Virus record (IMG/VR): IMGVR_UViG_3300031673_000019
Location: 6,958-70,957 of that record
DNA length: 64,000 nucleotides
Source: a virus
Strand: one strand, 5' to 3'
This document shows positions 1-64,000 of this stretch, piece by piece. Within the stretch, counting starts at the first letter, position 1, and the number at the start of each line of letters is the position of its first letter. The notes under the pieces were generated by a model that did not search any database, had not been told where the DNA came from, and worked only from the letters and a program-made list of their open reading frames with translations. The translations under genes were made by a program, and so were the position numbers.

Positions 1-3
1 CTC

Positions 4-291
4 ATGCTACGACTTTTAGGCGGTTGTGATGAGAGTGCGGTTGATGTAGTAGGCGGGGGCGTTGAGGTGGGGATGAGGGAGCCTGTGCTGCGCGGGCTGT
101 ATGTTTTGGCGGACATCGAGGAGCTAGCGGATGTGATGATGTCGCTCGTGGACGAGGTTCGTGATAGAACTATGCAGATCCGCGGGCGAATGGACGCGAT
201 GGATCGTAACGCAGCACGAGCAACACCCCGCCGGGCGCTGGGTCAACACGAGGGAATTAGACATGGCGAAGAGCTATCGCAAGGCAGATAA
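4..291 (+). CDS. hypothetical protein (uncertain)
   Basis: 95-aa ORF, no recognisable motif, overlaps the next gene by 29 nt. Confidence 0.25.
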   Translation: MLRLLGGCDESAVDVVGGGVEVGMREPVLRGLYVLADIEELADVMMSLVDEVRDRTMQIRGRMDAMDRNAARATPRRALGQHEGIRHGEELSQGR

Positions 292-688
292 TTGTGGGCC
301 CGTTCCTTACCCGTCCGACCCGGAGAAGATGCTTCAAGAGGGCGAGACGGTAACGGGGGACGAGTGGGAGCCGCTTGTTGCGCTTGGCTTCGTCGTGGCT
401 GTAGAGGATGGCTCCGAAACTGTGGAGGAGCCGAAGACAGAGCCTGAGCCCGAGTCGAAGTCCGAGCCTGAGTCGACGCCTGAGCCTGAGGCTCCCGAGG
501 CTGAAGCTGCCCCTGTCTCGGAGGACGTGTCCGATCCGAAGCAAGGCGAGGAGGTAAGCGACGATGGCATGCGAGAGGCTGATGAGCGAAGCGGAGCTGA
601 AGGAGTGGATACTCCGACGGCTGGGGAGCCCGGTGGCGAGGGTGTGTCTGGACGAGCTACAGCTCGACGACGCAGTCGACGAAGCTAA
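263..688 (+). CDS. acidic Pro/Glu-rich hypothetical virion-region protein
   Basis: ATG263 after GAGGGA; PEPE/SEPE low-complexity core and Arg-rich end. Confidence 0.6.
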   Translation: MAKSYRKADNCGPVPYPSDPEKMLQEGETVTGDEWEPLVALGFVVAVEDGSETVEEPKTEPEPESKSEPESTPEPEAPEAEAAPVSEDVSDPKQGEEVSDDGMREADERSGAEGVDTPTAGEPGGEGVSGRATARRRSRRS

Positions 689-1298
689 GCGCTGGTTCGC
701 GGCTAAAAAAGGGGTCGATCGTGACATAACGATCGACCTATACGCAGGGCAGGTCGAGTACACCATGCCCGACGACTGCGACGCCGTCATCGACGTGTCG
801 TTTCAGGTGAGCCCGCTCGACATCTCCCTGATCTTCGCTCCGCACATCATTGCGGACGAGAAGATTCCGTACAACGCGTTTGCAGCCCCCAGCTCTGTGG
901 GGCTTTACAGCTCGTTCACGCAGGCTCTTCAATACGTGGAGATGGCCAAGCGCACGCTGAACGCGGAGCGCAATTGGTTTTATTACCCGTACAAGAAGAT
1001 CTTAGTGACGCTGCCTGACCCGAAGGGCGGCGGCAAGGCATTCGTCGAGTACAAGAGCACCTGCAACAATATTGAGCAGCTGCCTGAGAGAGATCATGAC
1101 TTGGTCAAGCGCTATGCCCTTGCGTTGGCGAAGCAGGACCTTGGCATGATTTACAGCAAGTATTCGGTGTGGCCTACGGCGCAGGGACAGGTTCAGCTTA
1201 ACGGAGATCAACTGCTTCAGCAGGCGGAAAAAGAGCGAGAGAGGCTGGAAGATGAGATCTACGAGAGCGCTAAGCCCATGCCGTTCTTTGCCATGTGA
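564..1298 (+). CDS. neck protein, T4 gp13-like head-tail adaptor
   Basis: LKEWILRRLGSP..LDELQLDDAVDEA and KRYALALAKQDLG..SKY..VQLNG pattern typical of the gp13 family; GAGGAGGT SD. Confidence 0.8.
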   Translation: MACERLMSEAELKEWILRRLGSPVARVCLDELQLDDAVDEAKRWFAAKKGVDRDITIDLYAGQVEYTMPDDCDAVIDVSFQVSPLDISLIFAPHIIADEKIPYNAFAAPSSVGLYSSFTQALQYVEMAKRTLNAERNWFYYPYKKILVTLPDPKGGGKAFVEYKSTCNNIEQLPERDHDLVKRYALALAKQDLGMIYSKYSVWPTAQGQVQLNGDQLLQQAEKERERLEDEIYESAKPMPFFAM

Positions 1299-1307
1299 GA
1301 GATCGCT

Positions 1308-1628
1308 ATGAATCGAAAGTCCTTGATGGAAGCTGGATACATCTCGCCGGCCAGTTTGGTAGCTCTTCACGAGGAGACGTCTGAGCTGGAGAAGCGTTGC
1401 ATCTATGACGTGATGCAGAAAAACAAGGACGGCTCGAAGTCCGAGCGGCTAAGCCGCGCGTATGCGATCTGCCGTGCCAGTCTCCAGAAGGCCAAGAAGA
1501 TGAATCCTGGCACGGAGAAGATGACGAAAAAGGGTGCAGCGACCAGCGCGGCCAAGGCCAAGAAGGATGATCATGGCGCCAAGGTCAAGGGCTTCGAGAA
1601 GGCCGTGAAGGCCGCGAGGAAGGGCTAG
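1308..1628 (+). CDS. small basic protein, probable head-internal
   Basis: N-terminal LMEA/LHEE then Lys/Ala-rich body. Confidence 0.6.
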   Translation: MNRKSLMEAGYISPASLVALHEETSELEKRCIYDVMQKNKDGSKSERLSRAYAICRASLQKAKKMNPGTEKMTKKGAATSAAKAKKDDHGAKVKGFEKAVKAARKG

Positions 1629-1630
1629 GC

Positions 1631-2023
1631 ATGTTCAAGGACATTATTCGTGAGTGGGACGACTACTTGCACATGGTCGATCGGCGAGCGAAGGCGCTCG
1701 ATGAGGCCGAGGACGATGAGTTGCTGCATACGCGATCCAAGAAAGCGCATGACGACTCCCATCTTCTACAGCATGTCGCTCGCAATTTTCATGCGAGATA
1801 CGTCAAAGGTGACCTGAGTCCAGGGGAGTCACCTCCTTCGAGGAAGGAGGCGGAGGCGAATAGGCAGCGTATTGCCGGCCAGCTTTCCGCTCATCAGAAG
1901 AACCATAATGACCTGGCGCATGCGCACATGTCGTCGGGGAATTACAGCGACGCCACGAAGCATGTCAAACACTCAACGAAGTTGGCCGGGCTTAGCCGCG
2001 CCTTGTCTAACCCGCTAAAATAG
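1631..2023 (+). CDS. His-rich hypothetical protein, probable head-internal
   Basis: Tightly packed ORF; IREW/LDEA N-terminal motifs; many His. Confidence 0.6.
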   Translation: MFKDIIREWDDYLHMVDRRAKALDEAEDDELLHTRSKKAHDDSHLLQHVARNFHARYVKGDLSPGESPPSRKEAEANRQRIAGQLSAHQKNHNDLAHAHMSSGNYSDATKHVKHSTKLAGLSRALSNPLK

Positions 2024-2025
2024 TA

Positions 2026-2544
2026 ATGGGTAAGGTCCTCGACGATAGTGAGCTTGAGCTGTTCGACTGCATCAATCAGGACCTGATTGAGCTTGCAGGA
2101 ATCGACATCAACTACTATGGCAGCGACGTGGGTGGCAACCCGCGTGCTCCTTTAGAAAGCCGTCGTCGAGTCGACCCTTTGTACGGAGAGAATACTGAGC
2201 GGACGATTAAAGGTCCGTTCAGGATCCCAGCCTTGGTTAAGTACCCGGAGTATACGGTGCTGGCGGAGGAGTCTGGGTTTGGGCGCGAGTGGGATGCCCA
2301 GGTGACGATCAGTCGTGCCCATCTTGACGAGAAGAACGCGCCGTACCCATCTGAGATGGATATCATCGAGATGTGGCGAACGCCGTATCATGATACGTGG
2401 TCCCTTGGTAAGGGTATGTTCTTTGACGTGATCAAAGCGAAGCATGATGGTCATATCAATGACACGCCCACGTTTACGCAATTTGTCTTGACGCTGAAGA
2501 GGCGCAGCCAGTTCGGCGCGGAGCGTCGAATCACGCCCCCATAG
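2026..2544 (+). CDS. neck protein, T4 gp14-like
   Basis: IELAGIDINYY..DPLYGE pattern as in gp14; follows the gp13-like gene. Confidence 0.75.
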   Translation: MGKVLDDSELELFDCINQDLIELAGIDINYYGSDVGGNPRAPLESRRRVDPLYGENTERTIKGPFRIPALVKYPEYTVLAEESGFGREWDAQVTISRAHLDEKNAPYPSEMDIIEMWRTPYHDTWSLGKGMFFDVIKAKHDGHINDTPTFTQFVLTLKRRSQFGAERRITPP

Positions 2545-2562
2545 GATAGGAGCTAGCTCACG

Positions 2563-5007
2563 ATGTCGACATGGATGATGCCCGGACCTGGAATGGCTTG
2601 GTACTTGGGTGGCGGCGTATCGCCTGGGCAGGCGTACGTGCCTGACGAGGTGGCCAAGCAGCTCGTGAAGGAGTCGGGCCTGCGCAAGTCGGACACGGTT
2701 CCGAAGCGGGTGATCGTGCATTACCTGGAGACGATGGGGCTATCGCCTGGCCTTGCGCCGGACGTTGCGATGGTGCTGCGAAACAACTACGGGATTCAGC
2801 CCACCTTTGACGAGTCGGCCGATACGTTCGGCGCTTCGTTGCTAGAGGAGCTTCGAGGCACATTGCCCGAGAGCTTCGCGATGCCGTTTCGGGTGGATGC
2901 CCCCCAAGTCCTGACGGAAGAGCAGCTGCTCGATGACCTATCGGGTAGGTTCTTTGGCCCTTTCGTGGAGGGCTGCGAAGAATCCGTAGCAATGCTGGAA
3001 GGTTGCGAGTTCTCCCAGCTCATGGAGATGGTTGAGTTCTCCGATCTAGTTGGGCAGGAAGGCCTCCGCTACATCGAGGACATGGCCCGGTACGGCCCCG
3101 ATGGGTTCGCGGAGGCCGTGGTGGACGCGTATGTCGATGGCATCAACGGCCGCTACATGTCCGAGGACGTGTCCGACGATGTCTATGAATGGGCGGTAGG
3201 ACTGCATGAGATCGCAGTTGCCGCACCTGCTGCCGCCCCCGCGAAGCGCAACCCTGAGATCGATAGGGTTTTTGGGAAGAAGAAGGATCCCCCTGCCGCC
3301 GCTCCCGCCAAGAGAAACCCTGAGATAGACAGGGTTTTCGGAAAGAAGAAGTCATCCCCTTCTGAGATGACACCTGATCAGCGCAAGCAGCGCCTTGCGA
3401 CGATGGGCAAGACCGGCGCCCTTCTGCAGAAGCAGGACAGGAAGGAACTGAAGAGGGACTTGCGCAAGCATGGCCAGGAAACGCCTGGCCCCGACACGCG
3501 TACGGCGTCGGAAAAATACCTTCCTGCCATTCGGAAAAAGCAAGCCGATCAGGCTGCGGCCAAAGGTGCTGCGGCGGATGCTGCCAGGAAAAGGCAGCAG
3601 AGTGCGGTTCCCGACGATAAGAAGCAGATGAAGCGTGCGGCCAAGGACCGCCTCGCGGGGCAGGTGGATCCGCTCCAGAAGAAGGCAGCGGACAAGGCGG
3701 CTGGCAAATCAGTTGCTCCAGCATCGAAGCCGGCCGATTCGGGAGAGAAGAAGCCGGGCTTGCTCAAAAGGGCAGGCCAAGCGATCGCCGGCATCTTCAA
3801 GCGCAAGTCGCCCGACGCTGACTCAGCCCCAACGGGTATGGCGGCCGTGTCTGCCGCGCAAAAGTCCGCGAAACAGGGATCTCTCGGGAATATCAAAGCC
3901 CAAACAACGCATGGAAATGCAGTGCCCGATGCGGCGCCGCCTCCGTCCGCCTCCAAGTCGGCTGCACCTTCTAGCTCGGCCGGGCCGTCTTCTGGCCCAG
4001 GGGCGGCATCGCCCTCGTCGGGGACGGCTCCGGCAGCGACACCGCCTGCTGCTGCACCATCGGCAACACCGGCGGCAACACCGGCGGCGGGAGCTGCTCC
4101 GAAGCAAAAGACGTCATTGTCTACGAAGTTGGGCCGTGCGACTGGAGCCGGAGCTGCTGGTGTCGTGAACTTTTTCGGCAAGGCGAAGCAAGGGTATCAG
4201 CAAGCGCGTCAGCAGCATGCGAACGAGCCTGCTGCGGCGCCAACGGCGAAGAAGCGTGTGGGCGCTGTCCCTCTGTCGAACTCGTTGCAGCTTCCGTTTA
4301 GGCAAGCGGCGCTGCTGGACGAGCTTCGGGTGCATGTCTCGGGAGAGGTGATCGACGTCGGCGAGTCGTTCATTCCTGAGCCGGCTGATGTCGTCGCCAT
4401 GTTTGAGGCGTCGACGCTTGTCGAGCAGGCGATAGCGGAGACGATCGCCGACCTATCGTGGGACGAGGTATGCGAGGCTGCTCGGTTCATTGCGATCGAT
4501 CCGTCGTATGCCATCGAGCTTCACCAGGCATACGACCAGGGCGTTCGCGCGTTTCGCGATCAGTGGTCGGTGCTGGAGTCCGAGGGAAGCCTGCCTCGTG
4601 GGGTCAAGGCAGCTCACTTTGTTCGGATTGCTGAGCGAACGGGAGACGCGAGCGTGTTGCCCGCCTTCGTGTTCTGGGCTGCGCGGACGCTGAGCGAGGC
4701 CGGCCGTGACGTCATGGAGGCTGTGCTGGAATCGTACCCGGAGCTTGGGAAGACGGTGTACGGGCCTGCGGGTGACCCCAAGAGAGGTCCGATTCTTGCC
4801 AAGGCATACCTTTCGCCTGAGAACATGACGCCGAGGATGTTTCAGGATCCGAGCGAGCGGGACGCGAGGAGGAGGGTGGGATATACCGCGGCAGTGAAGG
4901 CGATTGGGTCGATGGAGATGGCTGCGGCGGACGCTGGGGTACCCCCTGAGGGCATGTTCTTGAACGTATACAGGGACATGCATCGAGAGAAGATTCGCTA
5001 CAGCTGA
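2563..5007 (+). CDS. 814-aa tripartite protein (acidic-basic disordered-acidic), probable head-internal
   Basis: Long ORF with a central Lys/Ala/Pro low-complexity region and a 22-aa repeat. Confidence 0.75.
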   Translation: MSTWMMPGPGMAWYLGGGVSPGQAYVPDEVAKQLVKESGLRKSDTVPKRVIVHYLETMGLSPGLAPDVAMVLRNNYGIQPTFDESADTFGASLLEELRGTLPESFAMPFRVDAPQVLTEEQLLDDLSGRFFGPFVEGCEESVAMLEGCEFSQLMEMVEFSDLVGQEGLRYIEDMARYGPDGFAEAVVDAYVDGINGRYMSEDVSDDVYEWAVGLHEIAVAAPAAAPAKRNPEIDRVFGKKKDPPAAAPAKRNPEIDRVFGKKKSSPSEMTPDQRKQRLATMGKTGALLQKQDRKELKRDLRKHGQETPGPDTRTASEKYLPAIRKKQADQAAAKGAAADAARKRQQSAVPDDKKQMKRAAKDRLAGQVDPLQKKAADKAAGKSVAPASKPADSGEKKPGLLKRAGQAIAGIFKRKSPDADSAPTGMAAVSAAQKSAKQGSLGNIKAQTTHGNAVPDAAPPPSASKSAAPSSSAGPSSGPGAASPSSGTAPAATPPAAAPSATPAATPAAGAAPKQKTSLSTKLGRATGAGAAGVVNFFGKAKQGYQQARQQHANEPAAAPTAKKRVGAVPLSNSLQLPFRQAALLDELRVHVSGEVIDVGESFIPEPADVVAMFEASTLVEQAIAETIADLSWDEVCEAARFIAIDPSYAIELHQAYDQGVRAFRDQWSVLESEGSLPRGVKAAHFVRIAERTGDASVLPAFVFWAARTLSEAGRDVMEAVLESYPELGKTVYGPAGDPKRGPILAKAYLSPENMTPRMFQDPSERDARRRVGYTAAVKAIGSMEMAAADAGVPPEGMFLNVYRDMHREKIRYS
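3226..3351 (+). repeat. two-copy 66-nt-period coding repeat (PAAAPAKRNPEIDRVFGKKK)
   Basis: Copies at 3226-3285 and 3292-3351 give identical peptide with synonymous differences. Confidence 0.9.
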
Positions 5008-5414
5008 TGCCGATTGATCTGAAAAAGGCGGTGATGGCGGCCGGTGACGGCCTCAGTGTCGTGTGCTCTACCTGCGAGAAGTATTGGGCAGGGATTGACC
5101 GCGGGCTGGGTCGTTGCTTGGCCGTGGACGGCTGCGGGTCGCCGATGGCAGGCGACGTTTTTCATGAGTACCGCGGCCCGATGACGAACTTTGCGGCCTT
5201 TTGCTTTGTCTGCGGCGGCAAGGCGACGCATGTGGTGCGTGTGGATAACAACGTGCGTGCTATTGGCGTCTGCTCGGACCATGTCCGTACGGTCAAGACG
5301 TTGAAGCCCGAGGGGAAACGTGCTCCCAGCGTCGTGCTTATCTCGAAGGATGGCGAGAGGCTGGTGAGCGAGGATGATCCTCCTGAGAAGATGGTGCTGC
5401 GATTTCGGAGCTAG
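5007..5414 (+). CDS. Cys-rich putative Zn-binding protein
   Basis: CSTC, C..DGC, CFVC, CSDH; TGATG coupling to upstream gene. Confidence 0.65.
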   Translation: MPIDLKKAVMAAGDGLSVVCSTCEKYWAGIDRGLGRCLAVDGCGSPMAGDVFHEYRGPMTNFAAFCFVCGGKATHVVRVDNNVRAIGVCSDHVRTVKTLKPEGKRAPSVVLISKDGERLVSEDDPPEKMVLRFRS

Positions 5415-6263
5415 ATGGGGCGCTTCGATAAATTCGTAGACATTACCCAAACCTCCAGGGATCGAAATAACTGGAGGATGGTAACGGAGGAGCTGAAGGA
5501 GAGGACGCGCGCGGTGATGCGTGGTACGGCGTTTGCGGCGGCGCAGGCTGCGTACGAGGAGGTGCTGGGAAGCATCCCTAACACGGGCGAGTATCGCGAG
5601 CTTAGGTCGTCGCTCAAGATCAGTGAAATTGGCGGGGTGCCTAAGGACGACGGCGGGGCGTTTGCTGTGCATGTGCCCACTCGCGGGCGTCGGATCAGCA
5701 AAGTCGATGTGGGGAGGACGGTCATTTACGTAAGAGCCAAGAAGAGGCTCCGTAAGAACCGTAAGGACATCACGTATCTTGAGGACCATGGTCCGTGGAC
5801 GGCGGACACGATTCCGTTTTGGCCTTCCTATAAGGAAGCTGTTGTGGTGCAGCGGAAGGTATCGAAGCGAGAAGCTGATGCGGTTGCGAAGTCTCAGGAG
5901 AGGGTGGCGCTGAAGGTAAGACGCGAGTTGAACGGGCTGGGCAAGAAGGTTGCTTCGAAGAAGAAGAACGCTGAGGGCGGCGTTAAGAGGAATCAGCGCA
6001 AGGCTGTTCCAGATGTGGCGATGCAGGCTTTGAACTTGGAATTCGGGTTGGAAGGGAGTCGGGCCAGGCCTGTGTTTCGCACTGCGTTGCGCAGGGTCAA
6101 GCAGCGAGCTAAGAACTTTGGCGGCGAACATCCTGCGCTCCGGGAGGCGCTGACGGATCCGAACTCGCAAAAGTGGAAGACTTGGCCGAAGAGGCACGAT
6201 AAGATCTCTTCGTCGCGAGCGAACGAGTTCGCAGGGTTTCACAAGCGTCTAGGGTATTCATAG
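5415..6263 (+). CDS. basic neck/tail-completion protein (HK97 gp10-like?)
   Basis: C-terminal RARPVFRTAL resembles the gp10-family xRPFLRPA motif; neck context. Confidence 0.5.
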   Translation: MGRFDKFVDITQTSRDRNNWRMVTEELKERTRAVMRGTAFAAAQAAYEEVLGSIPNTGEYRELRSSLKISEIGGVPKDDGGAFAVHVPTRGRRISKVDVGRTVIYVRAKKRLRKNRKDITYLEDHGPWTADTIPFWPSYKEAVVVQRKVSKREADAVAKSQERVALKVRRELNGLGKKVASKKKNAEGGVKRNQRKAVPDVAMQALNLEFGLEGSRARPVFRTALRRVKQRAKNFGGEHPALREALTDPNSQKWKTWPKRHDKISSSRANEFAGFHKRLGYS

Positions 6264-6265
6264 CC

Positions 6266-6973
6266 ATGGTTTTGTCAGTAGACAACGATCGCACGGGCGA
6301 CGTCTGGATCACGGACTTTGATCGTGGCGTTATCGAGACGCTTGGCGCAGTCGTGAATACCGCCGGAGATATTTACGTTATCAAGGATATCCCAGGGGTG
6401 TGCCCGCCTCCAGAGTATGAGGGTGTGCCTGTCTATTTTGCGTTCCCGGACGAGGTGATTGATCTGAAGATCATGCCGTCGTTCATTGTTCGGCGGGATG
6501 ATACGTCGCCCGCGATGAGTCGCTGGCACCTGGGGAACCAGCAGTATCAAATTCCTGCACCCGGCGCAGGCGCGGTGACAATCACGAACCCCAGGACGGG
6601 GAATCTGATTGCGTCCGGCTTTGATTCGTACGAGGAGAAGGCTCAGGCCGTCCCGTTCGACATTCTGTACACGATCCAAATACGTGCTCGGTATCGTAAC
6701 AATTTGAAGGTGGAAGCCATGAAGATGCTCCACTACACGCTGAAGAAGTACCCGCCGTACACGACGGTGTACCTCAGGGACAGCGAAGACCAGCTGCGCA
6801 GCTACACGGCGTTCATGGAGAGCCCCTCTCCGCAGGACACTCGTGGTGATGTCGCTGGACGCGAAACGAATTTCAACGTCTCCCTCCGGGTAGAGGCAGA
6901 GCTTGACCTGAACGATCCGGTCGCCCGCCAGGCCCTTACGAGCCTTCCGACGACGACTATCGAGATCTTTTAG
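6266..6973 (+). CDS. tail terminator/sheath stabiliser, T4 gp15-like
   Basis: AVPFDILYTIQIRA motif; lies immediately before the sheath gene. Confidence 0.65.
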   Translation: MVLSVDNDRTGDVWITDFDRGVIETLGAVVNTAGDIYVIKDIPGVCPPPEYEGVPVYFAFPDEVIDLKIMPSFIVRRDDTSPAMSRWHLGNQQYQIPAPGAGAVTITNPRTGNLIASGFDSYEEKAQAVPFDILYTIQIRARYRNNLKVEAMKMLHYTLKKYPPYTTVYLRDSEDQLRSYTAFMESPSPQDTRGDVAGRETNFNVSLRVEAELDLNDPVARQALTSLPTTTIEIF

Positions 6974-7149
6974 CTCCCATCCCGCCACTCCCGTTCACTT
7001 GCGGTATCGCGCTGCATATGAGCGCAACGCCCAGAGTCTACCTCCAGTCATCATCATAGATGCCGTGCTAGTGTGATCAGCATCTTAGTCAGGTTTTTCG
7101 TCGGCGAAAAAAGAAGAAAAAGCCGATAAAAATCAACCTGATCCATAAG

Positions 7150-7166
7150 AGGCGGAGACTCCGCCT
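7150..7166 (+). promoter_or_regulatory. 17-bp palindrome AGGCGGAG-A-CTCCGCCT upstream of sheath RBS
   Basis: Perfect 8-bp inverted repeat 5 nt before the CAGGAGGG SD. Confidence 0.5.
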
Positions 7167-7178
7167 TCGTCAGGAGGG

Positions 7179-10031
7179 ATGACATTGGCAGAGTATCTTT
7201 CGCCAGGCGTATTCATCGAAGAGGTCAACACCAGCGGCCAGCAGGTCGAGGCGGTGGGTACTTCTACGATGGCGATTGTCGGTTGGACCGAGAGGGGTGC
7301 ATCCGATACGGCCACGATCGTCACGAGCAGTGACGACTTCTTCCGCAAGTTCGGCGAGTACACGAACGACAGCCGTGTACCCATCTCGATTCAAGCGTTC
7401 TTCGGCAACGGTGGCACTCGTGCATACGTTGTGCGCGTCGTCCCTACCGACGCGGTGGCTGGCGACTCGCTGATCGCGAACGCGGTGACCGGCGAGGTCA
7501 TCGAGGAGGCCGACGGGTCGGACCCCTTCACGGCGAACGGGACGCTGGCGGAGGCGTCCGCGGAGACGCCGATCACGCCGGGGTCGGTCGTGGTGTCGTG
7601 GAAGAATAACCCGGCAGGCTCGATCTCTGCTGAGGACCCGACGTTCTCGCCCACGGAGGACCCGGACGACGTCGGTCCGTACGAGGCGACGCTCGCGAAT
7701 ACGACTCTTACCGACGACGTCATCACGATTGACTGGACCGAGTCGATCCAAGCCGTTGGCACATTGACGCTTACGGGCAACATCACGAACGGTGATCAGG
7801 TCGAGCTTGGCGGCAAGACCTACACGTTCCAAACGGTCCTGACGGATGTTGATGGCAACGTGTTGGTCGGCGGCACGGCTGAGGCGTCCATCGACAACCT
7901 TGTGGCGGCCATCAACCTCGCGGCTGGATCAGGGTCTACGTACGCTGCCGCGACGACGGCTCATCCGAACTCGGGTGCCGTGAAGTTGACGGCTTCGACG
8001 ATGCGCGGCTACGCCCTTGCCGGCGGTACAGCAGGCAACGCTCTCACGACGACTGATCCGGTCGACACTGGCACTGCCATGTCATGGGGCGCTGGCGTCC
8101 TCTCGGGAGGCACCGACAATGACGCTGCTACGGCAACGCTTACGGGTGCTTCGACGGTGGGCGGCTCGGAGGCAGCGCGCATTTCTGCGGCCACGATCGA
8201 TCGAGACACGGGCGAGCTGAGCATCACGTTCGTAGCCAAGACCATCGGCACGAACAACGGCCCCGACGCTGATTCGATCACCGTCGACTACGACTTCGGC
8301 GGCACAGCACAAACAGTCACCGACGACGGTGCAGGCGCCTTCTCGACCACCACCACTGGGTCGACGGTTATTACAGGGACGGTCGACTACGACACGGGTG
8401 CTATCAGCGTCACGTTCACCGGCGGCACTGACATCCCGTTCGACGGCAATGACGTGTCGGCGTCGTACGAGAGCCGCCTCTGGGAGCTGGCAGCGGCGAA
8501 TGAAGGTGCCTGGTCGTCGAGGATGACGTTCAGGCTGACAGGTAACTCCGACTCGTTCATTTACGGGACGCAGGCTACCGCGAATGCCGGAACGTACGGC
8601 AGCTTTGACGTGACGGTTCTCCTGGAGAACACGTTCACGCTCGAAGACGAAGTCAAAGAGACCTACGAGGAACTGGTCTTCGGCGACACGACGGATGCCC
8701 TCTATTTCGCTGATGTCATCAATGACAACAGCGACTTCGTGACGGTGACGGACCTGGGCGCTCTCGCGCCACCGTCTTCGTTCTCCGGCGTCGATCGCAC
8801 GGAGTCGATGGGGACCGGCGACTCTACGCCGACGCTTACGTTCACGGGTACCTTGACATGGGCAGCGCTTGTGAAGACGTCGCTCGTCATCACGTATACG
8901 CCCGTTGCTACAGGAACTCGTACATTGACGGCTGATTCGGCCGGCAATATTACGGGCACCGGCCTCGACACAACGAAGACGAACTCGATCAACTATACGA
9001 CGGGTGCGTTTACGTTGAACTTCCTGAGCGGCTCGGACGCTCCGGCGGACACGACCGATATCTCGGGTGCGTACATCTCGATGCCGGCGACTTCGTCGGT
9101 CGACTACACGTTCTCGAACGGCGCGGATGGAACGCTGTCTGGGGCGACGTTCGATAGGACCGTGTTTAGCAGCCCGATTTTGTCTACGGACAAGCTCGGG
9201 ATGTACGCGCTGGACCGAGTCGACGAGGTGATGCAGCTGATCATCCCCGACTTTGCGGGCGATACGGTGGTGATGGGAGACATGATCGATTACGCGGAGC
9301 TGCGTAAAGATCTGTTTCTGATCATGACGACGCCGGCAGGGTACAGCGCTTCGAGGGCGGTTGACTTCAAACGCATCGACTTCCCACGGCGCACCAAGTA
9401 CGCAGCGTACTACTGGCCGTGGATTCGGGTAACCGACCCGACCAATGCCGCAAAGACGCTGACGGTGCCTCCTGTGGCGCACGTGGCAGGCATCTACGCG
9501 CGGACGGACTCGACCAGGAACGTGGGCAAGGCGCCAGGTGGCGTGGTCGATGGGGCCCTTCAGTTCCTCGTGGGCTTGGAGACGAACCCCGACAAGGGTG
9601 AGCGCGACACCGTGTACCCGGCACGCATCAACCCGCTGATCAATACACCGCAGACCGGGCTGGCCGTATGGGGCGTGCGTACGTCCTCTGTGACCAACGA
9701 CGTGCTTCGGTATGTCAACGCGGTGCGCCTCTTCCAGTTCGTCGAAAAGTCGATTTTCAATTCGACGCAGGGATTCGTGTTCGAGTCGATCACGTCTAAC
9801 CTGTACAGTCAGATCAAAACGACGGTCGACAGTTTCCTGCTCAACCTGTTCAATACGGGTCACTTTGCAGGGTCCACACCTGACCAGGCGTTCTTCGTGA
9901 TTGTCGATTCAACGAACAACCCGGTCGAGGTAATCAACCAGGGCCAGGTCGTGGTCGACATTGGCATTGCGCCGAACCGCCCTGGGGAATTTATCAGATT
10001 CAGGTTCGCCCAAAAGACGCTGACAGCGTAG
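7179..10031 (+). CDS. contractile tail sheath protein with large inserted domains
   Basis: YLSPGVFIEEV..AIVGWTERG start; AAYYWPWI, VPPVAHVAGIYARTD, RYVNAVRLF, APNRPGEFIRFRF. Confidence 0.97.
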   Translation: MTLAEYLSPGVFIEEVNTSGQQVEAVGTSTMAIVGWTERGASDTATIVTSSDDFFRKFGEYTNDSRVPISIQAFFGNGGTRAYVVRVVPTDAVAGDSLIANAVTGEVIEEADGSDPFTANGTLAEASAETPITPGSVVVSWKNNPAGSISAEDPTFSPTEDPDDVGPYEATLANTTLTDDVITIDWTESIQAVGTLTLTGNITNGDQVELGGKTYTFQTVLTDVDGNVLVGGTAEASIDNLVAAINLAAGSGSTYAAATTAHPNSGAVKLTASTMRGYALAGGTAGNALTTTDPVDTGTAMSWGAGVLSGGTDNDAATATLTGASTVGGSEAARISAATIDRDTGELSITFVAKTIGTNNGPDADSITVDYDFGGTAQTVTDDGAGAFSTTTTGSTVITGTVDYDTGAISVTFTGGTDIPFDGNDVSASYESRLWELAAANEGAWSSRMTFRLTGNSDSFIYGTQATANAGTYGSFDVTVLLENTFTLEDEVKETYEELVFGDTTDALYFADVINDNSDFVTVTDLGALAPPSSFSGVDRTESMGTGDSTPTLTFTGTLTWAALVKTSLVITYTPVATGTRTLTADSAGNITGTGLDTTKTNSINYTTGAFTLNFLSGSDAPADTTDISGAYISMPATSSVDYTFSNGADGTLSGATFDRTVFSSPILSTDKLGMYALDRVDEVMQLIIPDFAGDTVVMGDMIDYAELRKDLFLIMTTPAGYSASRAVDFKRIDFPRRTKYAAYYWPWIRVTDPTNAAKTLTVPPVAHVAGIYARTDSTRNVGKAPGGVVDGALQFLVGLETNPDKGERDTVYPARINPLINTPQTGLAVWGVRTSSVTNDVLRYVNAVRLFQFVEKSIFNSTQGFVFESITSNLYSQIKTTVDSFLLNLFNTGHFAGSTPDQAFFVIVDSTNNPVEVINQGQVVVDIGIAPNRPGEFIRFRFAQKTLTA

Positions 10032-10089
10032 GCTCGCGCACCAGATCCTAGGTCTGTCAAATCAATAAGGTTGAAACAGGAGAAAGCCC

Positions 10090-10572
10090 ATGTCTGTTAG
10101 CGTAGTGATCACGAATCTTTCCGCGTCGCCTGTCTCGCTGAGCGACCTGTACGTAACCCTTGGCGCAACAGGGTCGGCCACGGAGGCCGTGACGATTACT
10201 CGTAGCGTTTCCGAGCTGGACTCGATGAACGCGCTCAAGGAGCTTGTCAGCGCTGGCACTGTCAGTGTGGTCCCGACGCAGTCGGGGTCGAATGTGGACC
10301 TTTTGTCCGTGCCGCTTGAGCAGCATGGCGTTGAGGCCGCCCTCGACGTTGGGTCGATCGCCCTACTAACGGCCACCATTACGTTTGCGGAGCCATTTCC
10401 GGCAGGTGTTGTGCCTGTGGTGACGCTGTGCGTGGACAAGACCGACGGGCCCGATGCGCGCGGTGAAGTCTGGGTGCAGGACATCACCAATGCTGGGTTT
10501 GATTACTACTACGATGTGACGACGGCGGATGCCGGCGCCACGAACGACCTCAACTGGAAGGCTACCTACTAG
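10090..10572 (+). CDS. small structural protein, C-terminal H-type-lectin-like fold
   Basis: AGGAGA SD; ITFAEPF..VPVVTL..VQDITNAGF resembles H-lectin/gp53-C type domains. Confidence 0.6.
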   Translation: MSVSVVITNLSASPVSLSDLYVTLGATGSATEAVTITRSVSELDSMNALKELVSAGTVSVVPTQSGSNVDLLSVPLEQHGVEAALDVGSIALLTATITFAEPFPAGVVPVVTLCVDKTDGPDARGEVWVQDITNAGFDYYYDVTTADAGATNDLNWKATY

Positions 10573-10633
10573 CATTCGCGCTGATACTTCCAGCGTGATA
10601 CGGTAGGATCCATCCATTACGTGAGGGGCATCT

Positions 10634-11200
10634 ATGGCTCGACCGAAATCTACTGACTTCCTGCACAACTTTCGATTCCACGTTCTTGTGCAGGGCTTTG
10701 GCGAAGCTGGTGACACGCAGCTGAAGACGGGCGGCACCAAGCCAGACGCCGGCTTCAATTCGGTCAGCACGCCTGAGGCCCAGCACGACGCGGTGGAGTA
10801 TCGCGAGGGGCACTACATCTATACCCAGAAGTACGTTGGTATTCCGACGATTTCGGATATCAGTCTGCAGCGCGGGGTCGCGCTTCAGGACGGCACCTTC
10901 TGGGCGTGGATGAAGGACGTCATCGAGGGCAACGCTGAGTATCGTGCGGACGTGAGCATCTATCACTTCCACCGTGACTCGAAGCCGAACACCTCGACGA
11001 TCCCTGGCTCCCCGAATACGCAGCAGTCGATCATTGCTGGACCGGATGACCCTGGCCTTATCGAGTATCGATTGGGCCAGGCTTTTCCGATTCGTCACAA
11101 GGTGGCAAGCGACTTGGACGCGACAGCCAGCGAGGTGGCTATCCAGGACATTGACCTTGCCATCGAGCACTTCGACGTCATCGACCACGGCCCAGCGTGA
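10634..11200 (+). CDS. tail tube protein, T4 gp19-like
   Basis: NFRFHV, GFNSVS..VEYREG, ISLQRG, FWAWMKDVIEG, ASDLDATASEVAI. Confidence 0.93.
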   Translation: MARPKSTDFLHNFRFHVLVQGFGEAGDTQLKTGGTKPDAGFNSVSTPEAQHDAVEYREGHYIYTQKYVGIPTISDISLQRGVALQDGTFWAWMKDVIEGNAEYRADVSIYHFHRDSKPNTSTIPGSPNTQQSIIAGPDDPGLIEYRLGQAFPIRHKVASDLDATASEVAIQDIDLAIEHFDVIDHGPA

Positions 11201-11212
11201 TACGTTGAGGCC

Positions 11213-11926
11213 GTGAGTCGAAAGCGGCTAGACGACTACCTCCAGAGTCATCTCTTCTGGGCGTTTGATGCGACCCAGAGCAATGGGATCCCCGTGTTTA
11301 ACCCGCTCTTCGGGTTCTCTAGGATCACGTCGCCTGAGATTAATCTGGAGGTAGAGCAGTTCAAAGACGGGACGTTTCTGTATAACCGTTCCGTCGTGAA
11401 GGCTGGATCGGCGTCGTCCGTCATGTTTGAACGGGCGGCGTCTATGTTTGATTCGGACTTCTACGACTGGATCATTCTTGCGCTTCACGGCAACAAGGAC
11501 TTTGAGGCCGCCGGAACGCTTGGCAAGATAGCTTCGTTCGGTGCGAATGCGCTAACAGGCGGTGGAAGGTCGAACCCGCGAAGAAGCCTGCTGATCATAC
11601 AGTTCACTCGGATCAATATGAGTGATCCGAGCCCGGTCAACGCCGTGAACGGCGTAGCTGCTGCGGCTGCTATTGGTGGCATCCTAGGGTCGAGCGTCTC
11701 AGGCGCTCTCACAGGGGGCGGCTTGGCCGCCGCATTCATGTTCGGCCTGGGCCCCTTCGAGTTTGCGAAGAGGCTGCCCGGTAGAGCATGGCTGCTTCAT
11801 GATTGCCTGCCGTTGCGATATAAGTCGGCGTCTGATTTTGATGCGAACTCGGGGCAGGTCTCTATGCAGGAGATCGAGGTACAGCCAGAATATATTGAGG
11901 AGTACAGTCTCGGGATCAAACCATAA
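11213..11926 (+). CDS. tail tube paralog (gp19-like, Afp5-type)
   Basis: GFSRITSPEINLEVEQFKDG, FYDWI, SDFDANSGQVSMQEIEV; carries a Gly/Ala hydrophobic insert. Confidence 0.85.
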   Translation: MSRKRLDDYLQSHLFWAFDATQSNGIPVFNPLFGFSRITSPEINLEVEQFKDGTFLYNRSVVKAGSASSVMFERAASMFDSDFYDWIILALHGNKDFEAAGTLGKIASFGANALTGGGRSNPRRSLLIIQFTRINMSDPSPVNAVNGVAAAAAIGGILGSSVSGALTGGGLAAAFMFGLGPFEFAKRLPGRAWLLHDCLPLRYKSASDFDANSGQVSMQEIEVQPEYIEEYSLGIKP

Positions 11927-11936
11927 GAGGTGACTG

Positions 11937-12137
11937 ATGGGCCGGTCTAAGGATGAGCTGTTTCAGATTGCAATAGGTGCTCGGGCCAGCCTTGACGTGA
12001 TTAAACTTGATGACATGTCCGTTCTGTTTGTTATCTCGGAACGAGAAGACATCCAGCGTCGGACCGTGGTTCAGATCAGCAAGGAAGACGCGATCAACCT
12101 CGTGAAGTTCATCGTAGGGATTGAGGAAAAGCAATGA
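11937..12137 (+). CDS. hypothetical protein
   Basis: GAGGTG SD, 66 aa. Confidence 0.6.
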   Translation: MGRSKDELFQIAIGARASLDVIKLDDMSVLFVISEREDIQRRTVVQISKEDAINLVKFIVGIEEKQ

Positions 12138-12322
12138 GCAGCGAATGGAATACGCCGGATATTGAAGGCATGCTTGCGGCCCTTGCCCAGGGCACGCAGT
12201 CCTCGGATGAAGTGTGGAGCAATGGCGTTGAGCTGGCCGGGGGGCACCAAACGGGGCCAGGAGAGCACGTCGTGGGCGATATCCAATGGCTAACGCCGGA
12301 CGATCTAGACTGGTTCAGATAG
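12134..12322 (+). CDS. hypothetical acidic protein
   Basis: ATGA overlap with upstream gene. Confidence 0.55.
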   Translation: MSSEWNTPDIEGMLAALAQGTQSSDEVWSNGVELAGGHQTGPGEHVVGDIQWLTPDDLDWFR

Positions 12323-12365
12323 AGCCATATCGAACGTAATATCTCCAGGAGTCTTCACCTGGAGC

Positions 12366-12403
12366 TTGACATAGCTATCCAGCTAGAGGTATGGCTGGAT
12401 AGC
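12366..12403 (+). promoter_or_regulatory. sigma70-like promoter with 10-bp inverted repeat
   Basis: TTGACA-N18-TATGGC; GCTATCCAGC(12374-83)/GCTGGATAGC(12394-403) abuts the GTG start. Confidence 0.6.
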
Positions 12404-12991
12404 GTGGATCGAAAAGAGCCCAAGGTCATCGTCTTCGAGCCGCATCCGGGGCCGATGTCGGACGTGTCCGACCTGAGGGATTGGAAGACGAAGGTACTGG
12501 CCCGTGACGCGGGGCGCTGCGTCAACTGTGGGTCGGGAGAAAAGGTCGCGGCGTGTTTTGTGATCCCTCCTGAGGTGGGCGGCCACCTTCGGGTCAGCAA
12601 TGGGGTCTCGATATGCCGGTCGTGCAGGCTTGCGGCTGATAGCACGCGCGTTCTGCCCCAGCGTATCGATAACAAGACGCCGATCAACTTTCTGATCAGC
12701 AGCACGTTGCATCGCAGCGTGCATCAGTACGTGCGCAATGGCTCGAAGTTCGGCAGCGTTTCTGCGCTGATGCGAGCGATGATCGCCAGTTTGATTACGC
12801 AGCCTGAGCAGTACGAGGACCTCACCTTGTGGCAGGACGAGGGGTCCGACGTCAAGGTGAACGGCTGGGTTGATGGGCAGCAATACGAGGTGTTCAAGGG
12901 CATGTGCCGTGCCCGCGGCATCAGCTACACGGACGCCCTCAAGGGGCTGCTGTTGGTAGCCGTGGAAGGGTACGACGTTGGCAAGCACTAG
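12404..12991 (+). CDS. degenerate HNH Zn domain fused to two ribbon-helix-helix-like domains
   Basis: RD..RCVNCG..ACFVIP..GG..SNG..CRSC lacks the HNH histidines; INFLIS..SVSALMRAMI and VNGWVD..ISYTDALKGLL are RHH-like. Confidence 0.7.
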   Translation: MDRKEPKVIVFEPHPGPMSDVSDLRDWKTKVLARDAGRCVNCGSGEKVAACFVIPPEVGGHLRVSNGVSICRSCRLAADSTRVLPQRIDNKTPINFLISSTLHRSVHQYVRNGSKFGSVSALMRAMIASLITQPEQYEDLTLWQDEGSDVKVNGWVDGQQYEVFKGMCRARGISYTDALKGLLLVAVEGYDVGKH

Positions 12992-13003
12992 GATGAGGTT
13001 CTG

Positions 13004-13780
13004 ATGAATCCTGAAGTAGAGAAATCGAAGCCATCCCTCGACGAGTTCGAGCTTCCGTGTGGCTACCTGGACCGTGACGGGAACCTTCACACGTCGGTGA
13101 CCGTGAGGGAGTTGACAGGGGAGGAAGAGGAAATCCTTGCCACCCGCAACATGTCTCCGATCAAGAAGATCAATCGGATCTTAGCTCGCTGCACCGAGTC
13201 CATCGGTGCCGTCCAGGGAAGCCTCGTTGACACGGTTATCCCTGACTTGACTCAGGGCGACCGCGTGTTTTTGCTGATAGCAATCCGCCGGGCGAGCCTT
13301 GGCAACGACATGCCAGTGCTTACGAAATGCCCAGGCTGCGAGCGGGAGTCGAGGTTCATCTTCGACCTGTCCGAACTTGAGGTTAAGCCTATGCCAGACC
13401 CTCTCGTCCGCTTTTACGACCTGGAGCTGCCGAAGTCGGGGCAAAAGGTGCGGATGAAGGTGTTGACGGGGCGAGGCGAGGAAGCCATCAGCAAGGCGTC
13501 CAACAAGGGCGTGGACATCGTCTCAACGGCGATCTTCGTTCGCATCGACTCCCTCAATGACAAGCCAGCCACGATCAAAGACCTGAAGTCGCTCTCGCTG
13601 TCCGACCGAAACTTCCTAAGAGAGTCATGGGAAGATCACGAAGGCGGCGTCGACACAACCCTCGAAATCGAATGCCCTAGCTGCTCCCGCGAGTACGAGA
13701 CGGAGTTGGATATTTCCCAGCAGGGTTTTTTCAACCCCTCGGCGACGTTAAAGAACTGGAAGACCAAATATTCTTTCTGA
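13004..13780 (+). CDS. tail assembly chaperone / T4 gp26-like baseplate hub assembly protein
   Basis: ELPCGY, VRELTGEEEEIL, CPGC and CPSC Zn motifs, duplicated domain; precedes tape measure. Confidence 0.85.
   Translation: MNPEVEKSKPSLDEFELPCGYLDRDGNLHTSVTVRELTGEEEEILATRNMSPIKKINRILARCTESIGAVQGSLVDTVIPDLTQGDRVFLLIAIRRASLGNDMPVLTKCPGCERESRFIFDLSELEVKPMPDPLVRFYDLELPKSGQKVRMKVLTGRGEEAISKASNKGVDIVSTAIFVRIDSLNDKPATIKDLKSLSLSDRNFLRESWEDHEGGVDTTLEIECPSCSREYETELDISQQGFFNPSATLKNWKTKYSF
13723..13732 (+). other. -1 ribosomal frameshift slippery site G GGT TTT (and T TTT TTC)
   Basis: In-frame X XXY YYZ heptamer; the -1 frame is open to TAG 13929. Confidence 0.65.
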
Positions 13781-13929
13781 TGGAGAGTTGGCGGGGGCTA
13801 ACGTACGAATCGATCATGAAGATGCCTGCGACGCGTCGCATACGGATGATTATCAAGAAGAGCGACTTAGAGACAGAGCGGCGTCGCAACGAGGAACGGT
13901 CCCTCTCTCGCGCGAAGCGAGGAAGGTAG
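13780..13929 (+). CDS. T-segment / gp51-like chaperone partner (49 aa from ATG, or frameshift extension)
   Basis: Not in ORF track; (QIFFL)MESWRGLTYESIMKMPATRRIRMI matches the short chaperone-partner pattern. Confidence 0.75.
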   Translation: MESWRGLTYESIMKMPATRRIRMIIKKSDLETERRRNEERSLSRAKRGR

Positions 13930-13958
13930 CACCTGCGCAAACGCTTGCGTGAGAAGGC

Positions 13959-13995
13959 AAAACGGGGGCATGGCGGATGCTATGCCCCCGTTTTT
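13959..13995 (+). terminator. intrinsic terminator, possibly bidirectional
   Basis: AAAACGGGGGCATGGC-GGAT-GCTATGCCCCCGTTTTT. Confidence 0.85.
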
Positions 13996-14107
13996 CATGG
14001 AGTGGAACCGATCTGGGATTTGCGATACTCTCAGCTCTACCTCACGCGGTAGGTAGGCTCAGGGTGATGGCAGCGACGATCGTCTGGCAAGAAAGTCGGG
14101 TAACGAG

Positions 14108-17089
14108 ATGAACTTCCTCGGGCTAGGGCTCAACTTCAGCTCACAAGACAAAGGCCTGAAGGGGTCGATCACCGACATCACTGCCGGGATGACCAACATC
14201 ACGAAGTCCATCGTGAGCGCCTCCGTTGCCTCAGCCAAGATGGTGCTCAAGCCACCGAATTTTGGCCCAGCGGTTGCGATGGCCCAGCACCTTGCCAGCG
14301 ACGTCAAGGTTACTACCACATGGTTCGAAGCGTTCGGTGTACAGGTTGACAAGGTCACTAGCTCGACAATGGCCGGCCTGAACCTAACAGACAAGCAGCT
14401 CAAAGCGAACCAGCGAGAGGTGAGCCGAACAGCGTTCGCGATGAACATTGACATCGGGACTGTGACGGACTCGATGACTGCACTCGCTCAGTCCGGCGTC
14501 AAGGCGTCTGAGGTTGGCTTTAAATCCTTCCAGGAATTCCAGAAGGTCATGACAGTGACCGGGACGGACAGCAAGCAGTTCGCAGCAACGCTTGCTGGAA
14601 TGGGCAATCAGCTGGAGTTCACAGGGGATGAGATAGGTAAGCTCCTCAAGCACCAGGCCGCGCTGGGGAAAAAGTTCAACCGTGGCCGCGAGTCGATTAG
14701 CAGCTTCTCCTCGTCGATGGAGCTGCTGCTCCAGCACGCCGCGAGATTCCCGGAGACGTTTACGAAAGCTGATGTTGTCAGCTTCGTTCAGGGCACTGAG
14801 ATCGCAGCGGGCGCTTTGATGAAAATCGGCGCGACGGCGGATGAGGCAACGCAGACATCTCAGAAGTTGACGGAACAGCTGCTGAAGGGGCAGCAGGGTG
14901 TTGCCGACGTTCTGTCTGGCGTTTCAGACAACCTGGGTATTGACATGAAAACGTTGCTGACGCACTTCGGCGGCAGCACTGAGAAGGCTTTTGAGTTGCT
15001 GTCTAAGTCGCCTGATGAGTTCATTGGGAAAATTGGCGAGGTCACTGCCCAGGCGAGAAAGATGGGTGCGACTGACGCTCAGCTCGATATGTTCCGTTCT
15101 CAGATGGAGCAGACGTTTGGAACGGGCGTTCTCCGTGCCATCAATAACTACGATCAGCTGGGTGAGCATTTGGCGGATGGGCGCAAGGAGATCAAGCTCA
15201 CGGGTGATGAGGTGACAGACCTGGCAAAGAAGCAGAAGGATGGTCGCACAGCTGCGGAGCGGTTCAACCTTATTCAAGATCGGATGGTCACTGATTGGAA
15301 GAGAATCAATGGCGTGATGTCCGATCAGGAGTTCCTGAAGTCGTACAAGCGGCAGACGGAAGATCTGACCAAGACGCTTACGAAGTGGGCTGGTAAGGGC
15401 GGCATCGTAGGCACTGCAACCAAAAAGCTCATTGAGTTTCGGACGTTTGGTATTGGCGGCGCACTGGGGGCCGGCAGCGAGATGGGGCTGATGCTGTCCG
15501 AGATGTTCAAGCAGTTTCAGCCGATCTTAGCTGTCCTTCCTGGCATCGCTGCGGCCTTTGCGGCGCTGGCAAGTCCCGTCGTGCTGGTAGCTGCGGCTAT
15601 CGCTGGCATCACGTTTGCCATCAAGGACTTGTCGAGCGGCGGCGACAGTATCATTCGTCCGTTCCTTGACCGTCTGTCGACGGATGGGCCGATGCTGCTG
15701 GACAAGCTGTTTGGGTGGTTTGAGGAGTCGCTGACGAAGGTCGCGAATTTGATTGTGGAAGTCTGGTCTACGGTAGACTGGGCTGCGGTGGGCGACTACT
15801 TAGGGATGATGTTCACTAAGATCATGGATTGGCTTGCCAAGATGATCTTAAATCTCTTCAGCAAGATGCTCGATTTCGTCGCGTTCTTTCATTCGCTTGA
15901 TTGGACCGCGATCGGCAAGGCCGTCGGGCGTGGCCTGGGCAAGGCTATTTCATGGGCGTTTGGCTTCGTCTATGACTTGGTCAAAATAGCCCTCGACCGA
16001 CTCCCCGGGCTGGTTGTGTCTGGCATGCAGGCACTCGCGAAGTTTGTGTGGGGATTCGTTGGCGACCTGTATGCCGAGGTGGTCGACAAAGTGTCCGAGA
16101 TGCTCGACTTCTTCGATAGCGACTCGGTGGGGGTCAAGGACGAGATTACGGCGGCGCGAGCTGCCGTGGCTCAGGGGAAGACGCCTGAGCAGGCGGAGAA
16201 GGAGAAGGCGGCGGCGCATTCGGCGGCGCAGCGCAGCGAGATGGAGAAGCTCAACGCGGAGGCGATGGAGCTGACGAAGAAGGGCGTGGACGACCAGGTG
16301 GACGTGATGATCAAGAGCGTGGAGGCTCGTGGCACCGACGTCGCTGGCATGACGGAATCGATTGCAGGGATTAACCCGCGCCATTTCAAGCGCAACGTGC
16401 GGGTCATCGAGAAGGAGTTCGTGGGTTTCATGGAGACCATGGAAGGCACCGCGAAGAACCTGGTGAATGCCACGAGCAAGTCGCTGGACAAGTTCTGGGA
16501 GACGTCTCAGAAGGGATGGCAAAACCAGACTGATCTGATCAGGCGGTGGGCAGCGGATGCCGGTGTGCACATTCAGAAATACTGGACGTCGTCGATCTTC
16601 GAGTCCGCGAAGGCGATGTACGAGATGCAAAAGATGGTCACAGCAATGTTCGACCACCTGAAGGTCCTGTCCAGCACGTTCAATATAATGGACATCCTTG
16701 CGTCCCCGGATCAGATCACACAGTGGGCAAACATGGTCGTGGCCGCACTCGCGAACGCCTTCCGGTCGGGTGCACACATGGATGCGATGTTCTCCGCGTC
16801 GTACCAGAGAGCCCTCCAGACGGCCGTTCAGATGCAGAACCAGGCCGGGCCTGCAACTCCAGGGGTGACGCCCAGTGCATCCCCTATCGTCCGTGACCCG
16901 GAGGCGCGCTCAGCGGCAGAGGCTCTCTCAGCGGCATTGAACACGCCGAGCTGGACGCAGGAGGGTATCATTGTGGACAACCTGAAGAAGCAGACGGAGC
17001 TTCTTCAGAAAGTGCACGTCGCGATAAGCGCTAACCGTACGACGCGTCCCGCGAAGACCATTAATGCCAATACGGGCGGGGTGGACTAA
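14108..17089 (+). CDS. tape measure protein
   Basis: 993 aa, helical, Trp-spaced repeats (VDWAAVG, LDWTAIG); lies between chaperone and baseplate genes. Confidence 0.9.
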   Translation: MNFLGLGLNFSSQDKGLKGSITDITAGMTNITKSIVSASVASAKMVLKPPNFGPAVAMAQHLASDVKVTTTWFEAFGVQVDKVTSSTMAGLNLTDKQLKANQREVSRTAFAMNIDIGTVTDSMTALAQSGVKASEVGFKSFQEFQKVMTVTGTDSKQFAATLAGMGNQLEFTGDEIGKLLKHQAALGKKFNRGRESISSFSSSMELLLQHAARFPETFTKADVVSFVQGTEIAAGALMKIGATADEATQTSQKLTEQLLKGQQGVADVLSGVSDNLGIDMKTLLTHFGGSTEKAFELLSKSPDEFIGKIGEVTAQARKMGATDAQLDMFRSQMEQTFGTGVLRAINNYDQLGEHLADGRKEIKLTGDEVTDLAKKQKDGRTAAERFNLIQDRMVTDWKRINGVMSDQEFLKSYKRQTEDLTKTLTKWAGKGGIVGTATKKLIEFRTFGIGGALGAGSEMGLMLSEMFKQFQPILAVLPGIAAAFAALASPVVLVAAAIAGITFAIKDLSSGGDSIIRPFLDRLSTDGPMLLDKLFGWFEESLTKVANLIVEVWSTVDWAAVGDYLGMMFTKIMDWLAKMILNLFSKMLDFVAFFHSLDWTAIGKAVGRGLGKAISWAFGFVYDLVKIALDRLPGLVVSGMQALAKFVWGFVGDLYAEVVDKVSEMLDFFDSDSVGVKDEITAARAAVAQGKTPEQAEKEKAAAHSAAQRSEMEKLNAEAMELTKKGVDDQVDVMIKSVEARGTDVAGMTESIAGINPRHFKRNVRVIEKEFVGFMETMEGTAKNLVNATSKSLDKFWETSQKGWQNQTDLIRRWAADAGVHIQKYWTSSIFESAKAMYEMQKMVTAMFDHLKVLSSTFNIMDILASPDQITQWANMVVAALANAFRSGAHMDAMFSASYQRALQTAVQMQNQAGPATPGVTPSASPIVRDPEARSAAEALSAALNTPSWTQEGIIVDNLKKQTELLQKVHVAISANRTTRPAKTINANTGGVD

Positions 17090-17093
17090 GTAG

Positions 17094-17408
17094 ATGCCCG
17101 TCAATATACGAAGCTCGTCGCGACTGTCGTTCGGTAAGCTACTACTGATTGACGGGGTTGAGCATTGGGACACGCTCGTGCTACCTGATCAGTCGCCTAG
17201 ATCTGACGACATTATCCATGTTGTGTCGTCGGCCGACAGGATTGATCTGATAGCCTACAGGTATTACCAAGATGCTTCCTTGTGGTGGATCATAGCTTGG
17301 GCGAACGACATGGAAGTTCTTCCGACAGACTTGAACGCGAATGATGAGATTCGGATCCCTTCCAAGTCGTATGTCGAGCAGGCGTTCCTGAACAGGAAGC
17401 GAAGGTAG
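17094..17408 (+). CDS. LysM/tail-X-like baseplate protein
   Basis: DRIDLIAYRYYQDASLWWIIAWAN..L..NDEIRIP. Confidence 0.88.
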   Translation: MPVNIRSSSRLSFGKLLLIDGVEHWDTLVLPDQSPRSDDIIHVVSSADRIDLIAYRYYQDASLWWIIAWANDMEVLPTDLNANDEIRIPSKSYVEQAFLNRKRR

Positions 17409-17411
17409 CCG

Positions 17412-19007
17412 ATGGCCCTCGATTTTTACGGAGTCAGGATCGAAGGGAGGATCCGTCAGTTTCCGCGAGGCAATCTTCCTGAGCGCACTGTAGAGCTTTG
17501 GGTGGAGCCGCAGGAGTCGCAGTTGACCGTGTTCAACACGGCGCTTGCTTTTCTGTCCCAGATTGATGTGACGCTGAAGCTGGGGGAGGTGGCTCAGATT
17601 GCCATGGTGCTGACACCTCCGTTTGAGGAGGGGTTGCAGCTGATCAATTCAGAGCTGATTCGGCAAGGGACGGGGCGTATCGAAGTCAACATGTCGTACA
17701 CGACAGGGATTGACGACGGTCGCGGTCTTTCGAATTCGGTGCTGCCGTTTTCTGGATTCCTTCAAAAGCCAGACGTGCAGGTTGGTCAGGACATCGTGAT
17801 CACCCTCATAGGCCTTGGCGCTGGGTATGCGTTGACCAACGCGGCCGGGACGGATTCCGAGCATTTTGGCCCGGACAAGTCCGTCGCTGACGTTGTGCAG
17901 GATATATTTTCTAAATACCGGATCGACAATGGGGATAGCTTCACGTTGGATACGTCGAAGCTGTACTCTCGCATCAAGCCGCAAAGGTCAGGGCCCGACG
18001 GAGAGTACAATGTCATGGATCCGAAGAAGGGGGACCCGTTCTTCAGAAGGCCGCCCGTCATACAGGGGCAGCTGCTGAAGGAGGGGGAGAAGAAAAAGAG
18101 GGGCGCGGACGACTTTGGCGTGACGCTTATACGCGGCCCGCGCAATGATTGGTGGCTGGTCCGGGAGCTTCTCGACGACTATGGATACGACATGGTCTTG
18201 GAGGCGAACAAAGTCTTCATCGTCGACAAGACGGAGTGGCTGGCGGATGCCTTTACGAGAGACCCGGCTAACAGGAAGAAGTTTCTTATCCGTGGGAATA
18301 CTGATCCGACAAGGAACATGTATCCGGCGTTGACGTATTCGTCGCCCACAGATGGGGCATGGGTTGGCCCTGGGCTGGGAAGAGTGGTCGGCAAGGACTA
18401 CGACGACAGCAAGAAGGAAGACAGCGAGGTTGTCGCCGACCCTGAGAACCCAGGAGAGGCTCCGACTCTCTCGAAGGAACAGTCGTATTACGATCCCGAC
18501 AACAAGGATGCCGGGATTGCTGGGCCGCAAGACGCGGCAAAAAACCTTCCGGGAGATCCAAACGACCCTGCGTATGTGCGGAAGATGCGGGCGGAGTGGA
18601 AGCAGTCACTCATGGATCATGGCATCAAGTGCCAGGTCGAATCGATCGGAGTGCCAAACCTAAAGCCAGGCGACGTCGTGGATATCACTGGGTTCGAGCC
18701 ATACGGAGAGAATCCGGCGGACGAGAAGTACCTGTTCAATGGTCCCTATGGCGTGTTCGAGGTGAGGCATAGCGTTGGCATAGGCGGATGGACTACGTCG
18801 TTCACAGGGGTTATGAACGTGTGGCCGTCTGAGATGGGGCAGGCAACGCAGGGCGCTGCGGCGGGCGTGTCGGAGCAGCAGCCGATCCCCGAAGCGGATG
18901 CGGTGTCAGGGGCAGGGTCCGCAACCGAGACAGTGTCCCCCGTCCAGGAGGAAGCCGCGCCTGGCGCTGATGAACAGGCTGTGTTGGATCAAAGGCGCGG
19001 ACGGTAA
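17412..19007 (+). CDS. baseplate hub (gp27 / P2 gpD-like)
   Basis: C-terminal SIGVPNLKPGDVVDI..G.Y....VRHSV..GGWTTSF; position between LysM and spike genes. Confidence 0.75.
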   Translation: MALDFYGVRIEGRIRQFPRGNLPERTVELWVEPQESQLTVFNTALAFLSQIDVTLKLGEVAQIAMVLTPPFEEGLQLINSELIRQGTGRIEVNMSYTTGIDDGRGLSNSVLPFSGFLQKPDVQVGQDIVITLIGLGAGYALTNAAGTDSEHFGPDKSVADVVQDIFSKYRIDNGDSFTLDTSKLYSRIKPQRSGPDGEYNVMDPKKGDPFFRRPPVIQGQLLKEGEKKKRGADDFGVTLIRGPRNDWWLVRELLDDYGYDMVLEANKVFIVDKTEWLADAFTRDPANRKKFLIRGNTDPTRNMYPALTYSSPTDGAWVGPGLGRVVGKDYDDSKKEDSEVVADPENPGEAPTLSKEQSYYDPDNKDAGIAGPQDAAKNLPGDPNDPAYVRKMRAEWKQSLMDHGIKCQVESIGVPNLKPGDVVDITGFEPYGENPADEKYLFNGPYGVFEVRHSVGIGGWTTSFTGVMNVWPSEMGQATQGAAAGVSEQQPIPEADAVSGAGSATETVSPVQEEAAPGADEQAVLDQRRGR

Positions 19008-19012
19008 CGGCT

Positions 19013-19675
19013 ATGCCTCTTAAGTATGGACGTAGTGGGCTCGATATTTTCCTGGAAAAATTCCAGCGCTGGGGTGCTGAGTATTATCGGAGGTATTACG
19101 GCCCGTACAAGGCAAAGGTTGTCTCGAATCGAGACCCTGATGGCCGAGGCAGGATCATCGTCGAATGCCGAAGGGCGCGACTGCCTCCTGGCAATGCAAG
19201 CTGGGTTTTGCCCATGATGCATGGCGCTGGTAACGGGCATGGGGTGTTCTGGCCTCCAGAGCAGGGCGACTTCGTTTGGATATTCTTTGAGAACGGTGAT
19301 CCGACGAACCCGGCGACGTACATGGGCGGCTGGTATGCCCTCGACGAGGTTAGCTCAGAGCATGACCCAGAAGAGGACGGGTCGCCTAAGAAGCGCGGAT
19401 TCAAAACGCCAGGCGGCCACTCGATCACACTTTCCGACGTGGACGGAGCGGAAAGAGTCACAATTCGGCACAAAGATGGTGCGATCGTCGAGTGGACGTC
19501 GGACGGCAAGGTCCAGATGGGCACAGAGGGCGGTTCGTTCGAGCCGATGATGAAGGGCACAACGGTCAAGCAGTGGCTGGAGACGCACACGCATCCCCAT
19601 CCATGGGGGCCTACGTCTCCTCCGTTGCAGCCATTCCCCGTGAATGGCTTGTCAGATGACACGGAGACGAGCTAG
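19013..19675 (+). CDS. baseplate spike (gp5/gpV/VgrG-like OB-fold)
   Basis: YGPYKAKVVSNRDPDGRGRI, PEQGDFVWIFFENGDP, FKTPGGH, C-terminal HTHPH metal tip. Confidence 0.92.
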   Translation: MPLKYGRSGLDIFLEKFQRWGAEYYRRYYGPYKAKVVSNRDPDGRGRIIVECRRARLPPGNASWVLPMMHGAGNGHGVFWPPEQGDFVWIFFENGDPTNPATYMGGWYALDEVSSEHDPEEDGSPKKRGFKTPGGHSITLSDVDGAERVTIRHKDGAIVEWTSDGKVQMGTEGGSFEPMMKGTTVKQWLETHTHPHPWGPTSPPLQPFPVNGLSDDTETS

Positions 19676-20136
19676 TGCCGCTGCAGCTCCCTGCGCTTCG
19701 TGCACGGCTGGACAAGGTGTTCAACGAGCAACTCGAAAGCCAGCAGAAGATCGCTCAGAAGATCGCTCAGGCGTACCAGGAGTATGCTCAGGCAGCGATT
19801 GCCCCGCCTGGGGCCACACTTGTTTTCAAGGGCTCCGAAGCGAAGCTTGTGGAGTTAGCTCTGCTTACGGTCATGAAGGGCCGCCTGCTGCCTCCAGACG
19901 CCGCGCAGCTTGTCGGGAACGCCGTGATGGCGTTCTGGCTGGTGCCGCCGGTGCTTACGTCTGCAGGAGGAGCGGTGACGCTGGTAGTGCCTACGGCAGG
20001 AGTCGCGAGGTTGCAGGCAGTCAAGGCGAATACAATTTCTCAGGCCGCGCTCGCGCTTGCGCAAGCGTTTGACCTGATGACCCGGACCGTGTTTGTTACC
20101 AACACGCCTCCCGTTCCCTCGGGGCCGATCTTCTGA
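19675..20136 (+). CDS. hypothetical baseplate-region protein
   Basis: GTG start coupled to both neighbours. Confidence 0.65.
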   Translation: MPLQLPALRARLDKVFNEQLESQQKIAQKIAQAYQEYAQAAIAPPGATLVFKGSEAKLVELALLTVMKGRLLPPDAAQLVGNAVMAFWLVPPVLTSAGGAVTLVVPTAGVARLQAVKANTISQAALALAQAFDLMTRTVFVTNTPPVPSGPIF

Positions 20137-20522
20137 TGGCCGGATCACGTATACGAAGCATTGCGTTCCCTTTCCGCAAGGGCACCTTGGCGTTTCCGAA
20201 GCAGTCGGAGAACGCTGAGGCCATTCGTGGGTCGGTGATTCAGATCATCACAACCAACAAGGGCGAGCGCGTGATGCGTCCAGACTTTGGATGCAATGCT
20301 TTCTCGTTCGTCTTTGAGCCGAACTCTGAAGACTTTCGGGGTGACGTGGAGCGAGAAGTGAGGCGATCCCTTGCTCGATGGGAGCGCCGTATCCGCGTTG
20401 ACTCGGTCACGGTTGCACCGGAGAACAATGTGACGGAGCCAGGGCAGATTATCATCTCTATATCCTATACGATCGTCACGACTGGCGAGGTCGACTCAAC
20501 GACCATTGCGGGGGGTGTCTGA
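20136..20522 (+). CDS. baseplate wedge gp25/GPW-like
   Basis: IITTNKGERVMRPDFGC, WERRIRV. Confidence 0.93.
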   Translation: MAGSRIRSIAFPFRKGTLAFPKQSENAEAIRGSVIQIITTNKGERVMRPDFGCNAFSFVFEPNSEDFRGDVEREVRRSLARWERRIRVDSVTVAPENNVTEPGQIIISISYTIVTTGEVDSTTIAGGV

Positions 20523-22681
20523 TGGCCTCGACGATTACGCGGGTTCGGTACGCAGGACTTGACTTCAATACACACGAAGACGAGCTGCTTGCTCGGCTTC
20601 AGGTCAAGTTCGCGTCCGTCTACAACGATTTTGCGGCATCGTCGCTGGGCATCATGCTCGTCGACATCTTTTCGTTCGGGCTTGACACGCTTTCGTTCTA
20701 TTTAGATCGCCGTGCTACGGACAACTTCCTTACGACGTCCAGGACGCTATCGTCCGCGGCCCGCGCAGCCCGTCAGCTTGGGTATAAACCAGGTACGGCG
20801 AGCGCATCGAGCGTGGACATGGAAGTGAGTCTTGGTGAGGCGTACTCCTTCACTGTGACGCTTCCGGCTGGGTTTCAATTCTTGGGCCCCAACGGGCTGA
20901 TCTTCGAGGCCCAAGAATCTGCGACGTGGCTTGCAGGAGACACGTCAACAAAAACCGTGCTTGCATCTGAGGGGCAAACGTTGACGGCCGTATTCTTCTC
21001 CAACGGAGAGGCAAATCAATCGTTCGACGTCAGCAACGTGCCCGCTTCTAAGTTTATCGTCGGCCCGGGGACGGAGAATGTCTCCCAGGTGACAGTGACG
21101 GTTGGCGGCGATGCCTGGGAGGAGAACGAGTTTCTTCAGTTCGGCGCCACGAACCAATTCGAGATGGGCTACAGCGATAGCCCCCCGACGGTTTCGTTTG
21201 GCGATGGCATTGCGGGCAACATCCCCGAGAGCGGCACAGAGATCTCGGTAACCTACTTTGCGTCGTCCGGCGTATTGGGTACGGCTACGGCGGGGACAAT
21301 CACATCGGCTGTTAGCCAGCTAGTCGTCGGCTTTGATGTGATTGACCTTGTGATCAACAATCCACAGGGCGCAAGCGGTGGCGCTGATCCAGAGACAATC
21401 AACAGCATCAAGGCGAACGCTCCAGGGTTCTTCCGCAGCCGCGGCGTGAACGTCACCTTGGACGACTACAAGGCGAGGGCCCAGTCGTTTGTAGACCCCG
21501 TCCTTGGGTCTATCGCGGTGGCGCGAGCTATCAACGTTCGTGGTTCGTCCGACGATGCGTTTTTGAATTCGAACATCGCAACGATACAGGCGTTGTCGAG
21601 CAGCTTCGTGACGGCGTCGGATGCCGGGGTTGCGGGGGTTGAAGTAGCCCTTGATTCGATCGACGCCTCGGTTGCCGCAGCCATCGTCGACGACACGGCC
21701 CTCGCGACAGACCTAGTCACGATTGCCGACGAGGAAGTGACTGTTCGCGCGTCGAGCGAAGATATCCGCACGGCCGCCAACATCATTTCGGTCAACTCTA
21801 CAGGGGTTTCGTCGTCGCTGTCGTCGCTGACTTCGGTAGTCAGCGGCTATCCGGTTGCGGGGACGACTCAGATCACGTCAGCGGACTTGAATACACTGCT
21901 GAATGCGATCAATAGAGCCACGGCACAAAACAACGAGATATCGACGCAGGCCGCGACAATATCTTCTGAGGTGACTACGATCACGTCATCGCTTGATGAG
22001 ATCGACGCGAACGCGGACTCTGCGGAGACGCGTCGCGCCGGCATACGCGTGGACATCGACTCGATCTCGGCGAACAGCACCATCGCGAGAACTGCTGTAG
22101 TTACGCTTGGTTCCGACATTTCGAGCATCGACAACAGTATCAGCACAAATCTGTCGGAAATCGACGAGCACGTGGACGGATTCCTGTCTTCGGAGTGTCA
22201 GGCGAACCTGATCGAGGTGCCGGTGTTGGCGTTGGACTCTGAGGGGTTCTATGTTGTGCCGTCCAACGGCTTGCAGAGGAGCTTGCAACGCTACTTGGAC
22301 GCAGCGAAGGAAGTGACGCAGGTTGTTCGTGTCGTGGGTGCATCCAACCTGCTGGTGGCGGCTGATATTACCGTCACGGTAGGCGTTCTTACGGGATACA
22401 ACGAGGCGTCGCTCCGGTCTCAGGTAGAGGCGGAGATCCTAGGAGTGCTCCGGGGGCGCAGGTTCGATGCGGACCTACGGCTATCTGATCTGTATGCGCC
22501 CATCGCGCCGGAGCCGGACCGGATTACCATCGAAGGTGTTGAGTGGGTCATCATCAAAATCGTTGGCCCGTCCGACAGGATTGATTCCGACGGCAACCTT
22601 CCGGTCAGCCAGTACGAGGTCGTCACACGTGGAACGATCACCGTCACGTCGACTGTCGTAACCGAATCGAACTTCAACTAG
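20522..22681 (+). CDS. baseplate J / gp6-like wedge with helical insert
   Basis: GLDF, RQLGYKP, FGDGIAGNIP, GGADPETINSIKANAP, VTLDDYKA. Confidence 0.92.
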   Translation: MASTITRVRYAGLDFNTHEDELLARLQVKFASVYNDFAASSLGIMLVDIFSFGLDTLSFYLDRRATDNFLTTSRTLSSAARAARQLGYKPGTASASSVDMEVSLGEAYSFTVTLPAGFQFLGPNGLIFEAQESATWLAGDTSTKTVLASEGQTLTAVFFSNGEANQSFDVSNVPASKFIVGPGTENVSQVTVTVGGDAWEENEFLQFGATNQFEMGYSDSPPTVSFGDGIAGNIPESGTEISVTYFASSGVLGTATAGTITSAVSQLVVGFDVIDLVINNPQGASGGADPETINSIKANAPGFFRSRGVNVTLDDYKARAQSFVDPVLGSIAVARAINVRGSSDDAFLNSNIATIQALSSSFVTASDAGVAGVEVALDSIDASVAAAIVDDTALATDLVTIADEEVTVRASSEDIRTAANIISVNSTGVSSSLSSLTSVVSGYPVAGTTQITSADLNTLLNAINRATAQNNEISTQAATISSEVTTITSSLDEIDANADSAETRRAGIRVDIDSISANSTIARTAVVTLGSDISSIDNSISTNLSEIDEHVDGFLSSECQANLIEVPVLALDSEGFYVVPSNGLQRSLQRYLDAAKEVTQVVRVVGASNLLVAADITVTVGVLTGYNEASLRSQVEAEILGVLRGRRFDADLRLSDLYAPIAPEPDRITIEGVEWVIIKIVGPSDRIDSDGNLPVSQYEVVTRGTITVTSTVVTESNFN

Positions 22682-22691
22682 GGGACGGCCC

Positions 22692-23117
22692 GTGAGTATT
22701 TCAAGCACTAGCTCGAACATCTCGAAGAGTTCGAATACGATCGAGTTGTTCAAGGGGGAGAGCAAAGACCTAGTGGTCACGGTGACTCAGCTCTCTGAAG
22801 CGGCCAGCGACAATGAGTGTGTTGACGTTTATGACCCTGTTGACCTAACGGGGGCAACAGTATTTTTTACGGTAAGGAAGAGCGTCAAGGAAGCGCTGTC
22901 CATTCTTGAGAAGGATTCCACGAACGCCCTTGAGATAGAGGTGTCGTCTCCTGCGACGACGGGAGTGGCGACGATCTACATCACGTCTGGGGACACCGTG
23001 GGACTCGACGCAGGCACATATGTTTTTGATATCTGGGTTGAGCTGTCAAGCGGCAAGAGATCTCCCGTCATTGAGATTTCCGAATTTATTGTGAGAGATG
23101 CTGTCAAGAGGTGGTAG
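22692..23117 (+). CDS. BppU-like baseplate/virion Ig-like protein
   Basis: LFKGESKDL, PVDLTGATV, DTVGLDAGTYVFDIWV. Confidence 0.75.
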   Translation: MSISSTSSNISKSSNTIELFKGESKDLVVTVTQLSEAASDNECVDVYDPVDLTGATVFFTVRKSVKEALSILEKDSTNALEIEVSSPATTGVATIYITSGDTVGLDAGTYVFDIWVELSSGKRSPVIEISEFIVRDAVKRW

Positions 23118-23140
23118 GCGAAGGCTTGCGGTAGATAGTC

Positions 23141-24004
23141 ATGACTGATCGTGAATTATACGAAGCTGTGGCGACAGCGATTCGCAAGGGTCATCCTTCG
23201 ATGGAGGTGCGCTACAAAAACGAATCATGGTTTATGCAGTTGCTAGGGCTATTGGTATACCCGTTCAATCAGGGGTACATGGACAGGCTTACGACGACCA
23301 TTGGTTCGACGGTGTACTTTCCTGCGCTGTATATTGTGCGGGAAGACTTTGAGCGGTACGCGCGGATTTTGGCTCACGAAGGCGTCCACATCTTCGACAG
23401 AGAGCAGGAAGGATTTAGGTTCTTCATCAAGTACCTGATGCCTCAGGCTCTGTTCGTGCCGTTGATGGCAGCCTTTTTTGTATTGGGCGGATGGCTCGCG
23501 GGGTTGGTGCTCATAGGGGGGCTGATTACGTCCTACGGCGCCTTGCTCGCAGCAAGTATGGGGCTGGAGACAGTGAAGGCTCGGCTTGGCGTGTTCTACA
23601 GCCTGGCTGGGCTTACGATGCTTGGGTTCTTCGGGGCTGCCGTGACCACTACTGGGTGGTTGACCGCGCTGCCCGTGATGGCGCTCATGGCGTTAGCCCC
23701 GTGGCCTGCGAGATGGCGGGCGGAATACGAGTATCGCGGATACGCGATGGGGATTGCCATCTCTTGCTGGAAGTATGGAACCTATTCTGATGATATGATC
23801 GCAAGGCGTGTGCAGACGTTCGCCGGGTTCGAGTATTATCGGATGGATCCGAACAAGAAAGCGGTACGCGTTCGGCTAGAGCAGATCCGTGAGATTTGCA
23901 AGACTGGCGCGATTCTGAAGGGTGCTACGGCGCAGCCGTATCGACGAATTTACGATGTGTATCGCAACGCGGGCCGCGTGATGCCTGGGGTCAACTATGC
24001 CTAA
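23141..24004 (+). CDS. membrane-embedded HExxH zinc metallopeptidase-like protein
   Basis: ILAHEGVH motif, ~100-aa hydrophobic block, then RAEYEYRGY third-ligand-like motif. Confidence 0.7.
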   Translation: MTDRELYEAVATAIRKGHPSMEVRYKNESWFMQLLGLLVYPFNQGYMDRLTTTIGSTVYFPALYIVREDFERYARILAHEGVHIFDREQEGFRFFIKYLMPQALFVPLMAAFFVLGGWLAGLVLIGGLITSYGALLAASMGLETVKARLGVFYSLAGLTMLGFFGAAVTTTGWLTALPVMALMALAPWPARWRAEYEYRGYAMGIAISCWKYGTYSDDMIARRVQTFAGFEYYRMDPNKKAVRVRLEQIREICKTGAILKGATAQPYRRIYDVYRNAGRVMPGVNYA

Positions 24005-27000
24005 TACGACGAAGATGCTCTGGCCGTTTCCGGCCGAGGACCAGGATCCGTGGTACGAGACGTTTGCGTCGATGGTGTCCGCTATGGACGCCTCTGCGTA
24101 TGCCGCTCGTGAAGATCGGCAGTTGTTGTTGGGCGGCGGCGGGATTATCTCGTTTGATGCGTCGTCTGGACTGTTGACATGGTCGGCTGACTTCGAGATT
24201 TTTTCGACGATCTCAGGTTTCCTACTGTCGATTCCGGCAGGGTCGGTAACGCTGGCCGACGGGCAGATGGCGTACACGGTCGTGACGCGGTCGCCTACGC
24301 AAGACCTTACGCTCGGGTTTACGGTTGCGGATACGGCTCCTAGCACGGACGGGGCGCTCGTATTTGTGTTTCGCCGCGGGTCGGCGGTCTACTGGCGCAA
24401 CGGAGCGAAGATTGACGATGGCATCCCTGGCGACATCTTTGCCGGGAGCGCTGGCGGAACGGACGCGAATGCGATCCATGTCAACGCAGGCGGCGAGATC
24501 AACGGCTTAACCGCCAAGGGCACGCCCGTTGCGGCAGACATTGTGGTCATTGAGGACAGCGCCGACTCTTTTAGCAAGAAGAAAATCACGCTCACCGACC
24601 TTCTCGGCGGCGGAGGCACACTGGATGATGCTTACGGCGCAGCGGGTGCGGGAAGGACGATCGACGTCGACGGGCCTGGGGTTCTTTTTAACAACTCCAA
24701 TGACAACGCGAACGACGTTTTCTTTGTAACGAAGTCTCCGCCATCAGGGGTGAGGGCAGGCGACGGCATATCAGTTTTTTTGGATACGGATGCTACAGGT
24801 GATAGCATCTATATTGCGCATGACGGGACGGGCGGTTATGCGATTGACATCGATCAGTCGGCAGCCGCGGGCGGCGGCATCCTGGTCTTGGTTGCGGGCG
24901 GATCGAATCCCGGGATTACTGTAGATAATACTGCGGGGAGTGGAGCTTCCGCTGTTTTTGATGGTGGAGCCGGCGTGCAGCTATCTCCCGTTTTGCACCT
25001 CACGTCGGAGGCGGCTGCCGTCCCCGGGGGAGTGCCTGCGGCAGGAGAAGGCAAGCTTTGGGTCAGGAATGATATTCCGAACGTTTTGGTGTTTACGGAC
25101 GACGCCGGGTCGGACACGGTCCTTGGTGCTGGCGGTGGCGGAAATACGCTTGATGGGGCGTATGACCAGGGTGGGGCAGGTGTTGGTCGTGCGATTACAG
25201 CGGATTCTGGCGCTGTCACGGTCACAAGTTCTGCGGCGGACACAAACAACGTCGTCGAGGTAACAAAAAGTCCTGCCGGGGCACAGGCTGGTATTGGCGT
25301 TCTCGTGACAATGGGTGCGAACACGACGGGTGCAGGCCTGAGCGTGGCGCAGTCTGGGACGGGCGCTGCAGCTATTTTGGCAGGCGGGTCAGGTGTACAG
25401 CTATCTCCCGTTATTCACATTACGTCGGAGGCATCTGCTGTCCCCGGAGGGGCCCCATCTGCAGGCCAGGGCAAGCTATGGGTTAGGGATGATATTCCGA
25501 ACGTCCTGGTGTTTACGGACGACGCCGGGTCGGACACGGTCCTTGGTGCTGGCGGTGGCGGAAATACGCTTGATGGGGCGTATGACCAAGGTGGGGCAGG
25601 TGTTGGTCGTGCGATTACAGCGGACGCTGGCGCTGTTACTGTCACGAACTCTGCGGCGGACACAAACAACGTCGTCGAGGTAACAAAAAGTCCTGCTGGG
25701 TCGCAGGCTGGTATTGGCGTTCTTGTGACAATGGGTGCGAATACGACAGGCGCAGGCCTGAGCGTGGCGCAGTCTGGGACGGGCGCAGCCGCCATTTTGG
25801 CAGGTGGCGCGGGCGTGCAGGTAAGCCCTGTCGTTCATTTTACGAGCGAGGCGGCGTCGGTCCCTGGAGGGTCGCCCTCGGCAGGGCAGGGCAAGCTATG
25901 GGTGCGCAGTGATGCGCCGAACGTTGTGGTGTACACCGATGACACGGGTGTGGACACTGTTCTTGGCTCGGGTGTCGCTGAGGCCTTGGCGACGACGGGG
26001 GCCGATGTCGATGTGGCGGCGGCTGCTCCGCCTGAGGTTGGGCAGGTGCTCAAGGCGACGAGTGCCACGACGGCGACGTGGCAGAGTCCTCAGGCTCTCT
26101 CTTCGGCGCAGGGCGACTACATGCTAGCCCAGCTTGCCGCAGATCAAAGCGCAGGGCTTTTGGTCGGGGATCCAGTCCGCTTCGCTTCGGTATTCAATTC
26201 CCGCGGGAGCATCGCTCTCGACGCGGGGACGTACCAGTTCACTCTCAAAGTGGGACGGACATACTTCCTGAATGCCTATGTTCGCAGGGTGGGCACCCGC
26301 ATTAACTTTGCCTGGTATGACGTTACCAACGGCGCGCCCCTTGGCTCCGACGGAGAGGGCTCAAGCTCTGCCAGCAATAGCAACGCCGTCGCAACCGTCA
26401 CCCCCACGACAGACATTCTTGTAGAGGTGCAGATCACCGACGTCAGCGCCGTCACGAGCCTTGACGCTGAGGTGACCGCCGGATACCCGTCCACCTACGC
26501 GAGCATTATCGAGATCGGCGCCGTCCAGGCCAACGTCATCGGCGGCCTGGAGTTCGTGGATGAGATTGTCGTCGCATCTCCGGGGCAAGATTTCTCGTTT
26601 GGTGCGGCGGGGGACGGCCTCTTCCAAAGGGCTCTCGACGGTGACGTCGATGACGAGTACGTCATCATCGGCGATGTCGTGAAGGGGACAGACACCCTCC
26701 AGGATATATCGATCGAGCCCAACGCGCTAACGACGAACCAGCTCTCAACCCGGTATCGATTCATCGACGCATCTTCGACGATAAACATCTCTCAGGATGC
26801 CTACCTCACCGCCGCAAACACGGGCACATCCTTCGGCATCGGCACGGTGATTCACTTTGAGGCTACGCTCCGCGCCAAGACAGGGCAGGGGCGGGGCTTC
26901 TTTTCATCCTTTGGGGCCGACGATGGGACCAACACCCTCGCTGGTCACTCAGGTGGCAGCTGGGATGAGTCGGCCACCGTCATCACGTCACTTGGCATCC

Positions 27001-27947
27001 ACTCAGAGGATGCAGGCGGCATCGATGCTGGGTCACGCTTTTGCCTGTACCGCCGCACCCGCAACAACGTCCGCGCCGACAGCGCGAACACCGCGCGGGA
27101 AGTTCGCCGCATCTCGGTGGCCGATGGCGATGCAGGCCCGACCGCCTACAACCTGTCGCAGACGGCCTTCGGTGGATCGGTCGTTGGTATCTCTCTGCTC
27201 ACCGATGCAGCGGTCACCGCTGGAACCCTGACCGCTGAGGTGAAGGTCGGTGGCGTGTCCATGGGCTCGCTCGCCCTCAGCACCACCTACCCCACCGGCC
27301 GGCGAGCGACCTATGCGATCGGCCTGAACACCTTTGGTGGCAACGAAGCCATCACGGTGGAGATCACCACGGCAGGCAGCTTCGTCGCAGGCGGGCCGAC
27401 TGAAGTCGCCGTCGCCGTCGAGCTGCAAAACGCCGCACTCTTCCAGGGGCCGGCGGGCGGCAAGCAGCACATCAAGACCTATCGGATTGAGAACACAACT
27501 CCTACCACGGTTACGTTTAGCGACCTCGATGGAGACGTTGACGAAATCTATGTCCTTGAGTGGGATATCATCACGGCCGCCGGCACCGTGGCCACGCTGC
27601 AGCCTAATGCGCTGGCCACCAACCAGGGGAGCGTGCGTCTCGCGGGTGGCACCGAGACGGACTATGCGACGCTCAGCATTCTCAACACGTCCGCTGAGCG
27701 CGCCTCTGGATCGGTTCAGTTCCGTGCACGGACCACCCGCAGAAGAACGTACATTTCAACGGCGATGATTGCATCCTCGCCGTATGCGGCGGCAAACGTC
27801 ACTGCCCAGTTTTACACGGGTATCTGGAATGAAACGTCGACAAATATCACCTCGCTCGTGATCGACTCAACGAACGCTCTCCTCGCCGGATCCGAGTTCC
27901 GCCTGTATCGCCTGACTGAAACCGCAGGCGCGGTCGAAGAGCTGTAA
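23997..27947 (+). CDS. long tail fibre, 1316 aa
   Basis: Gly/Ala/Thr-rich, internal 140-aa repeats, duplicated C-terminal domain; follows the baseplate genes. Confidence 0.85.
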   Translation: MPNTTKMLWPFPAEDQDPWYETFASMVSAMDASAYAAREDRQLLLGGGGIISFDASSGLLTWSADFEIFSTISGFLLSIPAGSVTLADGQMAYTVVTRSPTQDLTLGFTVADTAPSTDGALVFVFRRGSAVYWRNGAKIDDGIPGDIFAGSAGGTDANAIHVNAGGEINGLTAKGTPVAADIVVIEDSADSFSKKKITLTDLLGGGGTLDDAYGAAGAGRTIDVDGPGVLFNNSNDNANDVFFVTKSPPSGVRAGDGISVFLDTDATGDSIYIAHDGTGGYAIDIDQSAAAGGGILVLVAGGSNPGITVDNTAGSGASAVFDGGAGVQLSPVLHLTSEAAAVPGGVPAAGEGKLWVRNDIPNVLVFTDDAGSDTVLGAGGGGNTLDGAYDQGGAGVGRAITADSGAVTVTSSAADTNNVVEVTKSPAGAQAGIGVLVTMGANTTGAGLSVAQSGTGAAAILAGGSGVQLSPVIHITSEASAVPGGAPSAGQGKLWVRDDIPNVLVFTDDAGSDTVLGAGGGGNTLDGAYDQGGAGVGRAITADAGAVTVTNSAADTNNVVEVTKSPAGSQAGIGVLVTMGANTTGAGLSVAQSGTGAAAILAGGAGVQVSPVVHFTSEAASVPGGSPSAGQGKLWVRSDAPNVVVYTDDTGVDTVLGSGVAEALATTGADVDVAAAAPPEVGQVLKATSATTATWQSPQALSSAQGDYMLAQLAADQSAGLLVGDPVRFASVFNSRGSIALDAGTYQFTLKVGRTYFLNAYVRRVGTRINFAWYDVTNGAPLGSDGEGSSSASNSNAVATVTPTTDILVEVQITDVSAVTSLDAEVTAGYPSTYASIIEIGAVQANVIGGLEFVDEIVVASPGQDFSFGAAGDGLFQRALDGDVDDEYVIIGDVVKGTDTLQDISIEPNALTTNQLSTRYRFIDASSTINISQDAYLTAANTGTSFGIGTVIHFEATLRAKTGQGRGFFSSFGADDGTNTLAGHSGGSWDESATVITSLGIHSEDAGGIDAGSRFCLYRRTRNNVRADSANTAREVRRISVADGDAGPTAYNLSQTAFGGSVVGISLLTDAAVTAGTLTAEVKVGGVSMGSLALSTTYPTGRRATYAIGLNTFGGNEAITVEITTAGSFVAGGPTEVAVAVELQNAALFQGPAGGKQHIKTYRIENTTPTTVTFSDLDGDVDEIYVLEWDIITAAGTVATLQPNALATNQGSVRLAGGTETDYATLSILNTSAERASGSVQFRARTTRRRTYISTAMIASSPYAAANVTAQFYTGIWNETSTNITSLVIDSTNALLAGSEFRLYRLTETAGAVEEL
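24960..25975 (+). repeat. 420-bp (140-aa) tandem repeat, about 2.4 copies
   Basis: Equivalent positions at 24966/25386/25806 and 25071/25491; long near-identical DNA stretches. Confidence 0.92.
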
Positions 27948-27966
27948 TTTCTGAGCTTACTGGAAC

Positions 27967-28458
27967 ATGGCCTCGCGAACATTCATACGCCAGGACAAAC
28001 AGGTCCGCCCAAGCGAGGCGTACGACGACACAGTACCGCATGGCGTCGCTCTTGAGACTGACGCTGAGAACCTGCAAGATGATGTAAACGCTCTTCGATC
28101 TCAAATCCGACGCATCCTCGGAGAGGACAACTGGTACGACGCACCTGTTGTGTCGCTTGCTGATGTGGCCGACGGAGGCGGTTCGGGCTCGGGGTTTCTG
28201 TATACGAACATCGTTCCATCTGGTGACATCGATGATGCGAACGACACATTCATTGCGCCGACGTATTTTGAGAGCGACTTGGCTGGGGTAATGGGCCCAC
28301 AGGTTTACGTTAACGGGATCCGTCAGCAACTAAGTGTGCATTTTTCTGTCGCAGAGAGCGGCGGCCCTGGCTCTGGATACGATACTATAATTTTCGCCGG
28401 GGATTGTATACCAGAGGTGGGCGATATCGTCACCATGGACTATGTTTTGGCGGTTTAG
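27967..28458 (+). CDS. virion appendage protein (anchor motif + YxNG domain)
   Basis: YDDT..DxNxLRSQ..GxxNW N-terminal motif; VYVNGIRQ domain. Confidence 0.75.
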   Translation: MASRTFIRQDKQVRPSEAYDDTVPHGVALETDAENLQDDVNALRSQIRRILGEDNWYDAPVVSLADVADGGGSGSGFLYTNIVPSGDIDDANDTFIAPTYFESDLAGVMGPQVYVNGIRQQLSVHFSVAESGGPGSGYDTIIFAGDCIPEVGDIVTMDYVLAV

Positions 28459-28463
28459 CGCTT

Positions 28464-29723
28464 ATGACTCTTAAAATCAGCCAGGGCCAGATCAAGAAAA
28501 GCCGAGTATACGACGATACAATACCGTCGGGAGATGCTGATCTTGAGGTAGCCTCGGCGTCTGCCCTGGATGATCTTAACGGTCTTCGCTCGCAGATTCA
28601 AAGAGTCATCGGGGAGGGCAATTGGTGGCGAGACGCACCTATTTCACTGCGTGCAGTAGCGGCCTATCTGGGAGGGTTTCGGAAGAATCAATCCGTAACT
28701 CCGCCGACCGACGGGGCCGAGGTCATATTTTTCACCCCGGAAACGTTCCTGTATTCGGCTGCCGTCGATCAGAGCTTTTTAAATCCGTCCGTCTATCTCA
28801 ACGGCCATCGCCTTGAAGAGGTTAGCGATTATATACTCAACGAGTCTGGAGGAGTTGGGGCTGGATTTGATTCGATCGATTTCACGCCGGGAGGCGCGCC
28901 CAGGACGGGCGATGTCATTGCTGTTGATTATTTCATTTCGACTGGGACGATACCGCCACCCGCGGGCGGCATCGGGGTCTACGACGAATCCGTCCTCGTT
29001 GCTGTTCGGCCTGCGATCAACTTCATTGGCTCAGCCATCCAGGCAGTCGATAACATTGGCGCCAACAGGGTAGATATTACGGTGCAGATCACACAAGACG
29101 ACATACTCCCCGCCTTTGTGCCGTCGATTGTAATGTCGCCTGGCGGCCCTTTGGAGATTGGCGAGACGGTTACCAACCCTGCGTTTACTATCACTGCGTC
29201 CGGTGGCGTTATCGCGACCTATAGTGTGACGGATTCAGATGCCAACGGGCCCACTGCAGGCATTGGGCCTGCAGTGGCAGGCATCACTCATCCATTCGCG
29301 TTTGTGAAGAGCGCCAACGGTGCCACGGTTTCATTTACTGCTGAGGTGGTAAGCGATGCCGGCGTTACCAAGTACCCTGTGGACTCGCTTGTGTGGAGGC
29401 CTCGGGTTTACTATGGCGACGCAGCGCCCGGGACCATCGACGAGGCCTTTGTGGAGAATCTTGGAGGCAGCGGGCTCGCCTCTAGCAGGACCCGGACGAT
29501 CGCGTTCAGCAGTGGAAGTGGCGAGAAGAGCTACTACGCGTTCCCGACGGCATATGGCGGTGGTACGCCAACTTTTAAGGATGCCGACACGGGATTCGAC
29601 GCAGGCTTTTCGCAGGCGGTAGCGAGCGTTTCTATTACCAACAGTTTTGGCGTCTCGCAGACCTACGAGGTCTGGGCTAGCGATACGGCTGCCTTGGGCT
29701 CTTATTCGGTAAATGTGACCTGA
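28464..29723 (+). CDS. virion appendage protein
   Basis: Same N-terminal motif as 27967 and VYLNG domain; ATG28464. Confidence 0.75.
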   Translation: MTLKISQGQIKKSRVYDDTIPSGDADLEVASASALDDLNGLRSQIQRVIGEGNWWRDAPISLRAVAAYLGGFRKNQSVTPPTDGAEVIFFTPETFLYSAAVDQSFLNPSVYLNGHRLEEVSDYILNESGGVGAGFDSIDFTPGGAPRTGDVIAVDYFISTGTIPPPAGGIGVYDESVLVAVRPAINFIGSAIQAVDNIGANRVDITVQITQDDILPAFVPSIVMSPGGPLEIGETVTNPAFTITASGGVIATYSVTDSDANGPTAGIGPAVAGITHPFAFVKSANGATVSFTAEVVSDAGVTKYPVDSLVWRPRVYYGDAAPGTIDEAFVENLGGSGLASSRTRTIAFSSGSGEKSYYAFPTAYGGGTPTFKDADTGFDAGFSQAVASVSITNSFGVSQTYEVWASDTAALGSYSVNVT

Positions 29724-31318
29724 TGACGATTCCCATCAATGCCAAGTTCGCACGCCGCAACGCAGCGGACACGCCGCTTCTCGACAACACGGATGTCCTC
29801 GGCGGATGGATGACTGTGGCCGACAATGCCGAGCGGGATGCCATTATCGGATCGGTGCGTGTTGAAGGGCTGCATGTGTGGTCGGCCAACGCGGCGACTT
29901 TGTACCGACTCGATGCCGATCTTATCACGTGGACCGAGGTAGATCTGGGCAGCGAGACTGCATCCAATGTGCAGACAGAGGATGGCGGAGCGCAGGAGAT
30001 CATTATTTATGCAAGCGCGGGCGGTAGCGACACGACAGGGGACGGCACGGTCGGCAACCCCTATGCCACAATCTCCCGTGCGTATGCCGATGTTCCCATT
30101 TTCATTTCTAATGCGTTCTATGTGATCAGGTGCACGGGTGTGACGGAATCGCGCACGACACCTATCGTCCTGAGGCCACATATTGGAACTGGCGGGTCGA
30201 AGTTTACGATCTCACCTACTGATCCGCTAACGTTCACTCGTCGCAACGTGACCTTTGAGGCGGTGTCTACGATCGTAGACACGATCTCTGGGGGCGAGCT
30301 TACGGGCCAGGTCGCGGCGCCTACGACGGGCCTGCGCACCTTGCAGACGACGAAGAATTATACGCTCGATGAGCACAAGGGTCGCTTCCTCATTACTGAC
30401 AACGCTTCGGGTAGCCCGTACGGCGCCATCGTTGGTAATTCGGCTGGTCCCAACAGCGAGATATACGTCGCGCGTAACAGCGCGTTCACGGCACCGCTGA
30501 ACATTGTCGAGCCGGGCGCGGAGATTATTAACGCACTTGGCGGCGCAGGGTTCACTGACACGGCCGCGATTGATATATCGCAGGGCTTTTTCTCGTTCGG
30601 AGCGACAGGAATTCGCTTTACGTCTACTTCGACTAGCAGCTTTGCTTGCGCCGTTGTGATGCGCGGGATGCAGCAGAGCCCTGGTTTTGTCGCGTGTCAG
30701 ATCGACGGTATCCAGATGGAAGATAGCACGGCTGCGGGGAATCTTTCGGCGTGCTCTGTGGGGCGAAGATTTCAGACTGTAGGCGGGTCTCTTGGCTGCA
30801 CGTATTCGTTGCTATGGCGCGACCCTGCGTCGGCATCTGTTACCATGTTTTTGCAGGCACGTATGACGGGCATGCAACGGGACGCTCCTCAGATATTTTC
30901 AACCGTCATGGACACTCCATCCTCGACGTTTGGGGCGACCGGCAGTGAGCAATACAACCGCTACTCTATGCTGATGCAGAACTCATTGATTAGATCTGCA
31001 GCCGCCAACGGGGTTAAGGTTTCTGTTGGGGGGTTGTTACGCATGGTGAGTTGCGAGATCAGCAGCTCAGGGAGCGACGCTGTCTTGGTGGACGGGGGGT
31101 TCGCTGAGCTTTCTGGGGTTATTGGCTCGGGTAACACGGGCGTTGGAGTGCTTGTGCAAAATAATGGCCGTGTCAGACGGATCAGTAGCACACTTGTAAC
31201 GGGGTCCGGCGGTGACTACCAGGTTGGTGGAAACACGGTTGGCACGTGGGGCACGTTCTCGGGCAACGAGAACGACTTGGCGTCTGGCAGTCCTCAGTTT
31301 GCGCGTATGCATGCTTAG
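29723..31318 (+). CDS. tail spike/fibre with beta-helix-like region
   Basis: IYASAGGSDTTGDGTVGNPYATISRA motif typical of parallel beta-helix proteins. Confidence 0.75.
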   Translation: MTIPINAKFARRNAADTPLLDNTDVLGGWMTVADNAERDAIIGSVRVEGLHVWSANAATLYRLDADLITWTEVDLGSETASNVQTEDGGAQEIIIYASAGGSDTTGDGTVGNPYATISRAYADVPIFISNAFYVIRCTGVTESRTTPIVLRPHIGTGGSKFTISPTDPLTFTRRNVTFEAVSTIVDTISGGELTGQVAAPTTGLRTLQTTKNYTLDEHKGRFLITDNASGSPYGAIVGNSAGPNSEIYVARNSAFTAPLNIVEPGAEIINALGGAGFTDTAAIDISQGFFSFGATGIRFTSTSTSSFACAVVMRGMQQSPGFVACQIDGIQMEDSTAAGNLSACSVGRRFQTVGGSLGCTYSLLWRDPASASVTMFLQARMTGMQRDAPQIFSTVMDTPSSTFGATGSEQYNRYSMLMQNSLIRSAAANGVKVSVGGLLRMVSCEISSSGSDAVLVDGGFAELSGVIGSGNTGVGVLVQNNGRVRRISSTLVTGSGGDYQVGGNTVGTWGTFSGNENDLASGSPQFARMHA

Positions 31319-31340
31319 GCGGCAAGCTGCTTACTTGTGA

Positions 31341-31390
31341 CTACAGTGAACTCAGTCACCGATCGGTGATAGCGTTGTTTTCAACTGTAG
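31341..31390 (+). promoter_or_regulatory. nested inverted-repeat element
   Basis: CTACAGT..ACTGTAG enclosing the perfect palindrome TCACCGATCGGTGA (31356-69). Confidence 0.5.
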
Positions 31391-31411
31391 CCGTATAAGG
31401 AAAGGCATAAC

Positions 31412-33373
31412 ATGGCATTCGTAACGCTGAGCAGGCAGGAGACGCAGATCCGAAACTCGGATCTGTATGATGACACCATCGCGCCAGCCGAGGCCGCATT
31501 CGAGACCAATCCGATCAACATTGAGCAGGATTTAAACAACCTGCGGTCGTTGGGGCACTCGCTCCTTAGTAACCAGGCTGGAAATTGGTGGGATGGGCTG
31601 GTCACCCCATCGGCCCTGGATACTGGGTCGGCTCGTGGCGTCAATGATCTTAACACGGACCTCCATGCCGTGGAGCGGAAGCGCGTCCTTCGTGATGTCT
31701 TTAGCTTGGTTGATATTTCTGTCGACGATGACGTCTCAGCGACCGGCACGCTCACTCTCACGGGTAACGCGGCCAATGATGAAACGGTGACTACGGGGAC
31801 GGACGTCTATACGTTCAAGACGGCGCTGACGCCCACAGCGGGCGAAGTGCTCATTGGTGCCACCGCCTCCGACTCGCTTGATAATCTGATTGCCGCTATC
31901 AACCTTGATGCTGGTGCGGGCACGCTTTATGCGGCCGGCACGGTTGCGAACAGCTTTGTGTCGGCTGCAGCAGGCGTCGGCGACACGATGGACTTGACTG
32001 CGCTTGTACCTGGTACTGCAGCCAACTCTACCGCCACGACGGAAACGCTCACCAACGGATCGTTTGGTAATGCTACTCTCTTGGGTGGCGTGGATGCCAA
32101 GAACTACGTCATCCTTGGGGCCGGTGAGTTGCCGACCAATACGACAGCCGCGGTAGGCGCGGTTACAACGCTGGGTACCCTGGTGGCAGCGCATGGGGGC
32201 ACCTTTGGTACTCACGCGCTGTCGGAGATCACGGGTGGTAACGCTATCAGTCCGCTCAACCTGATGAGCGTCGTCGATGGGTCGACTCGTGACCCGATTC
32301 TGTCGAGCAATCGGGTCATATGGGGGCTGCTTCAGGGCGAATCGGGTGTAACGGATGGCGTCACGATCACTGATACGACGGCTACACGCGTGCAGATTTC
32401 GTTTGTTCGTGTCAATGCGACCGGCGATGATTTGGAGGCGGTTCCTGCGGCCGACGTTGGTGGGGCTATAGTCAACTATTCGACCCGTGAGCGTGTTCCG
32501 CTTGAAAGCCTCACCGAGTATGACTTTCTTCGAGGGGCAGTCGTGGACGTTCCCCCGTCTGGAGCCACGGTTGATCTGCAGACGACTCTCAATAACCAGG
32601 GCGCGACACCGGTCGATGTAACGACCAATATTACCATCGACCTGGAAGGCCCAGGCCTTGAGTGGTGCTGGCGTGATGACCTGGAAGCTAATCTGCTGTG
32701 CATTGTTGAGGGTAGCGCGGGCGGCAATAGCACGATTGAGGTTGGAACTGACGTAGACGTATTCGAAGTCAATGCGATTGTTAGCGATTTTAACAATGGT
32801 GCGAGCTTTGATACTGGGGCTGCCGGCACGACGATCAATGTTGGCGTCACTGCTAATCAGATCGATTCTGGAGGAGCCCTTTCGGTACTCTCTGGAGGCG
32901 GCGCTGATTTGAATCTGGCTGCCGCACTCGAACTCAACCTTACGGACAGCTATCGGGCCGGGTCGACGTGGTCTCTGGTCGACGGCATTCAGCTTGCTGC
33001 GTCTTCGGGGGAGTGGGACGCCTTCGAGGCAGCCTACGGCGGCGAGGTGTCGCTCCTCAGCGCGCTGACTACCGCGGCGACATCGATCCAGCGGACGAAA
33101 GTATATTCGACCGTGACAGCAAACGTGGCAGCAGACGTGGACATTTCCGGTCCATCGGACGACAATAACCTCGATACAGATCTGGGAGATCTGTCGTCGG
33201 GTACATTCGTCGACGACTATGATATTTACCTTAATGGCAAGCTTCTTTACAACGGCGTCGACGCTGCGGCGAATAAGGATGTTTATCCTGGCACGTCGCT
33301 GGCCAACGGGCAGCTCAAGCTTGAGGACAAGGTAAAGATCGGCGATGTGATCGCAGTTATCGGCTGGGCCTGA
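31412..33373 (+). CDS. virion appendage/fibre protein, 653 aa
   Basis: Shared N-terminal anchor motif, sheath-like inserted domain, C-terminal IYLNG domain. Confidence 0.8.
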   Translation: MAFVTLSRQETQIRNSDLYDDTIAPAEAAFETNPINIEQDLNNLRSLGHSLLSNQAGNWWDGLVTPSALDTGSARGVNDLNTDLHAVERKRVLRDVFSLVDISVDDDVSATGTLTLTGNAANDETVTTGTDVYTFKTALTPTAGEVLIGATASDSLDNLIAAINLDAGAGTLYAAGTVANSFVSAAAGVGDTMDLTALVPGTAANSTATTETLTNGSFGNATLLGGVDAKNYVILGAGELPTNTTAAVGAVTTLGTLVAAHGGTFGTHALSEITGGNAISPLNLMSVVDGSTRDPILSSNRVIWGLLQGESGVTDGVTITDTTATRVQISFVRVNATGDDLEAVPAADVGGAIVNYSTRERVPLESLTEYDFLRGAVVDVPPSGATVDLQTTLNNQGATPVDVTTNITIDLEGPGLEWCWRDDLEANLLCIVEGSAGGNSTIEVGTDVDVFEVNAIVSDFNNGASFDTGAAGTTINVGVTANQIDSGGALSVLSGGGADLNLAAALELNLTDSYRAGSTWSLVDGIQLAASSGEWDAFEAAYGGEVSLLSALTTAATSIQRTKVYSTVTANVAADVDISGPSDDNNLDTDLGDLSSGTFVDDYDIYLNGKLLYNGVDAAANKDVYPGTSLANGQLKLEDKVKIGDVIAVIGWA

Positions 33374-33375
33374 TT

Positions 33376-34032
33376 ATGAATGATCCGAGCAGTGAAGTTC
33401 AGACAGCCCTCGAAGCGCAGGCCAGGAAGGCGGACGATCTCGCGGCGGCCATGACGCGAGATCGTTCTGAGCATGTGGGTGCAGAGAAGGCATTTTTGCT
33501 TATCGCAAAACAGATGCCGGAACTGGCTAAGAGCTTTGATGCTCGGGTTGAGCGGGACGATCAGGTTGGTGCAGCGCTGGAACAGGTACGGCGCTATGTT
33601 CACAATGTCATTGCCCATGTCCAGGGGCTCTGCGAGTCCTCGGCTCTTAAGCAAAAGAGTGAGATTCTTTTGTGCGAGGGGCGTGCGCAGACGGCGCAGA
33701 TGATGGCCCAGACGATGCGTAAGGAGATCGAGGCGGTTGGTCGGGTGCAAGCGGCGCATGCTGCCCGTGTGGAGCAGCGTACTGAAACAGTCTTTTCGCG
33801 TGATGAGCCGGATGGGGGCGCCGTGATTAAGACGGCCCCTGCTCCTGCATCGAAGGGCGGCCGTCGGGTCCTTCGTTCGGTACCGGTGCCGGCGCCGGTA
33901 CCGGTTGATGAGTCATCTCCCGAGGTGCGCAAGGCGCAGTCGGAGGAGACTCGTAGGGCTGCGAAGGCAGAGCGACGTGCGCAGGTTGCCCGTGCGCAGC
34001 GTGCTCAGGGTGGAGATAAGAATGACGTTTAA
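33376..34032 (+). CDS. hypothetical helical protein
   Basis: 218-aa ORF tightly packed between structural genes. Confidence 0.6.
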   Translation: MNDPSSEVQTALEAQARKADDLAAAMTRDRSEHVGAEKAFLLIAKQMPELAKSFDARVERDDQVGAALEQVRRYVHNVIAHVQGLCESSALKQKSEILLCEGRAQTAQMMAQTMRKEIEAVGRVQAAHAARVEQRTETVFSRDEPDGGAVIKTAPAPASKGGRRVLRSVPVPAPVPVDESSPEVRKAQSEETRRAAKAERRAQVARAQRAQGGDKNDV

Positions 34033-34351
34033 GACGCCTGACAGATCTCCGGGGCCGGCGGATGAGGAGGAACTTGCTCTCGAAGATCGAACAGCCGACG
34101 GAGACCCAACGTCCGAGGGCGCGATTCGTCGCCTCGGAAGTGTTCTTCGCTACTATGTTGGCGGCGCGGTCACCCAGATTGCCCGCTGGAAGAACCCTCC
34201 TGTTGGCTTTGACGGTGTCGACATGGGCACCATTTCGGATGGGCAGGGGCTGGCCTATAACGACACGAGCAAGCAGTTCGAGCCCGTGACTCTTTCCGTG
34301 ACTCTTTCCGACCGATCATGGCGGCGCCACTTTCTGGTTATGGGAGGCTGA
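34022..34351 (+). CDS. small fibre-like protein
   Basis: ATG34022 after GGAGA; DGQGLAYNDTSKQFEP fibre hinge motif; RRHFLVMGG end. Confidence 0.65.
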   Translation: MTFKTPDRSPGPADEEELALEDRTADGDPTSEGAIRRLGSVLRYYVGGAVTQIARWKNPPVGFDGVDMGTISDGQGLAYNDTSKQFEPVTLSVTLSDRSWRRHFLVMGG

Positions 34352-34354
34352 CGG

Positions 34355-34684
34355 GTGGCCGAAGTTCTCAAGGTGTTGGGGCAACTTGACCCCGTGGCGA
34401 CAACGTTGACAGCGCTTTATACGGTGCCTGGAGCGACGTCCGTGACAGCCTCGACTGTCGCCATCTGCAATCGCACTAGCTCCAATAAGCGCGCGCGCGT
34501 TTCGATCGCCGTGGCAGGCGCGTCCGATTCGCTTGAGCAATACATCTACTATGACGTGCTTGTGCTCAAGAACGACACCATCTTCGCGACCATCGGTGTT
34601 ACGCTGGCGGCGACGGATGTGGTGCGTGTTTACACGGATGCCGTGGGGCTGTCTTTCAGCCTGTTCGGGGTTGAGGTGAGCTGA
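34355..34684 (+). CDS. small virion beta-sandwich protein
   Basis: KVLGQ..TLTALYTVP..ICN..VTLAATDVVRVY..SFSLFGVE pattern seen in many phage virion proteins. Confidence 0.75.
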   Translation: MAEVLKVLGQLDPVATTLTALYTVPGATSVTASTVAICNRTSSNKRARVSIAVAGASDSLEQYIYYDVLVLKNDTIFATIGVTLAATDVVRVYTDAVGLSFSLFGVEVS

Positions 34685-35835
34685 TGAGCGCTACCAAGGC
34701 TCTGCAGGGCGTGGTCCTTCTTGATGCTGATGGCAACGAGATCACGCTTGACGATGGCGCTACTATCGGCTCCGCTGAAGGGGTCATCATCGCCGGGCAG
34801 GACGGTGCTGTGGCCCGCTTTGTGCGTGTCGCTGATGATGGCACGGTCCGCATTGATCCGACAGGCACGACCACGCAGCCCGTTGGGCTCCGAGACGTTG
34901 AGCATGGACAGTCCGCTCAATTCTCGGTTTTCGGGCTTCAGAAATTCGCGCAGGAATCCCTCCTTGCCGATCTAAGGTTTGATAAACAGGCCCTGGTAGA
35001 AGACTGGGACATCACACGCGTGAACGGTGGCAACTACCAGCCCGAGATCGGCGGTGTTGGCATCAAGCTGTTCACGAAGGCGCAGATCGGTAGCAGGGTC
35101 GAGTTCGTTAGCAGGAGAAAATTTCGCTACCAGTCCGGCCGCGGAATGCTTCTGAAGATGTCAATCGTGCTCGGCGATGCAGGGGTCGCCGGGAATGTTA
35201 GACAGTGGGGCTTCAAAAACACCAACGGCGACGCGCTCTACCTTGAGATGAACGGAACGACGCTCCAGTTCGTGCACAACCGAAACGGGAGCAACGTTTC
35301 AACAACCGCTGCATCCGCATTTGATACACCCGTGACGGCCGATGCCAACGGCCACATCTGGTTTATTCAGTACCCGTGGCTCGGGGTGGCAGACATCTTC
35401 GTCCTGTACGACAACGCAGTCGTTCACCGAAGCGTGTACATCGGGACGTCGCAAGAGTTTTCGCTCGGCGATCCCGACATGCATGTGTTTCTCTCGGTGG
35501 AGAACGTTTCAAACGCAACCAGCGTTTTCATGAAGTCGGGCTGTGCGTCCGTAGTTATTGAGGGCGGCAATCTTGTTGCAGGACTTGTTAGCGGCGAAGG
35601 GGACGGCGTCGTCCGTAATATCTCCGTCAACAATGCTGGGGCAATCTCCACTGTAATCCGGGATAGTGACACCCACCAGAGCCCGGAGGTGTACCGGGAC
35701 AACCGTTCCGAACTGTCCATTCGAGACGACATTTCACACGATCTCCTGCGCAGCATCTTTCGTGAGATAAAGACTTTGCGAATTCAGATGGGGCATGCGA
35801 CAGAGGTCGATTTTGACGGCGAGGACGACCAATGA
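34684..35835 (+). CDS. virion structural/fibre protein
   Basis: 383 aa, beta-rich, coupled start. Confidence 0.7.
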   Translation: MSATKALQGVVLLDADGNEITLDDGATIGSAEGVIIAGQDGAVARFVRVADDGTVRIDPTGTTTQPVGLRDVEHGQSAQFSVFGLQKFAQESLLADLRFDKQALVEDWDITRVNGGNYQPEIGGVGIKLFTKAQIGSRVEFVSRRKFRYQSGRGMLLKMSIVLGDAGVAGNVRQWGFKNTNGDALYLEMNGTTLQFVHNRNGSNVSTTAASAFDTPVTADANGHIWFIQYPWLGVADIFVLYDNAVVHRSVYIGTSQEFSLGDPDMHVFLSVENVSNATSVFMKSGCASVVIEGGNLVAGLVSGEGDGVVRNISVNNAGAISTVIRDSDTHQSPEVYRDNRSELSIRDDISHDLLRSIFREIKTLRIQMGHATEVDFDGEDDQ

Positions 35836-36410
35836 GTGACTTCATTATTCGCAATGGGAGAGGGAGCGGCGAACGAGCCCGTGTCGACGAAGACGGCAGG
35901 CTTTGGGTTGATGCGCTGACAGCTGCCCAGGTGTCAGCGAGCACGGAAGATGGGACACAGTATGTGTTTCCTGTTGGAAGGCGTTCGGTTACCACGACGG
36001 CTACGGAACACTCGGTGCTTCGCATCAATCCGAACTCGAATACGAAAAAATTTCACCTTCAGCGCTTGTTCGTGTCGGTGCTGAATTCGACGCCGATGCT
36101 GTTCCGCCTCTATAGAGGGTCGTCAGCGCCAACCGCGAACAATGTTTCGTTCTCGCCAGGCAACGCGAACACGAACTCCGTGAATGCGGGGTCGTTTGAC
36201 GCTGATGTTTGGGACGGCGTTGGTACCGGCATGACGGTCGCGACCAAGGGGACGGAGGCATTCGCGGGCTACTTTGGGCCGGGCGCTTTTGATGTGCCCG
36301 TTGAGGGCGGGCAGATCTGGGGGCTGAACGCAGCGATTCTTGTCACTGTTGAATGCACTGTTGCCAACCTATTTACGGCGGTTGTTACAGGCTGGGAGGC
36401 GGCCGTCTAA
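35832..36410 (+). CDS. virion structural protein
   Basis: IIRNGRGSGERARVDEDGRLWV N-terminal motif. Confidence 0.7.
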   Translation: MSDFIIRNGRGSGERARVDEDGRLWVDALTAAQVSASTEDGTQYVFPVGRRSVTTTATEHSVLRINPNSNTKKFHLQRLFVSVLNSTPMLFRLYRGSSAPTANNVSFSPGNANTNSVNAGSFDADVWDGVGTGMTVATKGTEAFAGYFGPGAFDVPVEGGQIWGLNAAILVTVECTVANLFTAVVTGWEAAV

Positions 36411-36985
36411 TGGCGTTTGAAATCAGAGATGGTACTGGGTCAACCAGCACCGCCAAAGTCACTGTAAACAACCAGCTCTCTGTCGCATCCGATGCGATGC
36501 CGCGGGCAGGGCGAGCCTGTTTTGATGGGTTTCTGCATGCAATTACAACCGGGCCCTCTCTTGCGCTGACGACAACCGGCAGCTATAACGGCTTGCTATA
36601 CATTCTGAACACCTCCCCGACGCCAATTTATATCTGGGCGGTGGAGTTGTTTGCGACCGTGGCGTCGCGTTGGCAGGTCGTCAAAAATCCTACGACGGGA
36701 ACGCTGATCTCTGCGGGTACGACCGTTACAGCAACAAACATGAACTTCGCCAACACGTACAGCTTGGCTGCAACGATCAAGAAAGGGGCAGCCGATGGTC
36801 AGACGATCACAGATGGGACATCGCTGGTATACCTCGGCAGGCCGGCTTATGACTCTGCCCGCAGTCTCGATGGAAATCTGATTATCCTTGGGCAGTCTGA
36901 TTCGGTCGCCTTTTTGTGCCGCCCGTCGGCCTCGTGCGATGCGACAGTTTCTGTCAGCGTATCCCAGGAAGATCTGGATCTGTAG
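36410..36985 (+). CDS. virion structural protein, paralog of 35832
   Basis: EIRDGTGSTSTAKVTVNNQLSV N-terminal motif; TAATG coupling. Confidence 0.7.
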   Translation: MAFEIRDGTGSTSTAKVTVNNQLSVASDAMPRAGRACFDGFLHAITTGPSLALTTTGSYNGLLYILNTSPTPIYIWAVELFATVASRWQVVKNPTTGTLISAGTTVTATNMNFANTYSLAATIKKGAADGQTITDGTSLVYLGRPAYDSARSLDGNLIILGQSDSVAFLCRPSASCDATVSVSVSQEDLDL

Positions 36986-36994
36986 GAGCCGCCC

Positions 36995-37627
36995 ATGGCG
37001 ATGCCCATCTACATCCAGGACCCGGCGACGGGGCGACGTCTTCAGGTCAGCCCAGACGGAGCCCTGCGCGTTGAGATTCTTGAAGGTGCTGCCGCCGAGC
37101 TTCCTGTCGAGGTCCTGACGCGCCGCAAGGTTCTTCGCGATTTCTTGCGCGATCAGGCAAGCGCCATAGACCTTGCGGTGGACGGGTCTTCGACGCCTGT
37201 TGAGTTTCGTGAAGAAGCAGATACTGAGCGTACAAAGTGGATTACGAGTGCACGAGTCCTCTTCAACGGCGCCAACATGGAGATGAACACCAACGACTTC
37301 CGTCGGTTCGGGGCAGCGACGGCGTCGCAGACTCCACTCAACAACGGGCTGGAGTTTTTCGTTATCCAGGGCGGTGTCCAGTCCAACTTCTTCATCTCCC
37401 CCATCGTTCGTATGGGTGATTTTTTTGACTACGCAGACGGCTACCTCAATATTGTGAACGCCGTTAGCGCTCAGTCAGACTTCCTGTACTTCGATTTCCG
37501 GTTCGAGCAGCCTGTCGTTATCCCGCCGAGCACGACCGACCGCGTGGTTATGCGTGTCAGTGACAACCTGACGAGCATCGATGTTTTTCATGTGATCATC
37601 CGCGGCTACCAGGAGCTTATTGAGTAA
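36995..37627 (+). CDS. virion structural protein
   Basis: IQDPATGRRLQVSPDGALRV motif; LAVDGSSTPVEF. Confidence 0.7.
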   Translation: MAMPIYIQDPATGRRLQVSPDGALRVEILEGAAAELPVEVLTRRKVLRDFLRDQASAIDLAVDGSSTPVEFREEADTERTKWITSARVLFNGANMEMNTNDFRRFGAATASQTPLNNGLEFFVIQGGVQSNFFISPIVRMGDFFDYADGYLNIVNAVSAQSDFLYFDFRFEQPVVIPPSTTDRVVMRVSDNLTSIDVFHVIIRGYQELIE

Positions 37628-38109
37628 TGGGGCAGATCATTACACCCGCTGAGCCCCGAACCGACGAAGGTGTTCGGGTCATCGCGCCGACGTTTGAGAG
37701 CACTGGAGGTCTTCATCCACAGTGGAAAGGTTATCTGTATAACGTCACGGCAGGGATGACCAATATATTCGACGAGCTTGTGACCTTCGAAAAACAGCTC
37801 CGTGGTGGCTGGTACGAGCTGATGGACGGCAACGCGATAGTCGGGGACTATATCGAGGAAGCTGTCGTAGACAAGGACGACGTGCTCGGTTTGTTCTCGA
37901 CGTACGGGCTGACCGTCGGGGTCGACGTCTTGGAACTCAAGAAATACGTTAGGACCGAGTACGTTAACCCGGGCACAGCAGGTGAGCGACAGGTATTTCT
38001 TGCGAACTCAACCTTCGTCGTTCTTGCGGGCCTCTACATGCGCATTATTTATGAATCGACGGGCGTCGATGATCTCAAGCTGAAGGTGACAACTTTTGCC
38101 TACCAATAG
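37627..38109 (+). CDS. hypothetical structural-region protein
   Basis: 160-aa coupled ORF. Confidence 0.65.
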   Translation: MGQIITPAEPRTDEGVRVIAPTFESTGGLHPQWKGYLYNVTAGMTNIFDELVTFEKQLRGGWYELMDGNAIVGDYIEEAVVDKDDVLGLFSTYGLTVGVDVLELKKYVRTEYVNPGTAGERQVFLANSTFVVLAGLYMRIIYESTGVDDLKLKVTTFAYQ

Positions 38110-38131
38110 CGACAGGAAGAAGGATGTTCTG

Positions 38132-38224
38132 GTGAACGGCAACAAGGAGCCGCCGCTCAGAAAATTTGCCTTACCTCTTGATGTGGACTGGACGCGACTC
38201 ATTAAAGAAAAGCAGCAGCAATGA
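38132..38224 (+). CDS. 30-aa micro-ORF
   Basis: GTG start after GGAAGAAGG; stop overlaps the next ATG (ATGA). Confidence 0.35.
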   Translation: MNGNKEPPLRKFALPLDVDWTRLIKEKQQQ

Positions 38225-38418
38225 GTCCTGATGCTGTCATGGTCATGATGGTTGTGTTGGCCGTCGTGATCATCGCTGCCGACGTTGCCCTGGCGATGGA
38301 TAGGCGGCGCGGGAATACGTATTCCGAGATCTTGCGCGCAGCCGGGGCAAGGTGGAAGCCTCTAATTTTTATGATCATTTTCGGGATGGGTCTGCTCACG
38401 GGCCATTGGTGGTGGTAG
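38221..38418 (+). CDS. two-TM small membrane protein, holin-like
   Basis: Two hydrophobic segments separated by a basic loop, 65 aa. Confidence 0.55.
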   Translation: MSPDAVMVMMVVLAVVIIAADVALAMDRRRGNTYSEILRAAGARWKPLIFMIIFGMGLLTGHWWW

Positions 38419-38464
38419 TTCTGGATCGGGCTGTGGCTAAAAGTTTCGGCTAAGCTGGCATTGA

Positions 38465-40066
38465 ATGTATAGTGCCGGCAGAGTGCTTGTATCCGTAAAA
38501 ATAGCGAACACAGGCAGGCGGACGATTCAAAGGTCGGGAGGTGTCGAGCTTCCGCCTCCGTTCCATCTGCTCGTAATTTCTCCGGGGCAGTCCGCGGAGA
38601 TGGTTTGTACCAAAGGTCAGATCGAAGAGCGGTGGCCTCATGATTCTGGGTTTCGCGTAGCTGACCTACTTCAGCAGCTTGTCCAGTGCGGCATGATTAC
38701 GATTGATATCTCTCCCTACAGCGACACTATTCTGCCAGTGGGAGCGGTTGATGTTGATTTGGCTAAGACGATCGGTCAAGATGCGCCCGGCTCGCTATAT
38801 AATGAGTCGGGCGAAGGAGATGTGATGGGACCTAAGGACGACTTTCCTGATTTCTTGGATCCGCTGTACAACGCGCCTGCAGAGAAGAAATCGCCCAGCC
38901 GAAAGCCTGTGCGCAGCGAAGAGCCTGTGGAGAGGGCGCCGTCGGACCCTCTCTCGACCGGAGTCGACCTTCCCGACCCTGGGGAGCTTCCGTATGCGTC
39001 TAAGAAGAAGGACGACCAGAAGGATAAGTTCGATTCCGCGGTGAAGATGGCGTTCGTAGGAGCAGGCCAGGGCGGAGGCAGGATTGCCCAGTCGTTTTAC
39101 GACATGGGCTATCGACGCGTGTGCTGTGTGAACACGACCCAGCAGGACCTGTCGTCGCTTTCGATCGAGAACAAGCTGGTGATTGGTCACGATCGCGGCG
39201 GGGCAGGCAAGGACCCTGAGCAGGGCCGCCTTGCCGCCAAGGAGTCGTTCGAAGACATCATGGATTTGCTGATGCGATCCTGGGGTCAGGGCGTCGAGCA
39301 AATGTGGGTGTGCGTGGGCGCGGGGGGCGGCTCGGGCACAGGGAGCTGGCCCGTGCTGGTAAAGGCGATGAAGGAATTCGGCGATTCCACGAATGTGGAA
39401 AAGCCCATCGAGAAGCATCTTGGCATCATTATGACGATGCCAAAGAGGAGTGAGGGGTCGCGCGTTCAGAAGAACGCTCTCACTGCATTGCAGCAGGCCG
39501 TGGAGCTGGTTGAGGCGAAGAAGATTAGCTCGCTCGTCATTGTGGACAATGCGAAAATCCACGAGCTGTACCCTGGCCTGCCTGTGAAGAAGTTCTGGGG
39601 TGCTGCTAATCAGAACTTTGCAGCGATCCTCCACACGTTCAACCTGCTTGCAGCGCAAGACAGTCCATACAACACCTTCGACAAGGCCGATTTTCGGTCT
39701 GTGATTCGTAATGGGATCATGATCTTCGGCATGGCCCGCGTCCAAGACTGGGAGCACAAGGAAGACGTCAGTATGGCGGTGCGCCAAAACCTTGCCGGGT
39801 CGCTGCTCGCTGATGGGTTCGACTTGTCCAAGGCCAACATGGCAGGAGCAATCGTCGTGGCGCACGACGATGTGCTCGAAGAAGTCCCGATGGAGAACAT
39901 TGACTACGCCTTCAACAGCCTGGGCCGTGCGCTAGGCAATGAAGGGGTCACTCTGCATAGCGGTATTTACGAATGGAACAAGCCGGGGATGATGGTCTTT
40001 ACTATCGTGAGCGGCTTGCAGCCTCCGCAGACGCGTTTCGACGAACTTGAGCGGCTAGCAACGTAA
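38465..40066 (+). CDS. tubulin/FtsZ-family GTPase with N-terminal virion-type domain and Pro-rich linker (likely start GTG38483)
   Basis: FVGAGQGGGRIA, CVNT, GAGKDPEQG, GAGGGSGTG signature, VDN, NTFDKAD T7-like loop. Confidence 0.92.
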   Translation: MYSAGRVLVSVKIANTGRRTIQRSGGVELPPPFHLLVISPGQSAEMVCTKGQIEERWPHDSGFRVADLLQQLVQCGMITIDISPYSDTILPVGAVDVDLAKTIGQDAPGSLYNESGEGDVMGPKDDFPDFLDPLYNAPAEKKSPSRKPVRSEEPVERAPSDPLSTGVDLPDPGELPYASKKKDDQKDKFDSAVKMAFVGAGQGGGRIAQSFYDMGYRRVCCVNTTQQDLSSLSIENKLVIGHDRGGAGKDPEQGRLAAKESFEDIMDLLMRSWGQGVEQMWVCVGAGGGSGTGSWPVLVKAMKEFGDSTNVEKPIEKHLGIIMTMPKRSEGSRVQKNALTALQQAVELVEAKKISSLVIVDNAKIHELYPGLPVKKFWGAANQNFAAILHTFNLLAAQDSPYNTFDKADFRSVIRNGIMIFGMARVQDWEHKEDVSMAVRQNLAGSLLADGFDLSKANMAGAIVVAHDDVLEEVPMENIDYAFNSLGRALGNEGVTLHSGIYEWNKPGMMVFTIVSGLQPPQTRFDELERLAT

Positions 40067-40080
40067 ACGTTTGAGCGGGT

Positions 40081-40308
40081 ATGGATAGGTCTGTCATTGA
40101 GAGGCTTGTCGGCTCCGTGGACGGAGCTAACGTGAACTTCGAGACGAAGTACGAGTATCAGCCGGGTAGCGTTCGCGTATTCATCAATGGGATCGTGGCT
40201 CGCCAGAACGACGCCGACGGATGGACGGAGGTCGGCTTCAAACGTATTCGTTTGGATGAGGCACCCGGAGACGGCGAAGTAGTCTCAGCGTACTATGTAG
40301 CTGTCTAG
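40081..40308 (+). CDS. single YxNG-type domain virion protein
   Basis: GSVDGANVNF..GSVRVFING..LDEAP. Confidence 0.7.
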   Translation: MDRSVIERLVGSVDGANVNFETKYEYQPGSVRVFINGIVARQNDADGWTEVGFKRIRLDEAPGDGEVVSAYYVAV

Positions 40309-40316
40309 CCGCGCAG

Positions 40317-40346
40317 TTGCACGATACCTCCAATTCGAGGTATAGG
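40317..40346 (+). promoter_or_regulatory. putative promoter
   Basis: TTGCAC-N18-TATAGG with ATACCTC/GAGGTAT inverted repeat. Confidence 0.4.
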
Positions 40347-40358
40347 TAGATCGGAAAC

Positions 40359-40823
40359 ATGGCGAGGTTCGAGAATGCGACCGGGGTCATCGATGGGGTG
40401 AACCGTGACTTCACGGTGCTCTACCCCTATGAGCCTGGTAGCGTGGCCGTGTTCCTGAACGGTATCTTGCAGACAAGGACGTTTGCAGATGGCTGGGTCG
40501 AGACCGACCCAGCCAGTGGCCTTGTTACGCTAAACGAGGCGCCAAGGGCGCTGGGGCTGCCGGGCGTCAGTCCTGACGTGGTTCAGATCTTCTATCGCGA
40601 CAGCTCCTCCGCGACCCTCCCGTCAGGTCAGATCGTGCGCCTTACGGGCCGACTTTTGCTTGCCCGGGAGAGCGGACTTTCCGGGTCGATTTTGTCGCCC
40701 ACCTTCCGAGCGGTGGTGGGCGGAGGCGTGAGCCTGCGTGGCGTGGTTACAGGCCAGCAGGGGCTTACTGCATTGGTCAGCATGCCCTCCGGGCTACGAG
40801 GGGTCATTGCCGACTGTGGATAG
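40359..40823 (+). CDS. YxNG-type domain virion protein
   Basis: GVIDGVNRDF..GSVAVFLNG..LNEAP. Confidence 0.7.
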   Translation: MARFENATGVIDGVNRDFTVLYPYEPGSVAVFLNGILQTRTFADGWVETDPASGLVTLNEAPRALGLPGVSPDVVQIFYRDSSSATLPSGQIVRLTGRLLLARESGLSGSILSPTFRAVVGGGVSLRGVVTGQQGLTALVSMPSGLRGVIADCG

Positions 40824-40842
40824 AAAGAGGGGGCGGTAGGCT

Positions 40843-43383
40843 TTGCCAGGCTTTGGTTCAGGACCCTTTGGTAAGGGGGCCTTCGGCGAGTGGCCGTGGG
40901 CTTCTGAGTCGATCGTCGACGGCATCCCTGCGGTCTACAAGGAACAAGACGAAGGGGCTGGCAACGGTACCCTGAGTGCACTGCTTGAGGGTCTCGTCCC
41001 GTCACTTGAGTCACTGCGGCGCAAGATTCGCGACTACGATATCCTGCGAAACCCGCTGCTCGCCCCTGTCGACACGTCCTTCCAAACGACACAGTCGATT
41101 TTAAGAAGCGAGAACCTGGGCGACGGAACGTCGCGCGTCTTCTTGAGCGCAGGCTCCGACGGAGATAACCTGGACGGCCTCCGCGTAGGGATGGTGCTCA
41201 TCGATTCCCGCGGGTATCGATTCACTATTTGTTCCGTGGCAACGTCGACCTTGGCCGCCGACGTTGACGACCCGCCGGTGGATCCGGCGACGGGCGCCCT
41301 GACAGGGCGATACGTCATTGTCAATAATATCGGCCAGGTAAGCACAGAATTCATCCCGTTCGTATCGGGGACAATCGTCGAGGACGAAGATCCTCTGGCT
41401 GGTGCGTTCCCGAACAGCCCAAACGACATTGACGATGGCGCAGAGCCCCCGCCCTACATCTTCAACGTGGAAGGTTCGTACCTTAGCGGCGACGACATCG
41501 CGTTGAACCGGGTCACGGTCACGTGGGAGGAAGGTGGCGACCCAAAGACCGGGTTTTTTGTCAATACCGGTAACCCTGGCGGAGATCTGGCGGACACTAG
41601 CGAAATCAACTATGACGTAGCCTCTACGGCGACAGGGCAGATCGTTCTATATACGGCGTCAGGTGCGACGATTGATGCGGACACGATTCGCGTCTCGTAC
41701 ACGAGGTCGGGCGGGGCCCTTGTTGAGGATGCCGAGGTTCGCGCGCAGAACATTTTGGCATTCCTTGCTGCCGACCGAGCGATTTCGCTAGACCTGAATG
41801 ACCCAGAAGTCTACCAGCGCTCGTTCACAAACAGCGCTTTCAAGATATGGGAGATCAAAGGCACCGCGAACGGCTATCGCTACATGGGCGAGCTGGGCGG
41901 CTATTTTGTTGAAGCAATCCCCCTGTACGCGATCCCGTCGTCGCTAGCAGTCACGCTCGACCCTGCCACGGTCATCGCGAACCCAGAAGGCGAGTACGCC
42001 TCCGGGTCGATTGCGGCAGTGCCCGTAGCGTCGCTGGTTGACGGCGAAACGTTTACGCTAAGCGATGGAGAGAATCCTCCTGTCACGTTTGAGTTCGACA
42101 CAGCTCCCATCTCAGTGACCGCCGGGAATGTCTCTGTGGACATCAGCGCGGCAACCACAGCGTCCGATGTTGGTTCCGCGATGGCAACGGCCATCAACGG
42201 GGCGACGTTTCTGAATCTTGCCGCGGTGGGCGGTAGCACTGTCACGGTCACGAATACAGTCGAAGGCGTCGTCGGCAATGTTACGGACTGGAGCGATACG
42301 GTTTCTGACCCGAACTTTATGATCAGCCAGCCTACCGGCGGAATAGACCCGGTCTGGTTTACGATCATTGCTCCGACGCGGCTGCTGTTCGACGAGGTGA
42401 TCGCCGACATCATTCCTCTCGACACGTTGTGCTCCGAAGACACGTACCCCGGCGCGGTTCAAACGATCACCGTAACGGAGGTCGTTGCCGGCCAGGACCG
42501 AGGCAGCGAGACGGGATACACACTGACCGTGTCGACGGCGGAGATGTACTTGTCTTTCGGCACGTTTGGCGAGCTGACCGACGCGAACGCGAACCTCTTT
42601 GACGTTCTTTCGTACACGCGCCTTACGGCATCGACGTTTGAGGTGGAAGTTGCATCGTCGCAAACGCCCGTCGTGGGAGCAGGGTCGATCGACTGGAGGG
42701 TCCTGCGGTTTACCGCTCCGAATACGGTGACCATTACGGGCATCGGAACGGACGTGGAGGATCTTGGTCGCCAGACGGTGGGGTATTCGGGCCGGCGTTA
42801 CCGTGTCACAAAGACATTCACCGATCCTCCGTTGGCCAGCATCGGCAACTGGCTTTTTATCGACGCAGATGGCGTCGCGTCGTACATCGAGCGGTTTGAG
42901 AACATTCCGTTGACGTCCGACTACGAGATTGAATTCGTGTCAGAAACTGTTCCGGCGGCAGGAACGGCGAATGTCTATGCAAGCTGCTCTCTGCAACCTA
43001 GCTGTGATTTCTGTGCGGCAAGCTCTGTGATCATTCGTGTTGTAGCTACAGCGATCAACGGGTACCCGGAAGCTATTGATTCTGGGTCGTTCGATCGGAT
43101 CAGCGGCCGGGTGCTGCGCATGGTTCCAGGCCATGTAAAGCCGATCATTCTGGGTATCGTCGACCCGCCAGAGCTTCTGTCGATTACGCCTGGGGACGGG
43201 ACGAATACGCTGACATGGACAGACGTGGATGGCGCGGTGTCATACAACGTGTACTGGGATACGTCGCCAGACGTGTCTCCCTCTACTTCAAACAAGATTA
43301 CTGGGGTGGTCTCTCCTTATCTGCACGGCGGTTTAACAAATGGTGTCACGTACTACTACGTCGTCGTGGCAGTGGGGATCTGA
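40843..43383 (+). CDS. baseplate wedge P2-gpI/gp7-like with inserted domains and C-terminal FN3
   Basis: LAFLAADRAISLD..IWEIKGTANG, MVPGHVK motif; FN3 LTW..GAVSYNVYW..LTNGVTYYYVV. Confidence 0.75.
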   Translation: MPGFGSGPFGKGAFGEWPWASESIVDGIPAVYKEQDEGAGNGTLSALLEGLVPSLESLRRKIRDYDILRNPLLAPVDTSFQTTQSILRSENLGDGTSRVFLSAGSDGDNLDGLRVGMVLIDSRGYRFTICSVATSTLAADVDDPPVDPATGALTGRYVIVNNIGQVSTEFIPFVSGTIVEDEDPLAGAFPNSPNDIDDGAEPPPYIFNVEGSYLSGDDIALNRVTVTWEEGGDPKTGFFVNTGNPGGDLADTSEINYDVASTATGQIVLYTASGATIDADTIRVSYTRSGGALVEDAEVRAQNILAFLAADRAISLDLNDPEVYQRSFTNSAFKIWEIKGTANGYRYMGELGGYFVEAIPLYAIPSSLAVTLDPATVIANPEGEYASGSIAAVPVASLVDGETFTLSDGENPPVTFEFDTAPISVTAGNVSVDISAATTASDVGSAMATAINGATFLNLAAVGGSTVTVTNTVEGVVGNVTDWSDTVSDPNFMISQPTGGIDPVWFTIIAPTRLLFDEVIADIIPLDTLCSEDTYPGAVQTITVTEVVAGQDRGSETGYTLTVSTAEMYLSFGTFGELTDANANLFDVLSYTRLTASTFEVEVASSQTPVVGAGSIDWRVLRFTAPNTVTITGIGTDVEDLGRQTVGYSGRRYRVTKTFTDPPLASIGNWLFIDADGVASYIERFENIPLTSDYEIEFVSETVPAAGTANVYASCSLQPSCDFCAASSVIIRVVATAINGYPEAIDSGSFDRISGRVLRMVPGHVKPIILGIVDPPELLSITPGDGTNTLTWTDVDGAVSYNVYWDTSPDVSPSTSNKITGVVSPYLHGGLTNGVTYYYVVVAVGI

Positions 43384-45866
43384 TGTCATACGAGAGCTTT
43401 CCAAGCAATGAACTTGATGGAGCACCGGAGTCGGGGCTCGACACGCCTGTTCTCTCGATTGCGGGGCAGGGGGATGGCTACATTGACCTTTCCTGGGGCG
43501 CCGTCGCGGGCGCCGCAAGGTATTGCGTCTTCTACTCGTTCACTCCAGGAGTCACGACAGACGCCGCGTCGCTGGCGTCTCTGAGCCTTGTCCTCAACCC
43601 TGGATCGGGTTCTAACCTTAGAATTGCTGACATAGATCAGACTGGCCTTGATATTACGTCTAATATCACGGTCGAGTGCTGGGTCAAGTTTGTTGGCGAT
43701 ATCTTCAATGACGATATCGACTTGGTTGCGAAAAATTCAGTCGTTTCGTCAGGTAGCTACGCCTTTCAGTTCCTGTACGGAGGAGGTGTACCGTCTCTGT
43801 CGTTTGCTTTGAGCGATGATGGAACGACGTTTGTGGATGTCACGAGGGCGTGGTCGCCGGTGGCAGACACCTGGTACCATCTCGCCGCGACCTGGAACAG
43901 CTCGCCTGACAGGGCGCGGATCTACGTAGACGGCGTACAGCTAGGGGCCGACGAGGTCCTTGGAATTGCTTCTGTCTTTGATGGGACCTCCGACTTCAAG
44001 ATTGGCCTCGGCGGTGCCGGCGTGTACACGTTCTATCTTGACGACGTGAGGGTTTGGGACGTCGAGCGTACGGCTGGTGAGATCTCTTCCAACCGCAGCG
44101 TTCAGCTAGACCCTGCCTCCGAGGCTGACCTGCAAGGTTACTACACGATGAGCGTCGTCGGGCGTGACGCGACGGCTAACGGCAATCATCTCTCCGAAGT
44201 TGGCTCGATTGCCTATGATGGCGATGTTCCGTTTGAGATCACTGGCACGTCGTTCAGGCACCTTGGCCTAGAGAGCGGCGCGCAGGTCTATTACATCATG
44301 GTGGCCAGGACGGCGGCAGCCGGGCGGTGCGGCTTTGGGGCAGGCACCGGCGTCTCTGCGGCCAGCGACGAAGAGAGCGGAGTTGCGCTAGGGGCTCCGA
44401 CGTTGTCTGTGGCGGCCGGGGATGGCGAGAACGTTGTGACATTCACTTTTGTGGCTGGCGCAACCTCTTACAATCTTTACTTTGGGGCGTCTGGGGCAGG
44501 CCTTGGTGGAACTAAGATTACAGGCGCCACGACGCCGTACACGCATACGGGCCTCACGAATGGAGTAGAGGTTTGCTATGTGGCGACGGCGGTTGTCGGC
44601 GGATCCGAGTCCGATGCATCGAACGAAGACTGCGGCACCCCGGCGGCCGTTGGGGGTACGGAAGATATTGTTTTGCTAATGGGCGGAGTTGTTGGCACCA
44701 ACGAAGTGAACATGGCCGCTCTGTATGATACCGGCGCAGGGACCTGGACGTCGGGGGTCAATATGCCCATCGGCAGGGACGGCGCGTTCATATGCAAGCC
44801 GGAATCAGAGTATGCATTCTATATAGCGGGGGAGACACTGTCTGCCATTCAAAGCACTGGTTATTTCTATAACCATGACCTGGATGTGTACGGGGCTATC
44901 CCAGCTTTCCCGGAAGTGCGTAACGCTGCGTCCGCGATTCATGTTCCTGGCAGCGTTCACCCAAGCGGGACCGATCGTTTCTTTATTATGCTGGGAGCGG
45001 ACGCCCTGGGCACCGGCGGCGCGACGAATACATCCTATGTGATTGATCCGAATTCGGGATATGCATCGTCGGCATTGGCTGTGTTCCCTTATGCGAATGG
45101 GTACCGTAGTGCCTGGGTTGGCTTAACGTCCAAGACGACCGATGGGAATCCGAAGCTCGTGATTATCTCAGGTGAGATCAGTAGCTCAGATCCGAACTAC
45201 CCTTCGTGCACAGGTGACGGCGAGGACAAGGTGTTTATTTACGATATAACAACCGACACCTGGAGCCAGGGCGCTGATATATCAGGGTTCACCACTGGCG
45301 GTGGAGTTTGTGCGTTTGACAGCACGTTAGATGGTCATTCGATGATCGTCATGGATGACGGAAGGATATTGACGGTCGGAGGAAAGTGGGAAAGCACCAC
45401 GCCTTCGTTTGGTGCATTGGCAGACTGCTTGATATATGACGCGGAGCTTGACACGTGGACAGCCACTGGTCCGCTGTCGGCGCCAAGGATGAGTGCATCT
45501 GTTTTGAGGTTGGCGAATGGAAAAATCATGGCCGTTGGCGGGCAGAATACCGCCAATACTTCAGTGGCGACGTGTGAGCTGTACGATCAGGCGCTCGGCA
45601 CATGGACCACAGCCGCACCAATGTCGATTGCAAGGGAAGCTCCTTTTGCAATTTTGCTGTCGAGTGGAAAAGTTCTCGTGGCTGGCGGGAAGACGGGGGG
45701 ATCGACGGCGACGAGCACGTGCGAGATATACGATCCTGACTTGGACACGTGGACTGCCACAGGCGCCCTGCCGACGGCGGCGGATCGCGGTGACGCAGAC
45801 ATCAGATCCGGCGTGCCAATGGGTGGCGGCGGGATGAATGGTCTTATGATTGTAGATACTTACTAG
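43383..45866 (+). CDS. receptor-binding protein: FN3-LamG-FN3-Kelch propeller
   Basis: ITVECWVK..WYHLAATWN..IYVDG..DDVRVW (LamG); repeated GKVLVAGG..CEIYDP..TWTATG (Kelch). Confidence 0.85.
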   Translation: MSYESFPSNELDGAPESGLDTPVLSIAGQGDGYIDLSWGAVAGAARYCVFYSFTPGVTTDAASLASLSLVLNPGSGSNLRIADIDQTGLDITSNITVECWVKFVGDIFNDDIDLVAKNSVVSSGSYAFQFLYGGGVPSLSFALSDDGTTFVDVTRAWSPVADTWYHLAATWNSSPDRARIYVDGVQLGADEVLGIASVFDGTSDFKIGLGGAGVYTFYLDDVRVWDVERTAGEISSNRSVQLDPASEADLQGYYTMSVVGRDATANGNHLSEVGSIAYDGDVPFEITGTSFRHLGLESGAQVYYIMVARTAAAGRCGFGAGTGVSAASDEESGVALGAPTLSVAAGDGENVVTFTFVAGATSYNLYFGASGAGLGGTKITGATTPYTHTGLTNGVEVCYVATAVVGGSESDASNEDCGTPAAVGGTEDIVLLMGGVVGTNEVNMAALYDTGAGTWTSGVNMPIGRDGAFICKPESEYAFYIAGETLSAIQSTGYFYNHDLDVYGAIPAFPEVRNAASAIHVPGSVHPSGTDRFFIMLGADALGTGGATNTSYVIDPNSGYASSALAVFPYANGYRSAWVGLTSKTTDGNPKLVIISGEISSSDPNYPSCTGDGEDKVFIYDITTDTWSQGADISGFTTGGGVCAFDSTLDGHSMIVMDDGRILTVGGKWESTTPSFGALADCLIYDAELDTWTATGPLSAPRMSASVLRLANGKIMAVGGQNTANTSVATCELYDQALGTWTTAAPMSIAREAPFAILLSSGKVLVAGGKTGGSTATSTCEIYDPDLDTWTATGALPTAADRGDADIRSGVPMGGGGMNGLMIVDTY

Positions 45867-45900
45867 GGCAACGCTCTAGATTGAGGTATAGGAAGATTTT

Positions 45901-48321
45901 ATGCCGGTCGATCAGCAAGCCCTTGACTCCTCTGCCATTGCCACGAGATGGAAGGAGCCGTACGTCTCGGCGTCCGTCAATCACCGTGGTGTCGGCATCC
46001 TTGCGCCGGGAATCTATCGGGGGCTAAAGCTCGCGGAAGACGGCGGCGCAGGAGATCGCACTGTCATCGTAGAGGACGATGCGGACTACGGCGACCACGT
46101 TGCCGGGTACGAGACGAGCGATGGGTACTTCATCCACTATCGCGATGCCTCAGCTGGCAACATTACCCTGACCCTGACGGATTATTCCAGCCAGACGGTC
46201 GTCGTAGCGATTTACATTGAGTACGCAATCGGTTCAGATACGACGGGCGTCTTCCGTACGTACACGGTTGCCGAATTTGATGCGCTCTCTGCTTCAGCAC
46301 GAGGAGAGCTGGTCGTTCTTGGGACAGTCGTCGTCCCGGCGTCTGGTGCGATTGTGGCGGCGAGTATCACGGCTGACCGGAGAACATCCGCGTCGGCCAA
46401 TCGCCAGCGTGGCACGGTTCAGGCCGCTCCTATTGTACGAAACCCGAGCTTTGAATTCGGCGTATCAGGAGATGCATACGAGCATTCTTCGCTGTTTTGG
46501 AGGAAAAAGTCTACGCTTGGTACTGGCACGTGGACTACGACCACGGCGACTGCGAATGTGGGCGCCAAGTCAGTTCTGCTCAGCGTAGCGTCGGGCCCGT
46601 TCTCAGGAGAGCTGATCCAGTCGATAGGCGCAGCGACGCGCGAGGGAGAATCCCTTATCTGCCAGCTGTTCGTCCGTCAGGTGCAAACGATATCCTCAGG
46701 CTCGATTGAAGCGTTCGTGGAGTTTGCTGACGCTGACGGGCGTGCGATGACGAGATCTACGGTTACGCTTGACGGAGGCGCAGCCGATGGGTCATTCCGT
46801 GAAGTTAGCTTTACGCTTACGGCCCCAGCGACAGCTACGTCTATTCGCACGCTAGGCATTCAGGCCGTATCCTTGGATCCGACGGCGCCGGGCGATGTTA
46901 TATACATCGATGATTTTACGGCGTTGATCGACGTCGAGGATACCAGGCTCTATAATCCGTATGATCAAAACTGGCGTCAGCCTGTCAACGTTGAATCGAT
47001 CGTGCTGCAGCAGCAGGACGACACAGAGTGGAACGATAATACGGCTTTAATCGAGTATGATGGTGCATCGCCGAGCACAGAAGGATCTGTAAAAATTGGA
47101 TCGGGGTCTTCGTCGCTGCCGCCGGCTCTTGCGATTTTCGGCAGAATTCTTGGTATTGGTTCCGGCCTGTCGGACAGTTTGTCCAATGGGCTGAAGCCAC
47201 GCATCCAGGCGGATGCTGCTACGACGTATACCGAGTACACGCCCATGTACACGATGGACGTGGCAGGGCAGGGGTCGGGACGCATCTACTCCCGCGACGA
47301 TGGGTCCCTCGTCATGACCGTAAACGCTCGGTGGGATGGCTCGATTTGGAACCAAGACGTTGCAGATGACTCCTCGCGACTTGATCTGAAAACCTCCGGC
47401 GTCGAAGTTCTTTTGAAAACGTCGACAGCAAGCTGGGCGGATGGGGCGTGGACATCAACGGCGGTCAGCGTAGGCACCGATGCTACGACATTGACAGACT
47501 TGATCGTGACCAGCCTGGGCGGGTCACGGATTAGCTCAGATGTCGAGTCACTCCAGCCGCGCCTTGAGGGGCCCGTCCGAGCCCTTGGCACCGAAGATGA
47601 CTACACGCTGATCTGGCGGTTCGGCACACCCAGCCTGAAGCAGTTCCGAATGTTCGTGAGCCCCACGGGGCGAATGTTCGGCACAGTCAACGCCGTCTAT
47701 GACGGCACCGATTGGACCAAGGACGTCAACGGCGAAGAGGCTATTGCCTTGGAGATGAGCGGCGGCGCCACGGCTGCAGCTACGATTTACATCCAAGAGA
47801 CAGGCACGGACACATGGTCCGACGGCGCATGGTCCGACACGGTTGCTTCGTTTGACGTCGGATCTCGATATAAGACGATCCCGCTATTCGCCGGGCGGGA
47901 TGACGGTGCAGACTGGGGCCTTGTTGTAAGCGCAACAGCTCCAGGAATTTATTGGTCAACAAATACAGGATCTGGAAGCTCCCTCTTCATACCCATACCT
48001 GTAGAATCGGGGGAGGTTATTGAATCTGTTACGGCGATAGTCGACAACCACATCGCCGGGACCAGCGGCGCCATGACTCTAGACATGGAGGTCCTCCAGT
48101 ACGCCCACGGCGTAACGGCGGCGACGGTGACATCGTTTGGCACGGACTCGATAGTGGATCTCGCAGACACTTTTGCTATCATTGCGTCCGTCAACTTGTC
48201 TTCGCATGTCGCGAGTGCAGTGAGCAACTCTTACTACATGCGTCTTGCTACTGGAGCAGGCGCCGCCGAGCGACGGGTTTCTGCGGCTTTCTACAAGTAC
48301 AAGAAACCATCCTGGAGCTAG
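45901..48321 (+). CDS. tail fibre/baseplate-attached protein with CBM-like domain
   Basis: RWKEPY..GIYRG N-terminal motif; IVRNPSFE carbohydrate-binding-module-like start. Confidence 0.75.
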   Translation: MPVDQQALDSSAIATRWKEPYVSASVNHRGVGILAPGIYRGLKLAEDGGAGDRTVIVEDDADYGDHVAGYETSDGYFIHYRDASAGNITLTLTDYSSQTVVVAIYIEYAIGSDTTGVFRTYTVAEFDALSASARGELVVLGTVVVPASGAIVAASITADRRTSASANRQRGTVQAAPIVRNPSFEFGVSGDAYEHSSLFWRKKSTLGTGTWTTTTATANVGAKSVLLSVASGPFSGELIQSIGAATREGESLICQLFVRQVQTISSGSIEAFVEFADADGRAMTRSTVTLDGGAADGSFREVSFTLTAPATATSIRTLGIQAVSLDPTAPGDVIYIDDFTALIDVEDTRLYNPYDQNWRQPVNVESIVLQQQDDTEWNDNTALIEYDGASPSTEGSVKIGSGSSSLPPALAIFGRILGIGSGLSDSLSNGLKPRIQADAATTYTEYTPMYTMDVAGQGSGRIYSRDDGSLVMTVNARWDGSIWNQDVADDSSRLDLKTSGVEVLLKTSTASWADGAWTSTAVSVGTDATTLTDLIVTSLGGSRISSDVESLQPRLEGPVRALGTEDDYTLIWRFGTPSLKQFRMFVSPTGRMFGTVNAVYDGTDWTKDVNGEEAIALEMSGGATAAATIYIQETGTDTWSDGAWSDTVASFDVGSRYKTIPLFAGRDDGADWGLVVSATAPGIYWSTNTGSGSSLFIPIPVESGEVIESVTAIVDNHIAGTSGAMTLDMEVLQYAHGVTAATVTSFGTDSIVDLADTFAIIASVNLSSHVASAVSNSYYMRLATGAGAAERRVSAAFYKYKKPSWS

Positions 48322-48330
48322 GAGGTTGGT

Positions 48331-48636
48331 ATGGGCGACCGTACAGGGACGGTGAGTGATGGAATTCCACGGGAAGTTGTTGATGAGATCACTGACCGCC
48401 TAGCCTCGGCATACGGCAACGACACGCCTTCCGACTCTGTACCGGACGGCCTTGCTGCGACGCTGGACGAGGTGCTGCTCTCGTTCGAGAGAGATCTGAT
48501 GAAGCTAAATCGCAGGCTTCGCAGGGAGACGGATGATATACTGCATCAGATCCGTGATGAGTATGCGGAAACGAGCGAAGCCATTAGCGAACTGAATGCG
48601 GAGCTTGATAGTGTCGTCAAGGGGAACATCGGATGA
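48331..48636 (+). CDS. acidic coiled-coil protein
   Basis: GGAGG SD; heptad pattern. Confidence 0.65.
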   Translation: MGDRTGTVSDGIPREVVDEITDRLASAYGNDTPSDSVPDGLAATLDEVLLSFERDLMKLNRRLRRETDDILHQIRDEYAETSEAISELNAELDSVVKGNIG

Positions 48637-49165
48637 GGCGGCGCTTTCTGTTCTAAATCAGATCAATCAGACGCAAAATCTCATCCAGTCGCTGCTCAAA
48701 GAGATGCGGGATGGGTCTGCGGAGCAGGCTTCGCTCAAAGCCGAGCTGAAGCAGCTGCGGCACAGCGTCTTGATTCTTTCAAATATCATCCGCGGCGGCG
48801 ACGGCCACAGCAAGCCTCTTCTTTCTGAGGTGGAGGTCCTCAAGCACTCTGACCTTCACCTTGACAAGCGGATCTCAACAGTCTCAGATGTTCTTGACTC
48901 TGAGATCGACGAGGTTGCGAACGCCCTCTCGAAGCAGATGGACGAGCTGAGGCGCCAGCACGAGGTGTCGATTAGGTCACTTGAGGAAAAGGTTGAAGCG
49001 TACAAGAAAGAGAAAGATGCGCAGGCAGTTGTTGCGATGCAGCTGCAGCACGATGAGCGCAAGGATTTGCGGCTCAATAAACGCCAGCTGTTTCAGGTCT
49101 GGTCCACGATCATCATTGCCGTCATCGCGTTCATCTCGTCGGCGATCTCGCTTTTTCGAGAGTGA
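48611..49165 (+). CDS. coiled-coil protein with C-terminal TM helix (holin/lysis-like?)
   Basis: Heptads then WSTIIIAVIAFISSAISLF; start uncertain (48596 or 48611). Confidence 0.6.
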   Translation: MSSRGTSDEAALSVLNQINQTQNLIQSLLKEMRDGSAEQASLKAELKQLRHSVLILSNIIRGGDGHSKPLLSEVEVLKHSDLHLDKRISTVSDVLDSEIDEVANALSKQMDELRRQHEVSIRSLEEKVEAYKKEKDAQAVVAMQLQHDERKDLRLNKRQLFQVWSTIIIAVIAFISSAISLFRE

Positions 49166-49263
49166 CTACACTCCTCGGAGTATCAAACATTTTCGGTGGA
49201 CAGGCGAACGTAGTTGCGCTGGCGAAGGATGCCCAGTGCTTGGATCTGAGCTAAGGAGCTATC

Positions 49264-49656
49264 ATGGCAGTTCGGGTATCCTTTGAAATTGATCTGCGTG
49301 TTTCTGAAAATACGCAAGCACTAAGCGAGCTGGGCAAGACACCCCCGTGGAAGGGAAAGTCAGACGTCCTCGACAACGGGGGCTCCTGGCGTCAGCGCAT
49401 CCTGGCGGGCGCAACCGACGTCGCCATTGACCTGAACGGCTTGTCGAACGGCAAGCTTGTCGCGATCAAGACGACGCAGGAAATTTCCATCAAGAAGAAC
49501 GACGCAGGCGGCGAAGCGTGGATCATAAGCCCGCTTGGCGTGGGCGCCGTCGAAGGCGTCTTCGTTGTCACGACAGATGCCATCACGGCTCTTTACGTTA
49601 CGAACGACGGAGCGCTCGATGCCGAAGTCACCTTTTCGATCGCAGGATTGGTGTAG
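49264..49656 (+). CDS. small beta-rich virion protein
   Basis: AAGGAG SD, 130 aa. Confidence 0.7.
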   Translation: MAVRVSFEIDLRVSENTQALSELGKTPPWKGKSDVLDNGGSWRQRILAGATDVAIDLNGLSNGKLVAIKTTQEISIKKNDAGGEAWIISPLGVGAVEGVFVVTTDAITALYVTNDGALDAEVTFSIAGLV

Positions 49657-49767
49657 CTCCAATATTCCTAGTCGCTTGCGGATCTTGATCAAAAACGGTA
49701 GGTTCGGTGTGGCCGATCCTGATCGGCGAAGACATAGTTGGGCCGTGTGGCCCGCACGGAGGACGAC

Positions 49768-50058
49768 ATGCTTACGTTGAACATCACGAACACATCTGGC
49801 ACAGACATCGCTGCGGGCGACGGCGTTCTTCCCAGCGCATTGAGCTGGGTTGACCTGGCCGACACTGCCAACGTCGACGTTGTGATTCAGGTCGGAGACC
49901 TCGCGAGGGTCGAGACCAACCACTCGGGCTTTACGTTTGGAGAGCTTCTCCAGCAGCTCAAGCAGCGTGGCATCTGCACGTACAACGTCACCGACCTCGG
50001 CGACGACGAAGATGACGGCAGCGTGGCGGACCACGCCGTCGCAACCGCAGCGGCGTAG
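49768..50058 (+). CDS. small virion protein homologous to the N-terminus of the tubulin/FtsZ protein
   Basis: GGAGG SD; SGF...LLQQL.Q.G motif shared with 38465. Confidence 0.8.
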   Translation: MLTLNITNTSGTDIAAGDGVLPSALSWVDLADTANVDVVIQVGDLARVETNHSGFTFGELLQQLKQRGICTYNVTDLGDDEDDGSVADHAVATAAA

Positions 50059-50064
50059 CTTTGA

Positions 50065-50099
50065 CTCAGGGGCCCCGGCCACAAGCTTGGGCCCCTGAG
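50065..50099 (+). other. 11-bp perfect stem-loop (3' stabiliser or processing site)
   Basis: CTCAGGGGCCC..GGGCCCCTGAG, no U tract. Confidence 0.65.
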
Positions 50100-50127
50100 C
50101 GCGTTTGCACGAAGGCTCGCGAGGTCT

Positions 50128-50448
50128 GTGATGGCATCAGATTATCTGAAAGAATACAAAAGGCTTTCCGTCCCGCTCCTGCAGCAAATTGCAGAGCAGG
50201 GCGCGATGCCCATGGGCGGACAGGCAGATCTGACTCCCATCAAGAACAGGGCTCGCGAAGCGGTTGAAGCGCTCAACGACGCGCAGCGCGCGTGCGATGC
50301 CGGACGCACCGAGGATGCGATGGAGGCGATGCGTCGTGCACGATCGGTGATCGACATCGCGCTGGGAGCATCGCTTGGCACTCATGGCGCAGCGATGCCG
50401 TCCGGCGCGGGCGGCGCTGCTGGCTCTGGTGGTTACGGAAGGTACTAG
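50128..50448 (+). CDS. hypothetical protein
   Basis: GAGGT SD; Gly-rich tail. Confidence 0.6.
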   Translation: MMASDYLKEYKRLSVPLLQQIAEQGAMPMGGQADLTPIKNRAREAVEALNDAQRACDAGRTEDAMEAMRRARSVIDIALGASLGTHGAAMPSGAGGAAGSGGYGRY

Positions 50449-50867
50449 TGGCCTCCGACTGGGATCGAACGTTACCTGATGAGGCGTTTGAGGCGCCGCC
50501 GGTCCTTGGCGCCGACGCGCATCAGATTACGATTCGGCAATGTCAGTTGGTTCGTCGCAGGCTGGTGACACGGGGCGATAGCAGAACGATGTCGCTACAT
50601 GACGCGGTGAGTAAGTTGGCGCCGACGAGGACGCCACGAGCCATGACTAACGTGGCACGGTTACGTACTGGTCAGTACATTGGGATCAGAAAAAAAGATC
50701 GGGCCAACTTTGTGATTGTGAACCCAACCAAGGATGGAGATATCCGGTGGTTGCTTGCGCAGCGCCCTGATATGGCAAACCAGATCTCAGAGGTTTACCT
50801 TGTCGAGGGTGTTGTGATACGCAGAAGTGTCATCGACTTGCCGGTACTCGGCGCTGACGGAGCATGA
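50448..50867 (+). CDS. hypothetical protein
   Basis: GTG50448 overlapping the upstream TAG. Confidence 0.55.
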   Translation: MASDWDRTLPDEAFEAPPVLGADAHQITIRQCQLVRRRLVTRGDSRTMSLHDAVSKLAPTRTPRAMTNVARLRTGQYIGIRKKDRANFVIVNPTKDGDIRWLLAQRPDMANQISEVYLVEGVVIRRSVIDLPVLGADGA

Positions 50868-50868
50868 T

Positions 50869-51507
50869 ATGAGCAGGCGGGCTACCAATCTCCTCGAAGA
50901 GATGCAAACCATTTTCGGCTCCGAGTTCGGCGCTGGTCGCGAAAGCTTGACCGAAAGCGTCGACGAGCTAGGCGAGGCCCGCGGACGCGGGATGCAGCGA
51001 GGCGCAAGGAGCGGCAAACAGAGCCGTGAAAAGCAGGCTGATGGCGATCGGCGTTCAGCCAGGTCGATTCAGGACATTGCACGGCGCACCGCTGGCAAGT
51101 CGAACGACAAGAGCAACAGCGATGCCGAGGGCAAGCTTGCTAAGTTCCGGGCTGTCCGAGACAAAGCGCCTGCCAAGGAGCCGGAGAAGGCCTCAGCTGG
51201 CAAGGCTGCAAGCAAGGCGTCGGCAGGGGCAGCCAGTTCGGGCAGTGGCGAGCGTCACTTCCCGTTCAAGCGCAGCTCCGACCTGGGGCCTGGGCCTCGT
51301 GAGCAAAAGCTCAAGCAGACGAAGTGCTGGAAGTGCAAGTGCGCTGGCATCTACAGCAGCGGTTGCACGTGCGTTGCCGTTGGCAAGGGCGAGAATTGCC
51401 CGACCGGCAGCAAGAAGAAGCTGAAGTACAACAAGGGCTACAAGACGAAGTACAACAAGGACTATCGTCAGTGGCGCGCTGATAAGTTCCACTCGCGCAG
51501 CAAGTAG
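50869..51507 (+). CDS. basic protein with Cys-rich C-terminus, probable head-internal
   Basis: LLEE/LTES/LGEA N-terminal motifs; CWKCKC..CTC..C then Lys/Tyr-rich end. Confidence 0.7.
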   Translation: MSRRATNLLEEMQTIFGSEFGAGRESLTESVDELGEARGRGMQRGARSGKQSREKQADGDRRSARSIQDIARRTAGKSNDKSNSDAEGKLAKFRAVRDKAPAKEPEKASAGKAASKASAGAASSGSGERHFPFKRSSDLGPGPREQKLKQTKCWKCKCAGIYSSGCTCVAVGKGENCPTGSKKKLKYNKGYKTKYNKDYRQWRADKFHSRSK

Positions 51508-51553
51508 CCGCGCTGCGGCACTTCCCTGGGTCGACTAAACAAGGACGAAGACG

Positions 51554-51766
51554 ATGGATATTTCTCGGGTAAACGGTCTCCTCGATCAGGTTCGTGTCAG
51601 GCTTGAGTCTCTGGACGAAGACACGATGGAGCTTCAGGTCGGTGCGGATTATGAGAATAATCCTGATCGGCTTGCTGTCGCGAAGGGACGTCTGGACCAT
51701 CTGATGCAGAAGCTTCGCGCAGGTCGCGAGAATTCGAATCAGATCCAGGCATACGGAACTCGCTAA
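51554..51766 (+). CDS. small hypothetical protein
   Basis: AAGGA SD; LESLDED motif. Confidence 0.6.
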   Translation: MDISRVNGLLDQVRVRLESLDEDTMELQVGADYENNPDRLAVAKGRLDHLMQKLRAGRENSNQIQAYGTR

Positions 51767-51797
51767 GAGCTTGCCCTTTTCTGGGCCAGGAGCGGGG

Positions 51798-52781
51798 ATG
51801 TCCTACATACCTCCGACCGTAGAGCGTGTAGCCAAGCAGATAGCTCGCGTCCCAGGCGTTGAGCTATCTGCTATTGCACGTGATGGAGCGGTTGATGCTG
51901 TTATTGAAGGCGGCTACAACCGTCCGCTGCGAGAGCAGCTCCTGGGGATGGGGCATCGCCAGATGGTCCCCGTTCGCGTGTTCTATCGGATGTCCGATGG
52001 GCGAGCGATCGGCGAGTCGGAGGCACGCTCGTACGAGGAGGCGCTAGAGGACTACTACACGGACGTGCACGTGTCCGGGTTTGTTGGTTCTCGCGTTGAT
52101 CCTGACCCGAGCGAGTCTGGCGGTGACGCCTATGGGTCGTGGTCGGCAAAGGCCGACGATGACCGCGATGCCGTGGGGCAGCTGAAGCTCTGTCGTATCC
52201 GCCAACGGACGCGCGGGCGCCCTGTGGTGGGCTGGCGATACGGGGACAAGGCTGTCCGCAAAGGGGATAAGATCAAATTCAACCGGCCGGCCACATTGCA
52301 GTGGACGATGGGTAGAACGGTCAACGTTCGGCCCGGGGCCGAGGCTCACGTCGCCGACATGTCGTCTCGGACGCCCATTCTGTACGCGAAGATGGGTGGG
52401 CGGGACCAGATTGAGGTTCCAGTGCATGCGCTGGGGCATATCTACGACGTGATGACATCGCCAAGGCTGGAGCAGGTTGAGGCGAAGAAGCGTTCTGAGC
52501 TGCCCCCGGAGTTCCAGCGGCTTGTGATGGCCGTGGGCTTTGGACGCTTGCCTGGCATTGACGATACGCCTACGAACACCAAGCATTTCAAGGGCCCCAA
52601 GCTTCCTGATCTGCATGGCTACGCAGGCGTCGGCGAATCAAGCGAGTCGGAAGAGGACAAGCTGGTTGCGCCGCCCGAGAAGGCGGACACGATCAAGATT
52701 CGGAAGGGCGGAGAGGTCAAGCAGGTACTGCTCGGCCGTGACGACCACGTCAAGACCTTCTCAAGGAAGCGTCGATCGTAA
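51798..52781 (+). CDS. hypothetical protein
   Basis: ATG51798 after GGAG; 327 aa. Confidence 0.65.
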   Translation: MSYIPPTVERVAKQIARVPGVELSAIARDGAVDAVIEGGYNRPLREQLLGMGHRQMVPVRVFYRMSDGRAIGESEARSYEEALEDYYTDVHVSGFVGSRVDPDPSESGGDAYGSWSAKADDDRDAVGQLKLCRIRQRTRGRPVVGWRYGDKAVRKGDKIKFNRPATLQWTMGRTVNVRPGAEAHVADMSSRTPILYAKMGGRDQIEVPVHALGHIYDVMTSPRLEQVEAKKRSELPPEFQRLVMAVGFGRLPGIDDTPTNTKHFKGPKLPDLHGYAGVGESSESEEDKLVAPPEKADTIKIRKGGEVKQVLLGRDDHVKTFSRKRRS

Positions 52782-52792
52782 ACTGAGCGTCG

Positions 52793-53593
52793 ATGGCCGC
52801 TGTCAACTCACTGCTGAGCGCATTTCGCGGAGGGCTCAACCCGAAGCCCGCGCGCGCGTATATCATTCCCCTTGATATACATCACGGTGACGAGCCGATC
52901 TTAGCTGAGCGAAGATCGTTTCAGTATTTTCCTCAGTCTATTTCCGATCAGCGTGCAACGAACTATCAGGCGAAGGTCATCCCTGGGCTGAGCCATCCTT
53001 TGTATCAATGGACATCTTCGGGTGCGAGAACGATCTCGTTCCAGGCTGTCTTCTCTCGCGATCGCAGCTATACTAAGGCCGAGAACGATTCGATCGAGGC
53101 GGGGGTTACGTCTTTGAGCAACCTGGGCGGAGACGCCCGAGGCTCACTGGCTGCGCAGGCAGATTTCAGAAATAGGAACAATGGCGTTAATGGCTCTGGG
53201 TCTGAGTCGAGAAATGTTGATATTCCTAGCGCCATTGCATGGTTGCGGTCGTTCTTGGACCCCGAATATTCGTCTGATGGCCACTCTACCTACGGGACGT
53301 CGCCAGCGCGTCCGCGCCCGCCTCGCAAGATGATCCTTGGGTTCCCCAACGTTCGCATTAACTGGGGCGTGCCCGAGCTTAAAAAAGACGAAGTCTATTC
53401 GATCATGACTCAGTGCGACGTCAGCTACGAAGGGTTCTTTGCGAACGGGGCGCCAAGGTTTGCGCGTGTTGATCTGTCGTTCGCTGAAATCATCCAGATT
53501 GGTGGCGGGATCAGGGTTCATGACGCTCTCAATAAGAGGCGGGTTGCATATGCCGGGTACGGCCTAAACGACCAGAGCAACAAGGGTACCTGA
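52793..53593 (+). CDS. tube initiator / CIS-tube (gp48/gp54, P2 gpU-like) protein
   Basis: FQYFPQSISD..YQ..IPGLSHPLYQWTSSGARTISF; IMTQCDVSYE.F..G.PRFARVDLSFAE. Confidence 0.8.
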   Translation: MAAVNSLLSAFRGGLNPKPARAYIIPLDIHHGDEPILAERRSFQYFPQSISDQRATNYQAKVIPGLSHPLYQWTSSGARTISFQAVFSRDRSYTKAENDSIEAGVTSLSNLGGDARGSLAAQADFRNRNNGVNGSGSESRNVDIPSAIAWLRSFLDPEYSSDGHSTYGTSPARPRPPRKMILGFPNVRINWGVPELKKDEVYSIMTQCDVSYEGFFANGAPRFARVDLSFAEIIQIGGGIRVHDALNKRRVAYAGYGLNDQSNKGT

Positions 53594-53596
53594 TCG

Positions 53597-53842
53597 GTGT
53601 CTGTGGCCAAGAAGGGCTTTGGCAAAGGTCGGTCGCCTACAAAGTTCTCGTTCACGTATGAAGACTACGCCGGGCTTACGGGTCTATCTACGGAGGCCGT
53701 GAGAAAGCATGCGCAGCGTGGGAATTTTGATCCAGAGGATTTGGTTTCTGTACTTGAGTTCATTCAGGAGCGGCTGAAACGCAGGGGGCAGAGCGACGAG
53801 ATCGAGGCTTTGCTGCGGGAGGCGCGCGAGCCTGCTAGATAG
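53597..53842 (+). CDS. small HTH DNA-binding protein
   Basis: TYEDYAGLTGLSTEAVRKHAQRG helix-turn-helix pattern. Confidence 0.65.
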   Translation: MSVAKKGFGKGRSPTKFSFTYEDYAGLTGLSTEAVRKHAQRGNFDPEDLVSVLEFIQERLKRRGQSDEIEALLREAREPAR

Positions 53843-53853
53843 AGAGGGCGTTT

Positions 53854-54138
53854 ATGGCATGGGAGTGTGTGCGTTGCCGTAAGAAGATCTTCGCCCCCCG
53901 GGAGCACGCGACGAAGTTTGCGGTGACCTGGAGTTTCGCCAAGGGCACGAAGACACTGAACGTTGACATCAAGAACTTGCGGAAAGTCAAGCCGCGAGCT
54001 ACCGTTACACACATCCACTGCTCAGAGCCAGACGTGCCTGGATTCGAAGAGCGGATCAGACGCGCGCTGGGGCTGCCGAAGGCTTACAGCCATCCGCTCA
54101 TTGAGGAGCCGGCGGTTTTGGATACGAACGCGGCCTGA
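53854..54138 (+). CDS. putative Zn-binding protein
   Basis: CVRC and HIHC. Confidence 0.6.
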   Translation: MAWECVRCRKKIFAPREHATKFAVTWSFAKGTKTLNVDIKNLRKVKPRATVTHIHCSEPDVPGFEERIRRALGLPKAYSHPLIEEPAVLDTNAA

Positions 54139-54162
54139 GCGCAAGGATGAAGGAAGATCGAC

Positions 54163-54345
54163 ATGAGTGATTTCAACTGCCCGAAGTGTACGGCGAAGGT
54201 TCATGCTCGGCCCAATGAGGTTGGCTGCCCAGCATGTGGGTTTAACCGCCCGCATACGCATGAACAGGCGCCGCTGCCTCGTGAGCCTCAGCAGGTAGAA
54301 GCGCCTCCAGGCTATCGAGGCAAGTACCTCACCGAAGACCTGTAG
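54163..54345 (+). CDS. Zn-ribbon protein
   Basis: CPKC and CPACG. Confidence 0.65.
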   Translation: MSDFNCPKCTAKVHARPNEVGCPACGFNRPHTHEQAPLPREPQQVEAPPGYRGKYLTEDL

Positions 54346-54348
54346 GTC

Positions 54349-54377
54349 TTGAAAATAGCCTGGTGCGACTGTATGGT
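54349..54377 (+). promoter_or_regulatory. sigma70-like promoter
   Basis: TTGAAA-N17-TATGGT. Confidence 0.65.
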
Positions 54378-54392
54378 CGCGCCAGGATGCAC

Positions 54393-54425
54393 AAAGGCGG
54401 TCCCACACAAGGGGCCGCTTTTTTT
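54393..54425 (+). terminator. intrinsic terminator
   Basis: AAAGGCGGTCCC-ACACAA-GGGGCCGC followed by T7. Confidence 0.8.
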
Positions 54426-54445
54426 GTTGGGGGCGCTAAAGATCT

Positions 54446-55699
54446 ATGGCTGATTTTACGTGGAACAAGGGACAGCGCGAGGCTATCGATCGGATCAGGG
54501 GATGGGCGGATAAGACGGCGGAGGGGATGGAGCTGTCGTTGACGGGGCCGGCCGGATCGGGGAAGACCAGTCTGCTGAAGGCGATTGTCCCCTTCCTGTC
54601 TGGCCAGAAGGTTGCCTGGACGGCTATGACGGGGCGGGCCGCTGTTCGGCTTAGAGATCTGACGAGCGAGCCGGTATCCACGCTGCACAGCGTGCTGTAC
54701 GACAGGCCTCGCGAAGACAGGAAGGGCAAGCTCTGGTTTAACAGGGTCAAGCCTCCTGATTTCAAGTTCCTCGTGGTTGACGAGGCCTCGATGATGGGTC
54801 CCAAGATTTACAATGATCTGAGGGAGTTCATCATGCAGGGCGTGCGAATTCTTTTCGTTGGAGATGGGTATCAGCTCCCGCCTGTGCTCGACTATAAGGA
54901 GATTAAAGATCACGGAGAGGACTTTTCCGTGTTCCGTGAGGTTCCAGGCTGCGCACTCACCCAGGTGATGCGAAGCGACGATGGCATCATCAGGGTGGCG
55001 ACACAGCTTCGGTGCGAAAATCAGGTGCCGAAGAAGTGCATGGAAGGCTATTCGATCCGAAGGTCTAAGACGCCTGGCACCGAGGCGGTCGAAGAGTTCC
55101 TGATGGATAACGACGACCACTTCGTGATCACATGGAGGAATCGCCTTCGGATGCAGGCCAATCGCCTGGTCCGTAAGCGCCTGGGAATGGATGGGCTGTT
55201 GCCGAAGCCGGGGGAGCCGGTGATGATGTGTCGCAATGGTCAGAGCGACGGGTCGCCGCCGGAGTTCGTTCTAAACGGCGAAATTCATTGGGGTTCCGGG
55301 TGGGATCGTGGGCCGAGCCTTGGGCCTGAGGTGCAGACGCAGTGGTTCTATACGGACCATGGGATTCGCGTCCTGGTCAACACGCAGGGCAAGGATGAGC
55401 CGATGGATGGCTTCATGCCGCACGTGGAGGACTGGAAGAAGTACATGTCTGAGCGCCGAATCAGCCGGACGCCAGAGATCGTACCCATTACATATGGCTA
55501 CATTGGCACGGCGCACAAGGCCCAGGGCGACCAGTACCGCAAGGTTACGATCTTCCTCTCGCGTGAGGACTTAGCCAATGACAAGTTCCGCAAGGATACA
55601 TACTTGCCCGACGGGTCGACGATGTCGTTCGCTACCCGTTGGCTATATACTTCTTTAACTCGGGCACAAAAAGAGGTTACACTGATTTTGGGGTCGTAG
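54446..55699 (+). CDS. RecD/Dda-like SF1B ATP-dependent helicase
   Basis: GPAGSGKT, VVDEASM, FVGDGYQLPPV, LTQVMR, TAHKAQG, LYTSLTRAQ. Confidence 0.95.
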   Translation: MADFTWNKGQREAIDRIRGWADKTAEGMELSLTGPAGSGKTSLLKAIVPFLSGQKVAWTAMTGRAAVRLRDLTSEPVSTLHSVLYDRPREDRKGKLWFNRVKPPDFKFLVVDEASMMGPKIYNDLREFIMQGVRILFVGDGYQLPPVLDYKEIKDHGEDFSVFREVPGCALTQVMRSDDGIIRVATQLRCENQVPKKCMEGYSIRRSKTPGTEAVEEFLMDNDDHFVITWRNRLRMQANRLVRKRLGMDGLLPKPGEPVMMCRNGQSDGSPPEFVLNGEIHWGSGWDRGPSLGPEVQTQWFYTDHGIRVLVNTQGKDEPMDGFMPHVEDWKKYMSERRISRTPEIVPITYGYIGTAHKAQGDQYRKVTIFLSREDLANDKFRKDTYLPDGSTMSFATRWLYTSLTRAQKEVTLILGS

Positions 55700-55700
55700 C

Positions 55701-56084
55701 TTGCCCCGCTTTCCTCCTCCAGGCGCCCATGCTCCCCGGCATGGGCGCCGCTTTCGTTTCGGGGCTTGGTGCGATCGGTGTCGGTGGCAGGAATCTCAGG
55801 GATGTTGTAGTGTTGCCGAGGTGAGATCGCTGGCCCAGCTATGCGAAGACATTCGTGACGCCGTCGACGATGAGGGCGGCGGGCGTTGCTTTGACCGGTC
55901 CCTTGAGGCCTTCCAGAAGGAGACGGGGCTTCCTGTGGATGGGCTTTGGGCAGTTGTTGATGGAGTGGTTGCTGGTGCAAAGCCGGCTAAGCTTTTGAAT
56001 CGCTTGCATAAGAGCTGGGGTGGCGACATGAAAGACTGGATTCGCTGGTACAAGCTTGCGGCAACGAAGCCGGACTGCTCATGA
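55701..56084 (+). CDS. hypothetical protein (true start probably downstream)
   Basis: C-terminal 90 aa look globular; ATGA coupling to the next gene. Confidence 0.45.
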   Translation: MPRFPPPGAHAPRHGRRFRFGAWCDRCRWQESQGCCSVAEVRSLAQLCEDIRDAVDDEGGGRCFDRSLEAFQKETGLPVDGLWAVVDGVVAGAKPAKLLNRLHKSWGGDMKDWIRWYKLAATKPDCS

Positions 56085-56350
56085 AGGAGCTGATTCTAGT
56101 AGCGCTCGGAGCGGCTGTCACAGTTATCGCGTTTTTGCTCACGAAGAGCTTCGGTAGCAAGACCGTGGCTCCGGCAGTCGATACGCCTGAGACCATCGAG
56201 GCAATCGAGAAGGCTTCGGAGTTGATGGGTCAGCGCGTGGTGGCGGAGACCTCGTCGGAAGAGGTTAGGACGAGGGTCGAGGCGAAGTTGAATATACCTG
56301 ATCCGCGTAAGCGGCTTGAGGCCATCGCGGCTGAGCTGAAAGATCTGTAG
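56081..56350 (+). CDS. N-terminal TM plus coiled-coil protein (i-spanin-like topology)
   Basis: LILVALGAAVTVIAFLL then a charged helix. Confidence 0.6.
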   Translation: MKELILVALGAAVTVIAFLLTKSFGSKTVAPAVDTPETIEAIEKASELMGQRVVAETSSEEVRTRVEAKLNIPDPRKRLEAIAAELKDL

Positions 56351-56359
56351 GTAGCGATT

Positions 56360-57520
56360 ATGTCAATCAATCATCTTTTGGAACAGAAGACGCGTCCAGC
56401 CCGTGTTGACACGATGGATGCGGATCGCATCAACGCCATTGTTGAGCGCAAGTCTGGGGTGAATCCCAGCAAGCTTGCTGCACAAGTGACGGGCGAGCCT
56501 GTGCAGGAGCAGCGTGAGTCTGCATACGACGGGAGCATCCCCCGAGGGGCGGGCCCGGCATTCGATCTGATGCAGGCGCGTGGCGGCGGTGAGGAGCAGC
56601 GTCTTGCGGAGCGGGTGAGGGTGCTGGAGCAGCGCCTTGCTCAATACGAGGATGGCGAGGCTCGCGACGGTTCTCCGATGGGGTGGCCGCGTTCTGCGGA
56701 GCAGTCGACGTATGCCCCTCGTATCAACAATCCGAAGGCAAAGAAGCAGTCGCGCAAGATTGCGCGAAGGCAGGGCACTGAGCCCGATCAGGCTGACGGT
56801 AAACCAGATCCGATGCCAAAGATAGGCGCCGGCCAGAACGTGAATGCGGAGGGTAGAATGTCTGCGAACGAAATGAACATGCTTGGCCTTGAGATGACTG
56901 AATGGCGTCGGCTCGCTGGGCTCGAATCGCCTTACGTGAACCTTGTCGAGACTCGCCCTGCGGCTGGGTACCTCGCTGAATCGCAGGAGGCCTACGACGA
57001 CGAGTACGATGATGACTCCGTCGAGGCAAGCGAGATGGAGGACGAGTACGTCGAGGCGGTCGTCGAAGAGCTTTGGGACGAGTTCTTGGAGACGCGCGGC
57101 CTGTCGACCGAGATGTTTGCGCGGCTGATCGATGAAGCGATTGCCTCGGAAGACCCCGAGGAGATGGACGCTCTGCTGGCCGTGGAAGACATCTTTCTTC
57201 AGGAGGTTGATCTGAAGGCACGTCTTCGCGGCGGTGGCAAAGAGTTGACGCCTGATCAGCTGGCGAAGACCTATGGTGTGCCGAGGAAGTTCGGCCGTGT
57301 CGTAGGCGGCTCGGCTCCGTCTGAGCACCCTTCGGAGAAACTGAAGCGGACGAAGGCGGCGTTGGCGGCGATCTCTGGCCCAAAGGGTGAAGACGTCGAA
57401 GAAGGTTACGACGTCGACGAAGAGGGCAACATGTCCTTTGAGTGCGATGCGGACGAGGACGGATCACCGGCGATCCCCTGGGACAAAGTTCGTCGCCACG
57501 TGGCCCGCGGCCGACGGTAA
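56360..57520 (+). CDS. acidic probable head-internal/scaffold-like protein
   Basis: EWRRLAGL motif, LAES, very acidic blocks. Confidence 0.75.
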   Translation: MSINHLLEQKTRPARVDTMDADRINAIVERKSGVNPSKLAAQVTGEPVQEQRESAYDGSIPRGAGPAFDLMQARGGGEEQRLAERVRVLEQRLAQYEDGEARDGSPMGWPRSAEQSTYAPRINNPKAKKQSRKIARRQGTEPDQADGKPDPMPKIGAGQNVNAEGRMSANEMNMLGLEMTEWRRLAGLESPYVNLVETRPAAGYLAESQEAYDDEYDDDSVEASEMEDEYVEAVVEELWDEFLETRGLSTEMFARLIDEAIASEDPEEMDALLAVEDIFLQEVDLKARLRGGGKELTPDQLAKTYGVPRKFGRVVGGSAPSEHPSEKLKRTKAALAAISGPKGEDVEEGYDVDEEGNMSFECDADEDGSPAIPWDKVRRHVARGRR

Positions 57521-57528
57521 GTAACGCC

Positions 57529-58212
57529 ATGGCAAAGAACATGCTTGGAATGGAACTGAGGGAGTGGAATTCTCTCTCAGGGCTGTCCGATCCCTATTCG
57601 TTGGAGCTTGCTCGTATCTCGGCGGAAGCAGGGGTTCCGCATGTTCTGAGCGAGCAGGCTGCACCAAATCCCTCGGGTCAGACGGGGCGTAGAAAGCCTG
57701 CCGCTACTGACACTCCGGCCATGGATGAGCCGAAGGCTCAGACGACAAAAGGCGATTTGACGCCAGATCCGGTGCCTTCTTTTGGGAAGGAGATGTCGCG
57801 CCTCGTCCCTAAGAGCACAAAGAAAAATCCGATCGGCAGCATGAAGCGGTTTGCTCTCGGATCTGCACAAACAGCGAGCGGCCTCGTGAAGGGCGCCAAG
57901 GGCGTCGTTGGCGGTATTACGAACTTCTTCAAGGGCGCCAAGGAAGGGTACCGACAGAAGAGGGCGCAGCACGCCACCGAGTCGCTGCTCCGCGTCTGGC
58001 AGGTGTTTCTTGGCGAGAATGGCCTAGAGCCCAGCGCGTATCTTGCGGTTGTCGAGGAAGCCACGGCTCGTGGAGACCGAGACCTGCTGGAAGGCGTTGC
58101 GACCTTGGATGAGATGTTCATGCACTGGTGCCGTGCAAGGCTGTCCGAGATGAGTTCACAACGGCCGCTGGGGGCTCTGGTGGAAGAGATTCGCCGCGAG
58201 GCGTCTCGTTAG
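57529..58212 (+). CDS. paralog of 56360
   Basis: NMLGMELREWNSLSGL and WQVFLGENGL..EEA motifs shared. Confidence 0.75.
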   Translation: MAKNMLGMELREWNSLSGLSDPYSLELARISAEAGVPHVLSEQAAPNPSGQTGRRKPAATDTPAMDEPKAQTTKGDLTPDPVPSFGKEMSRLVPKSTKKNPIGSMKRFALGSAQTASGLVKGAKGVVGGITNFFKGAKEGYRQKRAQHATESLLRVWQVFLGENGLEPSAYLAVVEEATARGDRDLLEGVATLDEMFMHWCRARLSEMSSQRPLGALVEEIRREASR

Positions 58213-58217
58213 AGAGA

Positions 58218-58679
58218 ATGCTTAAACTGATCTCAACAGTGCTCCTGTGCTCCATAGGCTGTGCCAGCGCGCCGCCTGTGGTTCAATTTTCGGGCATTCC
58301 CGAGAAGCAGTACGTTGAGGTCAGAGACTTGCCAGAGTCGCCGGATGTTGACCCCGTCATCGCAGGAGCAGACTGGGCGGTACCCCTTTCCAGGGGTGAA
58401 TGCACGCATCAGGACGGCATCCTGTTGTCGCCTGAGAAGGCCGTGCGTGCGAAGCTCTGGCAAGAGGGGTACCGATCGATCCGAAGTCTGTATGAGTTGG
58501 ATCGAAAAGTCTGGGCAGAGCACCGCACTGTCTACGAAAATCGCATCAAGCAAGCGAACGGTCAGATCAAAGATGTGACGCCGAAGTGGTGGGATGCGAA
58601 CGAAGGCAATATCGCCATGGCGGCCGGCTTCGTTGTCGGCGTGCTAGCAACCGTTGGTATCACGTACGCAGCGAAGTGA
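58218..58679 (+). CDS. lipoprotein with C-terminal TM (u-spanin-like topology)
   Basis: MLKLISTVLLCSIG|C lipobox-like signal; IAMAAGFVVGVLATVGITYA TM. Confidence 0.6.
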   Translation: MLKLISTVLLCSIGCASAPPVVQFSGIPEKQYVEVRDLPESPDVDPVIAGADWAVPLSRGECTHQDGILLSPEKAVRAKLWQEGYRSIRSLYELDRKVWAEHRTVYENRIKQANGQIKDVTPKWWDANEGNIAMAAGFVVGVLATVGITYAAK

Positions 58680-58689
58680 GGGAGCAACA

Positions 58690-58950
58690 GTGCTATTTGA
58701 AGATCTTATTCACGCGGTTCGCGGTGTTTGTACGGAAGACGCGAGCGGATTTGGGAAGAGAAAAGAAACAAAACGTATGGAGAGGAAGTTGCGACAGGTT
58801 CGCGGCCTCCGTGCGTTAGCCCATAAGCAGGGCGCGGTGATGGTGCGAGGTGGAGGCGAGGACTACGGTCGCGAGGCGAAGACCCTGCGCGCGGCATCTC
58901 GTGGCAAAACTACACTGGGTCCCAACATTTTCTCGCGATCCAATCGTTGA
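58690..58950 (+). CDS. small basic hypothetical protein
   Basis: GTG after GGGAG; LFED then Arg/Lys-rich body. Confidence 0.5.
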   Translation: MLFEDLIHAVRGVCTEDASGFGKRKETKRMERKLRQVRGLRALAHKQGAVMVRGGGEDYGREAKTLRAASRGKTTLGPNIFSRSNR

Positions 58951-58980
58951 TTGGCGCACCGCAGCAGCCTGGAGCTAAAA

Positions 58981-60459
58981 ATGCTGACACCAAGATATAG
59001 AACGCTGTCGGAGTCGATCTCCGATTTCAATCGTGTGATGGACGGAATGGACCGGGTCCAGCCCAGGGAACCAGTCCGCCATGAAGACCTGGATGAGCTG
59101 GTCCGAATGGAGCACCAGCTCTACCAGATGACCCGTGACATCGAGCACGTGGAGCGAGCCATCCACGAGTCGGGCTTCCCCCTGAACGAAGCCGACGCCG
59201 AATCTCTGGGCAAGATGAACGATCAGGCGGCAGACCGCCTGCATACGCTCGCAAACCGTGCCGCACGTAAGCAGCAGCAGGCGACGGCAGGAGAGAATCC
59301 CGCGCTGGCGGCCAGGTTTGCAGAGATGCACAAGCGCCTTCGCGGCAAGGCCCAGGAGTACGAGAAGAAGACCAAGAAGTACACGGGCAAGCGCAACCTC
59401 GTGACGTCGATGGATCCGGCTCCGATGAGCCAGTACAAGACCGAGTCGACGGCGATGCAGTCGTTTCGCGTACTGGCTGGCCTCGAAGAGCGGCTGATGA
59501 TGCCGCGCGACCCGGGCTTGCTGGGTGCTACGCGGCTCAACGAAGGCTATAGCCAGATGGCGCAGCCCTTCGACGAGGGCGAATCTCCTGCCCACAAAGG
59601 CAAGATGAAGGCGACAGCGGCAAAGCTGCATGCCCTCGCCTCGCGTATCGATCAGGAATACGCAGAAGATTCTGAGTACCACGAAGGTGGCGGCTCTCGT
59701 GGTACGAAGGCGACGAGGCAGCGGGCTCACATGGATCGCGCTTTGACTGGCTATGTCGCGAAAAACATGCACAAAGGTGACATGGAGCCAGGCAAGGCAA
59801 AGATGGCGCAGAGGTTCTCGATGCCTCGTGGCTCAGACCCTCTTGCAACCAAGGCTGCTGATAAGCAAGGTCGGGAAGATGGTGAGCCGATGCCGACGGT
59901 CAAGGGCGGCTTGCGAATTCGTAAAAGGCAGCAGGGCCAGTTTTTCCCTGATCTGCGCAAGGGTAGGCTGCCCGAGTCGTTGGCGCTAGAGGCGCGCACC
60001 AAAGATCAGCAGTACCGTGGGCTGCGCAGGGTGTACTCCAAGTCTGGTAAGTCGATTTCCATGGCGGCTCCTTCGGAGCGTGAGTTGAGGGCGAGAGCAG
60101 GGGCGGAGAAGGGTCGTGGATCAGATCCTGCCTATGCGCAGACGAAGGCAGATCTTAGACAGACTCTTCAGAAGAAAGAGTCTCTAGCTCTTGAGTCTCG
60201 CCCGAAGGGCCAGCGTGTGAGCGCTAAGAAGGCGAACCGATATGCTGCAGCGTTTCGCATGCACTCAGATCCTACTCTGAGCAAGGTGAGCCATGCCGAT
60301 GCGAAGTCGATGGCGAAGAAGGCGAAAGATCGTGAGAATAAGCTGGCGCCGCAGTTCGTTAGGGGGATGAGGCTGGATGCTGGTTCTCCGAAGCAGTCCC
60401 CCGACAGGGAGGCCAGGTACCGGGACAGAGTTCGATACGATTGGCAGAAGAAGTCTTAA
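58981..60459 (+). CDS. probable multi-cleaved head-internal polyprotein
   Basis: LSES, LNEA, FRVLAGL, LNEG, 2x ESLALE separating basic segments. Confidence 0.75.
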   Translation: MLTPRYRTLSESISDFNRVMDGMDRVQPREPVRHEDLDELVRMEHQLYQMTRDIEHVERAIHESGFPLNEADAESLGKMNDQAADRLHTLANRAARKQQQATAGENPALAARFAEMHKRLRGKAQEYEKKTKKYTGKRNLVTSMDPAPMSQYKTESTAMQSFRVLAGLEERLMMPRDPGLLGATRLNEGYSQMAQPFDEGESPAHKGKMKATAAKLHALASRIDQEYAEDSEYHEGGGSRGTKATRQRAHMDRALTGYVAKNMHKGDMEPGKAKMAQRFSMPRGSDPLATKAADKQGREDGEPMPTVKGGLRIRKRQQGQFFPDLRKGRLPESLALEARTKDQQYRGLRRVYSKSGKSISMAAPSERELRARAGAEKGRGSDPAYAQTKADLRQTLQKKESLALESRPKGQRVSAKKANRYAAAFRMHSDPTLSKVSHADAKSMAKKAKDRENKLAPQFVRGMRLDAGSPKQSPDREARYRDRVRYDWQKKS

Positions 60460-60473
60460 CGCGATCCCCGTGC

Positions 60474-60502
60474 TTGACAATAAGGCGACCCGTCGATAAG
60501 AC
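60474..60502 (+). promoter_or_regulatory. sigma70-like promoter overlapping terminator
   Basis: TTGACA-N17-TAAGAC. Confidence 0.5.
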
Positions 60503-60521
60503 AGGGTCGCCTTATTTGTTT
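60479..60521 (+). terminator. intrinsic terminator ending the structural block
   Basis: 13-bp IR AATAAGGCGACCC/GGGTCGCCTTATT followed by TGTTT. Confidence 0.75.
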
Positions 60522-60531
60522 CAGGGGGAGC

Positions 60532-60798
60532 ATGCCGAGGAGACCGCCGGTACGCAAATCCGTTCTAAAAGAGATCGTTCTGTCTCACGTCCGATGGTAC
60601 GAAGCGAGGACGGTCCCCGCTCTAGAGTGGAACGTTGTCAATGATTACGGCTCGGTGACAAGGCGAAGCATCTATCGAAACCTGGCGACCTTGGCACAAG
60701 AGGGTGAGGTCGTTCGGATCCTTGATGAAGATGGCGTGCCGGGGTATGTTCGGGCCAGGCCGCCTCGATGGGATCGGTTTCAGCAGGTTTACACTTGA
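60532..60798 (+). CDS. winged-HTH transcription regulator
   Basis: SVTRRSIYRNLATLAQEGEVVRI..GY (Fur/wHTH-like). Confidence 0.8.
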   Translation: MPRRPPVRKSVLKEIVLSHVRWYEARTVPALEWNVVNDYGSVTRRSIYRNLATLAQEGEVVRILDEDGVPGYVRARPPRWDRFQQVYT

Positions 60799-60812
60799 TC
60801 TGAGGTGATGGG

Positions 60813-61340
60813 ATGAGCAGCGAAGACGATAAGTTGGCCCCGCTCAATCAGATGAATTTGGAGCGTGTGTTTCGCGAGGCGACAGGGAACTTGACAGACA
60901 AGGAAGCGGCGGACGCATGGGCGTTCGTTGATGCGATTGAGACTGCCGCAAAAGAGCGGAAGGCAGTTCTTCGCGAAGCTCTCCTGGAACGTGCGGCCGA
61001 TCATGGAGAGGCGTACGGCGATGGTCACGCCAAAATTGAGATGGACGGCGTGAAGGTGTTTCGGGAGAAGCGCGTTGCGAATCTTCCCGACCCGAAGCTG
61101 GTTGAGGCTCTGCTGAAAGAGGCGGGGCTGGAGTACGATGACGCGTTCACGCCTAAGCGTGACTGGGCTTTGGATCCGTCCAAGGTAGAGTTTCTTGCCA
61201 AGTGCGGGAAGCTCCCGGCGGATAAACTGGATGAGTCCAAGAAGGTCTCTTACGCTTTGAAGATCAGGTCGCTCGGTTCGCTGAATAGGCAGATCGAAGC
61301 TGTGAAAAAGCAGCTTGCATCTTCGGAAGGGGAAGGCTGA
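60813..61340 (+). CDS. hypothetical protein (Gam/Gp157-like coiled-coil?)
   Basis: Helical N-terminus, beta hairpin, LDPSKVE motif. Confidence 0.55.
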   Translation: MSSEDDKLAPLNQMNLERVFREATGNLTDKEAADAWAFVDAIETAAKERKAVLREALLERAADHGEAYGDGHAKIEMDGVKVFREKRVANLPDPKLVEALLKEAGLEYDDAFTPKRDWALDPSKVEFLAKCGKLPADKLDESKKVSYALKIRSLGSLNRQIEAVKKQLASSEGEG

Positions 61341-61648
61341 TGCCGGAAGTAGAGGCGGAGCTGTTGGGTGAGTCGACGGATGCCATTGACCATCCCGTGG
61401 TGGTCGAAGACGACGAGGGCGTCGACGATGAGCCCATGAGCTATCAGGAGTTCGTTCAGGTCATTCGCGAGGACGTGCAAGCGTTTGCTGCAGATCTGAT
61501 GAAAGAATATGGCGTGTTCGATGGCCGTGACATGAGATCTGAAATCTCTTGGCTGCTGGAGCAAATCGGGGACGGCATTCGACGTGACTTAGAAAAGGAG
61601 CGGAGAAATAGTAGACAGGCGGTGCAGAGTGCGTCGCGTCATCGTTGA
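61340..61648 (+). CDS. acidic hypothetical protein
   Basis: TGATG coupling. Confidence 0.6.
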   Translation: MPEVEAELLGESTDAIDHPVVVEDDEGVDDEPMSYQEFVQVIREDVQAFAADLMKEYGVFDGRDMRSEISWLLEQIGDGIRRDLEKERRNSRQAVQSASRHR

Positions 61649-61997
61649 GTCGCCCTACAAGGGCGCAACCCCCCAGGAGCTGGGGCGCAACATTCTGTAC
61701 CTGCGCGCCTGCCTGCGGGACTGTCTGCTGCGTGGAGAGGCACCCTACGCCAGCCACGCCATCTACACACAGGATGGCGTGCTCGACGACGACAACCCAG
61801 ACGAGAGAGATCTGGGGATTCGCGCCGGCTTCGAGTGGCGGCAGTCAGCTGAAGTTACGGTGGTTTACACCGACCTTGGTATCAGCAAGGGCATGCAGAT
61901 TGGCATCGACGATGCCCGGCGTCGCTCCTGCGACGTCATTTACCGCTCTCTTCCAGGATGGGGACCCGAAAGGTCAGGGGAGATAACAGTACCTTGA
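61629..61997 (+). CDS. nucleoside 2-deoxyribosyltransferase-like fold protein (DUF4406/DUF7768-type)
   Basis: VIVESPY.G, GEAPYASH..YTQ, VVYTDLGISKGM. Confidence 0.75.
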   Translation: MRRVIVESPYKGATPQELGRNILYLRACLRDCLLRGEAPYASHAIYTQDGVLDDDNPDERDLGIRAGFEWRQSAEVTVVYTDLGISKGMQIGIDDARRRSCDVIYRSLPGWGPERSGEITVP

Positions 61998-62025
61998 CAA
62001 TACGCTGGTCCCTGTAATACACAGG
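61994..62025 (+). promoter_or_regulatory. putative sigma70-like promoter
   Basis: Perfect TTGACA; imperfect -10 (TAATAC or TACACA) inside a CCTGT/ACAGG IR. Confidence 0.5.
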
Positions 62026-62027
62026 CT

Positions 62028-62104
62028 CCAAGGAAAGTTTGAGCGCCGACCCCCCCCTGGCGCTCGACACCTTTAGGGACCCCGGAGACGGGGTCCCTTT
62101 TTTT
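62028..62104 (+). ncRNA. candidate two-hairpin small RNA with C8 loop
   Basis: Upstream promoter, GAGCGCC-GAC8T-GGCGCTC hairpin, then terminator. Confidence 0.45.
62075..62104 (+). terminator. strong intrinsic terminator
   Basis: AGGGACCCCG-GAGA-CGGGGTCCCT followed by T6. Confidence 0.9.
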
Positions 62105-62170
62105 ATTGGCCATGACAGCGGAGGGTAGGCGCCCATCGCTGATCTGGGTATTGACAATGGGCAGATCGTA

Positions 62171-62560
62171 ATGCTTTCTAGGTGCGTGGAAAACCATGGA
62201 ACCAAAGCAGATGATCTGACGATTCAATCGCTGATTGAGCAATCGCATTCAACATCAAAGAGCAAGGGATGGTGGGATGATTCTCCAGAGGGCGACCCAA
62301 GGGTGGTGCCGTCGCTGCTGATGCTGATTGTGTCGGAGATCTCCGAGGCGCTTGAGGAACACCGCCACGGGCGCGCCCCTGACGAGATCTGGTACACGGC
62401 AGAGGGCAAGCCCGAGGGGGTCCCCGTCGAGCTGGCGGATGCCGTGATCCGAATTTGTGACATGTGCGGCAAGTGGAACATTCCGCTCGTCAGGGCCTTG
62501 GTGGAAAAGGCAGCCTACAACCAGACACGCCCGCATCGCCACGGCGGCAAGGTGGTGTAA
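62171..62560 (+). CDS. MazG-like NTP pyrophosphohydrolase
   Basis: KGWWD, LMLIVSEISEALE, PVELADAVIRICD. Confidence 0.9.
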   Translation: MLSRCVENHGTKADDLTIQSLIEQSHSTSKSKGWWDDSPEGDPRVVPSLLMLIVSEISEALEEHRHGRAPDEIWYTAEGKPEGVPVELADAVIRICDMCGKWNIPLVRALVEKAAYNQTRPHRHGGKVV

Positions 62561-62616
62561 TTACACGCCCCGATCTTATGCGAAGATGGGAGCAGGCGTG
62601 CTAGTATCCTACAGGT

Positions 62617-62853
62617 ATGCCTGCCAGCAATAAGCCGAAGCGGTATGCGGAGGCACAGCATGAGCTGAATCGGCAAGCCTTGATCGACTTCGGTAAAAGG
62701 CTTGCCGATATCGATAAGAGGCTTGCTCTTATCGAAGAGGCGCTGTCACGGGTTCACGGGTTGTGCGACAGGGCAGATGAGGTGTACGAGCAGCTGACAG
62801 GCGTAGCAAAAAAGCTTCAGGAAAAACTGGATGGGATCGAAGCCGACTCTTGA
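62617..62853 (+). CDS. coiled-coil hypothetical protein
   Basis: Heptad pattern, AGGT SD. Confidence 0.6.
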   Translation: MPASNKPKRYAEAQHELNRQALIDFGKRLADIDKRLALIEEALSRVHGLCDRADEVYEQLTGVAKKLQEKLDGIEADS

Positions 62854-63067
62854 CACCCTGGGAGAACACCCAGACGTCCACAGGTTTTTGCAGAGAAAGT
62901 ACAGGCTCGATCGGTTTAGGGAGCTGTCGGCTCCTGAGGTCGTAATCAATGATGCTTTGAAGCTCATGGCTTCCAGCGAAAAGGAATTGGGGGAGGCCGG
63001 CGTCTCTGTTGCGACCGGGCTGTACCCAGCTTACTTTAAGCGTCGCAGGGCGAGGGCGAGCGAATGA
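62831..63067 (+). CDS. hypothetical protein
   Basis: Packed ORF, ATGA coupling downstream. Confidence 0.5.
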   Translation: MGSKPTLDTLGEHPDVHRFLQRKYRLDRFRELSAPEVVINDALKLMASSEKELGEAGVSVATGLYPAYFKRRRARASE

Positions 63068-63519
63068 CGAAGACGCCGTTTGGCAAAGGAGAACAGGGAG
63101 AACAGGGAGGGCAGAGGTGCGCGGCCTCCGTGGACTACCCTGGACGCAGGGGTGCGTGCCGTGTCGAGGCGAAGTATCCAGACCCGGACGGAGTCCGGTG
63201 GTGGTGCGGGATACATCGGCCAAAAAAAGACAAGGTCATGGATGCGAAGGTGGTGTACGTCTCCCCAGCATCAGAGTCAGCTTCGCCTTGCAGTGACGGA
63301 TCGCTGTCATTGAGCCCGGAGGAAACGTACGAACTGCTCATGGCCGCCAAGGCAGCACAGCAGGCGCTGAACGATATCGCCAACACACGTCCAGTGGGGT
63401 GGCAGCCGACAGACCCTGCCGAGAAGTATAGGGTGATCTTAGAGCACGCGTGCGACACCGCCCGCAACGCACTGCAGACGGTCACGTCTGAACTGTCGCG
63501 CATTACGAAAATGATTTGA
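63064..63519 (+). CDS. hypothetical protein with Cys/His motifs
   Basis: C..C..WCGIH N-terminal part. Confidence 0.55.
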   Translation: MTKTPFGKGEQGEQGGQRCAASVDYPGRRGACRVEAKYPDPDGVRWWCGIHRPKKDKVMDAKVVYVSPASESASPCSDGSLSLSPEETYELLMAAKAAQQALNDIANTRPVGWQPTDPAEKYRVILEHACDTARNALQTVTSELSRITKMI

Positions 63520-63544
63520 CGATGCCATCGGCCGAGGGTATCTT
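63516..63544 (+). promoter_or_regulatory. sigma70-like promoter
   Basis: TTGACG-N17-TATCTT. Confidence 0.75.
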
Positions 63545-63557
63545 CTCCCAGTCGAGG

Positions 63558-63622
63558 GCCGCACCCCATTAGGGGTTTTGGGCTGTAGACCTAGCTTCGC
63601 CGCACCCGATCGGGTTTTGGGC
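63558..63622 (+). repeat. two direct repeats GCCGCACCC-n-GGGTTTTGGGC, each with an internal hairpin
   Basis: Copies at 63558-63583 and 63599-63622. Confidence 0.85.
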
Positions 63623-63772
63623 ACCGCTAGACGCACACTTTATAACGGTTGGGAACTTTGGAGGACTCGTGCGTCCTCGCGTTCTTGATGTTTTAGGTGA
63701 CGACGTCGCGGCAGGTGAAGCTCTTACTGGTAGCCGCATGCGCCGTCGCTCATGCAAGGACGAGGTATTGTG

Positions 63773-64000
63773 ATGGAAATCAAAGCTCGGTTTACGTTTG
63801 ATTCGGTCGATCATAGCAAGGAAAACGAACTCCACGCCGTCATCTCGCTGAAGGCGCCGGAGGTCGAATGGCAGAAGAAGAGGCAGCCGATCTGCGTCAT
63901 CCCCGTCGTCGACGTCAGCACATCCATGAGCGGAGAGAAGCTGGACTACGCCAGGCAGAGCGTCCTCAAGCTCATCGATCAGCTGCAGCCGGGCGACTAC
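63773..64000 (+). CDS. vWA (MIDAS) domain protein, truncated by window end
   Basis: Not in ORF track; GAGGT SD, VVDVSTSMSGEKL..LIDQLQPGD. Confidence 0.88.
   Translation, partial: MEIKARFTFDSVDHSKENELHAVISLKAPEVEWQKKRQPICVIPVVDVSTSMSGEKLDYARQSVLKLIDQLQPGDY

What the first reader, a model, noticed from the sequence alone, without database searches (positions are those of the whole stretch)
38465..40066. Tubulin/FtsZ GTPase fused to a virion-type anchor domain: a possible virion-tethered cytoskeletal system
Seen in sequence: an intact tubulin/FtsZ GTPase (GAGQGGG, GGGSGTG, D..D T7-like loop, no FtsZ C-terminal tail) in the middle of the structural cluster. Its first ~75 aa (VSVKIANT..I..SGGVELP..V..GQ..SGFRVADLLQQLVQCGM) align colinearly with the stand-alone 96-aa protein at 49768 (LTLNITNT..I..GDGVLP..V..GD..SGFTFGELLQQLKQRGI), followed by a ~110-aa Pro/charged linker. 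Established: phage tubulins such as PhuZ and TubZ are soluble spindle or partition proteins. Inference: here a decoration-like domain tethers the GTPase to capsids or tails so particles co-polymerise with filaments, engage host FtsZ to block division, or deliver it at infection.
Basis: partly seen in the sequence, partly recalled or inferred. Interest (0 to 1): 0.93.

Follow-up and report, generated by a model that had tools for sequence, protein, structure and literature searches.

The report
Phage tubulin with added N-terminal domain
A large uncultured soil phage encodes an intact filament-type GTPase from a big, unstudied, apparently phage-only branch of the tubulin/FtsZ superfamily; in this sub-branch it has gained an extra small domain of unknown fold, copied from a separate phage gene, but nothing shows that this domain is a virion anchor.

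Summary
ORF 38465-40066 is an intact 533-aa tubulin/FtsZ-superfamily GTPase inside the tail and fibre gene block of a large soil myovirus. Its first ~88 residues are homologous to the 96-aa ORF at 49768-50058, and a ~97-aa disordered linker follows.

The "virion-type anchor" reading is not supported. The N-domain folds confidently but matches no known fold or family, and the 96-aa family is equally unannotated.

The core belongs to a very large metagenomic phage family that is neither PhuZ, classical TubZ nor FtsZ. No cultured phage in the collection searched has it. Its gene repeatedly lies in virion-morphogenesis modules, and one distant clade has the order terminase, portal, tubulin. This scan reported the same family on other DNA (e1-3600453, e1-3754553).

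New here:
- The family shares an N-terminal flexible tail with conserved acidic D-x-P-D/E short motifs.
- The N-domain was gained in one subclade, and the free paralogue has so far been seen only in genomes of that subclade.
- All 23 fused forms keep a Met where unfused relatives start. In this window a GAAGGAG precedes it, so a long and a short isoform are likely.

Most likely it is a late-expressed GTP-driven filament whose N-terminal tail and added domain recruit partners. That function is inferred, not shown.

The parts
38465..40066 (+). Whole ORF, 533 aa: N-domain, disordered linker and tubulin/FtsZ-superfamily core
38486..38728 (+). N-domain (residues 8-88). Small alpha/beta domain with no known fold match. 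Conserved motifs LPPPFH (38549-38566) and SGF..DLLQQLxQ (38645-38686).
38729..38824 (+). Spacer between the N-domain and the conserved internal Met. It is hypervariable in length and sequence among fused homologues.
38813..38819 (+). GAAGGAG Shine-Dalgarno-like site, 5 nt before the internal ATG
   Evidence: duplex -8.8 kcal/mol; only 2.9% of internal in-frame ATGs of the window's genes reach this
38825..38827 (+). Internal in-frame ATG (Met121), at the position where unfused homologues start. Probable start of a 413-aa short isoform.
38837..38878 (+). Tail motif 1 (residues 125-138): D-D-F-P-D-F-L-D-P-L-Y-N-A-P. The DPLY part is conserved in fused and unfused close relatives.
38960..38980 (+). 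Tail motif 2 (residues 166-172): G-V-D-L-P-D-P. This is the family-wide N-terminal acidic D-x-P-D/E motif.
39050..39571 (+). GTPase domain (residues 196-369) with T1 GAGQGGG (39059-39079) and T4 GGGSGTGS (39323-39346)
39671..39691 (+). T7 catalytic loop, N403-x-x-D406-x-x-D409
39638..40021 (+). TubZ-like C-terminal domain (residues 392-519). The last helix runs on to residue 532 and no tail follows.
49768..50058 (+). Stand-alone 96-aa paralogue of the N-domain, with a conserved C-terminal peptide GSVxDHAVATAA. It lies in a conserved block between the fibre-like genes and a tube-like gene.
40081..40308 (+). 75-aa gene that follows the tubulin gene in this window and in related phages (45-51% identity). 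Function unknown.

Best explanation
The gene encodes a polymerising GTPase of a large, uncharacterised, apparently phage-only clade of the tubulin/FtsZ superfamily. It is co-oriented with, and embedded in, the late (virion) genes of a large soil myovirus.

The nucleotide-binding loops and the T7 catalytic loop are intact, so it should form GTP-hydrolysing protofilaments. This is inferred from family knowledge.

The family has no C-terminal tail. Its hallmark is a disordered N-terminal tail carrying short acidic D-x-P-D/E motifs. By analogy with the terminal tails of FtsZ, TubZ and PhuZ, this tail is the likely partner- or neighbour-binding element. This is inferred.

In one subclade a copy of a free-standing ~95-aa phage gene was fused in front of the ancestral start. 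This is shown by paralogy, by clustering on the tree, and by the paralogue so far being seen only in genomes with the fused form.

The ancestral Met is kept in all fused forms and here has a strong ribosome-binding site, while the annotated start has a weak one. The gene therefore probably makes a short 413-aa bulk subunit and a long 533-aa subunit. The long subunit would place the extra domain on a ~100-residue leash on the filament. This is inferred.

The extra domain most likely binds the same, still unknown, target as its free paralogue, or the paralogue itself. That would couple or regulate the attachment of some cargo to the filament during virion production.
For: Superfamily membership and intact motifs. 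The core is modelled at pLDDT about 98.

Family size and phage origin:
- 349+ hits, on contigs up to 298 kb.
- 207 clusters at 50% identity with E below 1e-30.
- 49 IMG/VR loci.
- No relative found in 185,579 species genomes with the clade's patterns.

Late or structural context:
- This window.
- The order tubulin, 75 aa, ~152 aa, ~1130 aa is conserved in relatives.
- In 24-26 loci of a clade about 41-44% identical, the order is TerL, portal, tubulin.
- In L008/L014 a baseplate wedge gene lies directly upstream of the tubulin gene.

N-terminal tail motif: [DE][LIVMF]P[DEGA] occurs in 66 of 96 tails against 12.7 expected from shuffles, a median of 27 residues before strand S1. The tail is disordered.

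Single-origin fusion: the 23 fused forms fall in one clade of 25 rows (SH-aLRT 95), with 2 unfused forms nested inside. The paralogue is present in G002, which has the fused form, and absent from G003, which has the unfused form and is 88% complete. It also appears on contigs of the same lengths as those carrying fused tubulins.

Internal start:
- Met is in the same alignment column in 19 of 23 fused forms and within 2-5 residues in the other 4.
- Unfused relatives begin at that position.
- Shine-Dalgarno duplex energies before the internal Met in 7 loci have a median of -5.9. True gene starts have -5.6 and other internal ATGs -3.2. This window scores -8.8, against -3.9 at the annotated start.
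Against: - No experiment, transcript, peptide or virion proteome exists for any member.
- Polymerisation, the two isoforms and any binding partner are all inferred.
- The Met could be a relic of the fusion. Shine-Dalgarno-like sequences upstream are weak in 1-2 of 7 loci and partly follow from the Glu/Asp/Gly codons there.
- The test of N-domain or core against the free paralogue gave no verdict.
- Gene neighbourhood is the only link to virion production.
- The paralogue co-occurrence rests on a handful of long contigs.
Confidence: 0.55

Rival explanations
1. Virion-tethered tubulin. The N-domain and its free paralogue bind capsid or tail surfaces, so filaments are attached to particles, or the GTPase is carried in the virion and delivered at infection.
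For: Both genes lie inside the structural region. The wider family sits next to portal or baseplate genes in several lineages. The long flexible leash suits tethering.
Against: No fold or family match links the N-domain to any decoration, capsid or tail protein. Most family members, including those beside the portal, lack the domain. No virion proteome is available. Position in a late block shows timing at most, not virion incorporation.
Confidence: 0.12
2. Host-division hijack. The D-x-P-D/E-hydrophobic tail motifs imitate the conserved C-terminal peptide of host FtsZ. They would bind FtsA, ZipA or SepF-type anchors, putting the phage filament on the membrane or displacing host FtsZ to stop division.
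For: The published consensus of that peptide is D/E-I/V-P-X-F/Y-L-R/K (bioRxiv 10.1101/2023.08.29.555414). 29 of 96 family tails hold [DE][IVL]P.[FYM], against 2.3 expected. As in FtsZ, the motif sits on a long disordered linker.
Against: - The motif is at the N-terminus.
- The residues after the motif are acidic rather than L-R/K.
- In this protein neither copy (DFPDF, DLPDP) fits the stricter pattern.
- The host is unknown.
- No binding was tested.
- The resemblance may be chance between short acidic proline motifs.
Confidence: 0.13
3. The N-domain acts on the filament itself as a nucleating, bundling or auto-inhibitory module, for example by self-association. The free paralogue would be a soluble regulator that competes with it, and no external cargo would be involved.
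For: The fused domain and its free paralogue occur together. The probable mix of long and short subunits would let a few long subunits cross-link or cap filaments. Two unfused forms nested in the fused clade show that the core works without the domain.
Against: In the monomer model the domain does not dock on the core, and the linker has low confidence. The complex test gave no verdict. There is no direct evidence of self-association.
Confidence: 0.13
4. Type III (TubZRC-like) partition or PhuZ-like genome or nucleus positioning. The filament would move phage DNA or a replication compartment rather than serve virion production.
For: The closest solved folds are plasmid TubZ/RepX (Z 37.9 and 37.4) and CetZ2 (Z 36.0). 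Pfam finds TubZ-like_C. Related genomes run from about 190 kb to nearly 300 kb, the size range in which PhuZ systems occur.
Against: - No TubR-like gene and no iteron array lie near the gene.
- There is no C-terminal tail.
- PhuZ is only remotely similar: hhalign probability 82%, E 1e-5, and 14% identity in BFVD.
- The phiKZ nuclear-shell protein finds nothing in five related records, one of them 91% complete. This is a weak negative.
- The gene sits in structural operons, not among early genes.
Confidence: 0.07

Closest known systems
TubZ / RepX of Bacillus plasmids (pBtoxis, pXO1-like) and TubZ of Clostridium phage c-st (type III partition)
   Same: Best structural matches: 4ei7 Z 37.9 (rmsd 2.3, 329 aligned) and 2xka Z 37.4; c-st TubZ Z 32.6. 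The Pfam TubZ-like C-terminal domain is present. The G-box and T7 loop are intact.
   Different: Identity is only about 20%. No TubR adaptor gene or tubC repeats lie nearby. There is no flexible C-terminal tail; an N-terminal tail carries the motifs instead. The gene lies in virion-gene blocks of lytic-type large phages.
CetZ (archaeal cell-shape tubulin homologues, 4b45/4b46/3zid)
   Same: Fold similarity nearly equal to TubZ: Z 36.0, 34.4 and 32.3 at 20-24% identity.
   Different: CetZ is a chromosomal archaeal protein. This family is viral and has a different N-terminal architecture.
FtsZ (TIGR00065), including its disordered linker plus conserved terminal peptide
   Same: Best sequence-profile matches among solved structures are archaeal FtsZ, E 2.5e-21. 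The catalytic motif N-x-D-x-x-D is the same. Both use a short conserved peptide on a long disordered linker.
   Different: The score is 95 bits against an equivalog cut-off of 295. The linker and peptide are at the N-terminus, not the C-terminus. The motif only partly fits D/E-I/V-P-X-F/Y-L-R/K. The protein is phage-encoded.
PhuZ of nucleus-forming jumbo phages (phiKZ gp039, 201phi2-1)
   Same: A tubulin-superfamily protein encoded by a large or jumbo phage, plausibly serving intracellular organisation of infection.
   Different: Only remote similarity, and PhuZ is not among the top 50 structural rows. No nuclear-shell homologue was detected. There is no acidic C-terminal tail. The gene context is late or structural.
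The uncharacterised 'portal-adjacent' phage tubulin family noted earlier in this scan (e1-3600453, e1-3754553); UniProt A0A6J5RW92 'FtsZ cell division GTPase [uncultured Caudovirales phage]'
   Same: Same wider family. A0A6J5RW92 is the top BFVD hit (E 7e-37, 29% identity). I found the TerL, portal, tubulin order independently here.
   Different: This subclade has the added N-domain, a free paralogue, a second tail motif (DPLY) and a probable internal start. Here the gene lies in the tail and fibre block rather than beside the portal.

Membership tests
Tubulin/FtsZ superfamily | Glycine-rich nucleotide-binding loops (T1, and T4 GGGTG[ST]G-type) in a Rossmann-like GTPase domain | tested here: met
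   PF00091 E 9.8e-15. GAGQGGG at 199-205 and GGGSGTGS at 287-294. The glycines are invariant in 96 sequences.
Tubulin/FtsZ superfamily | T7 'synergy' loop N-x-D-x-x-D/E that completes the neighbouring subunit's active site in a protofilament | tested here: met
   N403-T-F-D406-K-A-D409. D406 is invariant and D409 nearly invariant. Polymerisation itself cannot be tested with these tools.
FtsZ (cell-division orthologue) | Reaches the curated equivalog score of TIGR00065 | tested here: not met
   95 bits against a cut-off of 295.2
FtsZ (cell-division orthologue) | C-terminal disordered linker ending in the conserved peptide D/E-I/V-P-X-F/Y-L-R/K | tested here: not met
   The protein ends right after its last helix. 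Similar but imperfect motifs lie in the N-terminal tail instead.
TubZ (type III partition) | TubZ-type fold with extended C-terminal helix | tested here: met
   PF22453 E 3.1e-6, above its cut-off. Z 37.9 to 4ei7 and 37.4 to 2xka, with the alignment running to residue 533.
TubZ (type III partition) | Operon with the DNA-binding adaptor TubR and a centromere of repeats (tubC) | tested here: not met
   Neighbouring genes have no DNA-binding family hits. Only three short low-score tandem repeats occur in 34-44 kb, none beside the gene. The neighbours are virion genes.
TubZ (type III partition) | Flexible C-terminal tail that binds TubR | tested here: not met
   No residues lie beyond the terminal helix.
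PhuZ (Chimalliviridae spindle tubulin) | Sequence or profile membership of the PhuZ family | tested here: not met
   hhalign against phiKZ PhuZ: probability 82%, E 1e-5, over the GTPase half only. BFVD PhuZ entries: 10-14% identity, E 5.6e-11 or worse.
PhuZ (Chimalliviridae spindle tubulin) | Co-occurrence with the nuclear-shell protein chimallin | tested here: inconclusive
   phiKZ gp054 finds nothing in G000-G004, including a record that is 91% complete. A single divergent query is an insensitive test.
   Model pLDDT 85.7. Foldseek PDB best E 0.33. VIA-align against 48,161 chains, best Z 4.5. AlphaFold DB clusters best E 0.019, unnamed. The Atlas gives only unnamed small phage proteins.
   No cultured phage carries the family: INPHARED gave only 4 weak hits to unrelated FtsZ-like genes.

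The most novel reading that the evidence does not exclude
One gene makes two tubulin subunits: an abundant short one that builds a GTP-driven filament, and a rarer long one that carries a novel-fold adaptor domain on a 100-residue leash. With the free paralogue of that domain and the family-wide N-terminal peptide motifs, this would form a phage cytoskeleton dedicated to virion assembly or trafficking. It would be physically coupled to portal, capsid or tail parts, in phages that have no PhuZ and no detectable phage nucleus.
Probability: 0.2. Interest if true: 0.85.

Novelty: new variant of a known kind. Interest (0 to 1): 0.58.

Why it matters
Only two kinds of phage tubulin have been studied: PhuZ, which positions the phage nucleus and carries capsids, and TubZ, which partitions prophage plasmids.

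This family is far larger in metagenomes than either. It is absent from the cultured phages searched and is repeatedly wired into head or tail gene modules. That points to a third, unexplored use of tubulin-type filaments in virus production.

The subclade described here adds experimentally tractable handles:
- a separable adaptor domain with a free paralogue;
- defined short motifs on a disordered N-terminal tail;
- a probable two-isoform design.

Each of these can be tested by expression, polymerisation assays and pull-downs without needing the unknown host.

Tried and rejected
- Complex prediction of the whole protein with the free 96-aa paralogue gave no verdict (score 0.00, controls not run). 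It is no evidence either way.
- Fold searches with the N-domain model gave no clear match in PDB (Foldseek), 48,161 representative chains (VIA-align) or AlphaFold DB clusters. Atlas look-alikes were only unnamed small phage proteins below lead level.
- A region-restricted search for the N-domain in other architectures returned only the nearest fused homologue, so other fusions are not excluded.
- N-terminal extensions of ten more distant family members had no Pfam domain. Two apparent fusions (AAA lid, glycosyltransferase) may be gene-call artefacts.
- The phiKZ chimallin query found nothing.
- The scan of 185,579 species genomes with the close-clade patterns found no relative. The wider alignment was too diverse for that tool.
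- No promoter or terminator signal above background lies around the gene. There are no tRNAs in the window, so no host clue.
- The literature searched describes PhuZ, TubZ and a phage G FtsZ-like gene, but not this family.
- One free-paralogue cluster is labelled as coming from a Planctomycetota MAG. I rejected this as host evidence, because the same cluster sits on a 118-kb phage-type contig.
Full report
**What is there**

The window is part of a 76-kb IMG/VR virus record that CheckV rates as about 45% complete. All sizeable genes are on the + strand. They include a tail sheath (7179-10031), a tape measure (14108-17089), a baseplate wedge (20522-22681) and a virion structural protein (34684-35835). 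A LamG/Kelch fibre-like protein (43215-45866) and a Dda-type helicase (54446-55699) lie further on. Runs that hold the sequence are soil metagenomes.

ORF 38465-40066 is open and gives 533 aa. Pfam finds the Tubulin GTPase domain at residues 196-369 (E 9.8e-15) and the TubZ-like C-terminal domain at 392-519 (E 3.1e-6).
- GAGQGGG at 199-205;
- GGGSGTGS at 287-294;
- a T7 loop N403-x-x-D406-x-x-D409, whose aspartates are invariant or nearly so in 96 relatives.

The protein ends directly after its last helix.

**The N-terminal part**

Residues 8-87 align with the 96-aa ORF 49768-50058 at 28% identity over 80 residues (pairwise E 1e-8). A joint profile finds 65 free-standing proteins of about 95 aa as well as the N-termini of fused tubulins. 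The two groups share N, LP, SGF and LLQQLxQ motifs. The free family has its own conserved C-terminal peptide, GSVxDHAVATAA.

Folded with this alignment, the domain is modelled confidently (pLDDT 85.7) as a small alpha/beta unit. In the full-length model the domain (1-88) and the core (180-533) are confident, while residues 90-172 have pLDDT below 50.

No library gives a clear fold match. No Pfam, PHROG or NCBIfam family matches the free protein. 'Virion-type' or 'decoration-like' therefore has no support. The domain is simply unknown.

The fusion is not an assembly artefact. 23 fused homologues come from independent assemblies. A contig from another soil sample covers 38387-39862 without a difference or gap.

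**The family**

The core has more than 349 relatives in the 90% clusters, on contigs of up to 298 kb. At the 50% level, 207 clusters score below E 1e-30. IMG/VR holds 49 loci.

The GenBank phage collection holds only four weak hits to unrelated FtsZ-like genes. A scan of 185,579 species genomes with the clade's patterns found nothing.

Comparison with known groups:
- By sequence profile, the nearest solved structures are archaeal FtsZ (E 2.5e-21), then RepX/TubZ.
- By structure, the nearest are TubZ/RepX (Z 37.9 and 37.4) and CetZ2 (Z 36.0), with FtsZ around Z 30-32.
- FtsZ membership fails, at 95 bits against a cut-off of 295.
- PhuZ is remote.
- The top viral hit is an unstudied 'FtsZ' of an uncultured phage.

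This scan met the same family before on other DNA and called it a new phage tubulin beside the portal (e1-3600453, e1-3754553). I reached the same picture independently. In 24-26 loci of a clade about 41-44% identical to this protein, the order is terminase large subunit, portal, tubulin. In L008/L014 the gene directly follows a baseplate wedge gene. In this clade the order tubulin, 75-aa gene, ~152-aa gene, ~1130-aa fibre-like gene is conserved. By contrast, phiKZ PhuZ lies among unnamed genes, with none of its annotated neighbours marked as structural.

**New points from this window**

1. The family has an N-terminal rather than a C-terminal tail. Close relatives without the N-domain still share the motifs D-[LI]-P-[DE]-x-x-DPLY and [VI]-D-[LI]-P-D before the GTPase domain. 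The second motif persists down to about 30% identity. The pattern [DE][LIVMF]P[DEGA] occurs in 66 of 96 tails against 12.7 expected from shuffles, a median of 27 residues before the first strand. It partly resembles the FtsZ C-terminal peptide consensus D/E-I/V-P-X-F/Y-L-R/K. In this protein neither copy fits the stricter pattern, so this is a lead, not a finding.

2. The N-domain is a subclade novelty. On a quick maximum-likelihood tree of the cores, all 23 fused forms fall in one clade of 25 rows (SH-aLRT 95), with two unfused forms nested inside. That is compatible with one gain and one loss.

3. The free paralogue goes with the fused form. It is present in a 194-kb, 91%-complete record with a fused gene and absent from a 185-kb, 88%-complete record with an unfused gene. 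It is also reported on contigs of the same lengths as those carrying fused tubulins. Its gene block (101, 189, 130, paralogue, 191, 226, 70, 336 aa, then a tube-like 266-aa protein and the helicase) is syntenic between the window and that record.

4. There is a probable internal start. This was raised by another first-stage note on this window (e1-5355521) and tested here.
   - All 23 fused forms keep a Met at the border between the hypervariable spacer and the conserved tail. It is in the same column in 19 and within 2-5 residues in the other 4.
   - Unfused relatives begin exactly there.
   - In the window, Met121 (38825-38827) follows GAAGGAG by 5 nt.
   - Its anti-Shine-Dalgarno duplex energy is -8.8 kcal/mol. 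Only 2.9% of other internal ATGs in the window's genes reach this, and the annotated start scores -3.9.
   - Over seven loci the internal sites have a median of -5.9. This matches real gene starts (-5.6), not other internal ATGs (-3.2).

**How it most likely works**

Shown:
- an intact tubulin-type GTPase;
- a disordered N-terminal tail with conserved short motifs;
- an added globular domain paralogous to a free protein;
- a conserved internal Met with a ribosome-binding site;
- recurrent placement among virion genes.

Inferred: the core polymerises with GTP. The tail motifs bind a partner or the neighbouring subunit, as the terminal tails of FtsZ, TubZ and PhuZ do (established knowledge of those families). 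The gene yields a short bulk subunit and a long subunit that displays the extra domain on a flexible leash. The filament serves a late step such as organising or moving virion parts.

I put about 0.55 on this package. The rivals are a true virion tether (0.12), a host-division hijack through FtsZ-peptide mimicry (0.13), a purely filament-regulating domain (0.13), and DNA or compartment positioning of the TubZ or PhuZ kind (0.07). For that last rival there is no TubR, no iterons, no C-terminal tail and no detectable shell protein.

**Limits**

There is no cultured member, no transcript or peptide evidence, and the host is unknown. The only binding test gave no verdict. The tree is the quick version, because the careful search did not finish. 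The co-occurrence of the paralogue rests on few long contigs.

**Verdict**

What remains of value is a new architectural variant of an unstudied phage tubulin family, with specific, cheap experiments attached.

Noticed in passing
L005:10001-12622 and L013 (about 10000-12660); proteins P0018, P0030, P0032, P0037, P0081, P0115, P0188: Several homologues carry a ~340-aa insert exactly inside the T7 catalytic loop, between the residues equivalent to N403 and T404. The insert starts with Cys and ends with Gly-Asn before Thr, which looks like an intein, although Pfam does not recognise it. A more distant member (P0197) has a recognised LAGLIDADG intein at another site in the GTPase domain.
   Followed up: partly
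window 40081-40308: A 75-aa gene directly follows the tubulin gene and is kept next to it in related phages (45-51% identity). It has only a weak sub-threshold hit to the T7 tail-fibre N-terminal domain.
   Followed up: partly
L037:6126-11095, and the same order in 24-26 other IMG/VR loci (L016-L053): In a clade about 41-44% identical to this protein, the tubulin gene is the gene immediately after terminase large subunit and portal.
   Followed up: partly
window 52793-53593: A 266-aa protein with a contractile-injection-system tube domain (E 1.8e-6, just above the Pfam cut-off) lies far from the sheath gene, after the fibre-like genes and just before the Dda-type helicase.
   Followed up: no
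window 43215-45866 and 40843-43383: The 883-aa protein has a LamG (concanavalin-like) domain and Kelch repeats, a receptor-binding-type architecture. Its ORF overlaps the end of the preceding 846-aa ORF by about 170 nt, and another first-stage note proposes a frameshift there.
   Followed up: no
L063:540-6836 (G002) against window 45901-48321: The 806-aa fibre-like protein of the window has three tandem paralogous copies in the related 194-kb phage (30-42% identity).
   Followed up: no
window 38795-39865, minus strand: A 356-aa antisense open frame lies wholly inside the tubulin gene. Given the strong conservation of the + strand protein and the 56-58% G+C, it is most likely a spurious frame.
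   Followed up: no

Follow-up and report, generated by a model that had tools for sequence, protein, structure and literature searches.

A candidate small RNA with an exposed C8 loop at the 3′ end of an accessory operon in an uncultured soil myovirus

RESULTS

Genetic organization of the locus

The DNA analyzed here (the window, 64,000 nt) corresponds to bases 6958 to 70957 of a 76,157-base IMG/VR virus record, IMGVR_UViG_3300031673_000019, whose completeness CheckV puts at 45%. The phage is an uncultured soil myovirus with sheath, tape-measure, and baseplate genes, a G+C content of 58%, and almost all of its genes on the plus strand. Its nearest cultured sheath homolog is that of Bacillus phage BCD7, with 38% identity, and a search of GTDB genomes for a prophage relative found none.

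The element under study sits in a 174-nt gap that separates a DUF7768 gene from a MazG-like one, within a region of small accessory genes (Table 1). The DUF7768 gene closes a four-gene operon that begins at a promoter at 60474, and its product has relatives in Gordonia phages that carry the annotation nucleoside deoxyribosyltransferase. An ORF at 61645 to 61986 that overlaps this gene was discarded as a wrong-frame artefact. On the other side of the gap, a GTG at 62186 opens the 124-residue ORF of the MazG-like protein. This codon lies at an offset of 35 nt from a second copy of the sequence TTGACAAT, and the MazG-like gene is probably leaderless from that position. A 19-codon ORF without a Shine-Dalgarno sequence also occupies positions 62112 to 62171 and ends, as TAATG, on the ATG at 62171 of the long version of the MazG-like ORF. 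It is probably a chance ORF, the leaderless GTG start being in better agreement with the promoter geometry.

An initial annotation had described in this gap a promoter, a 7-bp stem displaying a run of eight cytosines (C8), and a 10-bp terminator stem closed by a GAGA tetraloop. All of these parts were found as described, the two hairpins exactly so.

TABLE 1 Features of the DUF7768-MazG-like gap and of its flanking genes
Feature	Position	Strand	Evidence
DUF7768 gene, last of the four-gene operon	61629..61997	+	Pfam PF24963, E 8e-26, residues 3-105 of 122
TTGACAAT, extended -35 element of the lineage's promoter class	61994..62001	+	Enrichment and start-codon offset
Candidate -10 region (TAATACA 62015-62021)	62011..62025	+	Sequence, likeness to lineage promoters
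5′ domain of the predicted RNA: extended irregular helix, 7-bp core stem, GACCCCCCCCU loop	62030..62073	+	Folding
C8 run, proposed seed for G-run pairing	62050..62057	+	Homopolymer count, unpaired probabilities
Intrinsic terminator: 10-bp stem (8 G-C pairs), GAGA tetraloop, U-tract	62075..62104	+	Terminator scan, perfect inverted repeat
Second TTGACAAT promoter (62151-62158) and MazG-like pyrophosphatase gene	62151..62560	+	phrog_3301, E 4e-35

An intrinsic terminator at the end of the upstream operon

The 3′-most hairpin of the element, AGGGACCCCG-GAGA-CGGGGTCCCT at 62075 to 62098, is followed by six further T residues up to 62104 (T-run 62098 to 62104). It has the hallmarks of an intrinsic terminator, a G+C-rich hairpin with a U-tract immediately after it. 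Approximately six canonical terminators of this type are present on the coding strand, and this one ranks among the strongest hairpin-plus-T-run sites of the genome. It must be common to the upstream operon and to the predicted short RNA. Since it must also end the four-gene operon, the element functions, in part at least, as an ordinary 3′ end, and its sequence is therefore made at least as the 3′ UTR of the transcript initiated at 60474.

It could then be argued that the element is a passive 3′ end altogether. The three hairpins that follow the DUF7768 stop codon (62011 to 62025, 62041 to 62065, and 62075 to 62098) would terminate the operon transcript and protect it from 3′ exonucleases, the promoter at 61994 would be silent or of negligible activity, and the C8 run would have no role in pairing. 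The location of the terminator, 77 nt past the last stop codon of the 60474 operon, agrees with this explanation, as do the hairpins found directly after stop codons at 12366, 54349, and 60474. We nevertheless consider it rather doubtful. Other terminators of the phage follow stop codons without an added hairpin that carries a homopolymer loop, and the chance of encountering TTGACAAT within 100 nt upstream of this terminator is only about 0.001 to 0.005. Among five related records, the segment from 61994 to 62104 is the sole unit in which TTGACA is followed by a terminator within less than 200 nt.

Another strong terminator, GGGCGGGAAGG / CCTTCCCGCCC, lies outside the window at positions 72220 to 72257 of the record, after a gene for a 493-residue protein. 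Its tail, TTTATTGGC, is identical to that of the terminator at 62075, and the coding strand may switch beyond it.

A lineage-wide promoter motif precedes the element

A TTGACA hexamer at 61994 to 61999, extended to TTGACAAT, overlaps the TGA stop codon (61995 to 61997) of the DUF7768 gene, in the part that encodes the non-conserved C-terminal tail of the protein. This extended motif is enriched 3- to 6-fold, with 5 occurrences observed against 1.7 expected in the record itself, and 16 against 2.9 and 11 against 3.7 in two related records (G001 and G002, respectively) whose sheath proteins are 64 to 67% identical. The coding strand of the record carries four copies, at 60474, 61994, 62151, and 66706; all are intergenic except the one at 61994, with its overlap of a stop codon. 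An ATG or GTG codon that opens an ORF of at least 45 residues is present at an offset of 33 to 40 nt, mostly 35 or 36 nt, from 14 of 32 such sites (44%), compared with 8.3% of random positions. Enrichment together with a start codon at a fixed offset argues that TTGACAAT is a working -35 element, often of leaderless mRNAs. As far as can be judged from such start-codon positions, this implies that many mRNAs are leaderless in these soil myoviruses. In the record itself, the class includes the MazG-like gene and the gene at 66742. Its layout, repeated at many sites in G001 and G002, consists of TTGACAAT, about 15 nt, a loose -10 element, and ATG or GTG at an offset of 35 to 36 nt. The -10 elements are indeed variable, with TATATC, TAATGT, TATACC, GATACC, and CATACC among them.

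A small inverted repeat, CCTGT/ACAGG, holds the candidate -10 element of the 61994 promoter in its loop and 3′ arm. This -10 element is weak in every register, TAATAC with a spacer of 15 nt, AATACA with 16 nt, and ATACAC with 17 nt; T is missing from the last position, and TAATAC, the better hexamer, is separated from the -35 element by only 15 nt. A generic consensus scan called no promoter at 61994, because this element is poor. Both observations suit a silent site within a passive 3′ end. Against such a site, TTGACAAT is rare and functional elsewhere in the lineage. The 61994 site also shares the arrangement TTGACAAT-N15-ATAC with the leaderless promoter at 66706 (position 73663 in record coordinates), and its -10 element resembles the TATACC and GATACC sequences of G001 promoters. 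Thus, the promoter proposed by the initial annotation is well founded in its -35 element, an enriched motif of the lineage, and weak in its -10 element, which the generic scan does not recognize. From the geometry of the class, we infer a transcription start at A62030, at an offset of 36 nt from the -35 element. No start codon is present at that position.

The two neighboring TTGACAAT copies, at 61994 and 62151, form a 17-nt promoter repeat with a period of 157 nt. They were considered as part of a MITE or as a target-site duplication, and this was rejected as there are no terminal inverted repeats. A repeat of another kind is found at 25140 to 25165 and 25560 to 25585, where an identical 22-nt stretch (ggaaatacgcttgatggggcgt then ATG) recurs 420 nt apart within a fibre-like gene for 1,316 residues (23997 to 27947), which indicates an internal repeat of that gene.

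Three further arrangements of promoters and hairpins were noted in the window. At 60474 to 60521, the hairpin AAGGCGACCC / GGGTCGCCTT comes immediately after TTGACAAT and is itself followed by ATTTGTTT, so that promoter and terminator are interleaved, with a -10-like TAAGAC in the hairpin loop; transcripts arriving from upstream would stop there, and transcription toward the gene at 60532 would begin within the 3′ arm. The gene at 54446 is preceded, at 54349 to 54425, by TTGAAA-N17-TATGGT and, within about 10 nt of it, by a strong terminator (GCGGTCCC / GGGGCCGC plus T7). This is the second instance of a promoter-then-terminator layout, and no second promoter comes after it. Lastly, a long leader downstream of a TTGACG-N17-TATCTT promoter at 63516 contains two tandem mini-hairpins of the form GCCGCACCC-loop-GGGTTTTGGGC (63553 to 63625).

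Could the terminator be regulated?

A promoter followed at short distance by a terminator may also be a site of regulated termination. A factor would override the terminator, as in the PR′-6S-tR′/Q or N-nut systems of lambda; that factor would bind the C8 hairpin in the RNA, expression of the MazG operon would gain from read-through, and the short RNA would be a by-product. The hairpin does sit between promoter and terminator, and the promoter-close-terminator layout recurs at 54349 to 54425, before a helicase-like gene with no other visible promoter. However, the MazG-like gene has its own TTGACAAT promoter past the terminator and is probably leaderless. It therefore needs no read-through of the terminator at 62075, nor is the short unit needed as its leader. 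The genes downstream, the MazG-like one and small accessory genes served by a promoter of their own, are not those of a lambda-type Q unit, and the 76-kb fragment, 45% of the genome, encodes no Q-type antiterminator (PF06530 or PF03589). The 11-nt poly-C loop is unlike the GNRA-type pentaloops of boxB, and no alternative antiterminator fold competes with the terminator. Taken together, these data make regulated termination quite unlikely here. On inspection, nut/boxB and rut sites were rejected for the hairpin, its loop being of the wrong type and length.

The predicted RNA exposes a unique run of cytosines

The strands of the perfect 7-bp stem, GAGCGCC (62041 to 62047) and GGCGCTC (62059 to 62065), enclose the 11-nt loop GACCCCCCCCT at 62048 to 62058. 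In the predicted fold, this stem is prolonged by an irregular helix, at the base of which AAGG (62030 to 62033) pairs with CCUU (62070 to 62073). A62030, the putative transcription start, is thereby the first paired base of the extended helix, a coincidence that speaks against a passive 3′ end.

The predicted free energy of the 76-nt segment from 62030 to 62105 is -39.7 kcal/mol, versus -23.3 ± 3.0 kcal/mol for shuffled sequences (z = -5.5), and none of 200 shuffles was equally stable. The structure is thus non-random, beyond what chance would produce. The minimum free energy and centroid structures agree, and the bases of the terminator are paired with a probability above 0.99. In contrast, the C-run is unpaired with a probability close to 1.0, and of at least 0.86 at every position.

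The C8 run is the only run of at least seven G or C residues, and hence the longest G/C homopolymer, in the 76-kb record. Such homopolymers are depleted in this genome: runs of six or more C residues occur 6 times where 17 are expected, and those of six or more G residues 8 times where 55 are expected. That the longest C-run of a homopolymer-poor genome falls exactly in a loop is a further point against a purely passive 3′ end.

The element could alternatively be an empty cassette, the scar of an ORF lost from between two promoter copies, or could itself be a tiny gene. A candidate for the latter extends from TTG 62039 to TAG 62127 and encodes 28 residues, with the C-run read as Asp-Pro-Pro. 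It is preceded at 4 nt by an AAGGA motif, and the G+C content at third codon positions (GC3) in that frame is approximately 0.72. The two promoter copies 157 nt apart also bring to mind the tandem promoter/stem-loop cassettes through which T4-type phages gain and lose genes (PMC4122927). However, the ORF crosses the 10-bp terminator, so that the terminated RNA would contain no stop codon for it; in addition, its start codon is TTG, the Shine-Dalgarno motif lies too close to that codon, and the product has no match in Pfam. As for a scar, recombination between the repeats would delete the whole cassette rather than empty it, and a decaying sequence would not retain so stable a fold starting exactly at +1. 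We thus regard a remnant or a tiny gene as highly improbable. Other small or opposite-strand ORFs were likewise rejected, as there is no family match and the ORF crosses the terminator; a Pfam search with all ORFs across the gap yielded no family match.

These data agree in part with the non-coding transcript of about 75 nt proposed by the initial annotation. The fold, the position of the putative +1 at the base of the helix, the lack of a start codon there, and the lack of Pfam matches speak for such a transcript, whereas the same sequence is also the 3′ end of the operon. A discrete non-coding unit of approximately 75 nt is therefore plausible.

The element has no detectable relatives

At gathering thresholds, Rfam models found nothing in the whole window, and ARAGORN detected no tRNA or tmRNA. 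Exact searches of IMG/VR yielded no match for the hairpin and none for the terminator. The 21-nt hairpin core has three matches in JGI metagenomes, which were dismissed as chance occurrences given their unrelated flanks. A single-sequence covariance model (R1), a type of search that the initial annotation had suggested, recovered the element alone in its own genome and had no match in four related phage records; no second copy or analogue was found in the relatives.

The neighborhood is similarly isolated. Relatives of the MazG-like and DUF7768 proteins in IMG/VR are at most 59% identical and have no common neighborhood or intergenic element, and the best DUF7768 relative in a database of 5.8 billion proteins is 67% identical. 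The relatives identified by their sheath proteins (64 to 67% identity) are devoid of the DUF7768 and MazG genes and of the neighbors encoding 175 and 492 residues. Other, near-identical assemblies (Logan/ENA) encode identical flanking proteins, with 87,835 bases for the longest such contig. The searches thus turned up no relatives that would show selection on the loop, which is compatible with a passive 3′ end.

Potential targets of the C8 loop

The initial annotation had suggested that the C-rich loop pairs with G-rich Shine-Dalgarno sequences, which it considered frequent among late genes. Runs of at least four G residues are indeed found in 24% of translation-initiation regions, compared with 11% of background windows, and runs of at least five in 5 of 80 regions. 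Most Shine-Dalgarno sites of the phage, though, are ordinary GGAG or GAGG sequences, and the roughly 2-fold enrichment is what would be expected of any purine-rich Shine-Dalgarno region. The evidence from G-runs is accordingly permissive only. As a pure C-run fits GGAG and GAGG poorly, the RNA would be a selective regulator and not a general anti-Shine-Dalgarno one.

For the bare loop, the computed pairing energy is -19 kcal/mol with the GGGGGG Shine-Dalgarno sequence of the baseplate-wedge gene at 20522, and -13 to -17 kcal/mol with the initiation regions at 40843, 17094, 67251, and 60532. One G6 run of the record, at 20510 to 20515, constitutes the Shine-Dalgarno site of that baseplate-wedge gene. 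Several phage mRNAs, including that of the MazG-like gene, are apparently leaderless, with no Shine-Dalgarno sequence, and would therefore be out of reach of the C8 RNA.

A pure homopolymer loop is better suited to a sequence-specific single-strand binder than to GGAGG sites, and the loop is predicted to be fully exposed. The element might thus be a decoy or binding site for a host or phage RNA-binding protein, such as a KH-type protein or another C-binder. However, no candidate binding protein was identified, the element is present in a single copy, and known bacterial C-rich loops, where tested, work through RNA pairing (PMC6486639). This makes a protein-binding function very unlikely.

DISCUSSION

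Proposed function of the element

We tentatively favor the hypothesis that the element encodes a small RNA of about 75 nt embedded in a 3′ UTR, which is transcribed from its own promoter, shares the operon terminator, and pairs through its C8 loop with G-run ribosome-binding sites; we hold this hypothesis with somewhat less than even confidence. A host-type promoter, made up of the -35 element TTGACAAT and a weak ATAC-type -10 element, and overlapping the stop codon of the DUF7768 gene, would direct transcription from near A62030, and the intrinsic terminator of the operon would end it at about 62104. The product would be an RNA of approximately 75 nt with two hairpins, the same sequence being also made as the 3′ UTR of the four-gene operon. 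The tip of the 5′ hairpin would keep eight cytosines permanently single-stranded, and this run may block translation initiation by pairing in antisense fashion with G-run ribosome-binding regions in a subset of phage or host mRNAs. The operon, an early or accessory one, would then contain a small non-coding RNA gene at its 3′ end.

An extended version of this proposal divides translation into two classes, with leaderless mRNAs from TTGACAAT promoters for many early or accessory genes on the one hand, and Shine-Dalgarno-dependent mRNAs for the structural and host genes on the other. The C8 RNA would silence G-run Shine-Dalgarno sequences without the help of a chaperone, its candidate targets being the baseplate-wedge gene at 20522, the other phage genes with Shine-Dalgarno sequences of five to six G residues, and host genes. 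If so, sparing of the leaderless class would provide an RNA-based switch for timing or host shutoff. We find this extension unlikely at present.

The element is a single orphan locus and should be viewed as a well-defined candidate, not as a discovery. A more solid by-product of this work is the class of leaderless promoters with TTGACAAT, which is of practical use to annotate start codons and transcription units.

Comparison with known systems

Phages are known to produce short RNAs from a promoter with a strong terminator nearby, as illustrated by the oop RNA (77 nt) and the PR′ 6S RNA of lambda and by c4 of P1 and P7. The oop and c4 RNAs have defined adjacent phage genes as antisense partners or targets, and the 6S RNA is a by-product of late transcription regulated by Q. 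Unlike them, the element described here lies opposite no gene and is followed by a gene with its own promoter, and the search for a Q homolog found none in the 76-kb fragment.

The position and geometry of the segment from 61994 to 62104 are compatible with a small RNA embedded in a 3′ UTR and endowed with its own promoter. In enterobacteria, type I RNAs of this kind, such as DapZ and MicL, have an internal promoter and share the terminator of the mRNA; they are Hfq-dependent and have non-homopolymeric seeds. The element resembles them by a promoter situated within the upstream coding sequence or at its end, a common terminator, and a seed located in a 5′ hairpin or single-stranded region, with the difference that its transcript is predicted.

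An exposed C-rich loop is the design of RsaE/RoxS and RNAIII in Firmicutes and of the alphaproteobacterial anti-Shine-Dalgarno small RNAs. With RsaE/RoxS, RNAIII, and the alphaproteobacterial mmgR, AbcR, and “cuckoo” RNAs, which target Shine-Dalgarno regions, the element has in common an exposed C-rich motif, a short RNA, and a terminator hairpin. The motifs of the RsaE, RNAIII, and mmgR type are UCCC or CCUCCC, which complement GGAGG, whereas the C8 of the element would prefer G-runs. The match to the mmgR/suhB family (RF00519) reaches 24.9 bits, below the gathering threshold of 41, and the alignment mostly covers the terminator.

In T4-type phages, PeSL cassettes consist of repeated early promoters of the sigma-70 type and stem-loops, in the variable accessory part of the genome (PMC2839356, PMC4122927). 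Similarly, TTGACAAT is repeated (at 60474, 61994, 62151, and 66706) together with stem-loops in an accessory region. In PeSLs the stem-loop precedes the promoter and an ORF follows each of them, whereas in the element the promoter comes before two hairpins and no ORF.

The highest sub-threshold Rfam match is that to 6C (RF01066), with 25.5 bits and an E value of 0.2 in a search of 351 nt, versus a gathering threshold of 47. The 6C RNA was shown experimentally to repress G-rich ribosome-binding sites by means of C-rich loops and without a chaperone, and in Mycobacterium tuberculosis, the C-loop of B11/6C pairs with sites such as the AGGGGGG of panD (PMC6486639). 6C is defined by two stem-loops with conserved cytosines in each loop, whereas the second hairpin of the element has a GAGA tetraloop; there is thus a single C-rich loop here, in a phage-borne element with no demonstrated sequence homology. 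The two Rfam matches therefore represent resemblance, not membership. The resemblance to actinobacterial 6C lies in a GC-rich stem with at least six unpaired cytosines, and the covariance model aligns the first hairpin well. If real, the RNA would be a phage-encoded counterpart of the C-rich-loop small RNAs of the 6C, RsaE, and RNAIII type that block G-rich ribosome-binding sites, in an uncultured soil myovirus that apparently uses many leaderless mRNAs. This combination would make it testable whether one small RNA can separate the phage's own translation from Shine-Dalgarno-dependent translation.
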